Translations under genes and position numbers: made by a program
Shown here: positions 1 through 64,000 of the stretch, one piece after another
How positions within the stretch are numbered: position 1 is the stretch's first letter
How the letters are laid out: every line of letters begins with the position of its first letter
Source of the DNA: an uncultured Candidatus Binatia bacterium
GTDB lineage: Bacteria > Desulfobacterota > Binatia > UBA9968 > JAJDTQ01
DNA length: 64,000 nucleotides
Reading direction: 5' to 3'
Assembly (NCBI GenBank): GCA_958295985.1
Contig: OY282432.1
Location: 3,928,517-3,992,516, forward strand
Notes under the pieces: model-generated
The model's input: only the letters and a program-made list of their open reading frames with translations
Database searches by the model: none
What the model was told of the DNA's origin: nothing

Positions 1-661
1 TCAGGGCGGAGGTGATCTGGCGCGGCTCCCAGGACCAGTAGGTGCCCCATTGCGCGTGCGCCCACACGCTGCCCGTGAGGATACCCAGGGTCATGAACGG
101 AAAGCCCCATACCAGGAAGATCTTGTTGAGGCGGTCCAGCGTCTCGAGAGCCGGCACGGAACGGCTCAAGCCGGTCATCCGCTTGTTCTTGAGCTGGCGC
201 CGGAGCAGCAGATAGACCACGCTCACGGCAAACGCCAGGGCGAAGACCGCGTTGCCCAGCAACGCCAGGGTCACGTGCAGCGGCAGCCAATAGGTCAACA
301 ACGCGGGCGGGGTTTCCAGGCCGGGGTCTCCCAGGGCAATGGACCGCAGGGACATGAGGAACGCCAGCGGCGCGACGAACCCCCCCAGGATGGGAAGCCG
401 ATACTTGAGCTGCACCGTGAGGTACACGCCCACCATCAGCCAACCGTAGAACGAGAGCGTGGCGGAGGTCTGCGCGAGCGCCGGAAAGCCGGCGTCATGG
501 AACAGGAGCGTGAACTTGGCGGCATGGCCGGCGAAACCGGCCAGCAGGAGACCCTGGCCCGCGCGGGAAAAGGACTCCCGCGGGTAGAACAGGTACAGGA
601 TGAACGCGCCCGTCGCCAGAAGGTAGAATCCAGCCGTGGCCTGGAGAAGGCTCTGGTACAT
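1..661 (-). CDS. Cytochrome c biogenesis / heme-handling membrane protein, CcsA(ResC)-like; 5' part only, the 3' end runs off the left edge
   Basis: Absent from the ORF track because there is no stop in the window. Hand translation from ATG 661..659 gives MYQSLLQATAGFYLLATGAFILYLFYP..., hydrophobic throughout. Near the edge it reads ...SVWAHAQWGTYWSWEPRQITSAL, the Trp-rich WGxxWxW(D/E)P heme-handling motif of CcsA/CcmC-type proteins. Confidence 0.6.
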   Translation of the reverse strand, partial: MYQSLLQATAGFYLLATGAFILYLFYPRESFSRAGQGLLLAGFAGHAAKFTLLFHDAGFPALAQTSATLSFYGWLMVGVYLTVQLKYRLPILGGFVAPLAFLMSLRSIALGDPGLETPPALLTYWLPLHVTLALLGNAVFALAFAVSVVYLLLRRQLKNKRMTGLSRSVPALETLDRLNKIFLVWGFPFMTLGILTGSVWAHAQWGTYWSWEPRQITSAL

Positions 662-750
662 AAGCTCCGGCCATTATATCGCATCGGCCGTGCAAGCCCT
701 AGCGTGGCGGCGAGAGGTGGCGGGCGGGTTTCAGACCCGCCCGCGTTCCG

Positions 751-2154
751 TCAGGACTGGGTCCCGGGTATTCTGAGGCGCTGTCCGGCGCGGATCCGGT
801 TCCGGTTGCGGATGGCGTTGGCACGTTGGATGGCAGCCGGCGACACCTGGTAGCGGTCGGCGATGGTGGAAAGCGTTTCGCCCCGGCGCACGCGGTGATA
901 CACCCGCCGTTTCGTAGCTCCCCTCTTCACCGACCGGCTTGGAGACGAACCGCCAGGGATCTCGAGCCGCTGTCCCACCCGCAATCGATGGGCACTCCTC
1001 AAGCCGTTGATCGACTGGATCGCGCTCGCCGATGTGCCATAGGCTCTTGCAATTTCGGAGAGCGTATCGCCTCGGCTGACCACGTGGTACGGAAACGACG
1101 GCAACCGGCCGACGCCCGCCAATGCCTTGCGAAGCCATTGGCCCTGCAGTTCCGGCGCCTTCAGCCGATAGCCTGCCGGTATCCACGTGGCGCGCCGGCT
1201 CAGGGCCGGATTCCAGGTCAGCAACTCGGCTCGGGACACCCGGCTGTGGCGGAGCAACGACGACAGCGCCACGCGCTTGGTGAGGCTGATCTCGTCGAGC
1301 CGCACGAGTTGATCGAACCGGACGTGAGGCAGGTGCCGCTCGAGGTCGCGCATGATGTGCACGGCCGCGAGAAACTCCGCGTAGAAGTTCTTGGACGCGA
1401 ACTTGAAGGTGCGCCCGCGGTAACGGCGTATGATGGTGACGATGTCCCGGGTGCCCAGTCTGCGCACCGCCCTGCTCATACCCGCGCGCCCGTGGTTGTA
1501 GGCGGTCACCGCCAGCGGCCAGGTCCCGAGCTCCCGGTAGTTGTCCTGCAGCAAACGGGCGGCCGCCCGGGTCGCCTCCAGCGGATCCCTGCGTTCGTCC
1601 AGCAACCGCGTCACGCGCATGTATCGACGTCCGGTACTCGGCATGAACTGCCACATGCCCACGGCGCCGCGGAACGAGCGCGCGTCGTTCCTGAACGAGG
1701 ACTCGACCAGCGGCAGGTAGGTCAACTCCACCGGTAGCCCGCGGGCGGAGAAGATCTTGCGCATATGCGCCATGTAACGCCCGGACCGTCGCACCCCGGC
1801 TGCGAAACGCTCGCTGATACCGCGCTGCGCCTTGATCCGGTGCGACGGGATGCCGCGACGCATGAGTTGCGCGCGCACGGAACGCACCACCCGCCGTGCC
1901 CTGGCGCCCTCCCTGCTCTCGACCACTCGGTGTATCTTCGACATATTCGTGGGGTCGAAGAACACCAGTTGAGTCGAGTCGTAATCGAGAAAGATCGCCT
2001 TCCAGAACTTGACCGCGGGCTCGAGCCCCTTGGGGACGGCGAACGGATCCACTGCCGTTGCAACAGGGCCACGGGCCAGCGCGACCGGAGTAACAGGCAG
2101 ACCACTGAAAAAGAGGAACAGGAGCCCCGCGAGACCGACGAAGCAGCGCGTCAT
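751..2154 (-). CDS. mltD: Membrane-bound lytic murein transglycosylase (SLT domain + two LysM repeats), MltD-like
   Basis: ORF 751..2223. The internal Met at 2154 gives a signal-like N-terminus, MTRCFVGLAGLLFLFFSGLPVTPVALA. The SLT core reads ...LPLVESSFRNDARSFRGAVGMWQFMPSTG.... Two C-terminal LysM repeats follow (HVVSRGDTLSEIARAYG..., YHRVRRGETLSTIADRYQV...). Confidence 0.85.
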   Translation of the reverse strand: MTRCFVGLAGLLFLFFSGLPVTPVALARGPVATAVDPFAVPKGLEPAVKFWKAIFLDYDSTQLVFFDPTNMSKIHRVVESREGARARRVVRSVRAQLMRRGIPSHRIKAQRGISERFAAGVRRSGRYMAHMRKIFSARGLPVELTYLPLVESSFRNDARSFRGAVGMWQFMPSTGRRYMRVTRLLDERRDPLEATRAAARLLQDNYRELGTWPLAVTAYNHGRAGMSRAVRRLGTRDIVTIIRRYRGRTFKFASKNFYAEFLAAVHIMRDLERHLPHVRFDQLVRLDEISLTKRVALSSLLRHSRVSRAELLTWNPALSRRATWIPAGYRLKAPELQGQWLRKALAGVGRLPSFPYHVVSRGDTLSEIARAYGTSASAIQSINGLRSAHRLRVGQRLEIPGGSSPSRSVKRGATKRRVYHRVRRGETLSTIADRYQVSPAAIQRANAIRNRNRIRAGQRLRIPGTQS

Positions 2155-2250
2155 ACAGAATCCCCTTAAAAACATCGGCTTAAGGTATCCGATGTAAACC
2201 TCGTTGTCAACTTTTCCCTGCACAGGGCTTGTAAAAGGTTCCTGCGCGGC

Positions 2251-3345
2251 TCATTCACCGTAAAAATTCCGGGCATTTTCCCCGAGAATCCTGGTTTTCG
2301 CGGATTCCGACAGGTCGTTCCGCTGCCGGAGCAGGTCCACGGTGCCCTCGGTGCGGTCCCCGTGGGGATAATCCGAGGAGTAGAGCAGCTTGTCCTCGCC
2401 GATCTCATCGATGACCCGGCCCAGCCCCGGTTCGTTCCCTTCGCAGCCGAAGAATATCCGGCCCGAGTCCAGCAACTCCACCGGCTTTTGCGAGATCACC
2501 TCCGCGGCCCGGTAGACGGGGCTCTCGTAGTGTTCGTCCATTCGCTCCACGAACGACGCCACCCAGTTGCAACCCCCTTCCAGAAAGGCGAAGCGGAGGC
2601 GCGGGTAGCGGTCCATCAGACCGGTGCACAGCACACTGGTAAAGCCGGCCATGATGGGGAACAATCCCGCCAGCACACGGGTGGGAAAGAAATGGACGAA
2701 CAGGTCGCTGACGCCGGGGAACTCGTAACTGAAATGCACGGCTACGGGCAATGCCGCCTCGTGGGCCGCGGCAAAGAAGACCTCGTGCCCGGGGTGAGCC
2801 AACGCCCGCTCGCCCACGGTGCCGTTGACCATGACCGCGGACAACCCCAACTCCCGGATGCGAACGACTTCCCGGGCCGCTCCCGCCGGGTCGGCCAGAC
2901 ACACGAGGCCGACGCCCTTCAACCGGTCCGGCGCCTCCCGGCACACCTCCGCGAGCCAAGTGTTGTATGCGCGGCTCACCTCGTTGCCCAACACGCCGTC
3001 CGTCCAGGAATTGATGTGCAGGAGATAGCTGGGATAGAGGTACTGGACGTCGATGTTCTCCTTGTCCAGATCCTCGAGCCGCTCCGCCACGTTGGAGAGC
3101 ACCTGGCTCCCCACGGACGCGCGGCGGCTCTTTCCGACCTTGCCACCCGGGGGAGCCGCCGTACCGGGGTTGCGCGCTCCGGGTTGTCCCGGACGGCGAT
3201 AACGCGTCGCCCCGTCGGCGACCCAGAAGCTGTGGCCTTCGTCGTCGGTGATGAGTCTCGGCCGATACGCGCGAAAATCCGGCGCCATGTACTTCTGAAA
3301 CACGGCCTCGGTTTCGAACAGGTGACCGTCGGCGTCAATGACCAA
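2251..3345 (-). CDS. Amidohydrolase-2 family metal-dependent hydrolase/decarboxylase
   Basis: ORF 2251..3528. The first ~60 aa are Arg-rich and overlap the upstream gene. TTG at 3345..3343 gives (M)VIDADGHLFE..., the usual N-terminus of this family. The C-terminal ...LYSSDYPHGD...ILGENARNFY motif is present. The start is uncertain. Confidence 0.8.
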   Translation of the reverse strand: MVIDADGHLFETEAVFQKYMAPDFRAYRPRLITDDEGHSFWVADGATRYRRPGQPGARNPGTAAPPGGKVGKSRRASVGSQVLSNVAERLEDLDKENIDVQYLYPSYLLHINSWTDGVLGNEVSRAYNTWLAEVCREAPDRLKGVGLVCLADPAGAAREVVRIRELGLSAVMVNGTVGERALAHPGHEVFFAAAHEAALPVAVHFSYEFPGVSDLFVHFFPTRVLAGLFPIMAGFTSVLCTGLMDRYPRLRFAFLEGGCNWVASFVERMDEHYESPVYRAAEVISQKPVELLDSGRIFFGCEGNEPGLGRVIDEIGEDKLLYSSDYPHGDRTEGTVDLLRQRNDLSESAKTRILGENARNFYGE

Positions 3346-3368
3346 CGAAGGCCCCGCCCCGCTTGGAA

Positions 3369-3998
3369 CTATTCGAACTCGAACGGTATCTGCGTCGGCC
3401 CGTACCCCTGCCAGTACTTGCTGGTTTCCGGGTCGTATCGGCCCTGGAGGAAGCCGCCGGGCTTCTCGGCACGCACGATGATGGCGACGGTGCGCTCCTC
3501 GCCGCTCTCTTCGGCGTGGATCTGCCACGGGCGCACGAGATCGATCTTGCCGGGCCCCACCTGAGCGTTCTCCGACTTTCGAACTTCCGCGTAGTCCGGC
3601 TTGGAGCCGTCGTCCAGGCGCTCGTAGCGCTCGATGGTTTCGTGCCCGTCCAGAACCCCGTACAGGGTCCAGTTGTGCGCGTGGTCGTGGATGTTGGTGC
3701 GGGTTCCCGGCGCCTTGACCAGTCCGTTGATGACGAACCCGTGATCCGGGTCCTCATAGAGAAGAAGGTTCTGGGCCTGCGGCCCGCCCTCGGTAAGCCC
3801 TCCCTGATCACAGGACGGCCACTTCCCGGACTGTGCCTTCACGCCGGCATCCGCCAGCAGTTCGCTCAAAAGAGGCCCCATCTTCTGCCAGCGCTTGTCG
3901 GTGTCCGGCTCGTCTGCATAGAGTTGTCGGGCGGCCGCGATGAATCGTTTGGCGGCCGACGGCTCCGTTTCCTGGATCGGCATGGGACGTGCACTCAT
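3369..3998 (-). CDS. Cupin-fold metalloprotein (cysteine-dioxygenase-type-I-like)
   Basis: Lies inside ORF 3369..4391. ATG at 3998 is preceded by GGAGGAAAGA, giving MSARPMPIQETEP.... The stretch ...GTRTNIHDHAHNWTLYGVLDGHETIERY... resembles the metal-binding strand of CDO-like cupins. Confidence 0.6.
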   Translation of the reverse strand: MSARPMPIQETEPSAAKRFIAAARQLYADEPDTDKRWQKMGPLLSELLADAGVKAQSGKWPSCDQGGLTEGGPQAQNLLLYEDPDHGFVINGLVKAPGTRTNIHDHAHNWTLYGVLDGHETIERYERLDDGSKPDYAEVRKSENAQVGPGKIDLVRPWQIHAEESGEERTVAIIVRAEKPGGFLQGRYDPETSKYWQGYGPTQIPFEFE

Positions 3999-4086
3999 GG
4001 TCTTTCCTCCCTTTGGTTCCCGGGTTTGTGGCTTGCGTGGACGGGTCGCCCAACTCGTGGAAAGTATCCGAGGAACCGGCGCCCTG

Positions 4087-5022
4087 TCAACCTGAACCGG
4101 CGCCCTTGACCAATTGTACCCGGCTCGTGTCGCGCAACTTGTCGAACCGGTCCCGGTCCACCTCGAAGTAATGGGGCTGTGCGGAACTCTTGAGGATATA
4201 GTGATCGCCGTCCTCCGGGGACACCACCGTATGCTCGACGGTGGATCCTTCCTTCGTCTCGATGGTGTACTCCAGGACTGGCTTCCCGGCGTTGAAGAGC
4301 GCCTTGCCGTCCCTGGAAAGGACGTCCTTGAAACCTGTCTCCGCAACCCGCTCCACGAGCTGCCGCACCGGCTCGGCATCGGTCTCTTCATTCTCCCGCA
4401 GCCCCTCGACCTGGAACCCCCCGTCCCCGGCCTTCAACGCATAAACCCCCAAGTCGATACGCGCGATATCCTCCACCGCGGTCTTCAGGACCTCGGTGTC
4501 ATACCACCGGCCGGCATCCACAGGGGCATCGAAAGCATTGAAGTCGATGGCGTAGGTATGCTCGTCGCCGTCGAGACGCGCGTGGACCTTGCGGAATCCC
4601 GGAGATGAGCCCAGGAAGACGTCACCGAGGACATCGGTTCCGCGGAGGAGCCTCACCCGCCGCTCGAATCGATCCGGGGTTACCTTGAACTGCCTGGCGG
4701 CCACCGCGGTCTTGCCCACCGGCCAGGATCGTCTGGCGCCGAGAAGCTTCTCGGTGAACTCCTCGAACTTCGCGGACGAAACCGGAAAGTCACCCTTTTC
4801 AGGGAGGACCCAGCCGGCATCCTTGCGCGCCAGGTGCAACCGCGCTTCGCCCATTTGCTCGATGGTCACGGTATCCACGCTCCCCGCGTCGAGGGACAGC
4901 AGCTTCCTGTCCGCCTCGAAAGCGCCGGGGTCGTCTCCCGGGAGGTTGACCCAGGCCACGAGCCCGGCCTGAAGGACCAACAACAGCAACAAGAGCTTGA
5001 TCGATCGGCTCACTCGAAACAC
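4087..5022 (-). CDS. DUF4340-like periplasmic protein, partner of GldG-type ABC systems
   Basis: ORF 311 aa with an N-terminal TM/signal (MFRVSRSIKLLLLLLVLQAGLVAWV). It sits directly downstream of the ABC-2/GldG gene, which is the usual context for DUF4340. The family call is from memory of that context, not from a search. Confidence 0.55.
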   Translation of the reverse strand: MFRVSRSIKLLLLLLVLQAGLVAWVNLPGDDPGAFEADRKLLSLDAGSVDTVTIEQMGEARLHLARKDAGWVLPEKGDFPVSSAKFEEFTEKLLGARRSWPVGKTAVAARQFKVTPDRFERRVRLLRGTDVLGDVFLGSSPGFRKVHARLDGDEHTYAIDFNAFDAPVDAGRWYDTEVLKTAVEDIARIDLGVYALKAGDGGFQVEGLRENEETDAEPVRQLVERVAETGFKDVLSRDGKALFNAGKPVLEYTIETKEGSTVEHTVVSPEDGDHYILKSSAQPHYFEVDRDRFDKLRDTSRVQLVKGAGSG

Positions 5023-5118
5023 CCTTCCACTTTACGGCCTCGTCTGCTGACGGACGCATCGGCCGGCAGCGCAATGCGGGCACGGGCAGCTTTGAAACCC
5101 GCCCCTGCCAGTGTCCCG

Positions 5119-8019
5119 TCAGGCCGCCAGCATCCTGTGGTAACGGTCCCGCAGACGGCGCAGATGATAACGGTGGGCGCCGTAGATCAACGCCAGACCC
5201 ACCAACACGATGGCGTAGTTCAGATACTCCCAGAACGCCTTCTGCTCGCGCGTCATGGGCACGAGCGTTCGCGCGAAGTGTGCACGGCTCCGAATCGACA
5301 GCAGCGCGCGGTCCTCCAATGCCCAGTCCACCACGTTCTCCAGGAACTGCAACGAGTTGACGAACCGGTCGTTGGCCGCGGCACGGGAGAGTTGCAGCGT
5401 CTGGTCGGTGAACGCTTCATTGGACCCGATGAGGATGAGGCGGGCCGATTCCGGCGACTTGTCGATCATACCGGTCACCACCGGCACATCTTCTTCCGCG
5501 GGAGCCTGGGCCTCTTCACCGCTCGAAGGCGCCGGCTTCTCTTCACCCTCTTCCCTGGCCAGCAGCGGCGATTCCCTGCCCGTGTAGTAGGAGCGGAAGA
5601 CCCCCTCCACCACCGCGGCCAGCACGTGACCCTGGGGCTGGCCCTCCTTCTCGAACCCGAGCTTGGGATGGACCTTGTAGTCGGGATGCACCTTCAGGGA
5701 GTCCGACACCCAGGAGGCGTCGGAGCTCGTGAGCAGCGGCGTGGTTGTGGTGGCACCGGGCTCGTCGTCGGGAAGCGTGAGCGGCGAAGCCCAGCTCACG
5801 GTCAACTGCGGCAGTCTGGCGGTAATGGGGTTATCCTGGTTGAGGCCCGCGCCCCTGACGTCCACGAAATAGGGGTACGGCACGAGCTGGAGCTCGCGGA
5901 CCGTGAAAGCGCCCGCCTTCCGGTTCACGAATACCGGGAAAGGCTCGTTGCGCGGATCCAGCACCAAGGTCTTCCGGACGGTCACGCCGTAGTGCTCCAG
6001 CAGCGGCTCCAGACCGGAGGTGTACCGGGAGGCGGCCAAGCCGGCTGGGGTGCGCGCCACGGTATAGGGCGAGGTCAACAAGGCCACGGAGCCGCCCTTC
6101 ATGAGGAATTGATCCACGGCGAACTGCTGCTTCGGCGTCAGTTCCCTGGGAGCCGCGAGCAACAGCAAATCGACGTTTTCCGGCACCAGCCCGGACTTCA
6201 GGTCCACTTCCGCGATGCGATAGTTCTCCTGCAGTTTTTGCGCCAGAATGCGGAACTGCCTGTCCGGTGGCCGGGGAGGCGTTCCCGGTTGTCGGGGTTC
6301 CGGCGGCGGGGAATGGAAACCGACGGTCTTGATGAACCCCGGAGCGAACCGCCGCAGCGCTGCCTCCACGCTCCGCCGGGCGGCCTCCTGGCTCAGCTTC
6401 CCGGGCATGGGCACCTGCACGGTCGTGCCGTTGTTCTCCATGACCATGTAGAAGTAGAACCGTTTCGGATCGAAGGGTCCCGCGGCCATGGGCCGGAAGC
6501 CGTACTGGTCGGCAAGTTGCCTGGCCACCGCGGCGCCCTTGGCCTCGGGATCGATGATCTCGTACTCGAACTTTCCTCCGGACTCCTTGCGGAGTTCCTT
6601 CAAAGACGCCGTCAACTGCGATCTGAAGAGCGCAATGGACTTCGGCAGCTTGTCTTCCGAGGAGATGTACCCCCGGAAGTCCACCGGGCGATCGATGCCG
6701 GCGAAGAGCGCTCCGATGTCCTGAAAGCCGTACAGCACCTTCTTGATGCCTCGGGCGAGGTCGTACTCGAGGTTCCGCAAGCGAACTTCCGTTCCCGTCC
6801 GCCCCGCCTGCATCTCGATGAGGTCCGTGAACCGCAGTACTTCGTGCTTGTCGCCGTACCGGAGCAGCAGGTCGAAGTAGGAGTTGACCAGCGAGGTTTG
6901 ATAGCGGTCGGCGGTCCGGAACGGGATAGGACGGATGGCGTAGCGCTGGTTGGCCTCCTCCTCCAGATCGGGCTCCTCCCGGGGATCCACGAACTCGGCG
7001 CGCACCCGGCCGCCGCTGATGGACTCGATCTCGCGAATGGTATCCCGGATCCGGGGCACCAGCGGCGCCAGCACCGGATGGGTCCGGGCGCTGAAATAAC
7101 CCCGGATCAGCAGCGGCTCCTGCAACTGGCCGATGAGGTCGCGCGTTGCCCGCGAGATGGAATAGTCCCTTCCCTCGGTGAGGTCCGCGCGCGCCGTGAT
7201 GCCGCGATGGAGCCAGAAGTTGGCCAGGACGAAGTTGAGTATGACCAGCGCCGTTACCGCCCGCCAGGCCCGGTGGCGCGTCTTTTGCCCCTGACTCGAC
7301 CATCTGAGCCGTTCGAGGGAGAATACATTCAGGGCCAGGAAGACGCCGACGACACTCACGTAGTAATAGATGTCCCGCAGGTCCAGGATGCCCCGGGTGA
7401 TGGACTCGAAACGGACGCCCGTGGCCGCCAGACCCAGGTATTCGGCCCAGCCGTGACCCACCAGGGAACCCAGTGTCAGGGAGCCCAGCAGATAGAGCAG
7501 AAAGCAGACTACGGTGGTAAGAATGAGGCTCGCGATCTGGCTGTCGTTCCTCGAGCTGATGTACAGGCCGATGGAGCAGTATGCGGCGGCCAGCAGCAAC
7601 GAGGCGGTGTAGGCTCCCAGCACCGGACCCCAGTCGAGCGGGCCCATGAACGAGACCGTTGCCGGGACCCCCACCGTCAGCACCAGCGCGATGGCCACCA
7701 GGCCCAGACAAGCCAGGAATTTGCCCAGCACGAGATGGAGCGTCTTGACCGGCATGGTGAAGAGGAACTCGAGGGTCTCCATGCGCCTCTCTTCGCTCCA
7801 CATCTTCATGGTCAGGGCCGCGCTGAGAAAGATGAGCAGGACCGGCATCCACTCGAACAACGGCCTCGCGTCGACGATGTTGCGCGCAAAGAACTGCTCG
7901 ACCCAGAAGAAGATGAACAGGCACACGGCCGAGAACGTCCCCAGGAAGATGAACGCCACCGGCGACGAGAAGTAGGTGGAAAATTCCTTCTTCGCGATGC
8001 TCCCGATGCTACCGGCCAT
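5119..8019 (-). CDS. ABC-2 type permease fused to a GldG-like (ABC-type uncharacterised transport system) domain
   Basis: ORF 966 aa. The N-terminal ~240 aa are a multi-TM ABC-2 permease (KKEFSTYFSSPVAFIFLGTF...MKMWSEERRMETLEFLFTMPV...). A large extracytoplasmic domain and a C-terminal TM follow. The gene abuts the ATPase gene: the 8022 stop is followed by the 8019 start. Confidence 0.8.
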   Translation of the reverse strand: MAGSIGSIAKKEFSTYFSSPVAFIFLGTFSAVCLFIFFWVEQFFARNIVDARPLFEWMPVLLIFLSAALTMKMWSEERRMETLEFLFTMPVKTLHLVLGKFLACLGLVAIALVLTVGVPATVSFMGPLDWGPVLGAYTASLLLAAAYCSIGLYISSRNDSQIASLILTTVVCFLLYLLGSLTLGSLVGHGWAEYLGLAATGVRFESITRGILDLRDIYYYVSVVGVFLALNVFSLERLRWSSQGQKTRHRAWRAVTALVILNFVLANFWLHRGITARADLTEGRDYSISRATRDLIGQLQEPLLIRGYFSARTHPVLAPLVPRIRDTIREIESISGGRVRAEFVDPREEPDLEEEANQRYAIRPIPFRTADRYQTSLVNSYFDLLLRYGDKHEVLRFTDLIEMQAGRTGTEVRLRNLEYDLARGIKKVLYGFQDIGALFAGIDRPVDFRGYISSEDKLPKSIALFRSQLTASLKELRKESGGKFEYEIIDPEAKGAAVARQLADQYGFRPMAAGPFDPKRFYFYMVMENNGTTVQVPMPGKLSQEAARRSVEAALRRFAPGFIKTVGFHSPPPEPRQPGTPPRPPDRQFRILAQKLQENYRIAEVDLKSGLVPENVDLLLLAAPRELTPKQQFAVDQFLMKGGSVALLTSPYTVARTPAGLAASRYTSGLEPLLEHYGVTVRKTLVLDPRNEPFPVFVNRKAGAFTVRELQLVPYPYFVDVRGAGLNQDNPITARLPQLTVSWASPLTLPDDEPGATTTTPLLTSSDASWVSDSLKVHPDYKVHPKLGFEKEGQPQGHVLAAVVEGVFRSYYTGRESPLLAREEGEEKPAPSSGEEAQAPAEEDVPVVTGMIDKSPESARLILIGSNEAFTDQTLQLSRAAANDRFVNSLQFLENVVDWALEDRALLSIRSRAHFARTLVPMTREQKAFWEYLNYAIVLVGLALIYGAHRYHLRRLRDRYHRMLAA

Positions 8020-8021
8020 GG

Positions 8022-8978
8022 CTACCCTTCTCTCCCACTTCCTTCGCGCCGACCTTCCTTCGCGCCCACCTCGCGGAACACGGTCTCCAGGGTGCGCGCC
8101 TCCTCGCTCATGCGATAGAGCTCCCAGCCCCCTTCGACGGCCGCCCTGGCAACGCCGGGCGCCACCGTCTCCGCCGGGGCTTCGAGCTCGAGGCCGTAGC
8201 TCGTCCCGCGCGGCCCGTCCGCGGCCGTAACCAGGCCCACTCCCGGGATCTCCCGGAGCCGTTCGGGCGCGTCGTCGGACGGGTTCCCGAGCCCTACCAC
8301 CAGCCGGTTGGACTGTTGCAGCTCACTCAACCGGGCATCCACCGCGATGCGTCCCTGCACCATGATGATGACCCGTTCGCAGACCGCCTCCACCTCCTGA
8401 AGGACGTGCGTGGAAACGATGATGGTCGCCTTTTGGCTCAAGTCGCTCACCAGCGACCGCATCTGAAAGATCTGCGTGGGGTCCAGACCGTTGGTGGGCT
8501 CATCGAGGATCAGGATCTCCGGCTCATGCACGATGGCCTGGGCCACTCCCAACCGCTGCTTGTAGCCCTTCGACAGCGTGGCCACCGGGTCCAGCGCCCG
8601 GTCCGTCAACCACGTCCGTTCCAGCGCCCGCTTGAGCACGGCCGGCCGGCCGGCGCGCGGAACCCCGCGCAGATCGGCCACGTACTCAAGGTAGCGCACC
8701 ACCGACATATCCGGATAAAGCGGAGCGTTTTCAGACAGATAGCCCAATTTGCGCTGGATGCTCAGACGTGCTTCGGAGAGTGGCATGCCGTCGATGACCA
8801 CCGACCCGGCGGTGGGCTCGATGTACCCCGTGAGCATCCGCATGATGGTGGTCTTTCCGGCGCCGTTGTGTCCCAGAAGACCGACGACCTCCCCTTTCCC
8901 GATGGAAAACGAGACATCGTCCACCGCCACCAGCTCACCATACTTTCGGGTGATACCCTCGACCTCGATCAACTGCAC
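8022..8978 (-). CDS. ABC transporter ATP-binding protein
   Basis: ORF 318 aa with Walker A GHNGAGKTT, signature LSKGYKQRL and Walker B ILILDEPTNGLD. Confidence 0.9.
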   Translation of the reverse strand: MQLIEVEGITRKYGELVAVDDVSFSIGKGEVVGLLGHNGAGKTTIMRMLTGYIEPTAGSVVIDGMPLSEARLSIQRKLGYLSENAPLYPDMSVVRYLEYVADLRGVPRAGRPAVLKRALERTWLTDRALDPVATLSKGYKQRLGVAQAIVHEPEILILDEPTNGLDPTQIFQMRSLVSDLSQKATIIVSTHVLQEVEAVCERVIIMVQGRIAVDARLSELQQSNRLVVGLGNPSDDAPERLREIPGVGLVTAADGPRGTSYGLELEAPAETVAPGVARAAVEGGWELYRMSEEARTLETVFREVGAKEGRREGSGREG

Positions 8979-9100
8979 CCTCCCGGCCCGGGTTGTTCGT
9001 GGGTTTCCCGGAATGAGATGGCCAAAATATTTAACAGATCAGACCTCGGGGCGCGAGTCGGGAATCACGCACTCTCGATGATGCCGATCAGCCGGCTGTT

Positions 9101-9141
9101 CTTGTACTTTAATCATATACTCTTGTACATTTAGAGTGTAC
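9101..9141 (+). promoter_or_regulatory. AT-rich promoter/operator region upstream of phd-vapC, with three TGTAC half-sites
   Basis: This is the only strongly AT-rich stretch in the first 16 kb. It contains cTTGTAC (9101-9107), cTTGTAC (9122-9128) and TGTAC (9137-9141). The last two form the inverted repeat GTACA-N7-TGTAC. The exact -35/-10 could not be fixed. Confidence 0.35.
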
Positions 9142-9165
9142 TTAATATAGGGAAAGGTGGACCTG

Positions 9166-9408
9166 ATGGCAAACATGATGGGAGCGGCGGAGTTCAAGGC
9201 GAAATGCCTTCGTATCATCAACCGGATGAACGAGGACCGTGAGCCGGTGACGATCACCAAGCGGGGACGACCGGTGGCGGTGCTGTCTCCCGTGCAGGCT
9301 CCGGGCGAAAGCCCGTCGATTATCGGCGCGATGCGGGGTTCGGTGCTGGCTTACCACGAGCCATTCCGGCCTGCGGCCGATCCCTCCGACTGGTCCGCCG
9401 CGGGATGA
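9166..9408 (+). CDS. phd: Type II antitoxin, Phd/YefM family
   Basis: ORF 9157..9408. ATG at 9166 follows AGGGAAAGG. The sequence MANMMGAAEFKAKCLRIINRMNEDREPVTITKRGRPVAVLSP is the typical Phd/YefM N-terminal fold signature. There is a 4-nt ATGA overlap with the PIN gene. Confidence 0.8.
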   Translation: MANMMGAAEFKAKCLRIINRMNEDREPVTITKRGRPVAVLSPVQAPGESPSIIGAMRGSVLAYHEPFRPAADPSDWSAAG

Positions 9409-9818
9409 TCGTACTCGACACTCATGCGTTGATCTGGATCGTCAACGACGACCCAGGGCTTGGGAGCACTGCCCGTACCGTGATCGACGACACGGTACGG
9501 ACCGACTTCGTGTTGGTCTCCGCCATCACCGCATGGGAGATCGCCCTGCTGGCCCAGAAGGGCCGCCTGTCTCTCGGACGTGAGGTCGGGGCCTGGATCA
9601 AAACGGCCCTCGCCCTGCCGGGAATAAGGCTCGCACCCATCGAGCCGGAGATCGCCGTGGACAGCGTGCGGTTGCCCGGCTCTTTTCACGCCGACCCTGC
9701 CGACCGGCTCATCGTCGCCACGGCCCGCCATTGGGACGCCCCGCTCCTGACTGCCGACGACGCCATCCTCGACTACGGCACTCGCGGACACGTCCGCACG
9801 GCCGACGCCACGAAATAA
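9405..9818 (+). CDS. vapC: PIN-domain ribonuclease toxin VapC
   Basis: ORF 137 aa reading MIVLDTHALIWIV...VSAITAWEIALL...DPADRLIVATARHWDAPLLTADDAI. The acidic PIN residues are in the expected places and the gene is coupled to phd. Confidence 0.85.
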   Translation: MIVLDTHALIWIVNDDPGLGSTARTVIDDTVRTDFVLVSAITAWEIALLAQKGRLSLGREVGAWIKTALALPGIRLAPIEPEIAVDSVRLPGSFHADPADRLIVATARHWDAPLLTADDAILDYGTRGHVRTADATK

Positions 9819-9838
9819 CGTCGATAACGTCGAACGTC
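9815..9838. repeat. Tandem direct repeat ATAACGTCG x2 plus a partial third copy (AACGTC)
   Basis: Read directly: 9815-9823 is ataacgtcg, 9824-9832 is ataacgtcg and 9833-9838 is aacgtc. It starts at the vapC stop codon, about 100 nt upstream of lexA. Confidence 0.7.
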
Positions 9839-9911
9839 CGCGGCATCTCACTGCCGGCTCCGGACGTGTCACCCGTTTCCTGCGGCCCTGGGTGGGTAGA
9901 GAGCTTGCATA

Positions 9912-9927
9912 CCAGACAAAAGTCTGG
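9912..9927 (+). promoter_or_regulatory. Perfect 16-bp palindrome CCAGAC-AAAA-GTCTGG; candidate LexA operator
   Basis: Read directly. It ends 1 nt before the ATG at 9929 and 13 nt before the ATG at 9941 of lexA. LexA genes are normally autoregulated through a palindromic box in this position. The box sequence does not match any LexA consensus I can recall. Confidence 0.4.
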
Positions 9928-9940
9928 CATGTGCATCTTC

Positions 9941-10543
9941 ATGGCGCCTTTCACTCCACCGGGAGAGACCCGGGAAAAGGTTTACCGGTTCGTTCGCAGG
10001 CGTATCATCGAGGAGCTTCCCCCGACGGTCCGGGAGGTCCAGGAGGCGTTTCGGTTCAGGGCGGTGCAGACCGCCCGGCAGCATCTTGAACGCCTGGTGA
10101 GCGAGGGGCGTCTGGTCAAGGCGCGGGGGAAATCCAGGGGCTATCGCCTGCCGCAAGAGCCGGGAACGCTGCTCGTTCCCTTGCTGGGGCAGGTGCAGGC
10201 CGGCGGACTCAGAGCGGCCATCGAGGAGTGCGAGGGTTACCTCCCGGTCCGGTCACGGGGCTCGGAAGAGCTGTTCGGGCTCCGGGTCCATGGGGAAAGC
10301 ATGACCGGAGCAGGGATCCTTCCAGGCGATATCGTCGTCGTGAGACAGCAGGCGGAAGCCGTCTCGGGGGATATCGTCGTCGCCCTGGTAGGCGATGAGG
10401 CCACCATCAAGAGGCTCCGCCTGCGCCGGAACGGGATAGAGCTGCATCCGGAGAATCCGGCTTTCGCGCCGATCATCCCGAGGACCGATGAATGCACGCT
10501 CCTGGGCAAGGTGGTGGAGGTGCGACGGTATCTGGAAGGGTGA
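9941..10543 (+). CDS. lexA: LexA repressor (SOS regulator, S24 autopeptidase)
   Basis: Lies inside ORF 9731..10543. MAPFTPPGETREKVYRFVRRRI... is a winged HTH. The cleavage site is VQAGG, the catalytic Ser is in HGESMTGAGI and the Lys is in TIKRL. The start could also be ATG 9929. Confidence 0.9.
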   Translation: MAPFTPPGETREKVYRFVRRRIIEELPPTVREVQEAFRFRAVQTARQHLERLVSEGRLVKARGKSRGYRLPQEPGTLLVPLLGQVQAGGLRAAIEECEGYLPVRSRGSEELFGLRVHGESMTGAGILPGDIVVVRQQAEAVSGDIVVALVGDEATIKRLRLRRNGIELHPENPAFAPIIPRTDECTLLGKVVEVRRYLEG

Positions 10544-10553
10544 GGGAGCTTTC

Positions 10554-11201
10554 ATGGACGTTTTCGCCGAAAAGAGCCGTGAGTGGACGGCGAGTCCGGT
10601 CGCCGCCCCCGCGGCAGGGCGGCGCCGGCCTGCCCGTGAACCTGCAAGGGCCTGGAACCTGTCCTCCCTGGCCGGACGTCTCACGGAGATCTCCGACTCC
10701 GGCGCGGCCCCTTCGCTCACGGCCGCCGCCGCCCTGATCCTCCAGGCCCAGCAGCGTGGGGAGCCCGCAGCATGGATCGGTTTCGGCAACTCGATCTTCT
10801 TCCCGCCGGACTTCGTCGAGTGGGGCATCGATCTCGCGGCCTTGCCGGTGATCCGCGTTCCCGACGCCCTCACCGCGTCCCATGCGGCCGACCAACTGCT
10901 GCGCTCCGGGGCTTTCGGGCTGGTGGTGCTGGACCTGAAGGCCCAGGCACGGATGCCTATGGCGGTCCAGAGCCGTCTGGCGGCGCTGGCCCGCAGGCAC
11001 CATGCGGCGCTCCTCTGCCTCACCCGCAAGCAGAAGGGCGCACCCTCGCTGGGACCCCTGGTGTCGCTCCATGGCGAAGGAAGGATCACGCGGACCGCCT
11101 TCAGCCGCTTCAACTGGGAAATCCGCATCGTCAAGGACAAGCGGGGGGCTCCGGGATGGAGCCACACGGAGTCGTGCCGTGGAACGGATGGCCTGTGTTG
11201 A
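10554..11201 (+). CDS. imuA: ImuA (RecA/SulA-like component of the translesion mutagenesis cassette)
   Basis: Lies inside ORF 10488..11201. ATG at 10554 follows GAGGGAG, 10 nt after the lexA stop. The size (~215 aa) and the position between lexA and imuB match the known lexA-imuA-imuB-dnaE2 cassette. Confidence 0.8.
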   Translation: MDVFAEKSREWTASPVAAPAAGRRRPAREPARAWNLSSLAGRLTEISDSGAAPSLTAAAALILQAQQRGEPAAWIGFGNSIFFPPDFVEWGIDLAALPVIRVPDALTASHAADQLLRSGAFGLVVLDLKAQARMPMAVQSRLAALARRHHAALLCLTRKQKGAPSLGPLVSLHGEGRITRTAFSRFNWEIRIVKDKRGAPGWSHTESCRGTDGLC

Positions 11202-12687
11202 CGTTGCGGCCTTTCCGCTGCAACTGCTGCTCCGGGATCATCCGGACTGGAAGGACCATCCTGCCGCGGTGGTGGACCGGGACAAGGCCCGGGGAACCAT
11301 CCTCCGGGTGAACCATCGGGCGCGGGCCCTGCGCATCCTTCCGGGCATGCGCCACGGCGCGGGGCTTGCGCTTTCGCGCCATCTCCGGGCGGGCGTCATT
11401 TCCCGTACAGCCATCGAAAAAGCCGTGACCGCCCTGGTTCCACGGCTGCGGCGCTTTGCCGCGGAGGTGGAACCCTCCCGGGACGAGCCCGGGGTGTTCT
11501 GGCTCGGAGCCTCGGGCCTTTCCCTGCTCCATCCCTGCCTGGAGGAATGGGCCGGACTCATCCATGACGACCTCGCCGGCGCTGGCCTCCACAACACCGT
11601 GGCCGTGGGATTCTCCCGTTTCGGCAGCTATGCCGCGGCCAAGGCTTGTGACCGAACCGTGGTCTTCCGGACGTCCGCAGAAGAGCATGACCATGTTCGC
11701 GGCGTCCTGCTCGAACGCCTCGATTTCACCCCCAACGTCCGCGACCTCCTGGACCGGCTCGGCATCCACACCCTGGGGGGCTTCCTGGACCTGCCCGCGT
11801 CCCAGGTGCGTTCGCGTCTCGGACGGGAAGCCCACCGGCTCCACCGGCTGGCCGCGGGCGATCTCTGGAGCCCGCTCCATCCGGAGATACCGTCCGAGCC
11901 GGCGACCGCGGGGACCCTCCTCGATTATCCGGAAACCGACCACCCGCGGCTGGCGGTCCTGGTGGAAGAGCTGCTGGAGCCGTTGCTCGACTCGCTGGAC
12001 CGGCGGCACGAGGTGATGACCTCGCTCATCCTCCGCCTTCACCTGGACGACAAATCGCAGAGGACCGAGACCCTTCGGCCGGCAAGGCCCACCCTGGACC
12101 GGGCGCAGATCCTGGACCTGCTGCGGCTCCGCATGGAAGCCACGGCGCTGCCGGCCGGGGTGACCGAAATCGTCCTGGAGGTCCGGGGGGCCTCGCCCGA
12201 CATCCGGCAAGGGGAGCTTTTCCACCGCGCCTCCGCCCGGGACCGTGACGCGGCCAACCGCGCCCTGGCGCGGCTGCGGGCCCGGTTCGGCGACGGCGCG
12301 CTCTTGCGGGCGCGTCCGCAGCCGGGGCACCTTCCCGAAGCGCGCTTTACCTGGGAACCCATGGAAGAAGCCGTTCCGCCGCCAAGGCCGCACAGGGTGC
12401 TGCTGCGCCCGCTGGTCCGGCGGTTCTTTTCCAGGCCCGTCAGGCTCCCGGACGCCGGGGGGCTTGCGGCCGGTGCTGAGCCGCGGGTTGCCGAGGGCCG
12501 GACCGAAGACACCCCTTTCACCCGGGAGAGCTCCGGCCCCTACATCGTCTCCGGGGGATGGTGGGGACCCGGTGTCAGGGAGGTGCACCGCGAGTATCAC
12601 TTCGTCCGCGACGGTGAAGGTCCCTGGCTGTGGATCTACTATGACCGGAAGCGGCGGGGCTGGTTCCTGCACGGAAAGGTGGAATAG
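11188..12687 (+). CDS. imuB: ImuB (catalytically inactive Y-family polymerase-like protein)
   Basis: Lies inside ORF 11002..12687, starting [21 protein letters not shown]...[27 protein letters not shown]..., a Y-family palm-like N-terminus. It overlaps the imuA end by 14 nt. Confidence 0.85.
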
Positions 12688-12692
12688 GGAAG

Positions 12693-15600
12693 ATGCCGGT
12701 CCGAACGGGGCAGCTCCCCTCTTCCTATGCGCCCCTCTACTGCAAGAGCCACTATTCGTTCCTCGAGGGGGCGAGCCATCCCGAGGAGCTGCTGGAGAGA
12801 GCGGCGGAGTTGGGGATCGGGTCGCTTGGCCTGACCGACCGGGACGGCGTCTACGGCATCGTGCGGGCTCATGTGAAGGCCCGGGAGCTGGACCTGCACC
12901 TCATGACCGGCTCCCGGATGACCCTGACCGACGGCTCCTCCATCCTCCTTCTCGCCGCGGACGGAACCGGCTACGCCCATCTCTGCCGGCTGATCTCCGC
13001 CGGACGCCTCCGCTCTCCCAAGGGAAAGAGCGTCGTGGAGTGGCACGAGATCTGCGCTCACGCCCGCGGGCTCATGGCCCTCTGGGGTGGAGAGGACAGC
13101 CTGCTGGTGCGGGAGCCGGACCCCGCGTTCGTCGCCCGGGACCTCCGGGACGCCTTCGGCGACCGGCTCTATGCGCTGGTGACCCGCCATCGCCGCGCGG
13201 AAGAGGCGCGGCAGGAGCGGCGGCTGCGGGAGCGGGCGCGGCGCTACGGCATCCTCACCGTGGCGGCCACCGAGGTGCTCTATCACCACCCCTCGCGTCG
13301 CCAACTCCAGGACGTGCTCACCTGCATCCGCCACGGGGTCCGGCTGGCGACCGCGGGGCGTCTGATCAGGCCCAACGCGGAGCACGACCTGAAGTCCCCG
13401 TCCGCGTTCGCGGCCCTGTTCGAGGACGACCCGGACTCCGTCGCCCGCACCCTGGAAGTGGCCGCCCGCTGCCGGTTCTCCCTGGACGAGATCCGCTACC
13501 GCTACCCTTCCGAGAAGCTGCCGGACGGGAAGACCTCCGGGGAGTGGCTCCGGGACCTCACCTTCCAGGGGGCCGGGGAGCGCTACCGCGGCCGCGTCCC
13601 GGAAGACATCCGGACCCAGCTCGAGCGAGAGCTTCAGGTCATCGGCGAGCTCGCCTACGAGGGCTATTTCCTCACCATGTGGGACATCGTCCGGTTCTGC
13701 CGGAGCAACGAGATCCTCTGCCAGGGACGCGGCTCCGCGGCCAATTCCGCAGTGTGCTATTGCCTCGGCATCACGGCCATCGATCCGGTGCGCATGGAAC
13801 TGCTCTTCGAGCGGTTCATCTCCAGGGAGCGGGCCGAGCCGCCCGACATCGACCTCGATATCGAGCACAACCGCCGCGAGGAAGTCATCCAGTACCTTTA
13901 CCGCAAGCACGGCCGCACCCACGCGGCCATGGTGGCCAACTTCATCCGCTACCGCGGGCGTTCCGCGGTCCGGGACGTGGGCAAGGTCCTGGGGCTGGCG
14001 GAGACCGCGGTCCACCGCGTCACCAGGCTGCTGGGCCATTTCGAGCGGGTGGATGCGCAACTGCTCGAAAGCGCCGGCCTCGATCCCCACGTGCATCGGG
14101 ACCTGCTGCGGCTGGTGGCGGAGATCCAGGACTTCCCACGCCATCTGTCCATTCACCCCGGCGGATTTCTGCTCGGCCACAAGCCGGTACGGGACCTGGT
14201 CCCCATCGAGAACGCGGCCATGCGCGACCGCACGGTCATCCAGTGGGACAAGGAGGATCTGGAAAGCCTCAAGCTCTTCAAGGTGGACCTGCTCGGGCTC
14301 GGCATGCTGACCGTCGTCGACCGGTCTTTCCGCCTCATCGGGAAGCACTGGGGCAGGACCTTCTCCCTGGCCACGATTCCCAGGGATGATCCCGCGACCT
14401 TCGCCATGATCTGCAAGGCCGATACCGTGGGGGTCTTCCAGATCGAGAGCCGCGCGCAGATGACCATGCTGCCCCGGCTCAAACCCCGGGAGTACTACGA
14501 TCTGGTCATCGAGGTCAGCATTGTCCGGCCGGGGCCCATCGTGGGGGGCATGGTGCATCCCTATCTGCGCCGCCGAAACGGCGAGGAGACGGTTACCTAC
14601 CCCCACCCCTCCCTAGAACCCATCCTCAAGAAAACACTGGGAGTGCCGCTGTTCCAGGAGCAGGTCATGCGGCTGGCCGTGGCAGCCGCGGACTATACCC
14701 CCGGGGAGGCCGATCAGCTCCGGCGCGACATGGCCGCCTGGAGAAGATCGGGAAGGATCGAGCGGCACCGGGACCGGTTCATCTCCCGCATGGAAGCCAA
14801 GGGCATCAGCAAGGACTTCGCGACCCAGGTGTTCGAGCAGATTCGCGGCTTCGGCGACTACGGCTTCCCCGAAAGCCACGCGGCAAGCTTTGCCTATATC
14901 GCCTACGCGTCGTCATGGCTCAAGCGTCACTACCCCACGGCCTTTGCCTGCGCGCTGCTCAACGCCCAACCCATGGGTTTCTATGCGCCGGCCACCATCG
15001 TGGACGACGCCAAACGGCACGGGGTCCGCGTGCTGCCGGTGGACATCCGTCACAGCGACTGGGACTGCACCCTCGAAAGGCCGGCCGGCGGACAGGCCGG
15101 CGATTCCACGGTCCACGCCCTGCGCATGGGCCTGCGGTACGTGAAAGGACTCCGGGAAGCCGACTGGCAGCGCATCGGCAACGCCCGGCGCAACGGCCCG
15201 TTCCGGTCCCTGGCCGATCTCGCCTCCCGCACCGGGCTGCGCCAGGACATCCTCGACCGCCTGGCCGAAGCCGGAGCACTGACCCCACGGACCTCTCGGC
15301 GGCGCCAGGTCCTCTGGCAGGTCCAGGGACTCCACGCGGCCGGAGGCGATGCCCTGTCCCTCAAGACCCCCGAGGCGCCGGTTCCGTTCGAACCCCTGAG
15401 CGACCTCGAGTCCATTGTGTGGGATTACCGGACCACCGACCACAGCCCGCGGGGCCATCCGTTGACCCACCTGCGCAAGCAGCTTGCCGCTTCGGGGCTT
15501 CCCGACGCCGTGACCGTGCAGCGAATGCCCCACGGCCGCCGCGTGGACTACGCCGGGATCGTCATCTCCCGTCAACGGCCCAAGACCGCCAAGGGCGTCA

Positions 15601-15818
15601 TCTTCATGACCCTCGAAGACGAAACCGGCTTTGTCAACGTCATCCTGTGGCAAAACGTCTATGAGAAATTCCGCGTCACCGCCAAGGCCCTGTCGTTCAT
15701 GGGCGTCAGCGGAACCTTGCAGAACGAGTCCGGCGTCGCGCACCTCGTCGCGGAATCCGTCTGGCGGCCGAAACTCGACACGGAGCCGGTGCGACGGAAG
15801 AGCCGGGACTTCCAGTAA
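12693..15818 (+). CDS. dnaE2: Error-prone DNA polymerase III alpha subunit DnaE2
   Basis: ORF 1041 aa with a PHP domain N-terminus ([22 protein letters not shown]), a Pol III alpha core (...[17 protein letters not shown]...PDIDLDIEH...) and an OB-fold C-terminus. The cassette context supports the call. Confidence 0.95.
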
Positions 15819-15975
15819 GACGGCCGCAGTCCGGGCGGGTGAGGTAGTCCCGGAAAACCGGACAGGAGGCCAGGGTGTACCAAGCCTTGAGGAGGGCCAA
15901 CCGGATGACCGGGAAACGGCGTCGAGCCACGCCGGAGTTCAGAGCGCGGGGCACTCGATTCCTGCGGCGCAGACT

Positions 15976-16605
15976 CTAGCCCTGACTCTTGGGAAAGTCG
16001 AACAGCACCTCGGCGCCACGGGCATACCCCACTGCGGACCAGGTGTCCGTCTCGAACCCGAGATGCAGCACGCCACAGGTGGGCAGGTTGGGGATCGGCC
16101 GCGGTCCCAGGTGGTTGGCGAGCTCGGTCAACCCGGGGTTGTGGCCGAACAGCATCAACGTCGCCACCGACTCGTCCACGCCGCGGATCACGTCGAGCAG
16201 GTCGGCGACGGCAGCGCCGTAGAGACGCTCTTCCACCGCGATGCTTCCGCGCGCATAACCGAGCTTCTCGGCGATGGTCCGCGCCGTCTCCAGCGCCCGT
16301 ACCGCGGGGCTCGACACGATCCGGTCGAGCCTGTACCGGCGCCGCGCAAGCCGGTCGCCCATCTCGGGCGCGTCCCGCTTCCCCCGACTGTTGAGCGGTC
16401 TGTCACGGTCGCTCAGGGTGCGGTCCTGCCAACTCGACTTGGCGTGCCGTACCAGGATCAGTTGCTTGGTCCCGGTACGTGCGGTAGCGAACTCCGACTC
16501 AGTGCCGTGTTTCCACCGGACGCGACGCTTTCGTGTGCCGCTCGTGCTCAAGCGAGTCTCCACGGAGTAATCCGTCTCTTCATCGCAATCGACGTCACGA
16601 TTCAC
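15976..16605 (-). CDS. Histidine-phosphatase superfamily protein, SixA-like, with an N-terminal extension
   Basis: ORF 15976..16674. The core reads KQLILVRHAKSSWQD...DRPLNSRGKRDA...LMLFGHNPGL (RHA/G and GH motifs). No ATG lies near the core. GTG at 16605..16603 overlaps the TGA of the upstream MNT gene (GTGA). The start is uncertain; GTG 16560 is also possible. Confidence 0.7.
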   Translation of the reverse strand: MNRDVDCDEETDYSVETRLSTSGTRKRRVRWKHGTESEFATARTGTKQLILVRHAKSSWQDRTLSDRDRPLNSRGKRDAPEMGDRLARRRYRLDRIVSSPAVRALETARTIAEKLGYARGSIAVEERLYGAAVADLLDVIRGVDESVATLMLFGHNPGLTELANHLGPRPIPNLPTCGVLHLGFETDTWSAVGYARGAEVLFDFPKSQG

Positions 16606-16937
16606 AGGACGGACACCCCTTCGTGTTCCACGGCTTGCTGAAAGGGGAAGCCGCGTCTCTTCCGGTCCTCCCATTCTTCCTGGGTGTAGGCGAGAATCGA
16701 CGGCACGGCATCGGACACCACTGCCAACTCGTATCCGATCTCCCGCAATGGAAGCTTGAGGTGGTCAGTACCATCCTTGACCACGAGAAGTACGTCGAGG
16801 TCGCTGTCTTCTCGGGCATCACCGCGCGCCTTGGAGCCGTATATGACCATGCGCAAGACCGTGCCGGGGTGCCGTTCGTCGAGCACCTTTCGGTATTCGT
16901 CCAGCCATGTTTGTTCTTCGGGGTGAAGCGTCAGCAT
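16602..16937 (-). CDS. Minimal nucleotidyltransferase (MNT/MntA-like, Pol-beta superfamily)
   Basis: This is the last 111 aa of ORF 16602..17801: MLTLHPEEQTWLDEYRKVLDERHPGTVLRMVIYGSKARGDAREDSDLDVLLVV..., carrying the GS-x9-12-DxD NTase motif. Upstream of ATG 16937 the ORF is Arg/Pro-rich junk antisense to the nitrilase gene. Confidence 0.8.
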   Translation of the reverse strand: MLTLHPEEQTWLDEYRKVLDERHPGTVLRMVIYGSKARGDAREDSDLDVLLVVKDGTDHLKLPLREIGYELAVVSDAVPSILAYTQEEWEDRKRRGFPFQQAVEHEGVSVL

Positions 16938-17062
16938 TGTTCTACACCTTGACATCGTATACCTGTGACGTGTCGTTGCCGAAAATGTCGATGACCTTCC
17001 CCAAGGCGTCCTGTGCTCGTGAACCGGGCCTTGACCCTCCGCCCCTTGACGGGATTCAACGG

Positions 17063-17926
17063 TCACGCGACCGCGTGGCGTCTCGACTCGGGCTGGGCCG
17101 GGGGGCTGAACCGTCGGTCGTGTTGGAGGCTCGGGATGCGTTTGCGGACACTGGCGACGCTCTCCATGTCCACGGTGGCGACGATGGTGCTGACGCCGTC
17201 GCCGCCCTCGGCCAGGACCTCCCCCCAAGGGGAGACGATAAGGGAGTGGCCGTAGACGGCGCCGCCGCCGGGTACCGAGCCCACGGCACAGGGGGCCACC
17301 ACCACGGCGCCGTTCTCGATGGCCCGGGCGCGGTTCAACACGTGCCAGTGGGCCTGTCCCGTGACCTTCATGAACGCGGCCGGCACCGCCAGTATCTCCG
17401 CGCCGGCGTGGGCTAGCGAACGGTAGAGGTGTGGAAAACGCAAGTCGTAGCACGTGGTCATACCGAGACGGCCCCACGGCGTGTCCGTTACCACGGCCTG
17501 CCCGCCCGGGTTGATCACCGCGGACTCGCGGTAGCGCTCGGTTTCGGACAGGTCCACGTCGAACAGGTGGATCTTGTCGTAGCGGGCGCGGATCTCGCCT
17601 TTGTCGTCCACCAGGAAACCGCGGTTGATGAGCCGGCCTTCGGGGCCATCCACCGCCACAGAGCCGATGAGCGTCCACACGCCGGCATCGCGGCTGAAGC
17701 CGCGTAACGCCTCGAGGACCGGGTGGCTCGCCTCCGGCGCCGCGGGTGGCTTGAGCACGCCGTTTTCGCTCTTGAGCCCGCCGCAGTACTCGGGCAGGCA
17801 CACCAGTTCGGCGCCCGCGGCGACCGCGTCGCCGGCCAGGCGGCAGGCGGCCTCGATGGCCTCGTCGAAGGTCGGCAGAGCCGGCGTCTGGACACAGCCG
17901 ATCCGTACTTCCCGCGTTGTCGTCAT
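17063..17926 (-). CDS. Carbon-nitrogen hydrolase (nitrilase superfamily)
   Basis: ORF 17063..17983 with an internal ATG at 17926: MTTTREVRIGCVQT...LVCLPEY...YDKIHLFDV...GMTTCYDLRFPHLY.... This is the Glu-Lys-Cys triad context. Confidence 0.85.
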   Translation of the reverse strand: MTTTREVRIGCVQTPALPTFDEAIEAACRLAGDAVAAGAELVCLPEYCGGLKSENGVLKPPAAPEASHPVLEALRGFSRDAGVWTLIGSVAVDGPEGRLINRGFLVDDKGEIRARYDKIHLFDVDLSETERYRESAVINPGGQAVVTDTPWGRLGMTTCYDLRFPHLYRSLAHAGAEILAVPAAFMKVTGQAHWHVLNRARAIENGAVVVAPCAVGSVPGGGAVYGHSLIVSPWGEVLAEGGDGVSTIVATVDMESVASVRKRIPSLQHDRRFSPPAQPESRRHAVA

Positions 17927-18064
17927 GGTGTTCTCTCCCGGGGGTCCATGTTTCTGTTTCCCTGACTCCTGTTTTCCTGACATCCCTCCGGTCGAGTTTA
18001 GCGCGTTGTCAAGAAATTACGAAGCATTCGAACTCCCGGAGGCGGTTGGAGGTGGTTCCCCGCT

Positions 18065-18107
18065 CCATTCCCCTGCCTCTCGCTACGATTCGCCTACTCG
18101 GACAGGC
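18065..18107 (-). repeat. Interspersed ~43-nt repeat, copy 1; overlaps the last 7 codons and TAG of the enolase-family gene
   Basis: The plus strand reads ccattcccctgcctctcgctacgattcgcctactcggacaggc, against 54730-54772 ccatttccctgcctctcgctacgattcgctgactcggacgggc. I count about 39/43 identical by eye. Confidence 0.8.
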
Positions 18108-19267
18108 GACTGGCCTGCATCCCGCAAGGTCGGACGCCATAGCGCGAGGTCGCCACCACCGTCGAAGTGGAAGCGTCGGAGGGCTTCGGGGTCGAGGGTG
18201 ACGCCCAGACCGGGGCCGTCGGGGGGCCGCATGGAGCCGTTGTCCGGTTCCAGGGGTTCCTGGAGCAGGTCGCTACGGAGCGGGTTCTCGTTGTAGTCGA
18301 ACTCCATGACCGCGCTGTTGTCCAGGGCCGCGGCCAGATGCAGGCTGGCGGCTAGGGCGACGCCGTCGCCGTAGGTGTGGAGCGAGACGGGAAGACCGCG
18401 TCCGGCGGCCGCCGCGGCAATGGTGCGCACCTCGCTGATGCCGCCGGCCCGGGCCACGTCGGGCTGCAGCACGTCCACGGCGTCTCGCGCCATGAACGAT
18501 TCGAAGGCGAAGCGGGTGTGGAGATTCTCGCCGAGGGCCACTGGGACGGCGGTGGCGGCCTTCAGTCGCGCATGGCCGGCGACGTCCTCCATGAACAACG
18601 GCTCCTCCAGCCAACCGATCCCCAGCTTTTCGAACGCCGCGGCCGCGGCCAGGGCCGCGTCCAGCCCGTAGCCCATGTTGGCGTCGGTCATGAGCGGGAA
18701 GTCGGGTCCCAGGGCCGACCGCACCGCGGTCACGATCTCGATATCCTGGGCGAGGTCGAAGCCCACCTTGATCTTGATCCCGTGGAAGCCCTGGCGCGCC
18801 AACACCTCGGCCTTCTCCACCGCGGCCTTTGTTGCCTCCGGATACAGCGCGGTGGCGTAGACCTCGACCCGGTCTCGGACCTTGCCGCCCAGCAGCTCGT
18901 GCACCGGTGCCCGCTTCACCTTGCCGGCGATGTCCCACAGTGCGATATCCACGCCGCTGAGGGCGACCACCCCGACCCCTCTGGAACCGAAGGCGCGAAC
19001 GCCGGCGCGGAAATAGGCCGTGTCCCAGACCTCCTTGATGGCGAGGGGGTCCATGCCGACGAGCAGCGGTTTGAGCACGTGGGCGACAATGGCTTCCAGC
19101 ACCAACCCGTTGCCTGAGCAAGAACCCACGCCCGTGACTCCCGCGTCGGTGTGGACCTCCACCAGCAACGCGTAGCGGTGGGTGCGTACACCCGTCCGGC
19201 TTTCCACCCGGCCCTGAGCGCCCATCGGCGCGCGCAGGCGAACGGTCCTGATGTCCGTGATCTTCAT
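18083..19267 (-). CDS. Enolase-superfamily enzyme (mandelate racemase / muconate lactonizing enzyme family)
   Basis: C-terminal 394 aa of the chimeric ORF 18083..20380, beginning at ATG 19267: MKITDIRTVRLR...GHGIKIKVG...LMTDANMGY...GIGWLEEP...ALGENL...DVLQPDV.... The metal ligands D/E/E(D) are spaced as in MR/MLE proteins. Confidence 0.85.
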   Translation of the reverse strand: MKITDIRTVRLRAPMGAQGRVESRTGVRTHRYALLVEVHTDAGVTGVGSCSGNGLVLEAIVAHVLKPLLVGMDPLAIKEVWDTAYFRAGVRAFGSRGVGVVALSGVDIALWDIAGKVKRAPVHELLGGKVRDRVEVYATALYPEATKAAVEKAEVLARQGFHGIKIKVGFDLAQDIEIVTAVRSALGPDFPLMTDANMGYGLDAALAAAAAFEKLGIGWLEEPLFMEDVAGHARLKAATAVPVALGENLHTRFAFESFMARDAVDVLQPDVARAGGISEVRTIAAAAAGRGLPVSLHTYGDGVALAASLHLAAALDNSAVMEFDYNENPLRSDLLQEPLEPDNGSMRPPDGPGLGVTLDPEALRRFHFDGGGDLALWRPTLRDAGQSPVRVGES

Positions 19268-19381
19268 TCGCGTGTTCCCCGTCTTTCGGCCAAGGCGGAC
19301 CAGCCTTGACACCCTCCGTCCGCCGGAAGTAGATTCCCAACCGGACGCCGCCTCGAAGAAAACCCTGGCCTCGAAGGAGCT

Positions 19382-20473
19382 TTGTTGAGCAGACCAACCG
19401 TAATCGATGCCGACGGGCACGTACAAGAGAAGTATATTCGCTGGGAGGACTACCTGGAAGAGCCCTACCGCTCCCAGGCGCCACGGGTGGTGAAGGACAA
19501 TCACGGGGTGGACTTCCTGATGGTGGAAGGGAAGCTGTGGCCCAAGCCCTCCGGGCCGGGCGTGGGCAACGTCGGCGCCGGCTACAGCCGCCGGCCCCAG
19601 GCCACCACCGGCATGGCGGACCCGGTGCAGCGGCTCGATGACATGGACCTGGAGGGCATCGACACCGCGGTGCTGTTCGGTACGAACGTCTTCCTGAGCC
19701 TGGCCTATTACGAGGACACCGACAACGCGTGCGCCCTGGCCCGGGCCTACAACAACTGGCTCGCGGAGTATTGCAGCCGGGACAGGGACCGCCTCAAGGG
19801 AGTAGCGCTGGTGCCGGTCCAGGAGCCTTTGGAGGCGGCCAGGGAGCTCAGGCGATGCGTCACCGAGCTGGGCTTCGTGGCCGCGGGCACGCCGGCCCAC
19901 TCCTCCAGAGGCGGGAACCTGGACAATCCCGCGCACCGGCCGTTCTTCGCCGCGGCGGAGGAGCTGAACGTACCGGTGTGCATCCACGTGGGCGCGGGCC
20001 GCCCGGCCGCGGGCACCGAGCGCTCCACCAACGCGTTCTTCAACCACGTGATGACCCACCCGTTCGAGCAGATGATCGGCGCCTTGTGCATCGTCGCGGG
20101 AGGGGTGCTGGATGAGTTCCCGCAACTCCGGGTGGCGTTCCTCGAAGCCGGCGCCGGCTGGGTGCCGTACTGGATCGAGCGGATGGACGAGCACTACGAG
20201 TACATGCAGCCGGCGGTGCCGTGGCTCAGGAAGACACCCGGCGAATACATGCGCAGCGAGCAGGTCTTCTACTCGTTCGAGCCGGACGAGCAGACGCTGC
20301 CTTTCGTGCTCGACTTCGTGGGACACGACCGGCTGGTGTTCGCGTCCGACTACAACCACGGCGACTGCAAGTTCCCGCACACGGTGAGCTCCATGCTGGA
20401 GCGCAACGACCTCCCGGAAGGAGCCATGAACCGGATCATGAGCGAGAACGCGCGGCGCCTCTACCGCCTTTAG
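19382..20473 (+). CDS. Amidohydrolase-2 family metal-dependent hydrolase
   Basis: ORF 363 aa with a TTG start: (M)LSRPTVIDADGHVQEKY...VFASDYNHGD...IMSENARRLY. It is a paralogue of the 2251..3345 gene and is divergent from the enolase-family gene. Confidence 0.85.
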   Translation: MLSRPTVIDADGHVQEKYIRWEDYLEEPYRSQAPRVVKDNHGVDFLMVEGKLWPKPSGPGVGNVGAGYSRRPQATTGMADPVQRLDDMDLEGIDTAVLFGTNVFLSLAYYEDTDNACALARAYNNWLAEYCSRDRDRLKGVALVPVQEPLEAARELRRCVTELGFVAAGTPAHSSRGGNLDNPAHRPFFAAAEELNVPVCIHVGAGRPAAGTERSTNAFFNHVMTHPFEQMIGALCIVAGGVLDEFPQLRVAFLEAGAGWVPYWIERMDEHYEYMQPAVPWLRKTPGEYMRSEQVFYSFEPDEQTLPFVLDFVGHDRLVFASDYNHGDCKFPHTVSSMLERNDLPEGAMNRIMSENARRLYRL

Positions 20474-20517
20474 ACGGTTCGCTCAGCGGATGCCGCAGGT
20501 CGGCATCGGGAGTCGCC

Positions 20518-21543
20518 ATGCAAAGCAACAAGGTCTGCATCCCGGCGCCGCACAAACTCTCGGTGGGGCGGGACGTGCTGGAGGAAGCAGGTTGCGAGCT
20601 CGTGTTGGGGATGGACCAGGACGAGTATCCCAAGCACCGTTACACGGAAGACGAACTGGTGAAGCTCGTGGGCGACAGCGACGCCATCTGGGCCGCCCAG
20701 CGGGACCTCTTTACCGGCGCGGTGCTGGCCCGGTGCCCGAAACTCCGGGCGGTGATCAAGGCCGCCATCGGCTACGAGACCATCGACGTGGACGCCGCCA
20801 CCGAGCTCGGCATCCTGGTGTGCAACAGCCCGGCCCGGGAGAACTTCACCGGCGTGGCGGAGGCCACCGTCGGGCTCATCTCCATGCTGTTCAAGCGGCT
20901 GGTGCACAATCAGCAGCTCCTGCGCGAAGGGCGCTGGAAACGGAACGAGCACCGGGGCAACCTCATGGCCGGCCGCACCATCGGCATCGTCGGCCTGGGG
21001 CGGGTGGGCAAGGAGACCGCCAAGCGGCTCGGCCCCTGGGAGATGCGGCTCATCGCCTGCGACCCCTACATCACCCAGGAGTCGGTGCAGCACCTCGGCG
21101 TGGAGCTGGTCTCGCTGGACACCCTGCTCCGGGAATCCGACCTTGTGACTTGTCACACGCCCCTGACCGACGAGACGCGCCGGCTCATCACCATGACCGA
21201 GCTCAAGAAGATGAAGCCCACCGCCTACCTGGTCAACACGTCCCGGGGCGGCGTGGTCAAGCAGGAGGACCTGGTGCAGGCGCTGAACGACGGGGTCATC
21301 GCCGGCGCCGCCCTGGATGTCTTCGAGGAAGAGCCGCTGCCCATGTCGGACCCCATCCGCCAGGTGGACCCCGAGCGGCTCATCATGACCCCGCACATCA
21401 TCGGCACCAACCCGCAGTCCCAGGTCTCCGGGGAACGCATGGCCGCCCGGAGCATCCTCGCGGTGCTGGCGGGGCAGGTGCCGGAGACCGTGGTCAACCC
21501 GGCGTGCGTGGATGTCTGGAGAGAACGGTTCAGCGCCCGTTGA
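20518..21543 (+). CDS. D-isomer-specific 2-hydroxyacid dehydrogenase family, NAD-binding
   Basis: Lies inside ORF 20221..21543 with ATG at 20518. It has the Rossmann motif GIVGLGRVGKETAKRL and the catalytic region ...LVNTSRGGVV...ALDVFEEEP...TPHIIG. Confidence 0.85.
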   Translation: MQSNKVCIPAPHKLSVGRDVLEEAGCELVLGMDQDEYPKHRYTEDELVKLVGDSDAIWAAQRDLFTGAVLARCPKLRAVIKAAIGYETIDVDAATELGILVCNSPARENFTGVAEATVGLISMLFKRLVHNQQLLREGRWKRNEHRGNLMAGRTIGIVGLGRVGKETAKRLGPWEMRLIACDPYITQESVQHLGVELVSLDTLLRESDLVTCHTPLTDETRRLITMTELKKMKPTAYLVNTSRGGVVKQEDLVQALNDGVIAGAALDVFEEEPLPMSDPIRQVDPERLIMTPHIIGTNPQSQVSGERMAARSILAVLAGQVPETVVNPACVDVWRERFSAR

Positions 21544-21561
21544 AACGATTGGAGGAAGCTC

Positions 21562-22380
21562 GTGTCGGACAAGGAAACCATCATCGAAGAGATTTCCGAG
21601 GAAACGGGGGTCGCGTGGATCACCCTCAACCGCCCTGAGCGGAAGAACGCGCTGAGCCGGAAGCTGCTGGCAGAGCTGGCCGACAGCCTCAAGACCCTGT
21701 CGGTGAACGACAACATCCGCTGCATCGTCACCACCGGAGCCGGCAACGCCTACAGTTCGGGGCTGGACCTGTACGATCTGCGGGCCTCCTGGCAGGGCAA
21801 GCGCCGGCTCTACGAAGGCGGGTCGGCACGGGAAATCGTGACACTGCTGCGCCAATGCCCCCAGGTCACCGTGGCCGCGGTCAACGGCTGGGCCCTGGGG
21901 GGCGGGCTGGTGCTGGTGAACGGCCATGACCTGGCCATCGCCGCGGACACGGCACAGTTCGGCATGCCGGAGATCATCCGCGGAAGCTACGGCGCCACCG
22001 CAACGCCGACCCTTTTCCGGAGCGGCATTCCGTTCAAGAAGGCTTTCTACATTCAGCTCACCGGGGAGAACGTCGCCGGCGTCGAGGCCGAGCGCCTCGG
22101 CCTGGTGTCGAAGACGGTGCCGGAAGGGGAGCTCATCCCCTTCGTCCGGGAGTTTGCCGCCACCATCGCCAGCCGCCACCCGGCAACCCTGGAGCACGCC
22201 AAGATCGCCGCCTACACGGCCATGGACCTGGACAACCACCGAGGGCTTCTGGTGGACGAGATTATCTCCCACCGCATGCGCGTGTACACCAACCCGCTGA
22301 ACGACGTCGAGGGTTACCTGCAATCGCAGAAGGGCGGCGGCAACGTGACCTACGAGAAGCCGGACGCGAAGAAGTCGTAG
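21562..22380 (+). CDS. Enoyl-CoA hydratase/isomerase (crotonase) family protein
   Basis: ORF 272 aa with a GTG start, reading ...VAWITLNRPERKNALS...IVTTGAGNAYSSGLDL...VAAVNGWALGGG.... Confidence 0.85.
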   Translation: MSDKETIIEEISEETGVAWITLNRPERKNALSRKLLAELADSLKTLSVNDNIRCIVTTGAGNAYSSGLDLYDLRASWQGKRRLYEGGSAREIVTLLRQCPQVTVAAVNGWALGGGLVLVNGHDLAIAADTAQFGMPEIIRGSYGATATPTLFRSGIPFKKAFYIQLTGENVAGVEAERLGLVSKTVPEGELIPFVREFAATIASRHPATLEHAKIAAYTAMDLDNHRGLLVDEIISHRMRVYTNPLNDVEGYLQSQKGGGNVTYEKPDAKKS

Positions 22381-22396
22381 GGGCGGGGAGAGCGCC

Positions 22397-24835
22397 GTGG
22401 CAAAGGACCGGTCAGACACCCCCGACCCTGCCCCTCGGTTGCTGGAGGGGTACCGCGCGTTGGACCTCACCGACCGCCAGGGGCAGTTGTGCGGCCGCTT
22501 CCTGGCCGACCTCGGGGTGGAGGTGCTGAAGATCGAGCCGCCGGGCGGGGACCCGGTCAGGAGCCTGCCTCCCTTTGCCGGGGGAATCAGCGTGGCGTTC
22601 GCCCATCTCAACGCCAACAAGAGTACGCTGGAACTGGATCTCCAGCTTCCGCAACACCGCGACCGGCTGAGGACGCTGGTCGCCGGCGCCGATATCCTGA
22701 TCGAAAGCCACCCGCCGGAATGGCTGGCCGGGCTGGAGCTGGACTACCCGCGGCTCAGGGAGATCAACCCGGCCCTCATCATGGCCTCCGTCACGGGGTT
22801 CGGCCAGTGGGGTCCCCACAGCCGCTTTGCGTACAACGATCTCGTGGTGTTCGCCATGTGCGGGCTGATGTCCATCTCCGGCGACCCGGACGGGCCCCCG
22901 TGCGCGCCGCCCGAGACCCAAGCCTATTACTTCGGCAGCCTCATGGCCGCGCTCGGCATCGTCGCGGCGCTGCACCGGCGCGAACGCACGGGCGCCGGCG
23001 ACTGGATCGACGTGTCCATGCAGGAGGCGCTGGCCACCCAGGAACACATGGTCCGGCTCTATGCCAACGAGCGGGAGATCCACACGCGCGCCGGAAGCCA
23101 GCACCAGCACGTGGCGCCCGCCAGGATCTTTCCCTGCCGCGACGGCTATGTGTACCTCTACGTCAGCCGGCAGCACTGGAAGAAGTTCCTGGAGATCTGG
23201 CCCGATCATCCCAAGGAGTTCGAGGCGCCCGAATACCTCAACAACGTCTTCCGGCGCGCCCAGGCCGGCGTCATCAATCCGGCCGTCAGCGAGTTCACCC
23301 GGCGTCAGTCCGCGGAAGAACTGACCCGCCATCTGCAGTCCAATCACATCCCGTGCCTGCCGGTGAACCGCCCGCTGGGTTTCCTGCGGGACCCGCACGT
23401 GGAAGGACGGCACTTCGTTCAGGAGGTGCCGTACCCGGGCGGGACCTCGTTGATCCAGCCCGCCCTTCCCTGCCGGTTCAGTGGATCGAGACCGCGCGTG
23501 ACGTCTCCGCAGCCCCTCCGAAAGGATGCGGAGGAGGCCTGGTCCGCGACGGGAAACCCCGGCCGGGGCGCGGGCAACGGGAACCGAGGCGTGGCCACCG
23601 GGCCCGGACAACGCCACGGCGACGGCCAGGGCCTGCCGCTGGAGGGCATGCGGGTGCTGAGCTTCGACCACGTGCTGGCCGGCCCCTTCGGCATGATGCT
23701 GCTGGCGGATCTGGGAGCCGAGGTCCTCAAGGTGGAATCCGGCAAGGGCGGGCTCGACCCCTTCCGTTTCTTCGGCACCGGAGAGGACCCCAACGCGTCG
23801 CCACGCTTCCTGGAGTTCAACCGGAACAAGCGCTCCATCACCGTCGATCTGAAGCATCCGGAAGGACCCGGGCTGATCCGGGAGCTGGCGCGGCACTGCG
23901 ACCTGGTGGTGAACAACTTCGCCGTGCGCGTCCTGCCGGGCCTCGGACTCGACTACGCGCACCTGGTGGAGCACAAGCCCGACATCGTGACACTCGGAAT
24001 GCCCGGACTCGGCGCCACCGGCCCCAAGAAGGACTCCCTGACCCTAGGCACCATCATCACCGCGTTCACCGGTTTCACCTCCCTGTGGAACGAATCGGCG
24101 GAGGTGGACCCGCCGGTGGGATCCGGCACCGTGCTGCCGGACTACGTGTCCGGGGTCATGGGCGCGATCCTGTCCGTGGCGGCGACCCTCTACCGCCGAC
24201 GCACCGGCCACGGGCTGGACATGGATCTGGCCCAGGCGGAAGCGGCAGCCTTCCTCATCGGCGCCGCCATGATCCAGGGCGCCAACACGGAGACCGAGCC
24301 GGCGCCCGTGGGGAACCGGTCCCCCTACCACTCGCCCTACGGGATCTACGCCTGCAAGGGGGAGGACCGCTGGTGCGTCATCGCCACCGAGGACGGCGCC
24401 CAGTGGCTCAGGCTGACGGCGGCCATGGAGCGGCCGGAACTGGCCGACGACGCGCGGTTCCGGAGCCCGGCGGACCGGATTCGCAACCGGGAGGAGCTGG
24501 ACGCCGTCATCAAGGACTGGACCCGCACCCGCGACTGCCACGAGGTGATGAAGCGGCTCCAGGCGGACGGGGTCCCGTGCGGCGCGGTCCAGAACGGCGC
24601 CGACCTGGTCAACGACCCGCATCTCCGGGCGCGCGGCTTTCTCGGGACCCACGACAACCCGCGCTTCGGACGCCTCACCCTCCCCTGCCTCCCCATCCGC
24701 TTCACCCAGAGCGACATGGCCCAGGACTGGGTCTTCCCGGAACTCGGCCGGGACACGGACCGCACCCTGCGCGACGTGCTCGGCTACGACGAGGCGCGCA
24801 TCCGGCAACTCCGCGACGACGGGGCGCTGGAGTGA
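22397..24835 (+). CDS. Tandem fusion of two family III (CaiB/BaiF/Frc-type) CoA-transferase modules
   Basis: ORF 812 aa. Module 1 starts LLEGYRALDLTDRQGQLCGRFLADLGVEVLKIEPPGGDP. Module 2 starts LPLEGMRVLSFDHVLAGPFGMMLLADLGAEVLKVES after a Gly/Arg/Asn-rich linker. Confidence 0.85.
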   Translation: MAKDRSDTPDPAPRLLEGYRALDLTDRQGQLCGRFLADLGVEVLKIEPPGGDPVRSLPPFAGGISVAFAHLNANKSTLELDLQLPQHRDRLRTLVAGADILIESHPPEWLAGLELDYPRLREINPALIMASVTGFGQWGPHSRFAYNDLVVFAMCGLMSISGDPDGPPCAPPETQAYYFGSLMAALGIVAALHRRERTGAGDWIDVSMQEALATQEHMVRLYANEREIHTRAGSQHQHVAPARIFPCRDGYVYLYVSRQHWKKFLEIWPDHPKEFEAPEYLNNVFRRAQAGVINPAVSEFTRRQSAEELTRHLQSNHIPCLPVNRPLGFLRDPHVEGRHFVQEVPYPGGTSLIQPALPCRFSGSRPRVTSPQPLRKDAEEAWSATGNPGRGAGNGNRGVATGPGQRHGDGQGLPLEGMRVLSFDHVLAGPFGMMLLADLGAEVLKVESGKGGLDPFRFFGTGEDPNASPRFLEFNRNKRSITVDLKHPEGPGLIRELARHCDLVVNNFAVRVLPGLGLDYAHLVEHKPDIVTLGMPGLGATGPKKDSLTLGTIITAFTGFTSLWNESAEVDPPVGSGTVLPDYVSGVMGAILSVAATLYRRRTGHGLDMDLAQAEAAAFLIGAAMIQGANTETEPAPVGNRSPYHSPYGIYACKGEDRWCVIATEDGAQWLRLTAAMERPELADDARFRSPADRIRNREELDAVIKDWTRTRDCHEVMKRLQADGVPCGAVQNGADLVNDPHLRARGFLGTHDNPRFGRLTLPCLPIRFTQSDMAQDWVFPELGRDTDRTLRDVLGYDEARIRQLRDDGALE

Positions 24836-24970
24836 CGCAGGCACGCCGGGGCACACCGCTCGCCACCGTTCCTCTCACGCACTCAGGATTCGAATCCGTC
24901 ATTCCCGAGCGCGTCAACACTCCGTTTACAAAAGAGGCGAAGACCCTCCGAAAGCCCGCGCCATGGTGGG

Positions 24971-26692
24971 TCACACCTGCAGGCTGTAGCGCCGGGTGAG
25001 GCGGTGGAACAGGACGGCCAGGACCACGGTGCCCGCGGTGACGCCGAGGCTGAACGCGGCCAGGGTGCTGACGTTGCCGTTCTCCCACAGCTCCCAGATG
25101 ATCACGGCGATGACCTGCGAGCCCGGGCTGTAGAGCAGCAGGGCCACCGACAGCTCGCGGATGGTGATGAGGAAGATGTAGATCCAGCCGGCAAAGAGCG
25201 CGGGCATCATCAACGGCACGACGATCTTCCACGCCACCTGGCCCCAGGTGGCGCCGCTCGTGGTGGCGCTCTCCTCCAGCTCCCGGTGGATGCCCAGCAG
25301 CCCGGCGTGACTGAAGCGGATGGCGTAGGGAAGATACCGCGGGACGAACGCCAGCACCATGATCCAAATGGTGCCGTACACCGGCAGCGGCACGGTCAGG
25401 TACATCTTGAGGATCGCAACGCCCATGACGATGCCGGGGAACACCAGCGGCAGCATGGCCAGTTGGTCCAGGCTCCAGCGCCAGCGGATGTTGGTTCGGG
25501 CCACGAGCCACACCGTCACGAAGGCCAGGAACATGGCCGCGGTGGCCGACGTGAAGCTGATGGTGAGGCTGTTGAGCACGGAACGCAGGATGGTGTCGTT
25601 GCTAAAGGCGGTGACGTAGTTTTCGAGAGTCAGGTTTCCCAGCGCTGCCATGGAAGGGGCCTGGAGATAGGGCACGAGCGACGACCAGAGCATGGCGCCG
25701 ATGGGCAGCACCTGCAGGAACGGCAGCACCAGCAGCACGGTTCCGCCCAGCCAGCGCAACCGGCCCAGGTCCTTGCGCCGGGGGTTGAAGCCCTTGCCGG
25801 TTACCGTGGTGAAGCGGTGGGCGTGCTGCGTCACCCGGTAGTAGGGCACCATGGCCAGGGCCACCAGCGCGATGAGCAGCACGGAGTAGGCGCTGGCGTT
25901 GCCGTACTCCGGCAGATAGCCGTCGGTCAGTTGGAGATAGATCTCGGTGGTGAACACTTCGACGCCCGCCGGGATGCCGATAAGGGCGGGGATCTCGAAG
26001 GCCTCCAGCGTGCGGATGAACGTGAGGATCAACACCGACAGGACGCTGGGCGTGGCCATGGGCAGGGTCACCCGCTTGAACACCTGCCAATCGGTGCTTC
26101 CGGCCACCACCGCCGCCTCCTCCAGCGAAGGGTCCATGGACCGGAACGGCGTCGCCATGAGCAGGAACACGATGGGCAGCCAGAGAAAGCCCTCGGTCAG
26201 GATCATCCCCTCCATGGAGAAGACATCGAAGAAGGGACCCATGCCCGTGACCGAGCTCACGGCGACGTTGAGGAAGCCGGCCTTGGGGCCCAGCAGCAGG
26301 ATCCAGCCGATGACCTTGACGATGCCCGGGATCGCGAACGAGACGAAAGCCGACACGTAGGCCACCGCGCGGAAGGGAGCGTTGGTGCGCTCCGCCAGCC
26401 ACGCCAAAAGCGTGCCCAGCAGCAGCGACCACATGGCGCTGCCGAAAGAGAAGACGAAGGAATTCCAGGAAAGCAGCGCGAAGTCCGGGAACGACTCGAA
26501 GATCTCGAGGAAGTGGGTGATGGTGAAGCCGCCGACGTCGGCGCCGCGCTCCACCGTGAGGCTGAAGTAGCCGATGAAGAACAGCGGCGGCACCACCAGG
26601 TAGAGCAGCGCCGCCGCCAGCGGCACGAACAGCCACAAGGGATATCCCCGGCTGCGGTTTCTCAGACCGGTAAGGGTGGCTACGAGTTGCAA
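24971..26692 (-). CDS. ABC importer permease with two fused transmembrane domains (iron(III)/polyamine-type)
   Basis: ORF 573 aa, multi-TM, with two EAA-type loops (e.g. ...FRSMDPSLEEAAVVAGSTDWQVFKRVTLP... and ...IHRELEESATTSGATWGQVAWKIVVP...). Confidence 0.85.
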   Translation of the reverse strand: MQLVATLTGLRNRSRGYPLWLFVPLAAALLYLVVPPLFFIGYFSLTVERGADVGGFTITHFLEIFESFPDFALLSWNSFVFSFGSAMWSLLLGTLLAWLAERTNAPFRAVAYVSAFVSFAIPGIVKVIGWILLLGPKAGFLNVAVSSVTGMGPFFDVFSMEGMILTEGFLWLPIVFLLMATPFRSMDPSLEEAAVVAGSTDWQVFKRVTLPMATPSVLSVLILTFIRTLEAFEIPALIGIPAGVEVFTTEIYLQLTDGYLPEYGNASAYSVLLIALVALAMVPYYRVTQHAHRFTTVTGKGFNPRRKDLGRLRWLGGTVLLVLPFLQVLPIGAMLWSSLVPYLQAPSMAALGNLTLENYVTAFSNDTILRSVLNSLTISFTSATAAMFLAFVTVWLVARTNIRWRWSLDQLAMLPLVFPGIVMGVAILKMYLTVPLPVYGTIWIMVLAFVPRYLPYAIRFSHAGLLGIHRELEESATTSGATWGQVAWKIVVPLMMPALFAGWIYIFLITIRELSVALLLYSPGSQVIAVIIWELWENGNVSTLAAFSLGVTAGTVVLAVLFHRLTRRYSLQV

Positions 26693-26785
26693 GCCAGCTT
26701 TCGATACGACGCCGGGAAGCGGGGCGGCGCTTCCCGGCGTGTCACGGGCAACGGGTCATGATATCGGACGCACCGGCGCTCGCCC

Positions 26786-27829
26786 CTACTTCCGGCCGAT
26801 GGCGGTGAGCTTCTTGTTCCAACCCTTTTCCGCCTTGAGGTACTGCTCGCGGGTCATGCCGCCCTCGGGATACCACCGCTTGAAGCCGGGGTCCTTCCAG
26901 GCGCTGCCGTTGTGGTGCTCCTGAAGGATCTTCTGCCCCTCGGGCCCCAGGACGAAATCGGCCATCAGCAGCGCCGCGTGCGGGTGAGGGGCATCCTTGG
27001 AGATGGCGAAGCCCCCGGCATTGGCCACGACGATTTCCATGGGCAGCCACTCGATGGGGGCGCCCTTGGCAATGGCGGTGACGGCGTGGTTCCGGTAGGT
27101 GCTGAACGAGACGCCGACTTCGCCGGAGACCACCATGTCCAGCAGCGCCCGGCCGGAAACCGCGTGCAGGCTCACTTCCTGCGCCTTGAGCCTGTCGGCG
27201 AACTCCTCGCCCTTGACCTCGATCAGGGCGCCGATGGCGCGTTTGCCGCTGGAGGTGGTGGCAAGACCGATCTTTCCCTTGAGCGCCGGATGCACCAGGC
27301 CGCCGAAACCCCTGGGGACGGCGTCGGGCGGGATCGCCTTCTTGTTGTAGGTCAGGGACATGTAGGACTCGCGGTCCGTGGTCCAATAGACCAGCCCCTT
27401 GCCTGCCGTGTGCTTGGCGATGTCGGGATAAGTGCCCAGCCGCGGCGAGGTGTACGGCGCCAGGAGCTTGGCGTCCCTCACGATCATCAAGGTCGGCGGC
27501 GTGGTTTCCAGCACGTCGAAGATGTGCCGGCCCGACTCCGCCTCACCGAAGACGCGCGGCAGCAGCCGCTTGCTGCTACCCCTGAAGGCCTCCACCTGGA
27601 TGCCGTATTTCTCCTGGAACGCCTTGGCCAGGGCCTTGTAGTTGGTCCCGGCCATGGAGGTGTACCAGACCAGTTTGCCTTCCTTCCTGGCCTCTGCCAG
27701 GAGCGTCTGCTCGCGGTCCTTTCCCAGGGACCTGGACAGCTCGGTGACGTTGGCGGCGTTGAGCGCGGGCGCCCAGGCGAACAGCACGCCGGCCATCAAA
27801 CCGAGCAGCGCGCGTGAACCGTATCTCAT
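26786..27829 (-). CDS. ABC transporter periplasmic substrate-binding protein
   Basis: Lies inside ORF 26786..28252. ATG at 27829 gives the signal peptide MRYGSRALLGLMAGVLFAWAPALNA. The sequence ...KLVWYTSMAGTNYKALAKAFQEKYGIQVEAFRGSS... is typical of Fe3+/polyamine-type SBPs. Confidence 0.8.
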   Translation of the reverse strand: MRYGSRALLGLMAGVLFAWAPALNAANVTELSRSLGKDREQTLLAEARKEGKLVWYTSMAGTNYKALAKAFQEKYGIQVEAFRGSSKRLLPRVFGEAESGRHIFDVLETTPPTLMIVRDAKLLAPYTSPRLGTYPDIAKHTAGKGLVYWTTDRESYMSLTYNKKAIPPDAVPRGFGGLVHPALKGKIGLATTSSGKRAIGALIEVKGEEFADRLKAQEVSLHAVSGRALLDMVVSGEVGVSFSTYRNHAVTAIAKGAPIEWLPMEIVVANAGGFAISKDAPHPHAALLMADFVLGPEGQKILQEHHNGSAWKDPGFKRWYPEGGMTREQYLKAEKGWNKKLTAIGRK

Positions 27830-27911
27830 GACATCCCTCCTCTCGAAGGCGACCTCCGGAAGCCTGTCCGCGGGTCGGGCCAGCCGTTCTGACGCGGGGA
27901 ACCCTACCCCT

Positions 27912-28682
27912 TCATGGTTCGTAGGACAAGGACGAACGGACCAGGTTGCTGATGCGCCGGTGCATGGGGTTGCGGAGCTCCTCACCGATGTGGGCCATGG
28001 CGCCCAGGGTACGGCCGATGAGGGCGAAGGCCTTGGCCATCTGCCACTGGAGCCCCATGTCCGAAGCGATGGCGGCGATGGCGCCGGTGACGTTGATGGG
28101 GAGGCGCCGGTTGTGGCGCGCCTCCGCGGCCTTGCCGACTTCCTCCAGGAGCTCGCAGTAGCGTCCGCGCACTCCCGTCTCCGCGGCGATCTCGTACAGC
28201 CGGTCGGCGCGTGGATCACCCTCGGAGTGGGTCGCGTGGCCGATGCCGGCAACCCGCTGCTTGCGGTTGGCGTGGTCTTCCACCACCCCCCGGGCCACGG
28301 CGGCCAGGTCCGCGTCGCCGCTGTCCAGGGGCAGCGCGTCCTGCAGCATCTTGGCGCAGTATTCCGACGAGCCCAGGTGGACGCTGCCGGCGCCCAGCAG
28401 CGCCGCGGCCACGGCCCCCTGAATCGCCTCAGGCGCCGTGGACACCGTGAGGCGGGCCGCGACGATATTGCCCACCATGCCGTGCTCCACCAGGACGTTG
28501 AGCAAGGCGTCGGTCATCCGCCCCTCGTCCTCGGTGGGAACCCGTCCCACCAGCATCAGATACGTCATCTGTCCGAAGCTGAGCTTGCCGAGTATGTCCT
28601 GGGTCAGGTCGATGTTGCGGACCAGGACCCGGTGCAGCTCGGCCTTGCCCAAACCGGTTACGATCTTGGTGTCGTCAGTCAT
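27912..28682 (-). CDS. Citrate-synthase-fold protein, citryl-CoA-lyase-like
   Basis: Lies inside ORF 27912..28733 with ATG at 28682. The motif ...VAGIGHATHSEGDPRA...INVTGAIAAI... is the H-x-x-x-DPR / His motif of short citrate-synthase-like lyases. The family call is from memory. Confidence 0.65.
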   Translation of the reverse strand: MTDDTKIVTGLGKAELHRVLVRNIDLTQDILGKLSFGQMTYLMLVGRVPTEDEGRMTDALLNVLVEHGMVGNIVAARLTVSTAPEAIQGAVAAALLGAGSVHLGSSEYCAKMLQDALPLDSGDADLAAVARGVVEDHANRKQRVAGIGHATHSEGDPRADRLYEIAAETGVRGRYCELLEEVGKAAEARHNRRLPINVTGAIAAIASDMGLQWQMAKAFALIGRTLGAMAHIGEELRNPMHRRISNLVRSSLSYEP

Positions 28683-28749
28683 TGAGGTCTCCCTGTGTTG
28701 CCGGAGCCAGGCCGGAACACGGCCGGGGCGCAAGGCCGGCGGTCCGGCG

Positions 28750-30975
28750 TCACACGTCGATGCGGGTATCCCACAGGATCGGGTCGCCGCCCATGGAGGG
28801 GCAGAACAGGTCCACCTGCAACTGCACCTGACAGCCCGGACAACTGTACTCGTGGTACTCGCCGATGTAGGGCTCGCCGGACGGCAGGGCGTCGTCCATG
28901 TAGTCGTTCAAATCCACGATACGCCGCAGCGCGTAGTTCTTGTAGTTCTCATCGGGGCCGCAGAACACGTGGTTGCAGTGAACGCAGCGGATGGCGTGCC
29001 GGCCGTTCCGGCGGGCGATCTCCAGGCTCGCGTGGAAACGCAGCACCGAACCGTACTCGCCCGCCTGAGCCGGGTCCAGCGACGAGGTCTTGCCCGAAGG
29101 CGGCGCCCCGAGCCGTTTGCGTTCGGCGCGGATGCGCTCCCGCAGGCTCTGCGTCGCCGCGGTGTCCACGGACCCTCCGTCCCTGGCCAGGACCACGCCG
29201 TACACCTCTTCGGCGATCGTGGGGCTCAGCCAGCCCCGGGCGAAATCCCGCGCCACCCGTCCGGGGTCGCGTTCCAGCGGGTCCCCGAAACCGCCTCCGC
29301 CGGCCACGTAGTCGATGAGCAGGCTGCCCTCCGGCAACGCCACGCGCTCCGGCACGCCGTCGGGATGGACCACCCGGCCCCAGGTCCCGTCCCGCATGCC
29401 CGCGCCGTCCGGGTACTCGCCCGCCTTGACCCGGTCCAGCAGCTCCATGCCGGCCTGGACCATGTAGCGCAGCACGCTCTTGCCGGTGGGATAGCCGCCG
29501 CAGAGCCCGTAACCTCCCTGGGCCACGCCGCCATACGGCTTGTAGTCCACGGTGCAGTCCTGGGAACCGTAGATCCAGTAGACACGATAGCTGCCGAGAC
29601 CGCCGCGGTTCCGGCCGAATCCGCTCCCGTCCGGGTTGTGTCCCCGGGTGAAGTAGAGGAACGGATACTGCATCTCGATGCGTTCGATGTCGCTGATGCC
29701 GGCGGAGGGGATGTTCATGTGGCCGCCGGTGTTGACGCCGTCCCGCAACGGAGCACCGCCCATACCGGCGCCGTGGATGTCGTACAGCCCCTGGGCCACC
29801 CGGATGCCGTCCCGGGTATGACCGCCGTAGAAGTAACCGGGGCCGCCGGCGTATGCGAGGTTGCCGGTGGTGGAGGCGTTGACGTCGTCCACCCGGCCCG
29901 CGGCGTAGAGCATCTTGGAGACGCATTCGCAGATGGTGGAGACCAGCACGTTGCCCACCCGCGGCGCGGCACCGCAGGCCGCGGGATAGGTGCAGTTGAG
30001 GATCGAGCCCTCCGGGACCTTGAGGGTCACCGGCCTCATCTTGCCGTCGCTCCAGGGCACGTCCCAGAACAGCGCGTTGGTGAGCGCCAGGGCGATATGA
30101 GCCGCGGTGCTGGGAAGGGTGGAGTTGTGGTCCGTGTCGGTCTGGGGGCTGGTGCCCTCGAGGTCGAACTCCAGCTCGTCGCCCTTCTTGGTCATGGTGC
30201 AGTAGAGCTGCTGGGCCACCGCCTTGCGCGACTTGCGGTCCAGGGTGGTGACGTACTCCCGGGAAACCCAGGTGCCGTCCGGCAGCGAGCGCAGCTTGGC
30301 CCGGGCCTTGGCCTCGGAGTCCTCGATCATGCGCCGGCCGGCGGCCTCCACGAAAGCGGCGCCGAACTTGTCCACCAGCCCCAGGTACCGCTTGGCGCAG
30401 ACGTTGTTGCCGGCGATCATGGCCTTCATGTCCAGACCCACGTACTGCGGGTCCCGGCACATGCCGGTGAGGGTCCGGAACACGTCCTCGCGGAACTCGT
30501 CCTTCTCGACGATCTTGAGACCGCTGATGCAGATGCCCTCGTGGTAGATCTCCAGCGCACCCCCGCGCAGCACCCCGCCGGTGTCCGCGGTATGAGTGCT
30601 GGTAGCGGTCCACGCGATCAACTCGCCCTGGTGGAAGATGGGCTTGATGACCATCATGTCGTAGGTGTGGGAGCCGGCCACGTAGGGATCGTTGAAGAAG
30701 AACTGGTCGCCGTCGTAGAACCCGGGCGACTCCTCGAAGTACTCGATCATGTTCTTGATGGCCTGCGACGTGGCCGCCGCGAACCGGAGATGCCCCGAGC
30801 ACGCGAGCACCATGACGCCCCTGGCATCGTAGAACGAACTCATGCACTCCCCTCCCTGGGCCACGATGGGAGAGGCGGTGACGCGCTGGAGCGTCATGCG
30901 CCCTTCTTCCCCAATGGCCCAGAGCCGGTGGAAGTACATCTCGTAGCGAATGGGATCAACCGCTGTCGGTTCCAT
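28750..30975 (-). CDS. Hydantoinase B/oxoprolinase-family (HyuB / acetone-carboxylase alpha-like) subunit with a fused C-terminal AcxC-like zinc-ribbon domain
   Basis: ORF 741 aa. The HyuB core reads ...DPIRYEMYFHRLWAIGEEG...NDPYVAGSHTYDMM...GGGGFGDPLERDP.... A ~140-aa extension follows with RCVHCNHVFCG...EYHEYSCPGCQVQLQVD (two CxxC pairs). Confidence 0.85.
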   Translation of the reverse strand: MEPTAVDPIRYEMYFHRLWAIGEEGRMTLQRVTASPIVAQGGECMSSFYDARGVMVLACSGHLRFAAATSQAIKNMIEYFEESPGFYDGDQFFFNDPYVAGSHTYDMMVIKPIFHQGELIAWTATSTHTADTGGVLRGGALEIYHEGICISGLKIVEKDEFREDVFRTLTGMCRDPQYVGLDMKAMIAGNNVCAKRYLGLVDKFGAAFVEAAGRRMIEDSEAKARAKLRSLPDGTWVSREYVTTLDRKSRKAVAQQLYCTMTKKGDELEFDLEGTSPQTDTDHNSTLPSTAAHIALALTNALFWDVPWSDGKMRPVTLKVPEGSILNCTYPAACGAAPRVGNVLVSTICECVSKMLYAAGRVDDVNASTTGNLAYAGGPGYFYGGHTRDGIRVAQGLYDIHGAGMGGAPLRDGVNTGGHMNIPSAGISDIERIEMQYPFLYFTRGHNPDGSGFGRNRGGLGSYRVYWIYGSQDCTVDYKPYGGVAQGGYGLCGGYPTGKSVLRYMVQAGMELLDRVKAGEYPDGAGMRDGTWGRVVHPDGVPERVALPEGSLLIDYVAGGGGFGDPLERDPGRVARDFARGWLSPTIAEEVYGVVLARDGGSVDTAATQSLRERIRAERKRLGAPPSGKTSSLDPAQAGEYGSVLRFHASLEIARRNGRHAIRCVHCNHVFCGPDENYKNYALRRIVDLNDYMDDALPSGEPYIGEYHEYSCPGCQVQLQVDLFCPSMGGDPILWDTRIDV

Positions 30976-31043
30976 CAGTCTCTCCTGATCGATGATCGAC
31001 CTTGAATCATCATCTTCGCCGGACCGTCATTTTCCCCGGACCG

Positions 31044-33152
31044 CTAAATCTCCATCACCAGGTTCAGGTACTGATCCACGGTCACGCGGGCTTCGGGCGG
31101 CACCGGAATGGTGGTGAAGGGCAGCTCCAGGACGGCCGGACCCGCTACCTCGTTGCCCGCCTTGAGCAGCGCATCGTCGTACACCGGCGTCTCGATGAAC
31201 TTTCGCTCCGGTCGGGTGAAGTAGACGCCCCGCTTGCCCTTGACGGCCTGGGAGCCGTCGCCCTTCTCCACGGGCTGCGGCTTGAGCTCCGGCTTGGTCA
31301 CCAGACCCACCGCGTCGACCCGGATGGCGCTGATCTCGATACCGGCCTTGGTATAGCCCGCGCCCACGCCGTAGAGCTCCTCGTACTTCTTCTCGAACAT
31401 CTCCAGCAGCTCCTGCAGCCGCGCGTCCGTCAGGCGGTCCCACGGCAACGGGATCTCGACGCCGGCCGTCTGCCTGCGGTAGCGCATGGTGAAGAACCGG
31501 CGGTATTCCACCTGGTCGGCCTTGAAGCCCTCCGCGGTCATGGCCTCTCCGAGCTCCTTCTCGATGGTGTCGAGCCGCTCGTTCGGCCCGTCGGGCTGGG
31601 TCGGGAGAATGTACTGGCAGGTTATGACCCGCGTGTGGATGACGTCCGCCGAAGCCACGCCAAAGGCCGAGAACACCGGCGACGTGGGGAAGATGTAGAT
31701 CTTGTTGATGCCGAGCTCGGCGGAAAAGCCCGCGGCGTGAACCGGTCCGGCGCCGCCGAAGGCGTAGATGACGAATTCCTCCGGCAGGTGTCCGGTGCGC
31801 ACCACCTGCTGGCGGATGAGGTCGGACATCTTGCTGTTGACGATGTCATAGACCCCGGCCGCGGCTTCGACGGTGCTGAGCCCCAGCGGCTTGGCGATCT
31901 TCTCCTCCACCGCCTTCTCGGCCTTCTCCTTGTTCAGCGACTTGCGCCCGCCGAGGAAATAGTCGGGGTCGATGATGCCCAGCACCAGGTCGCAGTCGGT
32001 GACCGTGACCTCTTCGCCGCCGGCGTCGTAGCACACCGGCCCCGGGCTCGCGCCCGCGCTCTGGGGGCCCACCAGCAGCCGGCTGGTCTCGTCGTCGACC
32101 CGGGCGATGGTGCCGCCGCCGGCGCCGATGGACTGGATGTCGATGATCGGCTGCAACATGCGGAAACGCTCGACGATGGGCTCCGCGGCATAGCGCCAGT
32201 AGCCCTCGGTGATGAGGCCCACGTCGAAGCTCGTGCCGCCCATGTCCGCGGTGATGACGTTGGGGTGACCCAGGAGGCCGGCCACGTAGGCCGACGCGAT
32301 GGCGCCCCCCGCCGGTCCGGACTGGAGGTTCGACACCGGCGTGGCGTGGGTTCGGTGGGCCACGCCGCCGTTCCCCTGCATGATCAGGAACGGCCCTTCC
32401 AGGCCGCCCTCTTCGAGCTTGGTCTGGAGGCCGCCGAGATAACGGTCCACGGTGGGGCCGAGGAAGCTGTTGATGATGGCCGTGTTGGCACGCGCGTACT
32501 CACCCGCCACCTGGGCGAGTTCGCTGCCGAAGGACCAGAACACCTTGCGCGACGGGTCGGCCTCCAGGGCCAGGGCGCGCACGTCGTCTTCATGTTTGGA
32601 ATTGGCCCAGGCGTGGAGAAGACTCACGGCGATGGCTTCGCACCCCTCCTCGTCCACCAGCTTGCGGATGGCGTCCATCACGTCCTGCCGGGACAGCGGC
32701 ACCACCACCTCGCCGCGGTAGTCGATGCGCTCGCGCACCCCCAGGACCCGCTCCCTGGGCACCAGCGGCTCGGGCTTGGTGACCCAGGTGGCGTGACGGA
32801 TCTCTTCCTCGGAGAGGCCGTCCACGCGCCCGATGGCCCGCATGATCTCGGTGGTGTCCTCGAATCCCCGAGTGGTGATGAAACCGACCTTGACCCCGGT
32901 GCGGGTGATCAGCGCATTGGTGGCGACGGTGCTGCCGTGCTTGAACAGGACCGCCTGCTTCAAGATCTCGGCGCGGTCCACGTCCAGCACGCGCGCGGCT
33001 TCGGTGAGGGCGTCCATGACGCCCCGGGAGAAATCATCCGGTGTCGTCGACGCCTTGGCGGTCCACACCTCTCCGCTCGGGGACATCACCACCACGTCCG
33101 TGAAGGTCCCGCCCGTGTCGATACCGATGATGTAGTCTTTCGCTTCGGCCAT
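31044..33152 (-). CDS. Hydantoinase A/oxoprolinase-family (HyuA / acetone-carboxylase beta-like) ATP-binding subunit
   Basis: Lies inside ORF 31044..33287. ATG at 33152 follows AGGAGGAAG, giving MAEAKDYIIGIDTGGTFTDVVV..., the ASKHA phosphate-1 motif. Confidence 0.9.
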   Translation of the reverse strand: MAEAKDYIIGIDTGGTFTDVVVMSPSGEVWTAKASTTPDDFSRGVMDALTEAARVLDVDRAEILKQAVLFKHGSTVATNALITRTGVKVGFITTRGFEDTTEIMRAIGRVDGLSEEEIRHATWVTKPEPLVPRERVLGVRERIDYRGEVVVPLSRQDVMDAIRKLVDEEGCEAIAVSLLHAWANSKHEDDVRALALEADPSRKVFWSFGSELAQVAGEYARANTAIINSFLGPTVDRYLGGLQTKLEEGGLEGPFLIMQGNGGVAHRTHATPVSNLQSGPAGGAIASAYVAGLLGHPNVITADMGGTSFDVGLITEGYWRYAAEPIVERFRMLQPIIDIQSIGAGGGTIARVDDETSRLLVGPQSAGASPGPVCYDAGGEEVTVTDCDLVLGIIDPDYFLGGRKSLNKEKAEKAVEEKIAKPLGLSTVEAAAGVYDIVNSKMSDLIRQQVVRTGHLPEEFVIYAFGGAGPVHAAGFSAELGINKIYIFPTSPVFSAFGVASADVIHTRVITCQYILPTQPDGPNERLDTIEKELGEAMTAEGFKADQVEYRRFFTMRYRRQTAGVEIPLPWDRLTDARLQELLEMFEKKYEELYGVGAGYTKAGIEISAIRVDAVGLVTKPELKPQPVEKGDGSQAVKGKRGVYFTRPERKFIETPVYDDALLKAGNEVAGPAVLELPFTTIPVPPEARVTVDQYLNLVMEI

Positions 33153-33276
33153 GCCTGTTCTTCCTCCTGATTCCGAAACTTGACCCGACGGCTTCCCGGC
33201 GAGGGACACGCCTGACAGCTTGCCGTCTCCTGTGGTTTCCAATGAAGTGCCCGGCCGACTTGGCGGCGGGACTTGA

Positions 33277-33294
33277 GCGCTGAACATTCAGCGC
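33277..33294. promoter_or_regulatory. Palindrome GCGCTGAA-CA-TTCAGCGC upstream of the hyuA operon
   Basis: Read directly: 8+2+8 perfect inverted repeat, ~125 nt upstream of the hyuA ATG in a 245-nt non-coding gap. Confidence 0.35.
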
Positions 33295-33397
33295 CGCGGA
33301 TATTGCCAGAGCTGGGTTGACAGCACCGAAGATACTAGCTAGCGCGTCTGACCCGTGGATTCAAGGGATTGGACGACATGTGCCGCAACTGCGCGTG

Positions 33398-33670
33398 TCA
33401 TATTCCTCGCACCTTATAAACCTCGCGACGGTGTTTGACGACATGAGCGACAATCCGTCGGCTTGATGCCTCCAGGGTGTAGAGTACACGATAATCGCCC
33501 ACTCGAAGCCGGAACACCCCCTGCCACGGTGCCTTTAGCTCCTCGTGACGGATGGTCTCAATGTTCTCCGCCAACCACTGCAACTTGGCAAAGATGCGAC
33601 GAGCCACGGCCGAGTCCAAGCGACGGATATCCGCATCGGCCGCCGGCGTCAGGGTAATGTTGTCGCTCAC
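33398..33670 (-). CDS. relE: Type II toxin, RelE/ParE superfamily mRNA interferase
   Basis: ORF 90 aa reading ...RIFAKLQWLAENIETIRHEELKAPWQGVFRLRVGDYRVLYTLEASSRRIVAHVVKHRREVYK. There is a 4-nt overlap with the upstream small gene. Confidence 0.8.
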   Translation of the reverse strand: MSDNITLTPAADADIRRLDSAVARRIFAKLQWLAENIETIRHEELKAPWQGVFRLRVGDYRVLYTLEASSRRIVAHVVKHRREVYKVRGI

Positions 33671-33891
33671 TCGGAAAATCCGAAATCCTTAAGGAGATCG
33701 GAAAGCGGTATGGTTTTCCCTCCCGCCTGGACTTCTTTGATGGACCGCCTCAACTCCTCAGCAACATCGTCGCGTAGAACCAACCCTTGGTCGGGGTCCG
33801 CCAGCAACTCCGCCAATGATTGTGAGACGGTATCGTGAATCAGTTCTCTGAACTCCGCCACTGTCAAGTCTGCAACTGTCGGACTCATCAT
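33667..33891 (-). CDS. Putative cognate antitoxin (family not recognised)
   Basis: ORF 33667..33924, with a likely start at the MMSPTVADLTVAEFRELI... Met (33891). It is small, acidic and has an ATGA overlap with relE. The call rests on position only. Confidence 0.55.
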   Translation of the reverse strand: MMSPTVADLTVAEFRELIHDTVSQSLAELLADPDQGLVLRDDVAEELRRSIKEVQAGGKTIPLSDLLKDFGFSE

Positions 33892-34032
33892 CTCTTGTTC
33901 CCTCCTTCCCGCTCGGTTGCACAAGCTGCGAAAAGCCGCCCTCAGCGGTTAGGCGTGGGCTGTGGTGTCTCGAAGTGCTGGTAAAGGATACCTGTCATTG
34001 ACTCCCTTTTATAGTGGGCGGTAAAAGCGCCG

Positions 34033-34773
34033 TCAATTCATCACCACGCCGCCGTTGACGTTGAGCGTGTATCCGGTGATGTAGGTGTTCTCGGGGCTCA
34101 CGAGGAAATAGAAGCCTTCGGCGATGTCCTCCGGCTGGCCGGTCCGCCCCAGGGGTATCAACGGCTTCCACGCCTCGCGTGCTTCCGGGGTGGACCGCGC
34201 CAGAACCCGCGGCGTGTCCGTGGGGCCCGGCGCCACAACGTTGACGAGGATGCCGTGGGGCGCCAGCTCCTGGGCGAGGGACTTGGTGAACCCGAGGACG
34301 CCGGCCTTGGCCGCCGAGTAGGGGGTGCGCAAGGCGCAACCCGTGAGGCCGTAATTGGAGGCGGTATTGACGATGCGACCGCGCCGTTGCTCCGTCATCA
34401 GCGGAGCCACCTCGCGGCAAAAGAGGAACGTCCCTTTCAGGTTGACGTCCAGGACCTCCCGCCATTCCGCCCAGGACAGGTCCTCCACGGCTTTCGTGTG
34501 GATGGTGCCGCCGGCCAGGTTGGCAAGGATGTGGACGGCTCCGAAATCCTCGCGGACGCCCGCCACCACGTCCCTGATTTCCGCTGCGCGGGTCACGTCT
34601 ACGGAGTAGGCCCGGGCCTGCGCTCCCGCAGCGGCCAGCTCGCTCACGACCTTGTCGGCGCCCTCCCGGTCCGCATCGGCGATGGCGACGGCGATGCCCG
34701 CCCGGGCGAACCGCAACGCGACGCAACGGCCGATGCCGTTGGCGCCGCCGGATATGATGGCCACGTCGCTCAA
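34033..34773 (-). CDS. Short-chain dehydrogenase/reductase (FabG-like)
   Basis: ORF 34033..34800. TTG at 34773 follows GGAAGGAG and gives (M)SDVAIISGGANGIGRC.... The active-site Tyr/Lys region is present (NTASNYG...PYSAAKAG). Confidence 0.85.
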   Translation of the reverse strand: MSDVAIISGGANGIGRCVALRFARAGIAVAIADADREGADKVVSELAAAGAQARAYSVDVTRAAEIRDVVAGVREDFGAVHILANLAGGTIHTKAVEDLSWAEWREVLDVNLKGTFLFCREVAPLMTEQRRGRIVNTASNYGLTGCALRTPYSAAKAGVLGFTKSLAQELAPHGILVNVVAPGPTDTPRVLARSTPEAREAWKPLIPLGRTGQPEDIAEGFYFLVSPENTYITGYTLNVNGGVVMN

Positions 34774-34830
34774 CTGAGACTCCTTCCCTTGACGGCGCAC
34801 CGATGCAGGACGCCCGCGCCGGACCGCATC

Positions 34831-36213
34831 CTAAAGGAAGTCCTCCAACCGGACCCGGTCCGCGCCCATGGGTTGCAGACGCTCGAACTCGAACCGTCGC
34901 GCGGGATCGCACTCCGGCGGTTTGGTGGCGTCGATCATCACCTTGCCGCCCACACGGTGCCAGCCGGGCGCACCCGGAGCACCCACCTCCCGGCACGAGG
35001 GGTCCATGGCATGGACCTTGGCTCCCGGTATGGTGATGATGTCCTCAGCCGGATTCACCCGGGTGGAGATGGCCCACAGGACGTCGGCGTAGTTGAAGAT
35101 GTCCACGTCCTCGTCCACCGCGATGGCCACCTTGGGATGCTGGTACTCGCTCGACAGCGCCGCCATGAGTACGTTTCTGGCCTCGCCGTAGTAGCGGGCG
35201 TTCATCTGCACGACGATGCCGAAGATGCCCGGCAGCGCCAGCACGTTCTTGACCTGGGCGCCGCCGCCGACGCTCCGTATTCGGCGGAGGATCTGGGCCG
35301 ACATGGGGACCTTGTGATAGACGCAGCCCTCGACCTCGGCGCCGTTCTGGATGTTCTTGAATATGGCGTCGCCCCGCATGGTCACGGCGTTGATCCGGAA
35401 CACCGGGTTCTGTCCCGCCCCGGCCAGATAGTAGTCCTGGAACTCGCTGAAGGGGCCTTCCTCCTCGCGCACGTGGGCGAGGATCTCACCCTCCAGCACC
35501 ACTTCCGCCTGGGCCGGCACCTCCATGTCGATGGTCTCGCACTTCACCAGCTCCACTTCTTCCTGCAGCAGTCCCGAAGCGATATCGAGCTCGTCCGTAC
35601 CGTAGTCCGTCGTGGTGGCGGCGGCGAAGTAATACATGGGATGGTGGCCGATCATCACGGCCACGGGCATGCTCTCACCCTTGGTCTCGTGCTTCTGGTA
35701 GTTGGCCCAACTGTGGCGCGGGTAGAGCAGGATGCCGGTTCTGCGGGGACCCTTCAACTGGAGCCGGTGGAAGCTCATGTTGCGATGGCCCGTGTCGGGG
35801 TCCTTGGAGATCATCAAGCCGGCAGAAATGAAGGGGCCGCCGTCCCGGACGCCGCACTGGTGGATGGGCATCTTCGTGATATCCACTTCATCGCCGGTGA
35901 ACACGCGTTCCTTCACTGGACCCGTGGACACCAGGCGGGTCGCGCCGCTCTTTCCGGTCCGTGTGACGAACTCGGGCACCATCTCGTTGCGGTCGCAGCC
36001 AAAGGCCAGCGGCGCCAGCCGCACGTCGCCCGGCGCCTGCCCGAGACAACGCCAACCCGGGAACCCCGCGAGGTTGTCGAACAACAACGCGCGTTCGCCG
36101 GACTGCCGCAACAGCGCCCCCATCTGCGTCCGCGGATCCACCGGCTTGGAAATGGTGTCGAGCACGCCGGCGCCGCGCAACTGGTCGATCCAGGTGCGTA
36201 TATCCTTCTTCAT
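34831..36213 (-). CDS. UbiD-family (prenylated-FMN-dependent) reversible decarboxylase
   Basis: ORF 460 aa reading MKKDIRTWIDQL...GPFISAGLMISKDPDTGHRNMSFHRLQL...EGPFSEFQDYY.... No ubiX-like gene is present in the window. Confidence 0.9.
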   Translation of the reverse strand: MKKDIRTWIDQLRGAGVLDTISKPVDPRTQMGALLRQSGERALLFDNLAGFPGWRCLGQAPGDVRLAPLAFGCDRNEMVPEFVTRTGKSGATRLVSTGPVKERVFTGDEVDITKMPIHQCGVRDGGPFISAGLMISKDPDTGHRNMSFHRLQLKGPRRTGILLYPRHSWANYQKHETKGESMPVAVMIGHHPMYYFAAATTTDYGTDELDIASGLLQEEVELVKCETIDMEVPAQAEVVLEGEILAHVREEEGPFSEFQDYYLAGAGQNPVFRINAVTMRGDAIFKNIQNGAEVEGCVYHKVPMSAQILRRIRSVGGGAQVKNVLALPGIFGIVVQMNARYYGEARNVLMAALSSEYQHPKVAIAVDEDVDIFNYADVLWAISTRVNPAEDIITIPGAKVHAMDPSCREVGAPGAPGWHRVGGKVMIDATKPPECDPARRFEFERLQPMGADRVRLEDFL

Positions 36214-36281
36214 AACTTGTTCGCCGTTCGGAAGTCATTGCCACCCGGCGCGTGGGGCGCGCCGGGTGGCGGTCGGACAGG

Positions 36282-37385
36282 CTATTTTTTCTTGCGGGCC
36301 AGGAGCGAGGGGATGTACTCGTTCTTGAGGTAGTCCCATCCCGGCGAAGGCTGGAGCATGACCTTGACGATCTTGTCCACGTCCGTGCCGCGGATGTAGT
36401 CCAGCTTGAGCCCGAAGAGTCGCTCCCACTCCTTGATATAGGCGGGGTCGGAGTACATCTTGTCGAAGGCGGCCCGTATGGCTGCCACACGGTCCGCGGG
36501 CGTGCCCGGCGGTAACACCAACGTACGGTTCAGGGTCCGCATGGTGGGACCCGTGAGCTTGTACGCCTCCCAGGCCGGACCCGACGGAGCCTTGCCCTTT
36601 ACCTGCTTGTAGACTTCCTCGAAGGTGGGTATGTCCGTGCCCGGGGAACGGATGACCTTTCCCTCGGGGGTCAGCACGCCGCCCTGCCAGATGGCGATGG
36701 CCACACCCTCCTGGATCGGTCCGTAGTAGCGTCCGCCGGACCCGAGCACGTGATGCAGCCCGGTGCCGCCGACGTACGAGACCTCACCCGACAGGAAAGC
36801 CAAAGCCATCTGGGCGGTGCCGGGGTAACCCACCGCATAGGTGTAGCCCTTGATGCCCAACAGGTCGAGCCCGATGACGTCGTTCAGAAAAGACGGGCCG
36901 GTGATGGAACGTCCGGAAACCGCGATCTTCTTGGGATCGATCCTGGTCAGCTCGACGCCGGTCTTGACCTTGAGGAAGTCCCGGACGATGGCCGCGGAGG
37001 CGCCGCTGGTGCCGTAGACCGCCGGCATCTTGGCCAGGTCGTAGTTGGGCTTGGGATCGTTCAGGGCCTGGCTGCCCAGGTGGGATGTGCCCATGATGGA
37101 CCAGGTGAGGCCGTCCTTCCTGGCCTTGTTGGCGATATAGGCGCCATGAATGAGGCCCGCCGCTCCGGGCATGTTGATCTTGACCACCTTCTTGGGCATG
37201 CCGGGAAGGTACTTGCCGATCCACCGGCCGATGAGCCGGCCTTCGGTGTCATGCCCGCCGCCGGGCGAATATCCGGAGAGGATCTGGATCCTCTTGCCTT
37301 CGGTGAAGGCCTGCGCCGAGCCCAAGGCGAGAACCCCCAACACGGCACAAAAAATCAGAAACACGGAAACCCTGCGTATGATCAT
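36282..37385 (-). CDS. tctC: Tripartite tricarboxylate transporter substrate-binding protein (TctC/Bug family), copy 1
   Basis: ORF 367 aa with signal peptide MIIRRVSVFLIFCAVLGVLALGSAQA. The motif ILSGYSPGGGHDTEGR... is the Bug-family motif. Confidence 0.85.
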   Translation of the reverse strand: MIIRRVSVFLIFCAVLGVLALGSAQAFTEGKRIQILSGYSPGGGHDTEGRLIGRWIGKYLPGMPKKVVKINMPGAAGLIHGAYIANKARKDGLTWSIMGTSHLGSQALNDPKPNYDLAKMPAVYGTSGASAAIVRDFLKVKTGVELTRIDPKKIAVSGRSITGPSFLNDVIGLDLLGIKGYTYAVGYPGTAQMALAFLSGEVSYVGGTGLHHVLGSGGRYYGPIQEGVAIAIWQGGVLTPEGKVIRSPGTDIPTFEEVYKQVKGKAPSGPAWEAYKLTGPTMRTLNRTLVLPPGTPADRVAAIRAAFDKMYSDPAYIKEWERLFGLKLDYIRGTDVDKIVKVMLQPSPGWDYLKNEYIPSLLARKKK

Positions 37386-37436
37386 GAGATTCCTCCCTTT
37401 CGAGACGGGATGTGACGCCTTCCGCTCGCCCGGGTG

Positions 37437-38522
37437 CTACTGGGCGTTGGCAAACTTGCGAAGATGGGCCTGCCACTCGGAGGGCGCCATGGTTTCATCG
37501 CGGATCTTCTCCGCCTCTTTCGGTGTGACGAGAACCGGGGCGAGCTTCTGGCCGAAGACCCTCTCCCAATCCTTGACGAAGCCCGGGTCTTTCGCCATCT
37601 TGGCGACCCCCTCACGCAACTCCGTGACCTTGGCCGCGGCGGTGCCCGGCGGCAGCACCAGGGTCCGGGTCAGCTTGGCCATTCCGAGACCGATGGCGCG
37701 CCAGGACTCCCAGTCCACTCCGGAGGGATCCTTGCCGTGGACCTCCCTGTACACTTCCAGCAGTGTCGGCACGTCACCCTTCACGGTTTCGGAACGTGTG
37801 ATGGTCCCGTCATCCTTGAGGATGCCGCTCTGCCACATGGGGAAGACCAGTCCTCGCTTGTGCATGTCCACGAAGGCGCCGCCGCCCACCAGATGGGCAT
37901 CGCTGGCAACGAAGAAACTCGCCTCGTCGCGCTCCATGGCGGCCTTGATGGGCGAAGTGCCCCGATAGGCGCAGACCGCCTTGTAGCCCTCTACGCCCAG
38001 AAGCCGCAACGCCAACTGGCCGCGCAGGCACGAGGAACCCTGCTTGGACCGGCCCGCCAGAGCGATCCTGGACCTGTCCACCTTGGTCATGAACTCCTTG
38101 GCGTTCCTGGCGCCCAGAAAATCCCGGGTGATGTGGACCTGAATGCCGGCGACGGACCAGATGATCGGCATCTTGGAGAGATCGTACTTGACCATTTCCG
38201 GCGGCGCCAGTACCGCCTGGAGCCCGTGGCTGCTGCCGAACAGGCCGATGGTGGTTCCATCAGGCTTCGCCCGGTTGTAGACGAAGGACGACATGATCAT
38301 GCCGCCGGCCCCGGGCATGTTCTGGACGATGACTTTGGGGGTTCCGGGAAGGTACTGACCCAGGTGCCGCGCCATGATGCGGGCCTCGAGATCATGGCCG
38401 CCTCCAGGCGGATAACCGATGAGGATGGTGACATTCCGGGCCGCCTGCGCCGTCGTGACCAACCCCGCAAAGAGCAGAAGAAAGAACAGGGTACACCAAC
38501 TCGCCACTCTCGATCTCTTCAT
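37437..38522 (-). CDS. tctC: Tripartite tricarboxylate transporter substrate-binding protein (TctC/Bug family), copy 2
   Basis: ORF 361 aa with signal peptide MKRSRVASWCTLFFLLLFAGLVTTAQA and the motif ILIGYPPGGGHDLEAR.... Confidence 0.85.
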   Translation of the reverse strand: MKRSRVASWCTLFFLLLFAGLVTTAQAARNVTILIGYPPGGGHDLEARIMARHLGQYLPGTPKVIVQNMPGAGGMIMSSFVYNRAKPDGTTIGLFGSSHGLQAVLAPPEMVKYDLSKMPIIWSVAGIQVHITRDFLGARNAKEFMTKVDRSRIALAGRSKQGSSCLRGQLALRLLGVEGYKAVCAYRGTSPIKAAMERDEASFFVASDAHLVGGGAFVDMHKRGLVFPMWQSGILKDDGTITRSETVKGDVPTLLEVYREVHGKDPSGVDWESWRAIGLGMAKLTRTLVLPPGTAAAKVTELREGVAKMAKDPGFVKDWERVFGQKLAPVLVTPKEAEKIRDETMAPSEWQAHLRKFANAQ

Positions 38523-38696
38523 GATCCGTTTACCTCCTCAACCAGGGACCCATCCGTCCGAACGCAAACGGGCCGAGGACTCCAGTTCACCCGAGATCCT
38601 CAGCCCGTTCGCTGTTGACGGCCGCTCCTTCCGGAATCGGCCCGCATCGAGAGTGTCGCTGGCGCGAGCCCAGGGACGCTCCTTCCGCACGAAACC

Positions 38697-39098
38697 CTAT
38701 TTCTTCATCGGCTTGGGAATCATCAGCTTCGACGAGGCCAGCATGTTCCCGTCCGCGTCCACCAGCTCGACCATGTGTTCGCCGGGCTTCAGGAGCCGCT
38801 TGATGGTCCGGCCTCGAATTCCCCATGTCGAGGACACCATGCCCTTGTCGTCCGCCTTCTCGATGGCAGGCTTCGCCAGGAAGCTCACGTCCGACAGGAC
38901 GCCGCCCATCGTGGTGCGGAGACCCACTTCTTGGCCGGCCTTCAGGCCCGACGCGGAGATCTTGACCTGCAGTCGGCCCTTCTTCACGTCGCCCACGTCC
39001 AGCATGAGCTTCGCGCCTCCCGCCATCGCGATGGACGACAACAGGAACAATGCTCCCAGGGCTGCTGCCATACCGACAAGCCTTTTCTTTGCAACCAT
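38697..39098 (-). CDS. Small secreted protein of unknown function inside the TTT operon
   Basis: ORF 133 aa with signal peptide MVAKKRLVGMAAALGALFLLSSIAMAGG. The mature ~105 aa look beta-rich and Lys/Gly-rich. I recognise no family. Confidence 0.5.
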   Translation of the reverse strand: MVAKKRLVGMAAALGALFLLSSIAMAGGAKLMLDVGDVKKGRLQVKISASGLKAGQEVGLRTTMGGVLSDVSFLAKPAIEKADDKGMVSSTWGIRGRTIKRLLKPGEHMVELVDADGNMLASSKLMIPKPMKK

Positions 39099-39206
39099 AT
39101 GTTACCTCCCTTTGGTTATTTGTTCCGCTGATCCAGACGGCTCCTTTTATACGTAAGCCTCGCGGCAAATGTCAAGGGCCTTCTCGATCCAAATTCCGGT
39201 CCGCCG

Positions 39207-39743
39207 TCAGATGGGGACCAGACCCGACAAGTACCTCTCCACCAGCCCCAGAATGAACTCCTGAGGCGCGTTAATCAACCCCGGCGGCCACGGGATGTGC
39301 AGCACCATCTCGAAGACGCCGATCATGAATACCAGCATGACCAGCATGTAGATCACGGCAACCTTCCACGACTCGCCCGCCTGAATGGACAGGAAGAGCA
39401 ACAGGAAGATCGGCACGCTCAGGATGAACCCGATGATCCAGATGGACAGGTAGAGGCCGAAGATCCATCCGAAGATGTTGGCCGCGCGCTTGATTACCAC
39501 GGCCGCGGGAACGCTGCGGTCCACCGGCAGGTCCATCATGCCGGCCACGTCCTCGTCACTGCCCTTGCCGCGGAACAGGTCCAGGCCCAGTTGCAGGAAG
39601 CACAGCAGCATGGTGGGAATGCCGATGGTCCACGGGAACAGCCGCGCCTGGTATTGCCACTGCTTCGCGGTAACCACCAGGCCTACCATCAGCAGCAGGA
39701 CGACGACGGTGAACAACGCCGCGGGGTTGATCCTAAGCTTCAT
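39207..39743 (-). CDS. tctB: Tripartite tricarboxylate transporter small membrane subunit TctB-like
   Basis: ORF 39207..39779. The Met at 39743 gives MKLRINPAALFTVVVLLLMVGLVV.... There are four hydrophobic segments. It overlaps the tctA end by 11 nt. Confidence 0.7.
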   Translation of the reverse strand: MKLRINPAALFTVVVLLLMVGLVVTAKQWQYQARLFPWTIGIPTMLLCFLQLGLDLFRGKGSDEDVAGMMDLPVDRSVPAAVVIKRAANIFGWIFGLYLSIWIIGFILSVPIFLLLFLSIQAGESWKVAVIYMLVMLVFMIGVFEMVLHIPWPPGLINAPQEFILGLVERYLSGLVPI

Positions 39744-41265
39744 CGGCTCCCCCGCCTTGTTCGCGCCCGACCTGCGCATCGCGCATCTGTTGCAACTCCT
39801 GCTGTTTGCGCGCGTTGCGGATGCCGTAGTAGAGGCTGACGGCGATGAGCACCATCACGATCATCACGATGGGACGCGTCATCCACCCGGCGCCGTAACG
39901 GCTGATGGAGATGAACAGGTAGTTCTCGATGATGCCGCTCAGCACCAGTCCCAGGATCAGCGGCGGCCGCGGCCAACTGAACCGCTTCATGAACCAGCCC
40001 AGCAGCGAGAAGAACAGCAGCGACCACAGGTCCCCGTAGTGCCGGGTGGCCTGAAACGATGCCAGGAACACGATGACCACCACCAGCGGCGTCAGCAGGT
40101 TGATCCGCACCATGGCGATCTTGGCCAGGGTGTTGGTCAGCAGCATGCACATGATGGTGCCGAAGATGTTGGCGATGGCCAGGCTCCAGATCATCGTGTA
40201 GGTGACCGCCAGGTCCTTGGTGAGCATGGCCGAGCCCGGTGTCAGCCCCTGGATGGTCATGGCCCCCAGCAGCAAGGCCATGGAGGCGCTGCCCGGCACG
40301 CCGAAGGCGATGGTGGGGATCAGCGCCCCGCCCTCCTTGGCGTTGTTGGCCGCCTCCGGCGCCAGCACACCGCGCACGTCGCCGGTCCCGAAGGTCTCGT
40401 TGGCGCCCTTCTCGGTCTGTATGGCGTGACCGTAGGCGAACCAGTCCACCACCGACGCGCCGAGCCCGGGGATGGCGCCGACGAAGACGCCGACCACGCC
40501 GCAGCGCAGCACCAGTAACCAGTTGCGGAAGGTATCCCGGATCCCCGTCATGACCCCCTTCAGCCGCTCCTTGGGCACGTCCGCGATGCGCGTCCCCCGG
40601 ATGGTCAGGTCGACGATCTCGGGGATGGCGAAGACGCCCAGCGCCACCGGGACCAGCGGCACGCCGTCCCAGAGGTAGAGTTGTCCGAACACCCAGCGGA
40701 GCACACCCGTCTGGGGGTCCATGCCCACCATGCCCACGCACAGTCCGATGGCCCCCGCGATGAGCCCTTTCACCGGCGCGTTGCCGCTCAGGACGGCGAC
40801 CATGGAGATGCCCAGCAGACCCAGCATGAAGAACTCGGGAGAGCCGAACGCGAGCACGATGGGACGGAGCACGGGGATCGAAAGCGCCAGCACCAGCGAC
40901 CCGAACACGCCGCCCAGGAGCGATGCCATGTAGGCGCCGCCGAAGGCTCGACCGGCCTCGCCTTTCTTGGCCATGGGGTGGCCGTCGAGAATGGTGGCCT
41001 GGGACGCCGAGGTGCCGGGGACGCCGAAGAGAACCGAGGGAATGGTGTCGGAGGTGCTCGTCACCGAGATCAGGCCGATCATGATGGCGAACGCCTCGAA
41101 GGAGTCCATGTCGAAGGTGAAGGGCAGGAGGATGGCAAGGCCGACGAGACCTCCAAGGCCGGGTATCGCACCCAACGCCAGGCCCATGAGCACGCCGATG
41201 AACAGATACCCCAGCCGGGTCGGAACCAGGAGGTTCTCAAATGCCACGGTGGCGGCTTCCAGCAT
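39733..41265 (-). CDS. tctA: Tripartite tricarboxylate transporter large permease TctA
   Basis: ORF 510 aa reading MLEAATVAFENLLVPTRLGYLFIGVLMGLALGAIPGLGG..., a typical TctA N-terminus with multiple TM segments. Confidence 0.9.
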   Translation of the reverse strand: MLEAATVAFENLLVPTRLGYLFIGVLMGLALGAIPGLGGLVGLAILLPFTFDMDSFEAFAIMIGLISVTSTSDTIPSVLFGVPGTSASQATILDGHPMAKKGEAGRAFGGAYMASLLGGVFGSLVLALSIPVLRPIVLAFGSPEFFMLGLLGISMVAVLSGNAPVKGLIAGAIGLCVGMVGMDPQTGVLRWVFGQLYLWDGVPLVPVALGVFAIPEIVDLTIRGTRIADVPKERLKGVMTGIRDTFRNWLLVLRCGVVGVFVGAIPGLGASVVDWFAYGHAIQTEKGANETFGTGDVRGVLAPEAANNAKEGGALIPTIAFGVPGSASMALLLGAMTIQGLTPGSAMLTKDLAVTYTMIWSLAIANIFGTIMCMLLTNTLAKIAMVRINLLTPLVVVIVFLASFQATRHYGDLWSLLFFSLLGWFMKRFSWPRPPLILGLVLSGIIENYLFISISRYGAGWMTRPIVMIVMVLIAVSLYYGIRNARKQQELQQMRDAQVGREQGGGADEA

Positions 41266-41300
41266 ACGGACTCCCTTCTGCCTAGGTAAAATCGACGTGG

Positions 41301-41329
41301 GATATATCGAGGTCCGGACAGGCTGTCAA
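41301..41329 (-). promoter_or_regulatory. Sigma70-like promoter for the tctA operon: TTGACA-N17-TATATC
   Basis: The minus strand reads cggTTGACAgcctgtccggacctcgaTATATCccacg. The -35 (41329..41324) overlaps the TGA stop of the Hsp70-like gene. The -10 lies at 41306..41301, ~35 nt upstream of the tctA ATG (41265). Confidence 0.4.
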
Positions 41330-43101
41330 CCGTCGCCGCAAGCCGGATCATTCGAAGCCCGCCCACACACGGCACATGGCTCATAGTAGAGCCTTTCGTG
41401 TACCTGCCTCTCGGGCGGCCGCCGCCGTGAATCAAAGTAGCCCGGGTCGTACTGATGGAGAAACTCGCCCGGCACAAGCGATAGATCTTCCCGGTCAGAT
41501 ACATTAGCTCGCACACGGATCGTAGCTAATGGTGACGTGGCTGACTCCGGCTCCTTCAGGCCAGGTGTATCATCGCCATCATCGCGAACAGATCCGACAG
41601 GCTCGCTGTCGGGCGGGAACTTGAGCCCAAATTCAAGGTCGTGAACTTCGCAACAGTCCTCGTCCTTCCGGTTTAGTGAACGTGCGTGGGCTTTTAGAAT
41701 GAGGTCCTCGTTGATCTGAATATCGAGTTCCAGTCGTTCGTCGAACGCATGCGCCTTCGAATCGACTTTGACCGTGACGTTCTCCAAGTGAACTCTGGGC
41801 TCACTGCGCAACACCATTGGTCCCGGACGCGTCGGAGCGCAAAGCTGGAATTTGGCCATCCCGTCGCGTGGATCGGTGCAGTAGAGATGCAGTGTCTGAG
41901 TCTGCTCCTTTCCCTGCTTGGGCATTGGGGTTCCGGCCTTGACAACCTGCAGATATGAATTGCGCGCCAGCTCCAATTCGATACTCTTCGCCAACTGGAG
42001 ACCTACCTCGTCCGCCGCGATCCAAGCCGCTCCACCTGCAATCAAAGTCGTCGTGCTGTCAGGGATCTCGACTCGCTCGGGGCCAAACAATTCGTGGAGC
42101 CGACGTTCAACGGCAGGCATATTGGACATACCTCCCGTCGCCACGCAAAGCACGATCTGCTCCGGCGAGTAAGCAGCATCATCCAGGATGCGCCGGATTC
42201 GCTCAAAACCTTTTTTGAGTAACGGATCAACAATATCTTCAAGCTCACGCTGACTCAACGAACAGTCGAATCCCTCGTCTTCTACGCCCTTGAAGAAGCT
42301 ATCAACGTATATCCTCACGTCGGAACGGCCAGACAAATCGATTTTGGCCCGTTCGCAACGGTCCATCAGGCGCGACATGGCGCCCGGATATTTATCCACA
42401 ATGTCACCAAGAGATCGCTCCTGCCCGATCCGTTGCAAGAGACGATTCATAATAGTTTCATCGAAGACATCGCCGCCGACTTCATCAGTGCCATCGTTCT
42501 TGAGCTGAACTACCATGTCACCCATGACGCGGCAAAGTGTCAAGTCCAATGTACCACCACCCCAGTCGGCTACCAGGATGACCTTCCCATCGTAACGGCG
42601 TCTCATCTTCGGGAATCCCCGTACTCGAAACAAACCATAGAGCGCCGCCAGGGGCTCATGGACGAACTGCACGATACCTAGTCCAGCAAGATTGAACGCT
42701 TCCCGAAGCGCCTGCCGCTGAACGCCTCCCATACCTACCGGGATTGTAACCACCGCCCGGGAGATTTCTCCAATATCACGGCTGCTATCCTGTGCCTGTT
42801 GATAAACGTGTCGGACAACGTCGGCGACCATGTCCATCGGGCGCTTTTCTATCCCCTCGACGAACACGCTGTCCCGACCCAGGTACATCTTCGGCGACCG
42901 GACGATGTTTCCTTGAATGCCTAACCCGGCTTGCGCGAGACGTTCCTTTGCCTCCCGCCCGCAAATCGTCTGCGCACCCTCATAGCAAACCACCGATGGA
43001 ATGGGCAGATTCCGGTCATCAAGGAAGTTTATCGGCCGGTTTCCGCGAACAATGGAGATAAGGCTGTTTGTTGTCCCAAAATCGAATCCGAGCACGTTCA
43101 T
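41326..43101 (-). CDS. Orphan Hsp70-family ATPase with a non-canonical C-terminus (protein C of the candidate system)
   Basis: ORF 591 aa. NBD motifs: GFDFGTTNS (phosphate-1), NIVRSPKMYLGR, HEPLAALYG, DWGGGTLDLT (phosphate-2) and ATGGMSNMPAV (adenosine). A beta-sandwich-like segment follows. There is no helical lid or EEVD; instead there is an acidic linker and a terminal CAVCGRASNDPAC. G+C is lower than in the flanking genes. Confidence 0.85.
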   Translation of the reverse strand: MNVLGFDFGTTNSLISIVRGNRPINFLDDRNLPIPSVVCYEGAQTICGREAKERLAQAGLGIQGNIVRSPKMYLGRDSVFVEGIEKRPMDMVADVVRHVYQQAQDSSRDIGEISRAVVTIPVGMGGVQRQALREAFNLAGLGIVQFVHEPLAALYGLFRVRGFPKMRRRYDGKVILVADWGGGTLDLTLCRVMGDMVVQLKNDGTDEVGGDVFDETIMNRLLQRIGQERSLGDIVDKYPGAMSRLMDRCERAKIDLSGRSDVRIYVDSFFKGVEDEGFDCSLSQRELEDIVDPLLKKGFERIRRILDDAAYSPEQIVLCVATGGMSNMPAVERRLHELFGPERVEIPDSTTTLIAGGAAWIAADEVGLQLAKSIELELARNSYLQVVKAGTPMPKQGKEQTQTLHLYCTDPRDGMAKFQLCAPTRPGPMVLRSEPRVHLENVTVKVDSKAHAFDERLELDIQINEDLILKAHARSLNRKDEDCCEVHDLEFGLKFPPDSEPVGSVRDDGDDTPGLKEPESATSPLATIRVRANVSDREDLSLVPGEFLHQYDPGYFDSRRRPPERQVHERLYYEPCAVCGRASNDPACGDG

Positions 43102-43102
43102 T

Positions 43103-44203
43103 TCAACTATGACCTCTATCTCCTCGTAGCCGCTCTCTCTCGGATTTCAGGCCGTCAATAACACGCTCCGCGTGGTCGACCATGACATGGACCTTGGGAG
43201 GCTCCCGTAGCAGTGCACGAAGCCCTTCGTCGAGCAACGACAATTCCGTCGTCAATCGACCTATGACCCCACCCCGCAGGTTTTCATAGTCATCTTGGAA
43301 ATGGGCTCTGTTGTCGGCATGCTCTTTTCGTTCCCGTTCAAGTTCCTTCCGGAACGTGTCGACTTCAGCTTGTGAGGTCGCCAGCTTGGCCTGAATTTTG
43401 GCTAACGCTTCTTCCAACTCCTCCACTCGCTTCGTAGCGCGTGATTCCCGTATTTGAGCAGCGTCGGCGCGCTCGCTCTGCTCAAGAGCCTGTCTTCGCA
43501 GTATCCCAGCCGCAATCTGTGCAGCCGCAGGGTCCCGTGTGCTCATCAGCACACGAAGCCTGCCCGCATCAGTGTTTACCCGTCCTACCGCGGGCTCCCA
43601 CAGGCTCTCCGCTAGGTAGTGATGGACGCGCTCGACATGTACCTCACGCATCATCCTAAACCAGAGCAACAGGCATTTCACCGCATTCTCCCTGCATTGC
43701 CCCCTTTCCTTGGCAATCAGCTTGCCACTATCCGGCCAAGACAATTCCCCGTAGTCCCGAGAAGCCAGCGCCTCGATCGCCGGACCTTCCACCTCGGCTA
43801 GCGATTCCTCTGTGAACGCGGGGTGCCTCCGGAGCACCTCGTGGACGAATTTGCCTATTTGGTCAGTAACAGGCGATGGATCGATCCCAATGCCAAGCAG
43901 CGTCAGTTGAAGTGTCCGTTTAAGCGTTCGATCTGCTACTGTCTGGTTAAGGATATCATCGCTCTCCTGCAAGCCTAACGCCCGGGCGCCGCACATTGCT
44001 GAAAGTTCCTTCTTCGTCAGTGCCTTGCGTTTGAATGTACCGGCGTAAACGGCACGGAGCAATTGTTCTACGCTCTCGATAGGCGGAATCTTTATGTGCG
44101 CCTTACGTTGGACGGCATCGATGGCCGCCGTAACCCCCCGAGCAGAAGAGTCTGCCTCCAACGGGTCACGGTTCTTGGCAGGCATTGGGTTGGTGTCGTT
44201 CAT
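43103..44203 (-). CDS. Helical/coiled-coil protein of unknown function (protein B of the candidate system)
   Basis: ORF 43103..44245. ATG at 44203 lies 8 nt after the upstream TAG. The stop junction is TGAaATG with the Hsp70-like start. The C-terminal third is heptad-like and charged (...RVEELEEALAKIQAKLATSQAEVDTFRKELERERKEHADNRAH...). I recognise no family. Confidence 0.6.
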   Translation of the reverse strand: MNDTNPMPAKNRDPLEADSSARGVTAAIDAVQRKAHIKIPPIESVEQLLRAVYAGTFKRKALTKKELSAMCGARALGLQESDDILNQTVADRTLKRTLQLTLLGIGIDPSPVTDQIGKFVHEVLRRHPAFTEESLAEVEGPAIEALASRDYGELSWPDSGKLIAKERGQCRENAVKCLLLWFRMMREVHVERVHHYLAESLWEPAVGRVNTDAGRLRVLMSTRDPAAAQIAAGILRRQALEQSERADAAQIRESRATKRVEELEEALAKIQAKLATSQAEVDTFRKELERERKEHADNRAHFQDDYENLRGGVIGRLTTELSLLDEGLRALLREPPKVHVMVDHAERVIDGLKSERERLRGDRGHS

Positions 44204-44211
44204 CGTGGTCC

Positions 44212-45309
44212 CTAGGAATGCTTCCGAATCATGGACTCCGCCCATGTCTCCAGTCCGGGCGAGTTATGAAGTTCCTTAGCATGTTGAAGTGCTCTCTCGC
44301 CATTGCCGGAAGCGGTGTATATTTCGGCCAGAAGAATGTGTAACTTGACGCGATCATAACTCGCGATAACTCGACGCAGAAAAGTCTCCATATCCGCCAC
44401 CTTCTGAGATAGATCATCAATCTGCAGAACTGCCCAACCGACAATCTTTTCAGTTTCCCAGTCCGTTACCGAGGCATCCAGGTTACCGGGCACAGCAATG
44501 CCATCGGTCCCTACGTCAGTACCACTCGTTGAACTTTCCATCCAAGCCGCATATCTTGCGGCCGCACGGCCAACGCGCACACCGTCCGCCAGACGCGCCG
44601 CATCCTTGAAGTGATTGAAATGAAACTCGATCAGGCCGCCAATCATCCTTGCCAATGGCCGCTCGTAACCGGCCAGATCCTCAGCGGCCTTGTTGAACTT
44701 GTGAACATATTCATCATACGAAAGCAAAGAATCGGGAGCCTTTTCCTTCGCACGCACGCCGTACAGGTAGGCGCAAATACCATCGCAATAGCCGATAGCG
44801 GAACGGCATCCCGACGTGCCAGAGATGAATTCTTCGACGGCACGAATGTCGAGACGTCCCTTGGAAGCTGTGCTCTTGAACTGATCCTCAATGGCTATGA
44901 GATCTTCTTCTGAAGCAATTCGAAAATCCAACGTAAACTCTTTCCGGCCGCCAGCATTGATCAGCACTAAACGACATACATCGGATTTCACTTGAGCAAG
45001 GCGGACAGGAACTGCGCAGACATTCATCTTTTCGCCGTTGAGAACGGCTTGGTGGCAATTCTCCACGCACACATCTTCGGCGGTGATTGGCCGTGTGACT
45101 CGACGCGGGGCCGCGCCCAACTCCTGGCCCTGGAGAAACAGAGTGGGGTAAGTCAGTGGGTGCCTTGCAAATCGATGCGTGTGTAGCTCATCGCTAGACG
45201 GAAAGACTTCGGTGCACTGTACGCATGGGAACTCTGGATGCGTCGGCTGGTAGTCTTCCAGACCGATATCCATATGCTGATCCATGTACCCGGTGTGCCA
45301 GAATCCCAT
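44212..45309 (-). CDS. Protein with an N-terminal classical C2H2 zinc finger and a helical C-terminal region (protein A of the candidate system)
   Basis: ORF 365 aa. Residues 29-50 read CVQCTEVFPSSDELHTHRFARH, i.e. C-x2-C-x3-F-x5-L-x2-H-x4-H. The C-terminus is TPR-like (...LLAEIYTASGNGERALQHAKELH...). The start is uncertain because the SD before ATG 45309 is weak. Confidence 0.6.
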   Translation of the reverse strand: MGFWHTGYMDQHMDIGLEDYQPTHPEFPCVQCTEVFPSSDELHTHRFARHPLTYPTLFLQGQELGAAPRRVTRPITAEDVCVENCHQAVLNGEKMNVCAVPVRLAQVKSDVCRLVLINAGGRKEFTLDFRIASEEDLIAIEDQFKSTASKGRLDIRAVEEFISGTSGCRSAIGYCDGICAYLYGVRAKEKAPDSLLSYDEYVHKFNKAAEDLAGYERPLARMIGGLIEFHFNHFKDAARLADGVRVGRAAARYAAWMESSTSGTDVGTDGIAVPGNLDASVTDWETEKIVGWAVLQIDDLSQKVADMETFLRRVIASYDRVKLHILLAEIYTASGNGERALQHAKELHNSPGLETWAESMIRKHS

Positions 45310-45384
45310 TCCTACGTCACCGATTCCACGGCCCGGGAAGATCTACGTACAGTGACCACGTGTGCTTCTCAAGGCCGAAATGAC

Positions 45385-45654
45385 TTACGCTATCCGTCTC
45401 GCCGCGACAGCCTTGGCCAGATCATGGGTCGCCTGCAAGTTCATCCAGAGCTTCGGCGACGTGCCCAGGGTCGCGGCAAGGTCGAGCGCCGCCTCCACCG
45501 TAATGCCTCGCTTTCCTCGTATCAGCTCATTCAGGCGCGCCCGGCTCCAGCCGATCTTCTGTGCGAAAGCTGCCTGGCTCATTCCCATGGGCTCAAGAAA
45601 CTCCTCGAGCAGCATTTCGCCCGGATGGAAGGGATTCTTCGGTTGTTTATCCAA
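45385..45654 (-). CDS. higA: HigA-type antitoxin / XRE-family HTH protein
   Basis: ORF 89 aa reading ...HPGEMLLEEFLEPMGMSQAAFAQKIGWSRARLNELIRGKRGITVEAALDLAATLGTSPKLWMNLQ, the canonical HigA/VapI HTH. Confidence 0.8.
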   Translation of the reverse strand: MDKQPKNPFHPGEMLLEEFLEPMGMSQAAFAQKIGWSRARLNELIRGKRGITVEAALDLAATLGTSPKLWMNLQATHDLAKAVAARRIA

Positions 45655-45666
45655 CGCCCTGCCTCC

Positions 45667-45957
45667 TTAGCGATAGTCGATGATCCGCACGCCACGGGCG
45701 TGGCCCCCACTCCATTGAAACACCAACCGCCACCGGTCATCGATCCTGATGGAACGGAACCCTTTCCAGGTTCCCTTGAGACTCTCCAGCCGGTTACCGG
45801 AGGGCATTCTCAGATCTTTCAGGTCTGCTGCATCGTGGAGATACAATAGCTTGCGTCTGGCCGTCCGGCGTAGCTCTGGAGGAAAGAACCGTGTTGCCTT
45901 GCTTCGCTTGTCGTTGAACAGATCCTCCGCGAGAGCATTGCCAAACTCCAGGATCTT
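45667..45957 (-). pseudogene. higB: HigB-family (RelE/ParE superfamily) toxin homologue lacking a canonical in-frame start codon
   Basis: Not in the ORF track. Hand translation of the open frame 45966..45670 gives CAN-KILEFGNALAEDLFNDKRSKATRFFPPELRRTARRKLLYLHDAADLKDLRMPSGNRLESLKGTWKGFRSIRIDDRWRLVFQWSGGHARGVRIIDYR*. An in-frame TAA lies at 45969..45967. The codon where HigB proteins have Met (M-I-x-x-F) is AAG. The first ATG/GTG/TTG in frame would give only 58 aa. Confidence 0.55.
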
Positions 45958-46158
45958 GTTAGCACATTATCGGAATACCGAAACAAGGCCAAGCGAAGCC
46001 GCCGCCGGGCAACCGCGGGACCATTCCGCTATGGACCGGGCGCCCCCGGCGTCCCCGTTGCGGGATTTCAGCAAAAATACTATACCCGGCCTACTATCCG
46101 AACAAGGGCGCCCTCCGAGCCGGGGATGCCCCGTAGCCTCCCGGAAAGGACCGTCACC

Positions 46159-47067
46159 ATGGGCAACCTAGGCATCTGCTTCGTCAACCCCGCCCCGCAG
46201 ATCGAGCCGGGCTACGTCACCGCCATGGCGCGGAAATGCGACCAGGCGGGCCTGCATTCATTCTGGACCATCGATCGCATCGCCTATGACAATCTCGAGG
46301 CCCTGACCGTGCTGGCGGCCGTGGCGGGCGCCACCGAACGCATCCGGCTGGGGACGTCGGTGCTGCTGTCGGCGCTGCGGCATCCGGCGCTGCTGGCCAA
46401 GACCGTGGCCACCCTGGATTTCCTGTCCAACGGCAGGATGACCCTGGGCGTCGGCTTCGGCAGCCGGGAGAACGATTTCAGCTCCGTGGAGGTTCCCTGG
46501 GAGCACCGGGGGAGCCGGGCCGAGGAGTCTCTCGGTCTCATGAAGCGGCTTTGGACCGAGGAGGAGGTGGAGCACCACGGCCGGTTCTTCGACCTCCACA
46601 GCACCCGCTTCGGCCCCGAGACCGTCCAGTCGCCTCATCCCCCCATCTGGATGGGAGGGACCGCGGACACCGTTCTCAAGCGGGTCGGGCGGCTGGCCGA
46701 CGGCTACATCTGCGGCAGCAACGCCGTACACGACTTCAGCGCGGTCTGGGACAAGATCAGCGGCCACGCCCGGGCCGCAGGACGGGACCCCGACAGCATC
46801 GAGAAGGCCGGGCTCACCTTCATCGCCATCGACGACGACAAGAGCAAGGCGGTGGAGGCGTGCAGCAACTATCTGATTCGCTACTACGGCAAGGTGCGGA
46901 TGGACGTGGAGAAGTACATGCTGGTGGGGAGCGCCAACGCGTGCGCCGACGGCATCAACCGGATCTTCGCCGGCGGACTTCAGACCCTGATCATCGGTCT
47001 GGCCATCGCCGACCTCGGACAACTGGACACGTTCGTCGAGAAGGTGCTGCCGCAGGTGCAGGGATAG
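46159..47067 (+). CDS. Luciferase-like monooxygenase (LLM) family oxidoreductase, possibly F420-dependent
   Basis: Lies inside ORF 46126..47067 with ATG at 46159. It reads ...FWTIDRIAYDNLEALTVLAAVAGATERIRLGTSVL...GRMTLGVGFG...PPIWMGG.... Confidence 0.85.
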   Translation: MGNLGICFVNPAPQIEPGYVTAMARKCDQAGLHSFWTIDRIAYDNLEALTVLAAVAGATERIRLGTSVLLSALRHPALLAKTVATLDFLSNGRMTLGVGFGSRENDFSSVEVPWEHRGSRAEESLGLMKRLWTEEEVEHHGRFFDLHSTRFGPETVQSPHPPIWMGGTADTVLKRVGRLADGYICGSNAVHDFSAVWDKISGHARAAGRDPDSIEKAGLTFIAIDDDKSKAVEACSNYLIRYYGKVRMDVEKYMLVGSANACADGINRIFAGGLQTLIIGLAIADLGQLDTFVEKVLPQVQG

Positions 47068-47123
47068 ACGAGCGCACGGCCGGCCGCGGAAACCGCATCC
47101 CGCCGGCCCCCGCGGGTCCACTT

Positions 47124-47744
47124 CTATAGCGGCGCCGGCCCCGCGAAATCCTTGATGTAAGGCAGTTTTTCCGCGGTCTTGTCCACCTCGGCCATGTTGT
47201 TGAGCAGCAGCGCGGTGGAGTCCCACGAGCCCGTGGTCAGGGCGTTGCGGTGGCCTTCACTGATGTCGATGTCGATGTCCGTGCCATCGGGCAGGCGGAT
47301 CTTCCGGGCGTCGAGGTCCACGGTGAGCTCCACCTCGGGGTCGGACTCCACCAGCGTCATGAGCTTTCCGATGTCCTCCGGCGAGGCCGTCACCGTGGGC
47401 AGGCCCAGCAGCACGCTGCTGCCGGCGAAGATCGGACCGAAGGATTCCCCGACGACGGCCTTGATGCCCCAGCGGTACAGGGCCTGCGGCGCGTGCTCCC
47501 GCGACGACCCGCAACCGAAGTTGCGGTTCACCAGCAGGACCTCGGCGCCCTGGAAGCGGGCCTCGTTGAACGGGTGCTCCACCGGGTTGCCGTCGGCGTC
47601 GTAGCGCTCGTCGAAAAACGGGTACTCGCCCATGCGATTGAAGGTGATCTCCTTGAGGTAACGGGCCGGAACGATTCGATCGGTATCGATATCGTGCCCC
47701 CGCACCACCACCGCCCTGCCGCTTACCTGTTTGATCTCGTTCAT
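47124..47744 (-). CDS. leuD: 3-isopropylmalate dehydratase small subunit
   Basis: Lies inside ORF 47124..47891, starting [31 protein letters not shown]...[12 protein letters not shown].... There is an ATGA overlap with the leuC stop. Confidence 0.9.
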
Positions 47745-49153
47745 GCCGGCCTCGATCCGTTGTATTCGCGCACGTCCACGACCTTGCCGTTCAAGGCGGC
47801 CGCGGCCACCATGGCGGGGCTCATCAACAGAGTCCGCCCGCCCGGGCTCCCCTGGCGGCCGATGAAGTTGCGGTTCGACGAGGACGCGCACACCTCACGG
47901 CCCTTGAGCTTGTCGGGGTTCATGGCCAGACACATGGAGCAGCCGGCCTCCCTCCATTGGAAGCCCGCTTCGGTGAAGACACGGTCGAGCCCCGCCGCCT
48001 CCGCCTGTTTCTTGACCTCGACGGAACCGGGCACCACCAGCGCTCTCACGCCCTCGGATACCTTTCTACCCTCGGCAACGCGCGCCGCGGCCACGAGGTC
48101 CGAGAACCGCGAGTTGGTGCAGGAACCGATGAACGCCACGTCGATGGAGGTCCCGAGAATCGGCGTCCCCGGCGTCCAGCCCATGTGCTCGTAGGCCTTC
48201 TCGACCGTCTTGGGATCTTGCAGCTCTTCGGGGCGCGGGAGGTTCTCCAGCACTCCCAACGCCTGTCCGGGATTGATGCCCCAGGTGACCGTGGGCTCGA
48301 TGGCCGAGCCGTCGAGGTCCACGACGTCGTCATAGCCCGCGTCCGGATCCGACGCCATGGAGCGCCAGTACGCCACCGCGCGATCGAAGGCTTCGCCCTT
48401 GGGTGCGAACTGCCGTCCCAGCAAGTAGTCGAAAGTGGTCTGATCGGGGTTGACGTAACCCACCAGCGCGCCGCCCTCGATGCTCATGTTGCAGACGGTC
48501 ATGCGTTCTTCCATGTTCATCCGGTCCAGCACCGGGCCGCCGTATTCGTACGCGTACCCCTTGCCGCCGCCGACTCCGAGCCGCCGGATGATGGTGAGGA
48601 TCACGTCCTTGGCGTGTACCCCCAGAGGGAGGCTGCCGTTGACGTTGATGCGCCGCACCTCGAGCCGGTCCATGGACAGGGTCTGGGTCGCCAGCACGTC
48701 CCGGACCTGGGTGGTGCCGATGCCGAAGGCCAGGGTCCCGAAGGCGCCGTGGGTGCTGGTGTGGCTGTCGCCGCAGGCCAGCGTCATCCCCGGCTGGGTG
48801 AGCCCCAACTGCGGACCGATGACGTGCACGATGCCTTGCCGGGTACTCTCCAGACCGTAGAACTCGATGCCGAAATCGCGGACGTTCCTTTCCAGCGCCG
48901 TCATCATCGCCTCGGCCTGTTCGTCGGCAAAGGGCCGGGCATGGGTATCCGTGGGGACAATGTGATCGGCAGTGGCGAAGGTCCGCTGGGGATAGGCGAT
49001 GGAAAGCCCCCGTTCCCGCATCATGTCGAACGCCTGCGGGGTGGTGACCTCGTGCACCAGATGCAATCCGATGAAGAGTTGGGTCTGCCCGGTGGGGAGC
49101 GTGGTCACCGCATGGGCGTCCCAGACCTTGTCATAAAGTGTGCGTTCGGACAT
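47741..49153 (-). CDS. leuC: 3-isopropylmalate dehydratase large subunit
   Basis: ORF 470 aa: an aconitase-family protein with Cys ligands (...[14 protein letters not shown]..., ...IGSCTNSR..., ...CSMCLAMN...). Confidence 0.95.
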
Positions 49154-49156
49154 GGA

Positions 49157-49981
49157 TCAACGTTCTCCTTGCGGGGAATCATAGCCAGCGGCCTGGGTGA
49201 ATTCAAGCGAAGGCGAGCCCGGAACGCCGCGGTCCGGCGGCGGGAAGGAGTCGTAGCATACTTCCACGAGAAACAGGCCCCGTGCGGGCGCGGTGGGGCC
49301 GGCCAGCGTACGGGCGCGGCTGTCGATCAATGCCGGAAGATCGCCGGGGTCCCGCTCGCCCAGCCCCGTCTGCACCAGCGTGCCGACGATGTTCCGCACC
49401 ATGTGCCGGAGGTAGCCGGTGGCTTCGATGCGATAGACCCAGTGATCCTCCCACCGGAACAGCTCGTTGCGGTAGACCCGCCGGACCGCGGTGGCGGCGC
49501 CGCACCCGGCGGCCCGGAAGCACGAGAAGTCGTGCTCCCCTTCCAACGCCGCCAACGCCTCGCGCATGGCGTCGACGCGCAACGGCCTGGGTACATGCCA
49601 TGAATACCGCTTGTTGAACACCGACCGCCAGGGGTGGTTCCACAGCCGGTACTCGTAGACGCGCCTCCTCGCGTCCCTGCGGGCATCGAACGAGGGGGAC
49701 GCGGCCTCCACCGCCCTGATGGTGATGTCGTCCGGGGTGAGGGCGTCGAGACCCCGCCGGATTCGCGTCAGGTCCCGGTCGTCGGGACACGCAAAATTCG
49801 CCACCTGACCCAGCGCGTGAACGCCGGCGTCGGTTCGTCCGGACCCCTGTATCCGCACCCGGTGCTTCAACAGCACGGCCAAGGCGTCCTCCAGGATTCC
49901 CTGGACCGTGGACCCGCCCGGCTGCACCTGCCATCCGCGGTAGTCGGTGCCGTCGTACTCGACGGTCATTCTGACGTTCAT
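49157..49981 (-). CDS. truA: tRNA pseudouridine(38-40) synthase
   Basis: ORF 274 aa reading MNVRMTVEYDGTDYRGWQVQP...GSGRTDAGVHALGQV.... Confidence 0.9.
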   Translation of the reverse strand: MNVRMTVEYDGTDYRGWQVQPGGSTVQGILEDALAVLLKHRVRIQGSGRTDAGVHALGQVANFACPDDRDLTRIRRGLDALTPDDITIRAVEAASPSFDARRDARRRVYEYRLWNHPWRSVFNKRYSWHVPRPLRVDAMREALAALEGEHDFSCFRAAGCGAATAVRRVYRNELFRWEDHWVYRIEATGYLRHMVRNIVGTLVQTGLGERDPGDLPALIDSRARTLAGPTAPARGLFLVEVCYDSFPPPDRGVPGSPSLEFTQAAGYDSPQGER

Positions 49982-50018
49982 AAGACCCCGCGGACCGGCG
50001 TCTCCACCGGTCGGTGGA

Positions 50019-51044
50019 TCAGTGGGAGTCCCGGATCAGGATCTCGGCGATCTGCACCGCGTTCAGGGCCGCGCCCTTGCGCAGGTTGTCGGCGACAACC
50101 CAGAGATTGATGCCGTTCTCCACGGAATCGTCCTCGCGAATGCGCCCGACACAGGTGGCGTCCTTGCCCGTTGCGTCGGTGGCGAGCGGATAGTCGTTGG
50201 CCTGGGGGTCGTCCTGCACCAGGACCCCGGGAGCCTCCCGGAGGAGGGCGCGGACATCGCCCGCCGACAACTTGGTCCGGGTCTCGACGTTGATGGATTC
50301 GGAGTGGCTGCAGAAGACGGGCACGCGTACGGTGGTGGCGGTGATGCGGATCTCGGGATCGTCCAGGATCTTTCGCGTCTCCCGGACCATCTTCATCTCT
50401 TCTCCGGTATAGCCGTTGGGCAGGAACGAATCGATGTGCGGGATGCAGTTGAACGCGATCTGGTGCGGGAACTGCTCGCGCTCCACCTCGTGGCCGTTGA
50501 ACAGCGCCGCGGTCTGCTTGCCGAGTTCCTCCATGGCCCGGCGTCCGGCGCCGGAAACCGATTGGTAGGTAGACACCACGATGCGGGTGATGCCCGCGGC
50601 GTCGTACAAGGGCTTCAGCGCCACCACCATCTGGATGGTGGAACAGTTGGGGTTGGCGATGATTCCCCGGTGGGCGTGGTCGGCGATCTTGTCGGCGTTG
50701 ACCTCCGGAACCACCAGCGGGACGTCGTCGTCCATGCGGAAACAACTGGTGTTGTCGATGACCACGGCGCCGGCGTCCACCGCGGCCGGGGCGTACCGGG
50801 CGCTTACCGACGAACCCGCGGAAAAGAGCGCGATATCGATATCGTCGAAAGAGTCCTCGTCCAGCACCTCAACCGGGATCTGCCGGCCGCAGAAATCGAG
50901 CCGCTGCCCCGCGGACCGTTCCGAGGCCAGCAACCGAAGCGTGCCCACGGGGAACAGCCGCTCCGCGAGGATCTTCCGCACCTCCTCGCCCACCGCACCG
51001 GTGGCGCCCACCACGGCAACGTTGTATTTCTCTTTACGACCCAT
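50019..51044 (-). CDS. asd: Aspartate-semialdehyde dehydrogenase
   Basis: Lies inside ORF 50019..51218 with ATG at 51044. It reads MGRKEKYNVAVVGATGAVGEE...IANPNCSTIQM...QSVSGAG.... Confidence 0.9.
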   Translation of the reverse strand: MGRKEKYNVAVVGATGAVGEEVRKILAERLFPVGTLRLLASERSAGQRLDFCGRQIPVEVLDEDSFDDIDIALFSAGSSVSARYAPAAVDAGAVVIDNTSCFRMDDDVPLVVPEVNADKIADHAHRGIIANPNCSTIQMVVALKPLYDAAGITRIVVSTYQSVSGAGRRAMEELGKQTAALFNGHEVEREQFPHQIAFNCIPHIDSFLPNGYTGEEMKMVRETRKILDDPEIRITATTVRVPVFCSHSESINVETRTKLSAGDVRALLREAPGVLVQDDPQANDYPLATDATGKDATCVGRIREDDSVENGINLWVVADNLRKGAALNAVQIAEILIRDSH

Positions 51045-51054
51045 GGTCGTCACG

Positions 51055-52149
51055 TCACGCCCCGCGGCTCGCGGCAATCTCCCGCCGCACCAGGGCGCCC
51101 ATTTCCTTGCAACCCACCATCGGCGCCTTCCCCTCGGTGATGTCCGGGGTGCGGTGACCGGCCTCGAGCACCCGCTCCACCGCCTGCTCGATGCAGTCGG
51201 CGGCGGCCCCCTGATCAAAGGAGTGGCGCAGCATGAGCGCCACCGTCAGAATGGCGGCCAGCGGGTTGGCCTTGTCCTGCCCGGCAATGTCCGGAGCGCT
51301 GCCGTGCACCGGCTCGTACATGCCCACCTTGCCGCCGAGGCTGGCCGACGGCAGCATGCCGATGGAACCCGTGAGCATGGCGGCCTCGTCGCTCAGGATG
51401 TCTCCGAACATGTTGGTGGTGACGATGACGTCGAACTGTTTGGGATCCCGAATGAGCTGCATCGCACAGTTGTCCACCAGCACGTGGTCGAGCTCGACAT
51501 CGCCGTAGCCTTCCTCGTCGTGGATCCGGGTCACCACCTTGCGCCACAACTCGGTGGACTCCAGCACGTTGGCCTTGTCCACCGAGGTCACCCGGCCGCG
51601 CCTCCTGCGGGCGGCGTCGAAAGCCACCCGGGCGATCCGTTCGATCTCGGGCGTCGTGTAGACGAGGGTGTTGACGCCCCGCTCGGTCCCGTCGGGCTCC
51701 ACGGTGACGCCCTTGGGCTGCCCGAAATAGATGCCGCCGGTCAACTCCCGCACGACGATCAGGTCGGTTCCCTCCACCACCTCGGGCTTGAGGGTCGAAG
51801 CCTGCGCCAGCGGCGCAAACAGCTTCACCGGACGCAGGTTCGCGAACAGCCCCAGTTCCCGGCGCAACGCCAGCAACGCCCGTTCGGGGCGGATGGAGTA
51901 GTCCAGCCCGTCCCACTTGGGTCCGCCCATGGCCCCCAACACCACCGCGTCACTGGACCTGGCCAGGGCGAGGACTTGGTCGGTCAGGGGCGTTCCGTGA
52001 GCGTCGATGGACGCTCCACCCACCGGTCCCTCCTCCACGTCGACGGTGAAACCGAAGATCTCGCCCGCCTGTTGCAGCACCGTCATGGCCTCTGCCACCA
52101 CTTCCGGACCGATGCCGTCGCCCGGAAGCACCATTAACTTGTGACTCAT
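51055..52149 (-). CDS. leuB: 3-isopropylmalate dehydrogenase
   Basis: Lies inside ORF 51055..52296, reading [18 protein letters not shown]...NLRP...[26 protein letters not shown]. There is an ATGA overlap with the leuA stop. Confidence 0.9.
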
Positions 52150-53702
52150 GGACCCCCCTCCACTGCAGCCCGACGGTGGCGCTTGCGATACTCCAAACGG
52201 TTCAACGCGTTCACGTACGCCAGCGCACTCGCCATGATGATGTCCGTGTGGGAACCTTTCCCGGAGATGTTGACGTCCTTTTCCTCGAGCATGCACGACA
52301 CCTCGCCCTGGGCGTCGGTGCCGCCGGTGACGCTCGAAACCGAGTAGCGCCGCAGCTTCGCGCTGCTGCCGGAAATCTTGGCGATGGCTTTATAACACGC
52401 ATCCACCACCCCGTCACCCGTGTCGTGCGCCATCTTCTCCTCGCCGTCCACCCGCATCCGTACGGTGGCCGACGGCACCGCGGACGAGCTCGACGCAATG
52501 TTCATGTACACCAGCTCGTAGCGGTCCGGCTGGCTCGGTATCCTCAGCACCTCCTCCGCCACCAGGGTCTCGATGTCCTCGTCGAACACCTCTTTCTTCT
52601 TGTCGGCGAGCTGCTTGAACCGCTCGAAGGCACGGTTGATTTCATCCTTGCCGAGCGAAAACCCGAGTTGCTGCAACCTCTCGGCAAAGGCGTGCCGGCC
52701 GGAGTGTTTGCCCATCACCAGCCGGTTGCCCGTGATGCCCACGGTCTCGGGCTTCATGATCTCGTAGGTGAGCTTCTGCTTCAGCACGCCGTCCTGGTGG
52801 ATCCCGGCCTCGTGGGCAAAGGCGTTGTCTCCCACGATCGGTTTGTTGAGGGGTACCGCGATGCCGGTAACCTGGGACAGCAGACGCGACGTCGGATAGA
52901 TCTGCTCGGTGTGGATGCGCGTGTCGAGATTGAAGACCGGCTGCCGCGTCTTGAGGGCCATGACCACCTCTTCCAGCGAGGTATTGCCGGCCCGCTCGCC
53001 GATCCCGTTCACCGTACACTCCACCTGGCGCACCCCGTTGGACACCGCCGCCAGGGAGTTGGCCACGGCCAGGCCCAGGTCGTTGTGACAGTGGGCGCTC
53101 CAGGTGACCTTCTCCGAGCCCTCGGTATTCTCGATCAGGTACCGCACCAGCTCGCCGAACTCCGACGGGATGGCGTAGCCTGTGGTATCCGGGATGTTGA
53201 GGGTCTTCGCGCCGGCCCTGATGGCTTCGGCGAAGACTTCCACCAGAAACTCCGGGTCGCTGCGGGAAGCGTCCTCCGCCGAGAACTCGACATAGTCCAG
53301 ATACCTCCGGGCCTGCACCACCGCCGTGCCCACCGACTCCAGCACCTCCTCCCGGGACATTCGGAGCTTGTGCTTCATGTGGATGTCGGAGGTGGCGATG
53401 AAGGTGTGGAGCCCGGGCTTCCGCGCCCCTTCTACCGACTTGACGGCCTTCCGGATATCGCCCTGCTGCGCTCTCGCCAGACTCAGCACGATGGGACGCT
53501 TGACGGCCTTGCACACTTGCACCACGGACTCGAAGTCCCCCGGCGACGACGCGGCGAAGCCGGCCTCGATCACGTCCACTCCCAGCTTTTCGAGTTGACG
53601 GGCAATCAGGACCTTCTCGTCGATGTTCATGCTTGCTCCGGGCGACTGCTCGCCGTCCCTGAGGGTGGTATCGAAAATGTTCACAACGTTTTTGGCGACC
53701 AT
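52146..53702 (-). CDS. leuA: 2-isopropylmalate synthase
   Basis: ORF 52146..53717 with ATG at 53702 after GAGGAGGAAGACC. It reads ...[17 protein letters not shown]...[16 protein letters not shown]... and has a C-terminal LeuA dimerisation/regulatory domain. A citramalate synthase cannot be excluded by eye. Confidence 0.85.
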
Positions 53703-53715
53703 GGTCTTCCTCCTC

Positions 53716-53748
53716 AAAAAAAAACTCCCGCGGCGGTCCGGCGGGAGT
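53716..53748 (-). terminator. Rho-independent terminator downstream of pssA, abutting the leuA ribosome-binding site
   Basis: The minus strand reads ACTCCCGC-cggaccgcc-GCGGGAGT followed by nine T (plus-strand A-run 53716-53724). The stem is 8 bp and G+C-rich, with a 9-nt loop. Confidence 0.6.
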
Positions 53749-53778
53749 TTGGATCATGCAAGCTGAGGTTCGCTTTGG

Positions 53779-54618
53779 TCAGGCTTGTACGAGTGCCTGC
53801 TCTTCCCTCCGTCGCTTTCGCACGGCGAGCAGCCGTAACAGGGGACCCGATAGGGTGTACAATAATAACGCCGAGAACAGCACGATTTGCCACATAGCGA
53901 TGGCCAGTATAATGACTGCGAGCGCGGAAAGCAACAATCCGATGGTGCTGCGTTTCTTGAAATGGTGCTGTTTCAGGCTGAAATAGCGGAAATTGCTCAC
54001 CATCAGCCCCGCCAGCACACACGCGACGACGATGAAGACCAGGGGCTTGCTGCCGGCGTTCTCGAGCCCCAGCATGAAGTGCATGAAGATAGTGGCCGCG
54101 ATCATGGCGGCGGCGGCCGGGATCGGCAACCCGGTAAAGTAGGTCTTTTCCGTAGCCAGGGTCTGGACGTTGAACCGCGCCAGACGCAAGGCCCCGCAAA
54201 CGGCGAACAGCGCCGCCCCGAACCCGCCCCAGGTGCCCCAGGGTTGGAGCGCGAAGACGTAGACCAGAACGGCCGGGGCCACCCCGAACGAGACCACGTC
54301 GGCCAGGGAATCGAACTCGACGCCGAACTGGCTGGTCGTGTGGGTCAGCCGCGCCACCGCGCCGTCGACCCCGTCCAGCAGGTTTGCGGCCAAGATCAAC
54401 AGGGCGGCCTTGTGGTACTCACCGTTGATGGCGAACAGGATGGCGAATACGCCACAGAAGAGATTCCCCGCCGTGAACAGGCTGGGCAGAAGATAGATGC
54501 CCTGGCGCAGCCGGTTCGCCGGACCCCTGCGCTTGAGGCGGCGGCGCCTGCCCTTCCCCCGCGGAATGAGCCGGACCTTTCTGAACGGCGACTCGGACTT
54601 TTCGTTACTGTCCATCAC
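53779..54618 (-). CDS. pssA: CDP-diacylglycerol--serine O-phosphatidyltransferase
   Basis: ORF 279 aa with the CDP-alcohol phosphatidyltransferase motif DGVDGAVARLTHTTSQFGVEFDSLADVV. The start is GTG 54618 or ATG 54615. Confidence 0.85.
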   Translation of the reverse strand: MMDSNEKSESPFRKVRLIPRGKGRRRRLKRRGPANRLRQGIYLLPSLFTAGNLFCGVFAILFAINGEYHKAALLILAANLLDGVDGAVARLTHTTSQFGVEFDSLADVVSFGVAPAVLVYVFALQPWGTWGGFGAALFAVCGALRLARFNVQTLATEKTYFTGLPIPAAAAMIAATIFMHFMLGLENAGSKPLVFIVVACVLAGLMVSNFRYFSLKQHHFKKRSTIGLLLSALAVIILAIAMWQIVLFSALLLYTLSGPLLRLLAVRKRRREEQALVQA

Positions 54619-54665
54619 ACGAGTGTCCTGCCAAGTCTACGAAACCGCTGATTCCCGGAGTCTGC

Positions 54666-54704
54666 CCGAGTCAGGCAAGCATCTGCTGCCAGGCAGGGGA
54701 ATGG
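54666..54704 (+). repeat. Diverged, inverted third copy of the interspersed repeat (left arm of the psd-pssA intergenic palindrome)
   Basis: The plus strand reads ccgagtcaggcaagcatctgctgccaggcaggggaatgg. Its ends (ccgagt... and ...aggcaggggaatgg) match the reverse complement of copies 1 and 2. The middle is diverged. Confidence 0.6.
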
Positions 54705-54737
54705 GTCCATTTCGGGTCCATTACCGGGTCCATTTCC
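54703..54737. repeat. Three tandem 11-12-bp direct repeats, GGGTCCATT(T/A)C(C)
   Basis: Read directly: gggtccatttc / gggtccattacc / gggtccatttcc. They lie ~85-120 nt upstream of the pssA start on the coding strand, where they read AATGGACCC x3. Confidence 0.75.
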
Positions 54738-54772
54738 CTGCCTCTCGCTACGATTCGCTGACTCGGACGGGC
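54730..54772 (-). repeat. Interspersed ~43-nt repeat, copy 2; overlaps the last 7 codons and TAG of psd
   Basis: See copy 1 (18065-18107). The TAG sits at the same repeat position in both copies, and the encoded tails are PVRVGES* and PVRVSES*. Confidence 0.8.
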
Positions 54773-55476
54773 CCCCGGAGTCTGGCGACGACGGTTTCCC
54801 CGCCCCGGACCCGCTGACCGGGGTGCACTTCGACGGTGGCATCCCGCGGCAGGAACAGGTCTACGCGAGAGCCGAACATGATCATGCCGAAACGTTCGCC
54901 CCGCTTCAACGAATCACCGCGGCCTACGTAACAAACGATCCGGCGGGCGAGAAAGCCCGCGACCTGCACGATACGCAACGTTCTGCCCCCGTCGTCCACG
55001 AGCTCGATGGCGTTGCGTTCGTTCTCCTCGGAGGCTTTGCCCTTGTAGGCCGCCAGGAAGTGACCCGTCTGATACCGGACTTCGGTCACCCGTCCGTTCA
55101 TCGGGGCCCGGTTGATGTGCACGTCCAGGGGAGAAAGAAAGATGCTGAGCCTGCGGCTGTCAGCGTCCGGGGCATCGCCGACGGACGTCACCTTGCCGTC
55201 CGCCGGAGACACGACGATGTCTTCCCCGTCCGGCGAAACGCGCTTTGGATCGCGAAAGAACCCGGCCACCGCCACTGCCGCCGCCGCCAGTACCGCCCCG
55301 GCCACGAACCAGCCCACGGCCAGGGCAGCGGCCGCCAGCCCCAACGCGGCGAAAACGAACCGATAGCCTTCCTTCGCGATCCTTATGGGAATGTCCTCGA
55401 ATGCGCCGTTAGCGGAAACACTAGTCGGAGATACTAGTTCTTGCTCTTGTCCACCAGCCGGTTCTCGGCCAGCCAC
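54748..55476 (-). CDS. psd: Phosphatidylserine decarboxylase proenzyme (short, archaetidylserine-decarboxylase-like form)
   Basis: ORF 242 aa reading ...[24 protein letters not shown]...LDVHINRAP...[15 protein letters not shown] (the GS cleavage-site region). The only in-frame start is GTG 55476, which overlaps the ilvC 3' end by 43 nt. Confidence 0.85.
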
Positions 55477-56450
55477 GGCATCATCGACCTGAGCTGCTCA
55501 CCCACCTTCTCGATGGGATGGCTCCGGGAGGCCTGGCGCAGCTCGTTGAACTGCGGCGAGCCGGCGCGGTGCTCGTTCATCCACTCGTCGGCGAACCTTC
55601 CCGATTGAATGTCCGCCAGGATCTCCTTCATGACCTTGCGGGTGTCGTCTCCGACGATCCGTCTCCCCCGGGTGAGATCACCGTACTCCGCGGTGTTGCT
55701 GACGGAGTAGCGCATGTTGGCCAGCCCGCCCTCGTATATCAGATCGACGATCAGTTTGACCTCGTGACAGCACTCGAAATAGGCCATTTCCGGCGGATAG
55801 CCCGCCTCCACCAGGGTTTCGTAGCCCGCCTGGATCAGCGACGTAAGGCCGCCGCAGAGCACCGTTTGTTCGCCGAACAGGTCTGTTTCCGTCTCGTCCT
55901 TGAAGCTGGTCTCAATGACCGCGGCGCGGGCGCCGCCGATGGCGGCGGCATAAGCCAGACCCACGGGCGTGGTATCTCCGGAGGGGTCCTGCTCGACGGC
56001 CAGAAGGCAAGGTACTCCCCGGCCCCGCTCGAACTCGCTCCGCACCAGGTGGCCGGGCCCCTTCGGAGCCACCATGAAGACATTGACGTCCTCGGGAGGA
56101 ACCACCCGCTTGAAGTGGATATTGAAGCCGTGCCCGAAGGCGAGGTAGTTTCCCGGCTTGAGACCGGGCCGGATGACCTCCTTGTAGACGTCTCCCTGAA
56201 GCTCGTCGGGCAGCAGCATCATGACCACGTCCCCCGCTTCGGCCGCCTCCGCCGTCTCCATCACCGTCAGGCCGGCATCCGCGGCCTTGGCCCAGGACGC
56301 GCTGTCGCGCTTCAATCCCACCACCACGTCCACGCCGGAGTCGCGCAGATTGCTGGCGTGTGCGTGTCCCTGGCTGCCGTAACCGAGTACCGTGACCTTG
56401 CGGTCGCGGATAAGGCTCAGATCCGCGTCCTGGTCATAGTAGACCTGCAT
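55434..56450 (-). CDS. ilvC: Ketol-acid reductoisomerase
   Basis: ORF 338 aa reading [42 protein letters not shown].... Confidence 0.95.
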
Positions 56451-56500
56451 GTCAAACCTCCCTGTCCGGTAACCTGGAACCGAAGCCCGGCAGAGCCCGG

Positions 56501-56980
56501 CTACAGCGATTCGCGCGCGACCGCGATGCGGCCTGTGCGAACGATCTCCTTGATGCCCATGGGCTTCAACAAGTTGATCACCGCCTGGATCTTGCCGGCG
56601 TCTCCCGACACCTCGAGGGTATACGTCTGCGGGGTCGAGTCGACGATGTTGGCGCGGAAGATATGCGCGATCCTCATGGCCTCATCCCGGTGGGCCTGCT
56701 TGGCCAGGATCTTTATCAGCGCCGTTTCCCGATCGATGTGGTCCTCTTCGGTGAGGTCCACGACCTTGAGAACTTCGATGACCTTGTTGAGCTGCTTCAT
56801 GATCTGCTCGATGATGTCCTCGTCACCCGAGGTCACCACCGTGATCATGGATATGCTGGAATCCGGGGTCGGAGCCACGGACAGACTCTCGATGTTGTAA
56901 CCCCGTGCACTGAACAAGCCGGCCACCCGCGCGAGCACACCGGATTTGTTCTCGACCAGAACCGAGATGATGTGTTCCAT
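56501..56980 (-). CDS. ilvN: Acetolactate synthase small (regulatory) subunit
   Basis: Lies inside ORF 56501..57319 with ATG at 56980. [35 protein letters not shown]... is an ACT domain. Confidence 0.9.
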
Positions 56981-56991
56981 CCGCCAAACCC

Positions 56992-58767
56992 TTACGCCGG
57001 CAGCACGGCGTCCACGTCCTCGCCCTTTGTCCGCGAGGACCCGCGCGCGGTCTTCAGTTGCGGCGGATCTTCCAGCATCATCTCGTGATGGGCGCCGCCG
57101 GCCGGGATCATCGGATAGCAGTTCTCGAACCGGTCGATGGCGAAGTTCATCAGCGCCGGGCCCTTGTGCCTGAGCCCCTCCTTCAGCACCGCCTCCACGT
57201 CCGCGGGGCCTTCCGAGTGCAGCCCGAGGATCCCGTAGGCCTCCGCGAGCTTGACGAAATCCGGGACGGCGCCCAGGTCGCTGGAAGCGTAACGTCCCTG
57301 GTAGAAGAGGTCCTGCCACTGCCGCACCATGCCGTGGAACTGGTTGTTGAGCAAAATGATCTTGACCGGGAGCTTGTGGATGGCCGCCACCGCCAGCTCC
57401 TGAAGATTCATCTGGAAGCTGCCTTCACTGGTGATGCAAAGCACGGTCTTGTTGGGATACGCCTTCTGCGCGCCAATGGCGGCCGGGAATCCGAAGCCCA
57501 TGGTGCCGAGCCCGCCGGAGGTGAGAAAAGTGCGTTGGGTGGCGCCCTTGAAATACTGCGCCGCCCACATCTGGTGCTGACCCACGTCGGTGACGACGAT
57601 GGCCTTGTGCCGGGTCAACTCGTAGGCCTTCTCGATGACGTACTGCGGTTTGGTCTCCTTCTTGCCTTCCTGCTGGTAGGACAGCGGATGCTCCGAGGCC
57701 CATTCATTCACCTGCTTGAGCCACGGGCGGCGCTGCGCCTTGACGCTGGCGGGGTTGCCGTCCATGGAGCTCAACAAGCCCACCAGCTCCCGCAACACCA
57801 CCTTCACGTCGCCGACGATGGGGATGTGGGCGTGGACGTTCTTCTTGATGGAAGTCGGGTCGATGTCGATATGGATCACCCGGGCCCGTGGTGAGAACTC
57901 GGACAGCTTGCCGGTCACGCGGTCGTCGAAACGGGCGCCCACGGCGATGAGCAGGTCGGCCTGGTGCATGGCCATGTTGGCGCAGTACGTGCCGTGCATG
58001 CCCAGCATGCCCATGGACAGCGGATGGTTCCCGGGAAAGGAGCCGAGGCCCATCACCGTCATGGTCAAGGGGATCTGCGTCAGGTCCGCGAACTCACGCA
58101 CCTCGTTGGCCGCGCCGGAAAAGACCGCGCCGCCGCCCACGTAGATGACCGGCTTCTTCGCCTTCAGGATCTCGCCGGCGGCCTGCTTGATCTGGTAGCG
58201 GTTGCCGGACACCGTCGGGCGGTATCCCCGCAGGTTGACCTTGTCGGGATAGCGGAACTCCGCGGATTCGGTGCTCACGTCCTTGGGGATATCCACCAGC
58301 ACCGGACCCGGGCGGCCCGTGTTGGCGATGTAGAAGGCCTCCTTGATGGTGGCGGCGAGGTCGGCAACGTCCTTCACCAAGACGTTGTGCTTGGTGCAGG
58401 GACGGCTGATCCCGATGTTGTCCGCTTCCTGGAACGCGTCGTTGCCGATGAGGTTGGTGGGGACCTGTCCGGTGAACGCCACCAGCGGCACGGAGTCCAT
58501 CATGGCGTCCGCCAGGCCCGTTACGATGTTGGTCATCCCCGGACCCGAGGTCACCAGGGCGACGCCGGCCTTGCCCGTGGCCTTGCCATAGCCCTCGGCC
58601 ATGTGCACCGCGCCTTGCTCGTGCCGGGTCAGGATAACCTCGACGTCTTTCTGTTGGTGCAGGACGTCGAACAGCTTGAGGACCACTCCGCCGGGAATTC
58701 CGAAAACGGTCTTCACTCCCTCGCGCTTGAGCGACTCCACAAATATTTCCGACCCGGTCAACTTCAT
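56992..58767 (-). CDS. ilvB: Acetolactate synthase large (catalytic) subunit
   Basis: ORF 591 aa, a ThDP enzyme (...GIPGGVVLKLFD...GPGMTNIVTGLADA...GGLGTMGFGFPAAIGA...). Confidence 0.95.
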   Translation of the reverse strand: MKLTGSEIFVESLKREGVKTVFGIPGGVVLKLFDVLHQQKDVEVILTRHEQGAVHMAEGYGKATGKAGVALVTSGPGMTNIVTGLADAMMDSVPLVAFTGQVPTNLIGNDAFQEADNIGISRPCTKHNVLVKDVADLAATIKEAFYIANTGRPGPVLVDIPKDVSTESAEFRYPDKVNLRGYRPTVSGNRYQIKQAAGEILKAKKPVIYVGGGAVFSGAANEVREFADLTQIPLTMTVMGLGSFPGNHPLSMGMLGMHGTYCANMAMHQADLLIAVGARFDDRVTGKLSEFSPRARVIHIDIDPTSIKKNVHAHIPIVGDVKVVLRELVGLLSSMDGNPASVKAQRRPWLKQVNEWASEHPLSYQQEGKKETKPQYVIEKAYELTRHKAIVVTDVGQHQMWAAQYFKGATQRTFLTSGGLGTMGFGFPAAIGAQKAYPNKTVLCITSEGSFQMNLQELAVAAIHKLPVKIILLNNQFHGMVRQWQDLFYQGRYASSDLGAVPDFVKLAEAYGILGLHSEGPADVEAVLKEGLRHKGPALMNFAIDRFENCYPMIPAGGAHHEMMLEDPPQLKTARGSSRTKGEDVDAVLPA

Positions 58768-58777
58768 CGTTATCTCC

Positions 58778-59005
58778 CTAACTCGCGGACTTGTACTTGC
58801 CGAGGATCTCCATGATCTTGTCCTTGCCTACGAGCTTGAGCTTCTGGATGCGCTTCTTCTCCATCTCCTCTTCCGGAGACAGGTAGCCCTTGTCGTGCAG
58901 GTCCACCAAACGCTTCTCGTACGCCAAGTGTTCTTCATAGTATTTGCGCAGTTCCGGGTCCTTATCCAAGACAGAGGCAATCATCTGCTCCTCTCTCTCC
59001 TCCAT
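58778..59005 (-). CDS. DUF465 (YdcH-like) small coiled-coil protein
   Basis: ORF 75 aa reading ...DPELRKYYEEHLAYEKRLVDLHDKGYLSPEEEMEKKRIQKLKLVGKDKI.... It lies 10 nt upstream of ilvB. Confidence 0.7.
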   Translation of the reverse strand: MEEREEQMIASVLDKDPELRKYYEEHLAYEKRLVDLHDKGYLSPEEEMEKKRIQKLKLVGKDKIMEILGKYKSAS

Positions 59006-59044
59006 TGGACGACCTCCTGATCGATGATTTGGGGCAAGCCGTCA

Positions 59045-59073
59045 AATCTATCCAACGGCCGCGTTTTTGTCAA
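59045..59073 (-). promoter_or_regulatory. Sigma70-like promoter TTGACA-N17-TAGATT upstream of DUF465-ilvBNC
   Basis: The minus strand reads caTTGACAaaaacgcggccgttggaTAGATTtgac. The -35 lies at 59073..59068 and the -10 at 59050..59045, ~40 nt upstream of ATG 59005. Confidence 0.45.
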
Positions 59074-59145
59074 TGAGCGGACGCCGGCCGAGCCGCTCCC
59101 GGCCCTGGCGCCCTGTCTTGAAAATTCCTGCGTAATTTCAGAAAC

Positions 59146-59898
59146 CTACTTGTGAGACGGGGCACGAACCACGGCATCCGGCGGGCGTATGTAATGGGGG
59201 GTCAAGGACCCGGCCATGGTAACCGGCGCGGTGCGGAACCTCTCTTCAGCGAGGCCGGCAACAGCGAAGGCGGTGGACGGGAAACCAGCACCGGCGGTGA
59301 CTTGGCCGCGGCCCCCGGTGCACTGGGCGATGACCTCCGCATAAGCCTGCGCGCCGGTTCCGACGAAGACGCACGGGCCCGTCGCCATGGAATCCACTTG
59401 CCGGGCCAGGGATTCCGGCGCCGCCAGGGTATCCTCGACAAGGCACTCGAACGCGGTGGCGGAGCGGCGGTAGAGCGCGCCATAGACCTCGCCTTTTCGG
59501 GCGTCGATCATGGGGCAGATGAAAGTCGTGCCGTCTCCCATGGGCACCCGGTAAGCGGCGGCTTCCAGCGTGCGCACCCCCACGACCGGCGTATCCGAAC
59601 CGTAGACCAGACCCTTGGCGGTGCTGATGCCGATCCTCAAACCGGTGAAGGAACCGGGTCCCACCGCGACCCCTAGGAGCGACAGGCCCGAAAAGTCCGT
59701 CTCCGCGCGCCGGAGCACCTCGTCGATGACGGGGATCAGGCCCTCCGCATGGTTGGACCGGCCTGGCCGGCGGTCCCTGGACCGGGTCGATTCCCGAGCG
59801 CATTCGGCCACGAGTTTGCCGCAGTCCAGAACCGCGGCGCTCAGCAAGGCCGTCGACGTGTCGATGCCCAGTACCTTCGTGCCCGTGTTCGTCATCAA
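59146..59898 (-). CDS. tsaB: tRNA t6A biosynthesis protein TsaB (YeaZ)
   Basis: ORF 250 aa reading ...KVLGIDTSTALLSAAVL...LLGVAVGPGSFTGLRIGISTAKGL.... There is an ATGA overlap with the rseP stop. Confidence 0.85.
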   Translation of the reverse strand: MMTNTGTKVLGIDTSTALLSAAVLDCGKLVAECARESTRSRDRRPGRSNHAEGLIPVIDEVLRRAETDFSGLSLLGVAVGPGSFTGLRIGISTAKGLVYGSDTPVVGVRTLEAAAYRVPMGDGTTFICPMIDARKGEVYGALYRRSATAFECLVEDTLAAPESLARQVDSMATGPCVFVGTGAQAYAEVIAQCTGGRGQVTAGAGFPSTAFAVAGLAEERFRTAPVTMAGSLTPHYIRPPDAVVRAPSHK

Positions 59899-60953
59899 CT
59901 CCCGAAAATCCGCGCCAGATCGTTGTAAAACGCGTAGACCATGACGAAGAGCAGCAACACCAGGCCCACCTGCTGGGCCCGCTCCCGCTGCCGGGCTTCG
60001 AGGGGTCTTCCGCGCACGGCTTCGATCACGAAGAACAGCAGGTGTCCGCCGTCCAGCATCGGGATGGGGAGCAGGTTCAAGACGCCGAGGTTGATGCTCA
60101 GGAGCGCCACCAGGAACAGATAGTCCGCAACCCCCCTCTGGGCCTGTTGCCCGGCCAACTGGGCGATCATCAGCGGGCCGCCGAGATTCGTCGAATCGAC
60201 GCGCCCAACCACCATCTTGGCCAGCACCTCCAGCGTCAGCGCCGAAATCTCCACGGTTCGGGAAACCGCCAGCCAGCCCGCCGTCAGAGGATTTCCCCTT
60301 TCCACCTCGACGGTCCCGGCGCTTTGAATCCCGATCAACCAGGTTTCCTCGGGTTCGCCCAGAAGATTCCGCGTCTGTCCCTTTGCGGGACTCAGCGTGA
60401 TCGTGAATTCCCTGTCGCCGCGGACCACGCCCAGGTCCATCGGGCGGCCCTGGCTCGCCCTGACCTCTCCGGACAGTTGATCCCAGGAACGGATGGGGCG
60501 TTCGGCCACCATGACCACCCGGTCGCCGGCCGCAAGTCCCGCGCCGGCCGCGGGCGAACCGGGCTGCACGCCGCCGATCTCAGCGGTGCGGTAGGGCACG
60601 CCGAAGAACGTGAAGACGCAAAGGAACACCACCATGGCCAACAGGAAATTCGCCGCCGGCCCGGCCGCCACGATGGCGGTGCGGCTGGCCAGGCTCCGGT
60701 GCGCGAAGGACCGGTCCCGGTCCGCGGAGCCCACCTCCTCACGGGGATCTTCGCCCACCATCTTGACGTACCCTCCCAGGGGGAAGGCACTCACGCAGTA
60801 TTCGGTTTCGCCGTAGCGGCGGATCAGTACCTTCGGACCGAAGCCGATGGAAAAGGTCAGTACGCCCACGCCCGCCTTCTTGGCCACGAGGAAGTGGCCG
60901 AGTTCGTGGAGAAACACCAGCACGCCAAACGCCACGATGGCAGCGACAATCAT
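59895..60953 (-). CDS. rseP: RIP zinc metalloprotease RseP (site-2 protease)
   Basis: ORF 59895..61022. The Met at 60953 gives MIVAAIVAFGVLVFLHELGHFLVAKKAG (HExxH). It has a PDZ-like middle and a C-terminal ...NLLPIPMLDGGHL.... Confidence 0.85.
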   Translation of the reverse strand: MIVAAIVAFGVLVFLHELGHFLVAKKAGVGVLTFSIGFGPKVLIRRYGETEYCVSAFPLGGYVKMVGEDPREEVGSADRDRSFAHRSLASRTAIVAAGPAANFLLAMVVFLCVFTFFGVPYRTAEIGGVQPGSPAAGAGLAAGDRVVMVAERPIRSWDQLSGEVRASQGRPMDLGVVRGDREFTITLSPAKGQTRNLLGEPEETWLIGIQSAGTVEVERGNPLTAGWLAVSRTVEISALTLEVLAKMVVGRVDSTNLGGPLMIAQLAGQQAQRGVADYLFLVALLSINLGVLNLLPIPMLDGGHLLFFVIEAVRGRPLEARQRERAQQVGLVLLLFVMVYAFYNDLARIFGS

Positions 60954-60967
60954 GTAGGCGACGTCGA

Positions 60968-62134
60968 TCAACTTGCCGGTCCGGTGTGCTGCACGAGCTC
61001 TCGGGCGAAGGCCCGGGCCCATTGATCGGCCTTGAGGATCTGCGAGAGGGTCCTCGGCCTGATGGATTTGTGGGACTCGATGGTCTTCCGGCTGATCTCA
61101 TGGATCCGGCGAAAACCGATGCGCCCGTCCAGGAAGGCGGCCACCGCCACCTCATTGGCGGCGTTCAGAACCGCGGGAACGGTGCCGCCCTGGGCCAGGG
61201 CCCCGTAGGCGATGTCCAACGCCGGGTAACGCCGGCCCTCCAACTTCATGAAGGTGAACTCACCCTGCTTCTGCAAGTTCAACGGCGCCAGTCCGGTATC
61301 GAGCCGTTCGGGATAGGAGAGCGCGTAAGCGATGGGGATGCGCATGTCGGGAATGCCGAGTTGCGCCATGACCGCGCCGTCACGGTAGCGCACCATGGAG
61401 TGGACGATGCTCTGGGGGTGGATCATCACCTCCACTCGCTCGCCGGGCACGCCGAACAACCAGCGGGCCTCGATCACCTCCAGCCCCTTGTTCATCATGG
61501 TGGCCGAGTCAATGGTGATCTTGGGCCCCATCTTCCAGGTGGGATGTTGCAGCGCCTGTTCAATGGTCACACGTCGAAGCTCCCGAAGCGGCGTGCGCAG
61601 GAACGGTCCTCCGGACGCGGTCAGGATGATCTTGTCGACGTCCTGACGCCGGTTCCCCTCGAGGCATTGGAACACCGCGCTGTGCTCGCTGTCCACCGGC
61701 AGGAGTTGCACCCCCCGCTTCCCGGCCTCCCGCACCAGGAGCTCGCCGGACATGACCAGGGCTTCCTTGTTGGCGAGTCCCACGTCCTTGCCGGCCTGCA
61801 CCGCGGCGAAGGTCGGCACGAGCCCCGCCCCGCCCACGATGGCCGCCAGCACGAAGTCCGCCGTGGGCTCCGTGGCCGCGGCCACCGCGCCCTCCTCGCC
61901 GTAGACGATCTCGACCCTGCGCCGGCCGATGAGCTTGCGCAGGGCATCGACATCGGCCCGGTCCCTGACGCTGACGATACGCGGGGCGAACTCGGCGACT
62001 TGGCGTGCCAACAGTTCCAGGTTGCGCCCGGCCACCAGCCCGCCGACCTTGAACCGTTGCTCGAAGGTCCGGATGACGTGGAGGGCATTGACGCCGATGG
62101 TTCCGGTGGAGCCCAGGATGACGATGGATTTCAT
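60968..62134 (-). CDS. dxr: 1-deoxy-D-xylulose 5-phosphate reductoisomerase
   Basis: ORF 388 aa reading MKSIVILGSTGTIGVNAL...LPVDSEHSAVFQCL... Confidence 0.95.
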   Translation of the reverse strand: MKSIVILGSTGTIGVNALHVIRTFEQRFKVGGLVAGRNLELLARQVAEFAPRIVSVRDRADVDALRKLIGRRRVEIVYGEEGAVAAATEPTADFVLAAIVGGAGLVPTFAAVQAGKDVGLANKEALVMSGELLVREAGKRGVQLLPVDSEHSAVFQCLEGNRRQDVDKIILTASGGPFLRTPLRELRRVTIEQALQHPTWKMGPKITIDSATMMNKGLEVIEARWLFGVPGERVEVMIHPQSIVHSMVRYRDGAVMAQLGIPDMRIPIAYALSYPERLDTGLAPLNLQKQGEFTFMKLEGRRYPALDIAYGALAQGGTVPAVLNAANEVAVAAFLDGRIGFRRIHEISRKTIESHKSIRPRTLSQILKADQWARAFARELVQHTGPAS

Positions 62135-62907
62135 GGTTGAAGGAACCGCAGGCAGTAGGTGCTGAGCACTCCCGGAAAGATCAGGCTGTCAAGCCGGTCC
62201 ATCAAGCCGCCGTGGCCGGGGAGGATCGCACCCGAGTCCTTGACCGCGAAGCCCCGCTTGAGCAACGATTCGAACAGGTCGCCCAACTGAGCGGTCAGGA
62301 CGATGGCCAGGGAAAACCACAACACTTGACCGGACGGCAAGGTCAGAAGCCACCATCCTGACAGCCATCCGGCCGCTACGCCTGCCGCGGTGGCGGCCAC
62401 GGACCCTTCCACGGTCTTCCCCGGGCTGACTGCAGGATACAACTTTCTTCGGCCCAGGGCCACACCGGCAAAGTAGCCGGCGCTGTCGGCCGAGAAGACG
62501 ACGGTCAGCACCCACAGCACCCACGGGTACCCGCTACGATAGAGGACGGCGAAATGCGGGAACAGGTAGCCCAGGTACAAGGCCCCGACCAGCGCCAGAC
62601 CGAGGTGGCGATAACGTTCCTCCACCGCGCCGCCGGCGAAGATGAACACCGTGAACAGGCCTGCCACGACGACCGGGAACAGGCCCGAAAGCCCGGGCGC
62701 CACGAGGGTCAGGGAAAGCAACATGCCGGTCGCGACCCCCGTGAGGCGCACCCATCCATGGTCCGGAAAGGCCATGCGGAAGTATTCGTGGAGGGCGACG
62801 AGGGTGAGGACCTCGATGAACGACGAGAACAGCCAGACGCTGTCCAGGACGATGATCCCGATGACGACGGGACCCCCGGCCAGGGCGGTCAGTAACCGGG
62901 TGCGCAT
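62131..62907 (-). CDS. cdsA: Phosphatidate cytidylyltransferase
   Basis: ORF 258 aa, multi-TM, with the C-terminal motif ...KRGFAVKDSGAILPGHGGLMDRLDSLIF. Confidence 0.85.
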   Translation of the reverse strand: MRTRLLTALAGGPVVIGIIVLDSVWLFSSFIEVLTLVALHEYFRMAFPDHGWVRLTGVATGMLLSLTLVAPGLSGLFPVVVAGLFTVFIFAGGAVEERYRHLGLALVGALYLGYLFPHFAVLYRSGYPWVLWVLTVVFSADSAGYFAGVALGRRKLYPAVSPGKTVEGSVAATAAGVAAGWLSGWWLLTLPSGQVLWFSLAIVLTAQLGDLFESLLKRGFAVKDSGAILPGHGGLMDRLDSLIFPGVLSTYCLRFLQP

Positions 62908-62951
62908 CTAGTGTCCTGTCTCTGACACTAGTGTACAGGACACCACACTAG
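62908..62951 (-). other. Nested palindromes filling the uppS-cdsA intergenic spacer (possible RNA hairpin)
   Basis: The plus strand reads CTAGTGTCCTGTctctgACACTAGTGTACAGGACACcACACTAG. GTGTCCTGT (62911-19) pairs with ACAGGACAC (62935-43). CTAGTGT/ACACTAG each occur twice. The stretch is locally AT-richer. Confidence 0.5.
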
Positions 62952-63697
62952 CCTAAACCCTGCAGGAGCTGCTCGTCCGTCTTGCCGAATCGACGCTTCC
63001 GTCGTTGAAATTCCAGCAGCGCTTGAATGTATTCCTGCCCGCAGAAATCAGGCCAGAATTTCGGCGTGATGTACAATTCCGTATAGGGTATCTGCCACAG
63101 AAAGAAGTTGCTGATCCGCATTTCCCCGCCCGTCCGGATCAATAGATCCGGATCGGGGATGGAGCCGGTTTCCGTGTTGGCGGCGATCATGGACTCGTCG
63201 ATCTCTCCGGGCTCGCATTGCCCTGTCTTGACTTTCCAGGCGATCTCCCGAACCGTCTGGACGATGTCGCTGCGGCCGCTGTAACTGAGGGCCAGGATGA
63301 CCGTTATGCCGGTATTGTGGCGCGTGAGGTATATATTGTGATCCAGGACGCGGCGGACGGAGGCGGGCAGCCGTGTCCGGTCGCCGATGGCCATGAGACG
63401 GACGCCTTCGCACATCATGCGGTCCAGTTCGCGCTGCAGGAACTTCTCCAGGAGTCCCATCAGTCCCGCGATCTCGTCGTGAGGCCGGTTCCAGTTCTCG
63501 GATGAGAAAGCGTACAGCGAAAGATAACGAATACCGAGGTCGCGGCTGATCTCGACCGTGGTCTTGACCGAGTTCGTTCCCTCGCGGTGACCTTCGAGGC
63601 GGGTCTTGCCCCGAAGCTGAGCCCAACGTCCATTGCCGTCCATGATGATCGCGACATGGGTGGGCAATCGATTCTTTTCCAACCCGTAGAGTTCCAT
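62948..63697 (-). CDS. uppS: Isoprenyl transferase (undecaprenyl-diphosphate synthase)
   Basis: ORF 249 aa reading ...HVAIIMDGNGRWA...LSLYAFSSENWNRP...IRTGGEMRISNFFLWQ.... Confidence 0.9.
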   Translation of the reverse strand: MELYGLEKNRLPTHVAIIMDGNGRWAQLRGKTRLEGHREGTNSVKTTVEISRDLGIRYLSLYAFSSENWNRPHDEIAGLMGLLEKFLQRELDRMMCEGVRLMAIGDRTRLPASVRRVLDHNIYLTRHNTGITVILALSYSGRSDIVQTVREIAWKVKTGQCEPGEIDESMIAANTETGSIPDPDLLIRTGGEMRISNFFLWQIPYTELYITPKFWPDFCGQEYIQALLEFQRRKRRFGKTDEQLLQGLG

Positions 63698-63766
63698 TCC
63701 AGAAAGATCGAAAGGCAGGCGTTGCCGAAGGACGCGACATCGGTGTCCCGTGCGGTCCGCGGGCGG

Positions 63767-64000
63767 CTAGACCTCCATGATCTCCTCTTCCTTGGCCTTG
63801 AGAAACCCGTCCACCTTGCCGACGAACTCGGCGGTGACCTTCTGGATGCGCTCCTGCCCCTGCTTCACCTCGTCCTCGGTGATCTCCTTCTCCTTCTGCA
63901 TCTCCTTCAACTCGTCGATGGCGGCGCGCCGGTGGTTCCGCACCGAGACACGAAAATCTTCCGCGGTCTTGCGTACCTGCTTCACCAGGTCCTTGCGCCG
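63767..64000 (-). CDS. frr: Ribosome recycling factor, 3' part (the 5' end is beyond the right edge)
   Basis: The frame is open to the window edge: ...[56 protein letters not shown].... This is the typical Frr C-terminus in the frr-uppS-cdsA-dxr-rseP context. Confidence 0.85.

What the first reader, a model, noticed from the sequence alone, without database searches (positions are those of the whole stretch)
41326..45957. Low-G+C five-gene cluster: start-less higB, higA, C2H2-finger protein, coiled-coil protein and orphan Hsp70-like ATPase; candidate undescribed defence/stress system
Seen in the sequence:
- Five consecutive minus-strand genes run from 45957 to 41326.
- The last three are translationally coupled. 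The A/B junction is TAG + 8 nt + ATG, and the B/C junction is TGAaATG.
- Hand G+C counts of the 60-nt lines starting at 42301, 43981, 44281 and 45001 give 52, 55, 50 and 53 %.
- The same count gives 62 % at 40501 (tctA) and 77 % at 46321 (LLM gene).
- The cluster sits between a TTT transporter operon and core metabolism genes.

Established knowledge:
- Housekeeping Hsp70s operate with a J-domain protein and GrpE and sit in grpE-dnaK-dnaJ-type loci. None of these is present here.
- TA modules and XRE/HigA-type regulators frequently flank horizontally acquired defence or stress modules.

Inference:
- This is a horizontally acquired module in which an ATP-driven Hsp70-like core acts together with two partner proteins of no family I can recognise.
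- Protein A is a candidate nucleic-acid or protein sensor via its zinc finger. Protein B is a coiled-coil scaffold or exchange-factor-like partner.
- The module may be under HigA control.
- No nuclease, protease, NADase or pore-forming effector is visible, so I cannot guess the mechanism.
- I cannot recall a named system with this gene set, and I could not search.
Basis: partly seen in the sequence, partly recalled or inferred. Interest (0 to 1): 0.85.

Follow-up and report, generated by a model that had tools for sequence, protein, structure and literature searches.

The report
Mobile Hsp70-based three-gene defence candidate
A horizontally acquired three-gene operon built around a lid-less but catalytically intact Hsp70 recurs in many bacterial phyla. 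It is often wedged inside known anti-phage operons (BREX, Hma), so it is probably an undescribed chaperone-based defence module. The neighbouring HigBA toxin-antitoxin pair is only a local passenger.

Summary
Five minus-strand genes lie in the lowest-G+C stretch of the window, and the last three are translationally coupled.

The functional unit is three genes, not five:
- A: C2H2 finger, beta domain and helical repeat.
- B: coiled-coil protein.
- C: Hsp70 nucleotide-binding domain (NBD) plus beta substrate-binding domain (SBDbeta). It has no alpha-lid and ends in a CxxC...CxC tail.

A-B-C keeps the same order and tight spacing in 56 fully recovered genomic loci, from Proteobacteria to Actinomycetota and Planctomycetota. 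HigBA accompanies the triad only in the window's own lineage. There, the window's higB start codon is mutated (ATG to AAG).

A and B match no Pfam, NCBIfam, PADLOC, PDB or BFVD family. C's ATPase motifs are invariant in 57 of 57 sequences.

The defence context is strong:
- In 13 loci the triad sits inside or beside type I BREX operons, sometimes sharing overlapping stop and start codons with pglX and pglZ.
- In other loci it sits inside an Hma system or next to a DUF1156 methylase and PLD-helicase, HsdR, or GmrSD/DUF262 genes.
- One copy lies in a defence cluster on a conjugative plasmid.
- No paper was found in five full-text searches, and PADLOC-DB v2 has no model for A or C.

Best reading: an autonomous or BREX/Hma-associated defence module in which an ATP-driven Hsp70 clamp captures or remodels a target. 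The mechanism is inferred, not shown.

The parts
41326..43101 (-). Gene C: lid-less Hsp70. NBD is residues 1-364, SBDbeta about 365-497, variable linker about 498-525, and a conserved ~65-aa Cys-rich tail.
   Evidence: PF00012 E 2.9e-46. The AF2 model has pLDDT 79. Foldseek aligns it to full-length DnaK/BiP over 500-540 columns, best TM 0.65. ATPase motifs are invariant in 57 of 57 sequences. The CxxC...CxC tail is present in 55 of 57, and the window copy has Asp at the fourth Cys.
43103..44203 (-). Gene B: coiled-coil partner. It has a variable disordered N-tail, a conserved helical domain, a coiled coil at about residues 235-310 and a conserved C-terminal helical motif.
   Evidence: No family reaches any cutoff. 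Only coiled-coil-level matches appear in Pfam, NCBIfam, PADLOC and PDB. 52 homologues were found. B always lies between A and C. Alignment A3.
44212..45309 (-). Gene A: C2H2 zinc finger (C29, C32, H45, H50), a beta domain (about 56-130) and a helical-repeat domain (about 134-364).
   Evidence: The Cys2His2 ligands are invariant in 31 homologues. The AF2 model has pLDDT 84.5. No PDB or BFVD match has a TM-score above 0.3. The family has 535 clusters at 50% identity with E<=1e-10.
45310..45384 (-). 75-nt spacer between higA and A. No terminator-like site was detected on this strand.
45385..45654 (-). higA antitoxin/XRE regulator. It is a lineage-specific neighbour and not part of the conserved triad.
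   Evidence: TIGR02607 97 bits. Absent beside the triad elsewhere.
45667..45957 (-). higB toxin gene with a mutated start codon (AAG at 45955-45957, where a 98% relative has ATG).
   Evidence: PF05015 52.8 bits. Sequence comparison.
41266..46125 (.). Low-G+C island between tctA and the LLM gene. No tRNA, integrase or convincing flanking repeats.

Best explanation
Genes A, B and C form a self-contained, horizontally mobile three-gene operon that most likely serves in anti-phage or anti-mobile-element defence.

**Shown:**
- C is a catalytically intact Hsp70 with an NBD and a docked SBDbeta. The alpha-helical lid is replaced by a variable linker and a small Cys4 (zinc-binding type) tail.
- A is a C2H2-finger, beta-domain and helical-repeat protein.
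- B is a coiled-coil protein.
- The three genes are translationally coupled and always co-inherited.
- They repeatedly sit inside or beside BREX, Hma and restriction loci.

**Inferred mechanism:**
- A is the specificity subunit. It recognises an invader-derived protein or nucleoprotein through its finger and beta domain. Its helical-repeat domain hands the target to C, the role a J-protein or TPR co-chaperone plays for ordinary Hsp70s.
- C clamps or remodels the target in an ATP-dependent cycle.
- B, probably a dimer, scaffolds the complex and/or resets the nucleotide state, in the way GrpE does.
- The output would be ATP-driven sequestration or unfolding of an essential phage or host factor, rather than nuclease, NADase or pore activity.
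- In some lineages an extra gene adds a possible effector: a dynamin-like GTPase fused to a PLD-like MIT_C domain, or an actinobacterial ~450-aa coiled-coil protein.

HigBA is an unrelated neighbour. In this lineage it may supply the promoter.
For: **Synteny.** A, then B, then C, on the same strand with tight spacing, in 56 fully recovered loci from about 10 phyla. The same contigs recur in the three independent homologue lists.

**Mobility.**
- The C tree is incongruent with taxonomy.
- GC3 is 0.56-0.61 against 0.86-0.91 for flanking genes.
- One copy lies on a conjugative Paenarthrobacter plasmid, between two DUF262 genes and a GIY-YIG nuclease plus a DEAD helicase.

**Defence context.**
- 13 loci lie in type I BREX operons. 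The arrangement is BrxA-BrxB-BrxC-PglX-[A-B-C]-(GmrSD)-PglZ-BrxL, or the triad follows BrxL.
- In L036 the pglX stop is followed by 2 nt and then A's ATG, and C's stop overlaps the pglZ start as ATGA.
- L018 reads HmaA-[A-B-C]-HmaB-HmaC.
- L031 reads DUF1156 methyltransferase, PLD-helicase, dynamin/MIT_C, A-B-C. L017 has HsdR nearby and L046 an HKD+Snf2 protein.
- 5' relics of gene A remain in other Hma and BREX loci, which shows gain and loss.
- BREX-linked copies are scattered over several deep branches of the tree and occupy two insertion positions.

**Active machine.** The motifs GFDFGTTNS, K71, E149, DWGGGTLD, GGD and GG..P are invariant in 57 of 57 sequences. NBD plus SBDbeta aligns to DnaK at TM 0.65.

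**Selection.** dN/dS is 0.37-0.51 for A, B and C, against 0-0.04 for leuC and tctA, but the substitution counts are small.
Against: - No experiment links the triad to phage resistance.
- No recognisable effector domain is present.
- Most loci, including this window, are stand-alone among housekeeping genes.
- In the first 101 flanking proteins, from 27 non-BREX loci, no PADLOC family was hit by more than 3 proteins. The defence enrichment therefore rests mainly on the BREX, Hma and restriction-modification (RM) cases.
- The roles assigned to A and B are by analogy only. Neither shows homology to J-domain, TPR co-chaperone or GrpE families.
- The C-terminal tail of C is modelled with pLDDT below 50.
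- The window copy lacks the fourth Cys.
- No phage-genome copies were found. That result is neutral.
Confidence: 0.55

Rival explanations
1. The triad is not autonomous. It is an accessory of methylation-based defence systems (BREX, Hma/DUF1156-type, type I RM). It could act as an assembly or turnover chaperone for their large complexes. It could also act as a guard that captures phage anti-restriction proteins (Ocr/ArdA-like) or fires when they inhibit the host system.
For: - Nested within BREX with overlapping or abutting codons on both sides.
- Nested within Hma and adjacent to a DUF1156 methyltransferase and PLD-helicase.
- Relics of A persist at the same positions in other BREX and Hma loci.
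- The association recurs on several deep branches of the tree.
Against: - About three quarters of loci, including the window and its 73% relative, have no BREX, Hma or RM gene within 10 kb.
- The insertion position varies. It is either between pglX and pglZ or after brxL.
- From general knowledge, the pglX-pglZ interval is a place where unrelated defence genes such as GmrSD-type BrxU also nest. Nesting therefore need not mean functional dependence.
Confidence: 0.2
2. A specialised proteostasis or stress chaperone with its own private co-factors, comparable to HscC/DjlC or HscA/HscB. It would serve one or a few host clients and would be unrelated to immunity.
For: - C is a bona fide Hsp70 with intact ATPase and SBDbeta.
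- Three-component Hsp70 machines are the norm.
- In the window the operon abuts metabolic and transport genes and has stayed at this chromosomal site across 73%-diverged relatives.
Against: - Distribution is patchy and incongruent with phylogeny, and the family is small: 535 clusters with E<=1e-10 among 1.84 billion.
- Composition is foreign.
- The triad repeatedly nests in defence operons and in a plasmid defence cluster.
- No conserved candidate client gene lies next to it.
- dN/dS is higher than in housekeeping neighbours.
Confidence: 0.12
3. A toxin-antitoxin-chaperone (TAC-like) unit in which the Hsp70 triad controls the stability of HigA or HigB.
For: - HigBA lies 75 nt upstream on the same strand with no terminator-like site between.
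- A 13-codon higB relic persists in front of A in a 73% relative, so the linkage is older than the closest strains.
- From general knowledge, the known TAC systems are HigBA-type.
Against: - No HigB or HigA adjoins the triad in any of 70 other loci.
- The 73% relative has lost higBA but keeps A-B-C.
- The window's higB has lost its start codon while A, B and C are intact.
- TAC chaperones are SecB-like, not Hsp70.
- HigA here is a minimal 89-aa protein.
Confidence: 0.03
4. A maintenance or competition function of mobile elements, such as segregation by an actin/Hsp70-fold ATPase or exclusion of rival plasmids, rather than host defence against phage.
For: - One copy lies on a conjugative plasmid.
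- The triad is horizontally mobile.
- The actin-fold ATPase superfamily includes ParM-type segregation proteins. There is a weak MreB_Mbl hit (PF06723, 31.7 bits).
Against: - C is far closer to DnaK than to ParM or MreB and has an SBDbeta.
- Most copies are chromosomal with no mobile-element backbone genes nearby.
- Only 2 plasmid hits were found among 72,556 plasmids.
Confidence: 0.05

Closest known systems
Canonical Hsp70 machines (DnaK-DnaJ-GrpE; HscA-HscB; HscC-DjlC)
   Same: - An ATP-driven Hsp70 with NBD, hydrophobic linker and SBDbeta.
- All catalytic motifs are intact.
- It is encoded with two partner proteins in one operon.
   Different: - There is no alpha-helical lid. A Cys4 tail replaces it.
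- The partners have no J-domain or HPD motif and no GrpE fold.
- C scores far below the DnaK and HscA family cutoffs (146 bits against 822).
- The operon is mobile, rare and associated with defence loci.
CnuD / CnuCD Hsp70-like NBD/SBD units of type III CoCoNuT McrBC-type systems (Bell et al., eLife 2024, PMC11090510)
   Same: - An Hsp70-like NBD/SBD is deployed in a predicted defence system.
- It comes with helical repeats and coiled coils, which is the same set of ingredients as C plus A plus B.
- It is often found in superoperons with BREX, type I RM and similar systems.
   Different: - CnuD works with an McrB-like NxD GTPase and McrC/DUF2357 and has HEPN RNases. None of these is present here.
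- That paper describes the CnuD nucleotide motifs as degenerate, whereas C's are invariant.
- Here the repeats and the coiled coil are separate proteins.
- Direct homology to CnuD was not tested, because no CnuD sequences were at hand.
GTPase-centric conflict systems with HSP70 (DO-GTPase/tubulin/HSP70; GAP1-N2 with HSP70-GrpE-DnaJ) (Kaur et al., eLife 2020, PMC7159879)
   Same: - HSP70-family proteins are predicted as parts of NTP-dependent prokaryotic conflict systems.
- A subset of triad loci adds a GTPase (dynamin-like).
   Different: - Those systems are built around TRAFAC GTPases with tubulin, or use canonical GrpE and DnaJ partners.
- The triad has neither.
- Its GTPase neighbour is dynamin-type with a PLD-like MIT_C domain and appears in only 9 loci.
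Defence genes nested in BREX operons (e.g. GmrSD-type BrxU; from general knowledge)
   Same: - It occupies the same pglX-pglZ interval.
- It is co-transcribed with the BREX genes.
- It is often next to a GmrSD gene.
   Different: - Those are single-gene nucleases with an obvious effector activity.
- The triad has none.
TAC (HigB-HigA-SecB-like chaperone) systems
   Same: A HigBA pair lies next to a chaperone gene in this window.
   Different: - The chaperone family differs.
- The linkage is not conserved.
- The toxin gene is inactivated here.

Membership tests
Hsp70 superfamily protein (gene C) | Actin-fold NBD with phosphate-1, phosphate-2 and adenosine motifs and the catalytic Lys and Glu | tested here: met
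   PF00012 E 2.9e-46. GFDFGTTNS, K71, E149, DWGGGTLD, GGD and GG..P are invariant in 57 of 57 sequences.
Hsp70 superfamily protein (gene C) | Beta-sandwich substrate-binding domain following a hydrophobic linker | tested here: met
   The AF2 model aligns to DnaK, BiP and Hsc70 over 500-540 columns, TM up to 0.65. Sequence profiles alone do not detect this domain.
Canonical DnaK/HscA-type chaperone system | Alpha-helical lid (SBDalpha) | tested here: not met
   After residue 497 come a variable linker and a Cys-rich tail. The model has no lid helices.
Canonical DnaK/HscA-type chaperone system | Score above the equivalog cutoffs for DnaK or HscA | tested here: not met
   146 bits against a cutoff of 822 for TIGR02350, and 138 against 709 for HscA.
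Canonical DnaK/HscA-type chaperone system | J-domain partner with an HPD motif | tested here: not met
   A and B have no DnaJ hit in Pfam or NCBIfam. Alignments A1 and A3 contain no conserved HPD.
Canonical DnaK/HscA-type chaperone system | GrpE-type nucleotide exchange factor | tested here: not met
   B reaches GrpE only at E 0.039 (NCBIfam) and 0.31 (PDB profile). Both matches are confined to the coiled coil.
HigBA type II toxin-antitoxin | HigA antitoxin and HigB toxin above family cutoffs, both with intact ORFs | tested here: inconclusive
   Both pass their cutoffs: HigA 97 bits against 47.7, HigB 52.8 against 27. However, higB has AAG in place of its ATG start.
TAC (toxin-antitoxin-chaperone) | Conserved linkage of the TA pair with a SecB-like chaperone | tested here: not met
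   None of 70 other loci has HigBA adjacent to the triad. The chaperone here is an Hsp70, not SecB-like.
CoCoNuT type III (CnuD) | Neighbouring McrB-like NxD GTPase and McrC/DUF2357, with HEPN | tested here: not met
   None is present in the window. None appears among the recurrent neighbour clusters that were identified.
CoCoNuT type III (CnuD) | Sequence homology of C to CnuD beyond the general Hsp70 fold | not tested
GTPase-tubulin-HSP70 conflict systems | TRAFAC GTPase(s) and a tubulin homologue in the operon | tested here: not met
   Absent in the window. Only a dynamin/MIT_C gene is found, in 9 loci.
BREX type I | brxA, brxB, brxC, pglX, pglZ and brxL present | tested here: not met
   Absent in the window. 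These genes surround the triad in 13 other loci.
Any system catalogued in PADLOC-DB v2.0.0 | HMM match of the signature proteins | tested here: not met
   A and C have 0 families at E<=0.1. B has only coiled-coil noise at 15 bits or less. DefenseFinder and later PADLOC releases could not be run.

The most novel reading that the evidence does not exclude
The triad is a stand-alone immune system of a new mechanistic class. An Hsp70 ATPase acts as the immune engine. It captures or unfolds a phage protein or a nucleoprotein complex that is presented by a zinc-finger and helical-repeat adaptor, and no nuclease, NADase, pore or signalling effector is involved. Alternatively, it acts as a chaperone 'guard' that neutralises anti-restriction proteins aimed at BREX- or Hma-type systems.
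Probability: 0.3. Interest if true: 0.9.

Novelty: new variant of a known kind. Interest (0 to 1): 0.78.

Why it matters
Hsp70s are among the best-studied proteins in biology. A mobile Hsp70 with private, non-homologous partners that lives inside BREX and Hma operons would link chaperone mechanics to prokaryotic immunity.

- It would add a defence strategy that does not rely on an enzymatic effector.
- It might explain part of the still unclear BREX and Hma restriction step, or their resistance to phage inhibitors.
- It defines two new protein families, A and B. One may replace J-proteins and the other nucleotide-exchange factors, which is of interest for Hsp70 evolution.

It is directly testable, because cultured hosts carry it: Thauera sinica, Caballeronia sp., Thiocapsa sp. 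KS1, Mycobacterium spp., Micromonospora spp. and a Paenarthrobacter plasmid.

Tried and rejected
- **A and B against family libraries.** Pfam, NCBIfam and PADLOC scans gave only sub-threshold C2H2 and coiled-coil matches.
- **Profiles against PDB sequences.** The B profile (A3) and the C-terminal half of C (A4) returned coiled-coil noise or nothing. Pfam on 25 C-terminal halves found nothing.
- **Fold searches with the A model.** Foldseek against PDB and BFVD gave only weak TPR/Sel1-type helical-repeat similarity (TM 0.3 or less, E 0.007 or more), so no fold assignment was made.
- **Mobile-element signatures at the island borders.** No tRNA, no convincing direct repeats and no integrase were found. 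Promoter and terminator scans were at chance level. Rfam found nothing in the window.
- **Phage genomes.** No homologue of A.
- **TAC-like reading.** Rejected on synteny.
- **A second 591-aa ORF at 56992-58767.** Checked as a possible paralogue of C and found unrelated.
- **Bulk PADLOC scan of 101 flanking proteins.** It gave only family counts, at most 3 members per family, so it could not yield a clean enrichment statistic.
- **Literature.** Five full-text searches and five targeted paper look-ups found no description of the triad.

Full report
**1. What is in the window**

Five minus-strand ORFs occupy 41326-45957.
- The A/B junction is TAG, 8 nt, ATG. The B/C junction is TGAaATG. Both were read directly.
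- The interval is compositionally foreign. 500-nt windows give G+C 0.52-0.59, against 0.63-0.70 on both sides.
- The two 2-kb windows covering 42-46 kb are the lowest of 32. They read 0.558 and 0.551, while the other 30 average 0.653.
- Third-codon-position G+C (GC3) of A, B and C is 0.56-0.61, against 0.91 for tctA and 0.86 for leuC.
- No tRNA, integrase or convincing flanking repeats mark the borders.

**2. The HigBA pair**

higA is a clear HigA-family antitoxin (TIGR02607, 97 bits). The upstream frame is a HigB toxin (PF05015, 52.8 bits).

The missing start is a point mutation. The window reads ...gtgctaacAAGatcctggag..., and a 98%-identical assembly (L072) reads ...gtgctaacATGatcctggag... 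and is called as a 96-aa HigB.

A more distant relative has A 73% identical (L073). It carries the triad at the same chromosomal site (leuCD, LLM gene, A-B-C) but lacks higBA. It keeps a 13-codon relic of the 5' end of higB just upstream of A's ribosome-binding site. So HigBA joined the triad early in this lineage, has since been deleted or inactivated, and may have donated the promoter.

None of 70 loci from other genomes has HigB or HigA next to the triad. HigBA is therefore a local passenger and not a component.

**3. The conserved unit is A-B-C**

Homologue searches gave the following.
- More than 1,900 hits for C. The top 120 are full-length at 64-71% identity.
- 276 hits for A.
- 52 hits for B.

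A scan of one genome per GTDB species with a profile of A returned 70 loci. They come from Gamma- and Betaproteobacteria, Desulfobacterota, Hyphomicrobiaceae, Binatia, Acidobacteriota, Gemmatimonadota, Nitrospirota, Latescibacterota, Planctomycetota and Actinomycetota.

tblastn shows A, then B, then C on one strand with tight spacing wherever the contig allows. In 56 loci the full-length C was recovered.

An exhaustive profile search finds 852, 535 and 283 clusters (at 50% identity) at E<=1e-3, 1e-10 and 1e-30, among 1.84 billion. Essentially all have the same ~370-aa architecture. The family is real but rare. NCBI names A and B 'hypothetical protein' and C 'Hsp70 family protein'.

**4. The proteins**

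*Protein C.*
- The NBD (residues 3-364) matches PF00012 at E 2.9e-46, yet scores far below the DnaK and HscA equivalog cutoffs.
- An AF2 model (pLDDT 79) aligns to full-length DnaK, BiP and Hsc70 over 500-540 columns. The best match is TM 0.65 and rmsd 4.5 Å to DnaK 7krv.
- Residues about 365-497 are therefore an SBDbeta docked on the NBD.
- There is no alpha-lid. After a hypervariable linker comes a conserved ~65-aa tail ending in CxxC-x8-CxC. The tail is modelled with low confidence.
- Across 57 sequences that are 42-70% identical, every nucleotide-binding and catalytic motif is invariant.
- The Cys4 motif is present in 55 of 57. The window copy has Asp at the fourth position.

*Protein A.*
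- It begins with an invariant MGFWHTGY and a classical C-x2-C-x12-H-x4-H finger.
- The AF2 model (pLDDT 84.5) shows a small beta domain and a C-terminal helical-repeat domain.
- Foldseek finds nothing better than weak TPR/Sel1-type repeats, in PDB or in BFVD.

*Protein B.*
- It has a variable disordered N-tail, a conserved helical domain, a coiled coil and a conserved C-terminal motif.
- All database matches are coiled-coil noise, including the GrpE matches at E 0.04-0.3.
- No HPD motif is conserved in A or B.

**5. Genomic context elsewhere**

Clustering all flanking ORFs and scanning representatives gives the following.
- *BREX.* 13 loci place the triad in or beside type I BREX operons. Usually the order is BrxA-BrxB-BrxC-PglX-[A-B-C]-(GmrSD)-PglZ-BrxL. 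In L034, L038 and L055 the triad follows BrxL. L027 keeps a PglX relic.
- *Coupling to BREX genes.* In L036 (Caballeronia) the pglX stop is followed by 2 nt and then A's ATG, and C's stop overlaps the pglZ start as ATGA.
- *Hma.* In Thiocapsa (L018) the triad lies between HmaA and HmaB-HmaC.
- *Other defence neighbours.* In Rhodoferax (L031) it follows a DUF1156 methyltransferase, a PLD-helicase and a dynamin/MIT_C gene. L017 has HsdR, L046 an HKD+Snf2 protein, L023 an SNF2 helicase and L049 a PglZ.
- *Relics.* L063 (Hma-type) and L066/L067 (BREX) retain only a 5' relic of gene A, evidence of loss.
- *Plasmid.* A conjugative Paenarthrobacter plasmid carries A (split by an IS3 element), B, an 'Hsp70 family protein' and a 446-aa protein. 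They sit between two DUF262 genes and a GIY-YIG nuclease plus a DEAD helicase.
- *Extra genes.* Nine loci have a 970-aa dynamin_N + MIT_C (PLD-like) gene on the triad's strand. It lies directly upstream of A in seven of them and upstream of pglX in the other two. Actinobacterial loci add a ~450-aa coiled-coil gene. It follows C within about 20 nt in four of them and lies upstream on the opposite strand in the fifth, L050.
- *Phylogeny.* In a neighbour-joining tree of C, BREX-linked copies are spread over several deep branches and interleave with stand-alone and dynamin-linked copies. The tree does not follow taxonomy.

A caveat applies. Most loci, including the window, are stand-alone. A bulk scan of 101 flanking proteins from 27 non-BREX loci showed only sporadic defence hits.

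**6. Interpretation**

*Shown:* a mobile, co-inherited, translationally coupled Hsp70 triad with intact ATPase, novel partners and a recurrent association with BREX, Hma and restriction-modification (RM) loci.

*Inferred:* it is a defence module in which A recognises and presents a target, C clamps or remodels it with ATP, and B scaffolds the complex or resets the nucleotide state. Extra genes (dynamin-PLD) would supply enzymatic output in some lineages.

dN/dS against the 98% relative is higher for A, B and C (0.37-0.51) than for leuC and tctA (0-0.04). This fits a conflict gene but rests on 7-24 substitutions per gene.

The rivals are listed separately: an accessory or guard of methylation-based systems, a private proteostasis chaperone, a TAC-like unit, and a mobile-element maintenance function.

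**7. Comparison with known systems**

- PADLOC-DB v2 has no model for A or C.
- Full-text searches found Hsp70-like domains in predicted defence only in two settings. One is CoCoNuT type III systems, where CnuD is an Hsp70-like NBD/SBD with HEAT-like repeats and coiled coils, tied to McrBC-like GTPases and described as having degenerate nucleotide motifs (PMC11090510). The other is GTPase-tubulin-HSP70 or HSP70-GrpE-DnaJ conflict systems (PMC7159879).
- A 2026 survey of BREX diversity does not mention Hsp70, DnaK or chaperones (PMC12839542).
- The triad shares CnuD's ingredients (Hsp70, repeats, coiled coil). It lacks every McrBC component and has an intact ATPase.
- I therefore class it as a new variant of Hsp70-type machinery and of Hsp70-containing conflict systems. 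It has two new partner families and appears to be undescribed.
- Two limits apply: subscription-only papers were not searchable, and newer DefenseFinder and PADLOC releases could not be checked.

**8. Verdict**

The defence-candidate core holds, and the HigBA link does not.
- Interest is high because the association is strong, the proteins are new and cultured hosts are available. It is tempered by the absence of any functional test or recognisable effector.

Noticed in passing
window 45955-45957 (minus strand): The higB start codon is AAG. A 98%-identical relative (L072 5146-5148) has ATG. higA is intact, so this is a freshly inactivated toxin gene with its antitoxin retained.
   Followed up: yes
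L073 7953-7994: In a 73%-diverged relative at the same chromosomal site, higBA is deleted. A 13-codon relic of higB (MILALGNALAKNR*) remains directly upstream of gene A. This suggests the triad there is expressed from the former higBA promoter.
   Followed up: partly
window 41332-41334 (codon 590 of C): The window's C has Asp where 55 of 57 homologues have the fourth Cys of the terminal CxxC...CxC motif. Its 98%-identical relative has the same length, but its residue at this position was not read.
   Followed up: partly
L063 10001-10261; L066 10001-10222; L067 4760-4981: Only the first 73-85 codons of gene A survive. In L063 they lie between an HmaA-like helicase and a DUF1156 methylase. In L066 and L067 they follow brxL. 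These are relics of triads lost from Hma and BREX loci.
   Followed up: partly
L029/L031/L034 7054-9978; also L043-L046, L048, L054: A ~970-aa protein with an N-terminal dynamin-family GTPase and a C-terminal MIT_C (PLD-like) domain lies about 20-90 nt upstream of A in seven loci, and between brxC and pglX in two others. It could be an added effector or a separate BREX accessory.
   Followed up: partly
L052 14045-15406; L053 5177-6514; L056 6898-8262; L057 14235-15587; L071 14310-15650: Actinobacterial triads carry a fourth gene (~450 aa, coiled coil, no family) that starts within about 20 nt of the end of C, sometimes overlapping it.
   Followed up: partly
L071 9001-10919 (Paenarthrobacter ureafaciens plasmid pA): Gene A is split by an IS3-family transposase on a conjugative plasmid. 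The locus is flanked by two DUF262 genes, a GIY-YIG nuclease and a DEAD/DEAH helicase.
   Followed up: partly
L021 12515-18075; L007 11278-12808: In two MAG (metagenome-assembled genome) loci the triad looks disrupted. In L021 about 5.5 kb, including two 477-aa ORFs of equal length, separates B from the C match. In L007, B and the 5' part of C are broken.
   Followed up: no
window 47741-49153 (leuC): The 90%-identity cluster of the window's LeuC includes a record deposited under the sponge Geodia barretti. Several triad loci come from MAGs whose names suggest a sponge (Candidatus Spongiihabitans) or marine-cave origin. The window may therefore come from a sponge-associated bacterium.
   Followed up: no
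L036 9996-10003 and 14257-14260: The triad is translationally coupled to BREX genes on both sides. The pglX TGA is followed by 2 nt and then A's ATG, and C's TGA overlaps the pglZ ATG.
   Followed up: yes

Follow-up and report, generated by a model that had tools for sequence, protein, structure and literature searches.

A classical C2H2 zinc finger conserved in the first protein of a mobile three-gene cassette with an Hsp70-like ATPase in bacteria

Protein A, a 365-residue protein encoded at positions 44212 to 45309 (minus strand) of the 64,000-nucleotide stretch of DNA analyzed here (the window), carries a genuine classical (TFIIIA/Krüppel-type) C2H2 zinc finger, as confirmed by its spacing, hydrophobic core, predicted fold, and family-wide conservation. 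The gene is the first of a three-gene cassette (A-B-C). In the reading that we favor, at somewhat better than even confidence, A acts as an adaptor or cofactor in a lidless Hsp70-like machine, its finger makes a protein contact, and the cassette is a mobile, undescribed candidate defense module.

Residues 29 to 50 of A (45160 to 45225) read CVQCTEVFPSSDELHTHRFARH in the open reading frame (ORF) list of the window. The pattern given in the preliminary description, C-x2-C-x3-F-x5-L-x2-H-x4-H with its Phe and Leu, was reproduced letter for letter in this translation. The finger as a whole spans residues 27 to 51 (45157 to 45231, minus strand), with C29, C32, H45, and H50 as ligands. The ligand spacing (C29-x2-C32-x12-H45-x4-H50) fits the classical C-x2-4-C-x12-H-x3-5-H, and the hydrophobic core consists of an aromatic residue four positions after the second Cys (F36) and a Leu three positions before the first His (L42). 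As had been described, A holds only one finger, close to its N-terminus, and the pattern was unique to A among the 248 stop-to-stop frames of at least 100 amino acids in the window. When the sequence of A was shuffled, the C-x2-C-x12-H-x3-5-H spacing arose in 216 of 300,000 sequences (7e-4), and the spacing together with F/Y and L in register arose in one of 300,000 (3e-6).

The finger was also conserved in the relatives of A. Among 238 family members of at least 330 amino acids, 233 showed the strict C-x2-C-x12-H-x4-H, so the conservation of the Cys and His residues that the preliminary description had called for was found. In two of the five exceptions the final His is replaced by Cys, a third reads C-x4-C, a fourth has no finger, and the fifth has an N-terminal extension that moves the motif beyond the scanned stretch. 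Of the 233 relatives, 217 had F (175) or Y (42) at the aromatic core position, and 217 had L at the Leu position. In a 27-sequence alignment of members 43 to 73% identical to the query, C29, C32, L42, H45, R46, H50, and P51 were invariant. The AlphaFold2 (AF2) model of the finger showed strands at residues 27 and 28 and 35 and 36 followed by a helix at residues 39 to 49 (block pLDDT, 76 to 85), which is the beta-beta-alpha fold that had been proposed as a check.

The profile search that had been suggested alongside gave a divided result. The window protein scored 16.1 bits with zf-C2H2_6, 16.6 bits with zf-C2H2_4, and 14.5 bits with zf-C2H2 (E values of 0.011 to 0.051), below the Pfam gathering scores of 25 to 27 for the zf-C2H2 models. 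These cutoffs are seldom reached by single fingers. Among the 27 aligned members, 24 matched zf-C2H2_4, 20 matched zf-C2H2, and 19 matched zf-C2H2_6 at an E value of ≤0.1, with a best zf-C2H2 model match of 2.2e-6, and a precomputed PF13912 match was present in 5 of the 120 relatives listed. By the Pfam cutoff, the window protein on its own thus gives the result that the preliminary description had named as a refutation, but this is outweighed by the conservation, the fold, and the matches in the relatives. In addition, when the family alignment was run as a profile against the PDB, only C2H2-finger proteins came up at an E value of <0.1 (18 rows), the best of them 2i13 (E value of 6.8e-5, profile positions 10 to 66). 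From these data we infer that the finger binds zinc.

The start of A was also placed upstream of the finger. The N-terminal octapeptide MGFWHTGY (residues 1 to 8; 45286 to 45309, minus strand) was identical in 156 of the 238 relatives and was the most conserved segment of A (mean of 3.61 bits per position versus 2.03 for the whole protein); in the monomer model, residues 1 to 18 were disordered (pLDDT of <50). Because MGFWHTGY is conserved, the ATG at 45309 is the true start of A, which places the finger within the protein. In its database copy (353 amino acids), A begins at Met13, 12 residues too late. The alternative of a chance match, or of a motif located ahead of the real start codon, draws on this short database copy and on the subthreshold Pfam scores of the window protein, and we give it practically no credence: the shortened annotation still includes the finger, residues 1 to 8 are conserved ahead of it, and the alignment, the count over 238 relatives, and the shuffles refute it.

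The remainder of A had been considered unrecognizable, which did not hold. Residues 55 to 130 (44920 to 45147, minus strand) form a beta-sandwich, with strands over residues 56 to 130 at a pLDDT of 83 to 94 in the AF2 model, and residues 134 to 365 (44215 to 44910, minus strand) form a TPR-like all-helical domain; the whole model had a pLDDT of 84.2 and a pTM of 0.73. VIA-align of residues 52 to 130 gave Z scores of 6.2 to 6.5 to Ig-like domains, which is generic similarity. The helical domain matched LpoA-N, Fis1, and TPR proteins at Z scores of 6 to 8.3, a level common for helical repeats, and TPR_2 and TPR_4 gave weak matches only (E values of 0.03 to 0.05) in 3 and 2 of the 27 relatives, respectively. 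A wide VIA-align search with A found only this generic TPR-like and Ig-like similarity (Z of ≤8.3). A word-indexed search found 276 relatives of A at an E value of ≤1e-3, and an exhaustive search found at least 500, 160 of them at ≤1e-30. Protein A had no Foldseek match in the PDB at an E value of ≤1e-3, no PHROGs match, and no tblastn match in phage records; neither A nor B had a meaningful match in NCBIfam. A search for fused forms of A (640 to 2000 amino acids) found none, which is weak evidence. In the ESM Atlas, an archaeal "C2H2-type domain-containing protein" cluster (363 amino acids; TPR_11 in 34% of its members) was a lead at a score of 0.85, under 0.9, and plant DUF627/DUF629 proteins scored below 0.85.

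The type of finger was compared with known Cys2His2 proteins. The preliminary description had placed it with the classical fingers rather than the Ros/MucR type, and the spacing, core, predicted fold, and conservation all agree with this assignment. Like Ros/MucR, A is bacterial and has a single, predicted Cys2His2 zinc site. The fold of Ros is larger and globular, with a shorter Cys-His spacing. In contrast to the Ros/MucR proteins, which are small stand-alone transcription factors, A has the x12 spacing and is a subunit of an ATPase cassette; a Ros/MucR-type regulator was rejected on this spacing and on the absence of any Pfam Ros/MucR profile match in A at an E value of ≤1. With the eukaryotic TFIIIA/Krüppel fingers, A shares C-x2-C-x12-H-x4-H, the F/Y and L core, and the predicted beta-beta-alpha fold. 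It differs from them in that its finger is single and not part of an array, is acidic to neutral and not basic, has nonligand surface residues fixed across phyla, and is joined to a beta-sandwich and a TPR-like domain within a protein encoded in a bacterial operon.

The genes downstream of A encode two further proteins. Gene B (43103 to 44245, minus strand; 380 amino acids) has an uncertain start, at the ATG at 44245 or at 44203. A 29-sequence alignment and an AF2 model (pLDDT of 85.8) gave a layout of a disordered N-terminus, a helical domain (residues 59 to 234), one helix of about 108 residues (239 to 346), and a conserved C-terminal motif. Foldseek found no match to B at an E value of ≤1e-3, and Pfam and PADLOC gave only subthreshold coiled-coil-type matches (PADLOC E values of ≥0.001).

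Gene C (41326 to 43101, minus strand) encodes a 591-residue Hsp70-like ATPase with a nucleotide-binding domain at residues 3 to 364, which matched Pfam HSP70 (PF00012) at 2.9e-46 and, in the nucleotide-binding domain only, DnaK in the PDB at 7.1e-46. In hhalign, C residues 2 to 397 were aligned to residues 3 to 417 of the DnaK of the same genome with a probability of 99.8, and the alignment extended through the interdomain linker into the first strands of the substrate-binding domain (C residue 397). Beyond residue 364, C appears to continue with the linker and the opening strands of a substrate-binding-like domain, and no lid was recognized. DFGTTNS, K71, E149, HEP, DWGGGTLD, and TGGM were invariant, and the actin-fold domain has the phosphate-1, phosphate-2, and adenosine motifs together with the catalytic Lys, Glu, and Thr that define an Hsp70. 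C is probably an active ATPase of Hsp70 architecture. Residues 398 to 591 matched no profile, and the ESM Atlas gave only weak leads for this tail, to Hsp70 fragments (0.85) and also to DUF5716_C; PHROGs returned one unnamed Hsp70-like family for C. The protein ends in a cysteine knuckle, C576-x2-C579-x8-C588-x-C590 (41332 to 41376, minus strand), in which C576, C579, and C588 were invariant and C590 was present in at least 90% of 29 sequences. With Pfam, PADLOC, NCBIfam, PHROGs, Foldseek, and VIA-align, no effector domain, such as a nuclease, a protease, or a pore, was recognized in A, B, or C.

Complex prediction linked A to C. The A-C pair scored 0.67 (median of three runs), and the best control scored 0.00; among 157 solved complexes, 116 reached the score mark, compared with 2 among 215 mismatched pairs, a calibration that is based on other alignments and applies only roughly to A-C. 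The runs agreed in at least 83% of contacts, with a partner pLDDT of at least 79. The predicted interface joins residues 91, 110 to 113, and 155 to 207 of A with residues 164 to 169, 296 to 299, 312 to 314, and 329 to 343 of C, that is, the ATPase domain of C and not its tail. Invariant residues lie on both surfaces. On the side of A, the predicted docking surface includes the motif GYCDGICAYLYGVLAKE in the helical domain (approximately residues 173 to 189), in which Y174, G177, C179, Y181 to G184, and K188 were invariant in the 27-sequence alignment. The finger lies outside the interface. These models support docking of A on the ATPase domain of C via the helical domain and not via the finger.

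The three genes travel together. The preliminary description had overlooked this context, in which A precedes the coiled-coil protein and the Hsp70-like ATPase in defense islands. The order and strand of A-B-C were identical in 35 of 36 loci, and the 36th ends at a contig end; B-C gaps ranged from -8 to +19 nucleotides in the 30 loci tabulated. The taxonomic survey of homologues that had been proposed placed these 36 loci in at least nine phyla, among them Pseudomonadota, Binatia, Gemmatimonadota, Latescibacterota, Cyanobacteria, Acidobacteriota, Nitrospirota, Planctomycetota, and Actinomycetota. In the window, the cassette lies in a low-GC islet (41300 to 46000; approximately 53 to 58% GC versus 64 to 68% in the flanks) flanked by tctA and by the gene for a luciferase-like monooxygenase, as assigned by Pfam. 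The islet also contains, directly upstream of A on the same strand, a HigB-like/HigA-like toxin-antitoxin pair (45385 to 45846, minus strand; Pfam HigB-like_toxin, 5.7e-11; HTH_3, 3.4e-12), which is outside the conserved cassette: homologues occurred near only 2 of the 36 loci (both genes in L016 and HigB only in L001). There was no tRNA gene between 36000 and 50000 and no integrase at the islet borders, and a scan for consensus promoters and terminators gave no excess over the shuffle expectation. The cassette was single copy in its own genome, was present in 1 of 24 genomes of the same genus and in none of 16 of the same order, and was carried by two conjugative Paenarthrobacter plasmids. 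On the GC islet, the single copy, the patchy distribution, the range of phyla, and the plasmids, the cassette is a mobile accessory module.

Next to the cassette, defense genes were frequent. PADLOC matches at an E value of ≤1e-10 were found for 45 of 217 flank ORFs (21%), in 21 of 35 scanned loci; an RtcR-type match in L004 is included in the ORF tally and excluded from the locus tally. In the rest of the window, 1 of 36 ORFs (3%) matched, a crude control that covers one region; ORFs called greedily also leave some genes of high-GC DNA undetected. BREX genes were adjacent to the cassette in 8 of the 35 loci, and none occurred within 7 kb in the other 27. The cassette begins 2 nucleotides after pglX in L028, L030, and L034, is followed by pglZ in L026 and L034, where it sits between pglX and pglZ, and comes after brxL in L027 and after BrxD/BrxHI in L036. 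In L018 it lies within Hma, between HmaA and HmaB, and in L023 directly behind Septu PtuAB. Type I restriction-modification (RM) and GmrSD systems were also among the neighbors; L026 also holds GmrSD, and L030 also holds an HEC-02 pair (HEC presumably stands for "Hma-embedded candidate"). No known defense gene was found nearby in the window, or in 14 of the 35 scanned loci, and the clade nearest the window protein was the least defense associated, with such neighbors at 6 of its 16 loci and a weak case among the 6.

We then compared the cassette with known systems. Like DnaK-DnaJ-GrpE, it comprises three genes with an Hsp70-fold ATPase whose catalytic motifs and linker are kept; B has a long coiled coil like GrpE, and A has a predicted zinc-binding module like DnaJ. 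However, C differs from DnaK in its C-terminal cysteine knuckle and in the apparent lack of a helical lid, and the zinc module of A is a C2H2 finger and not the CxxCxGxG repeats that make up that of DnaJ. No DnaJ family match was found in A or B at an E value of ≤1 in Pfam, and GrpE models touched only the coiled-coil stretch of B (E values of 0.15 in Pfam and 0.04 in NCBIfam), far under their cutoffs. A canonical DnaK/DnaJ/GrpE paralogue set was rejected on the missing J-domain, the lack of a significant GrpE, the apparently lidless C, and the separate canonical DnaK encoded in the genome.

Divergent Hsp70-like ATPases at defense-type loci were compared as well. Hsp70-like components have been described in predicted conflict systems, namely, CnuD/CnuCD of CoCoNuT (PMC11090510), the GTPase-tubulin-HSP70 systems (PMC7159879), and lidless DnaK-like domains fused to EACC1-protease modules (PMC12642450). 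Such ATPases, which are often lidless, are proposed in these papers to be sensors or switches. C is likewise a divergent Hsp70-like ATPase at defense-type loci, whereas the partners in A-B-C, a C2H2-TPR protein and a coiled-coil protein, are unlike theirs: PADLOC and Pfam found no McrBC-type GTPase, tubulin, GAP1-N2 GTPase, caspase-like protease, or EACC1 in the 36 loci. The motifs of C are intact, in contrast to the degenerate Walker-A-like motifs described for CoCoNuT Hsp70-like domains (PMC11090510). Membership in CoCoNuT type III was rejected, as neither CnuB (McrB-like) nor CnuC (McrC-like) was present among the 217 flank ORFs of 35 loci or in the window. The cassette fills the same pglX-pglZ or HmaA-HmaB slots as BrxU/GmrSD and the PADLOC HEC candidates; unlike these embedded systems, A and C matched no PADLOC-DB v2.0.0 family, even at an E value of ≤1. 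Full-text literature searches found no description of a C2H2 protein/coiled-coil/Hsp70-like cassette, and term searches of the text of PMC11090510, PMC7159879, PMC12839542, PMC12642450, and bioRxiv 10.64898/2026.10.19.760177 found none; supplementary tables of the BREX census (PMC12839542) or of defense-prediction papers could carry the cassette under a different name. The A-B-C cassette appears not to have been described previously.

What the finger contacts was weighed between nucleic acid and protein, both of which the preliminary description had allowed. A nucleic-acid-binding finger would tether the Hsp70-like machine to DNA or RNA, such as invading DNA, replication intermediates, or structured RNA, and might cooperate with the cysteine knuckle of C. 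Binding of DNA or RNA is what classical C2H2 fingers are best known for, the cassette has DNA-targeting systems as neighbors (BREX, Hma, type I RM, and GmrSD), and C ends in the CxxC..CxC knuckle. CoCoNuT Hsp70-like domains are also argued to bind RNA (PMC11090510). Several properties of the finger speak against this role. It is only one finger; the mean net charge of a 27-residue finger window was -1.0 (standard deviation, 1.5; range, -6 to +3; n = 233), and no conserved basic linker flanks it in the 27-sequence alignment. DNA-binding C2H2 fingers are basic and vary at helix positions -1, +2, +3, and +6, whereas the base-reading positions of A hold conserved S/T at -1 and acidic D/E and E/D at +2 and +3. 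Nonligand positions were averagely conserved overall (1.9 bits versus 2.03 for the whole protein), and a few were nearly fixed, namely, R46 (195/233), F47 (206/233), E48 (171/233), and P51 (195/233). As the finger is acidic to neutral, protein contact is likelier than DNA binding. We regard nucleic-acid tethering as rather unlikely; a fixed contact with a protein, and not the reading of DNA sequence, is the most probable role of the finger.

The role of the cassette as a whole allows further readings. It could be an accessory of BREX or Hma, either an assembly or remodeling chaperone or a regulator, with the stand-alone copies as orphans or as servants of other partners. The tight placements after pglX, between pglX and pglZ, at brxL and BrxD/BrxHI, and within Hma suggest this, as does the lack of a recognized effector domain in A, B, and C. 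However, 27 of the 35 scanned loci lack BREX genes within 7 kb, as does the window, and GmrSD and the HEC-02 pair, which are unrelated and self-contained, occupy the same slots, so that the slot looks like an insertion hotspot. The terms Hsp70, DnaK, and chaperone are absent from the main text of a comprehensive BREX census (PMC12839542). An accessory role is unlikely, in our estimate, and a BREX core component was rejected, since BREX genes lie within 7 kb in only 8 loci. On guilt by association alone, an autonomous system and a BREX/Hma accessory are not separable. It is less probable still, and to us improbable, that the cassette serves mobile elements as a specialized chaperone or in stress, for instance, to fold or maintain one particular client, has no role in immunity, and reached variable regions only through its mobility. 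Here the full Hsp70 ATPase core, the linker, and the start of the substrate-binding domain of C fit, as do the 14 loci without a detected defense neighbor, and the authors of PMC12642450 raise a stress-response reading for lidless DnaK-like domains. Nevertheless, neither A nor B comes close to a significant J-domain or GrpE family match, a canonical DnaK is encoded separately in the genome, PADLOC matches are more frequent in the flanks than in the control, and the cassette is embedded in defense operons on the same strand with 2-nucleotide gaps.

In the adaptor reading that we favor, A would dock on the ATPase domain of C through that face of its TPR-like domain which is conserved best, and this would leave the finger and the N-terminal octapeptide free. 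The finger would then make a fixed protein contact, with B, the substrate-binding-like domain of C, or a protein of an invader as candidate partners. The cassette would most probably be an anti-phage or anti-plasmid system, with C serving as an ATP-driven sensor or switch. A bolder form of the proposal, possible and to us doubtful, is that A-B-C is an autonomous, chaperone-like immune sensor with a new mechanism and no conventional enzymatic effector, in which the C2H2-TPR adaptor and the coiled-coil scaffold hold the ATPase. The N-terminal peptide and zinc finger of A could act as a built-in pseudosubstrate, and displacement of this bait by a protein of the invader would switch C.

Eukaryotes have the classical C2H2 finger as their hallmark module for DNA binding, and bacteria rarely contain it. 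In the family of A, one such finger has stayed fixed in at least nine phyla of bacteria outside transcription factors, apparently as a protein module, which bears on the origin and original role of the C2H2 fold. The finger also flags a three-gene Hsp70-based cassette that is absent from the searched defense catalogues and papers and is nested in BREX, Hma, and other defense loci. If the cassette works for BREX or Hma, it might shed light on the assembly or regulation of these poorly understood multiprotein systems. If it is an immune system, a chaperone-type ATPase would join the short list of NTPase switches of prokaryotic immunity (STAND, AAA+, and GTPases), and A-B-C would be a compact, testable example.

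The gene for protein A, the 365-aa C2H2-finger protein, is the ORF at 44212..45309 (- strand), and its translation carries CVQCTEVFPSSDELHTHRFARH at residues 29-50 (window 45160..45225), with the pattern C-x2-C-x3-F-x5-L-x2-H-x4-H exactly as claimed in the preliminary description. The bare Cys/His spacing appeared in 216 of 300,000 shuffles of protein A, and in 1 when F/Y and L were also required in register. Because the pattern was this rare in shuffles and unique to the frame of A among the 248 stop-to-stop frames of at least 100 aa in the window, it is not a chance match. In 27 aligned relatives (43 to 73% identity to A), C29, C32, L42, H45, R46, H50, and P51 were invariant. Among 238 family members of at least 330 aa, gathered from two independent searches, 233 kept the strict Cys/His spacing; of the other five, two had Cys instead of His as the final ligand, one had C-x4-C, one had no finger, and one was extended at the N-terminus. 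The aromatic core position was F or Y in 217 of the 233 strict-spacing members, and the Leu core position was L in 217 of the same 233. Loss of these Cys and His residues in homologues had been considered beforehand, and their conservation across the alignment is taken as the decisive evidence for the finger.

Profile searches gave a divided answer. Three general Pfam C2H2 models matched residues 27-50 of protein A with 14.5 to 16.6 bits (E = 0.011 to 0.051), below their gathering scores (25 to 27), but at E ≤ 0.1 each found between 19 and 24 of the 27 relatives (best, 2.2e-6). The family profile, searched against all PDB sequences, returned nothing but C2H2-finger proteins below an E value of 0.1. 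The AlphaFold2 model of A (mean pLDDT, 84.2; pTM, 0.73) predicted the beta-beta-alpha fold, with residues 27-28 and 35-36 as strands and 39-49 as a helix. By every testable feature except the Pfam cut-off for the single sequence, the finger belongs to the classical C2H2 class, as the preliminary description had held; a Ros/MucR finger was rejected for protein A.

The N-terminal octapeptide MGFWHTGY (residues 1-8; window 45286-45309, - strand) was identical in 156 of 238 relatives, which shows that the start of the 365-aa ORF is correct. A start downstream of residue 50 is thus ruled out, since this conserved peptide precedes the finger. The public annotation of the protein (P0001, 353 aa) starts at Met13 and is too short; it therefore lacks the octapeptide. 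The mean information content, calculated from the query and 235 relatives, was 3.61 bits per position for the octapeptide, 2.45 for helices 155-207, 2.28 for the finger (1.9 without its four ligands), and 2.03 for the whole protein. No stretch of the family is more conserved than the octapeptide, although AlphaFold2 left residues 1-18 disordered in the monomer model; the octapeptide may serve as a peptide ligand, either of the substrate-binding-like domain of the Hsp70-like ATPase C or of the coiled-coil protein B. The same model placed a beta-sandwich at residues 55-130 and an all-helical part at 134-365. Exhaustive structural comparison related the former to Ig-like domains (Z of about 6.4) and the latter to TPR-like proteins (Z of 6 to 8.3), both generic similarities, and Foldseek gave no match to protein A at E ≤ 1e-3. 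The earlier picture of a single finger on an otherwise unrecognisable protein is accordingly revised: the finger is genuine and of the classical type, but protein A is an adaptor of several modules, with a beta-sandwich and a helical domain besides. The closest ESM Atlas cluster (score, 0.85, a lead only) contained archaeal (Methanobacteriota) 363-aa "C2H2-type domain-containing" proteins, 34% of them with TPR_11, and may represent an archaeal counterpart of protein A.

The genes for B (43103..44245, -, 380 aa) and C (41326..43101, -, 591 aa) follow A on the same strand. Protein B matched no known fold or family. Its N-terminus is disordered and variable; a helical domain and a single ~108-residue helix come next, and the C-terminal motif is conserved. 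The gene for B starts either at ATG 44245, with a 34-nt overlap with gene A, or at the in-frame ATG 44203 (-), 8 nt past the stop codon of A; its homologues vary and are disordered in their N-terminal parts, so the alignment does not settle the start. In C, Pfam HSP70 matched residues 3-364 (2.9e-46), and the top PDB match was DnaK (7.1e-46), over the nucleotide-binding domain only. The catalytic motifs were all invariant among aligned relatives. Profile comparison with the canonical DnaK of the same genome aligned C 2-397 with DnaK 3-417, spanning the interdomain linker and the first substrate-binding-domain strands. C belongs to the Hsp70 superfamily. Orthology to DnaK, HscA, or HscC was ruled out by NCBIfam scores of at most 146 bits versus equivalog cut-offs of 331 to 1019. 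The last ~190 residues of C gave no match, and a helical lid was not detected. The protein ends in an invariant knuckle, C576-x2-C579-x8-C588-x-C590 (window 41332-41376, -; last 16 residues), in the place of the canonical Hsp70 helical lid and tail. This knuckle is a probable second zinc site of the machine.

To compare gene order, 36 cassette loci were fetched from one-genome-per-species contigs. The order and strand of A-B-C were kept in 35 of the 36, and the remaining locus reached a contig edge. Across the 30 tabulated loci, the B-C gap ranged from -8 to +19 nt. C was the most conserved protein (46 to 73% identity), followed by A (28 to 56%) and B (25 to 48%). The named loci came from Gamma- and Betaproteobacteria, Binatia, Gemmatimonadota, Latescibacterota, Cyanobacteria, Vicinamibacterales, Nitrospirales, Phycisphaerae, and Actinomycetota. 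In the window, A-B-C and an upstream HigB/HigA-like pair form an islet of ~4.7 kb with ~53 to 58% GC, versus 64 to 68% in the chromosome, flanked by tctA and a luciferase-like monooxygenase gene. The cassette was single-copy in its own genome, was present in one of 24 other genomes of the genus, there at 50% identity only, and was found in none of 16 genomes of the order outside that genus. It was also carried by two conjugative Paenarthrobacter plasmids, on which RefSeq labels its genes only "hypothetical protein" and "Hsp70 family protein"; phage records gave no match. Gene A on the P. ureafaciens plasmid pA (L041, 9001-10919, +) is truncated by an IS3-family insertion. On this conjugative plasmid, a 446-aa hypothetical gene abuts the 3' end of the Hsp70-like gene with no gap, and two DUF262 genes, a GIY-YIG nuclease, and a DEAD/DEAH helicase lie in the vicinity. 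The HigB-like toxin frame of the window (45667-45966, -) has a conserved N-terminal part without a canonical start codon: the frame past the stop codon reads CANKILEFGNALAEDLF.., with no ATG/GTG/TTG until 40 codons later, leaving an ORF of 59 aa whose match is confined to positions 39-83 of the 91-position profile. The toxin gene either uses a non-canonical start or is decaying.

The flanks of 35 loci (L017 had none) were scanned with PADLOC at E ≤ 1e-10, using 217 greedily called ORFs of at least 150 aa. Matches were obtained for 45 ORFs in 21 loci, a locus count that leaves out a generic RtcR-type match in L004. As a crude control, 36 ORFs called in the same way elsewhere in the window were scanned, and one matched; this 399-aa ORF (16602-17801, -) matches candidate family PDC-S09 in its last 105 residues (5.3e-14). 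BREX genes were found in L022, L026, L027, L028, L030, L031, L034, and L036. The gap from pglX to the cassette was 2 nt in L028, L030, and L034, pglZ came after C in L026 and L034, and brxL preceded the cassette in L027. Other neighbours were HmaA upstream and HmaB downstream (L018), Septu PtuA/PtuB directly upstream (L023), GmrSD (L024 and L026), type I restriction-modification (L013 and L032), AbiEii with a Fic protein (L012), an Hhe-like helicase (L009), and, immediately upstream in L029 and L033, a dynamin-like GTPase that ends in a PLD-like domain. The last, a 967-aa fusion of a dynamin-family GTPase and a PLD-like MIT_C domain (4064-6967, +, in both Betaproteobacteria), is encoded 33 nt upstream of the cassette; its C-terminal domain matches a BrxL variant in PADLOC, and L026 has a related fragment at its edge (70-1608, +). 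In L028, from a Zoogloea MAG, the cassette is immediately preceded by two full-length genes for PglX-type methyltransferases (1129 and 1082 aa) in tandem (355-6998, +). The association was uneven, with defence genes at 15 of 19 loci in the more distant clade and at only 6 of 16, one of them weak, in the clade closest to the window protein. The islet in the window contains, besides the cassette, only the toxin-antitoxin pair. None of the PADLOC models matched A or C, even at E ≤ 1.

One complex prediction was made, for full-length C with A, each with its own alignment. Its median score over three runs was 0.67, against 0.00 for the best control; 116 of 157 solved complexes and 2 of 215 mismatched pairs attained the score mark, counts that are approximate with user alignments. 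The runs shared at least 83% of contacts, with a partner pLDDT of at least 79. The confident predicted interface comprised residues 91, 110-113, and 155-207 of A, including invariant Y174, G177, C179, Y181-G184, and K188, and residues 164-169, 296-299, 312-314, and 329-343 of C, including invariant R334, L335, F339, G340, and R343. The finger and the N-terminal peptide are not named in this interface, an omission that is no evidence against contact.

DNA-binding C2H2 fingers are generally basic and variable at the base-contacting helix positions, and in DNA-reading fingers positions -1, +2, and +3 contact bases. The finger of A had a mean net charge of -1.0 (sd, 1.5; range, -6 to +3; K+R minus D+E over 27 residues, n = 233), with conserved Ser/Thr at -1, Asp/Glu at +2, and Glu/Asp at +3. 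Since charge and helix positions differ in this way, the finger is more consistent with an intramolecular role or a constant protein partner than with sequence-specific DNA binding. Of the two roles first proposed, nucleic acid binding or protein contact, the latter is favoured by the charge and by the almost fixed R46, F47, E48, and P51, and the former is disfavoured in its sequence-specific form; binding to a constant nucleic-acid structure is possible.

Hsp70-like ATPases had already been predicted in conflict systems, as CnuD of CoCoNuT (PMC11090510) and in GTPase-tubulin-HSP70 systems (PMC7159879); EACC1-protease modules carry fused lidless DnaK-like domains (PMC12642450), and HSP70-like NTPases are said in a general remark to be able to replace STAND NTPases (bioRxiv 10.64898/2026.10.19.760177). 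As described in these sources, none of these ATPases has the partners found in A-B-C, and the main text of a comprehensive BREX census (PMC12839542) makes no mention of Hsp70, DnaK, chaperone, or C2H2. The parallel with DnaK-DnaJ-GrpE is only superficial: a profile search found no J-domain in the triad, and similarity to GrpE was sub-threshold and restricted to the coiled coil. A full-text literature search found no description of the cassette, and no effector was identified within it. In the best-supported mechanism, which has two parts, A would dock on C through its helical domain, as the complex prediction supports, and docked A would then present the finger and the N-terminal peptide for protein contact. 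Judged from gene context only, A-B-C may act as an ATP-driven sensor or switch against phages or plasmids. Altogether, A-B-C is a horizontally mobile cassette that nests in defence loci and is apparently undescribed so far, and it is a more interesting object than the finger itself.
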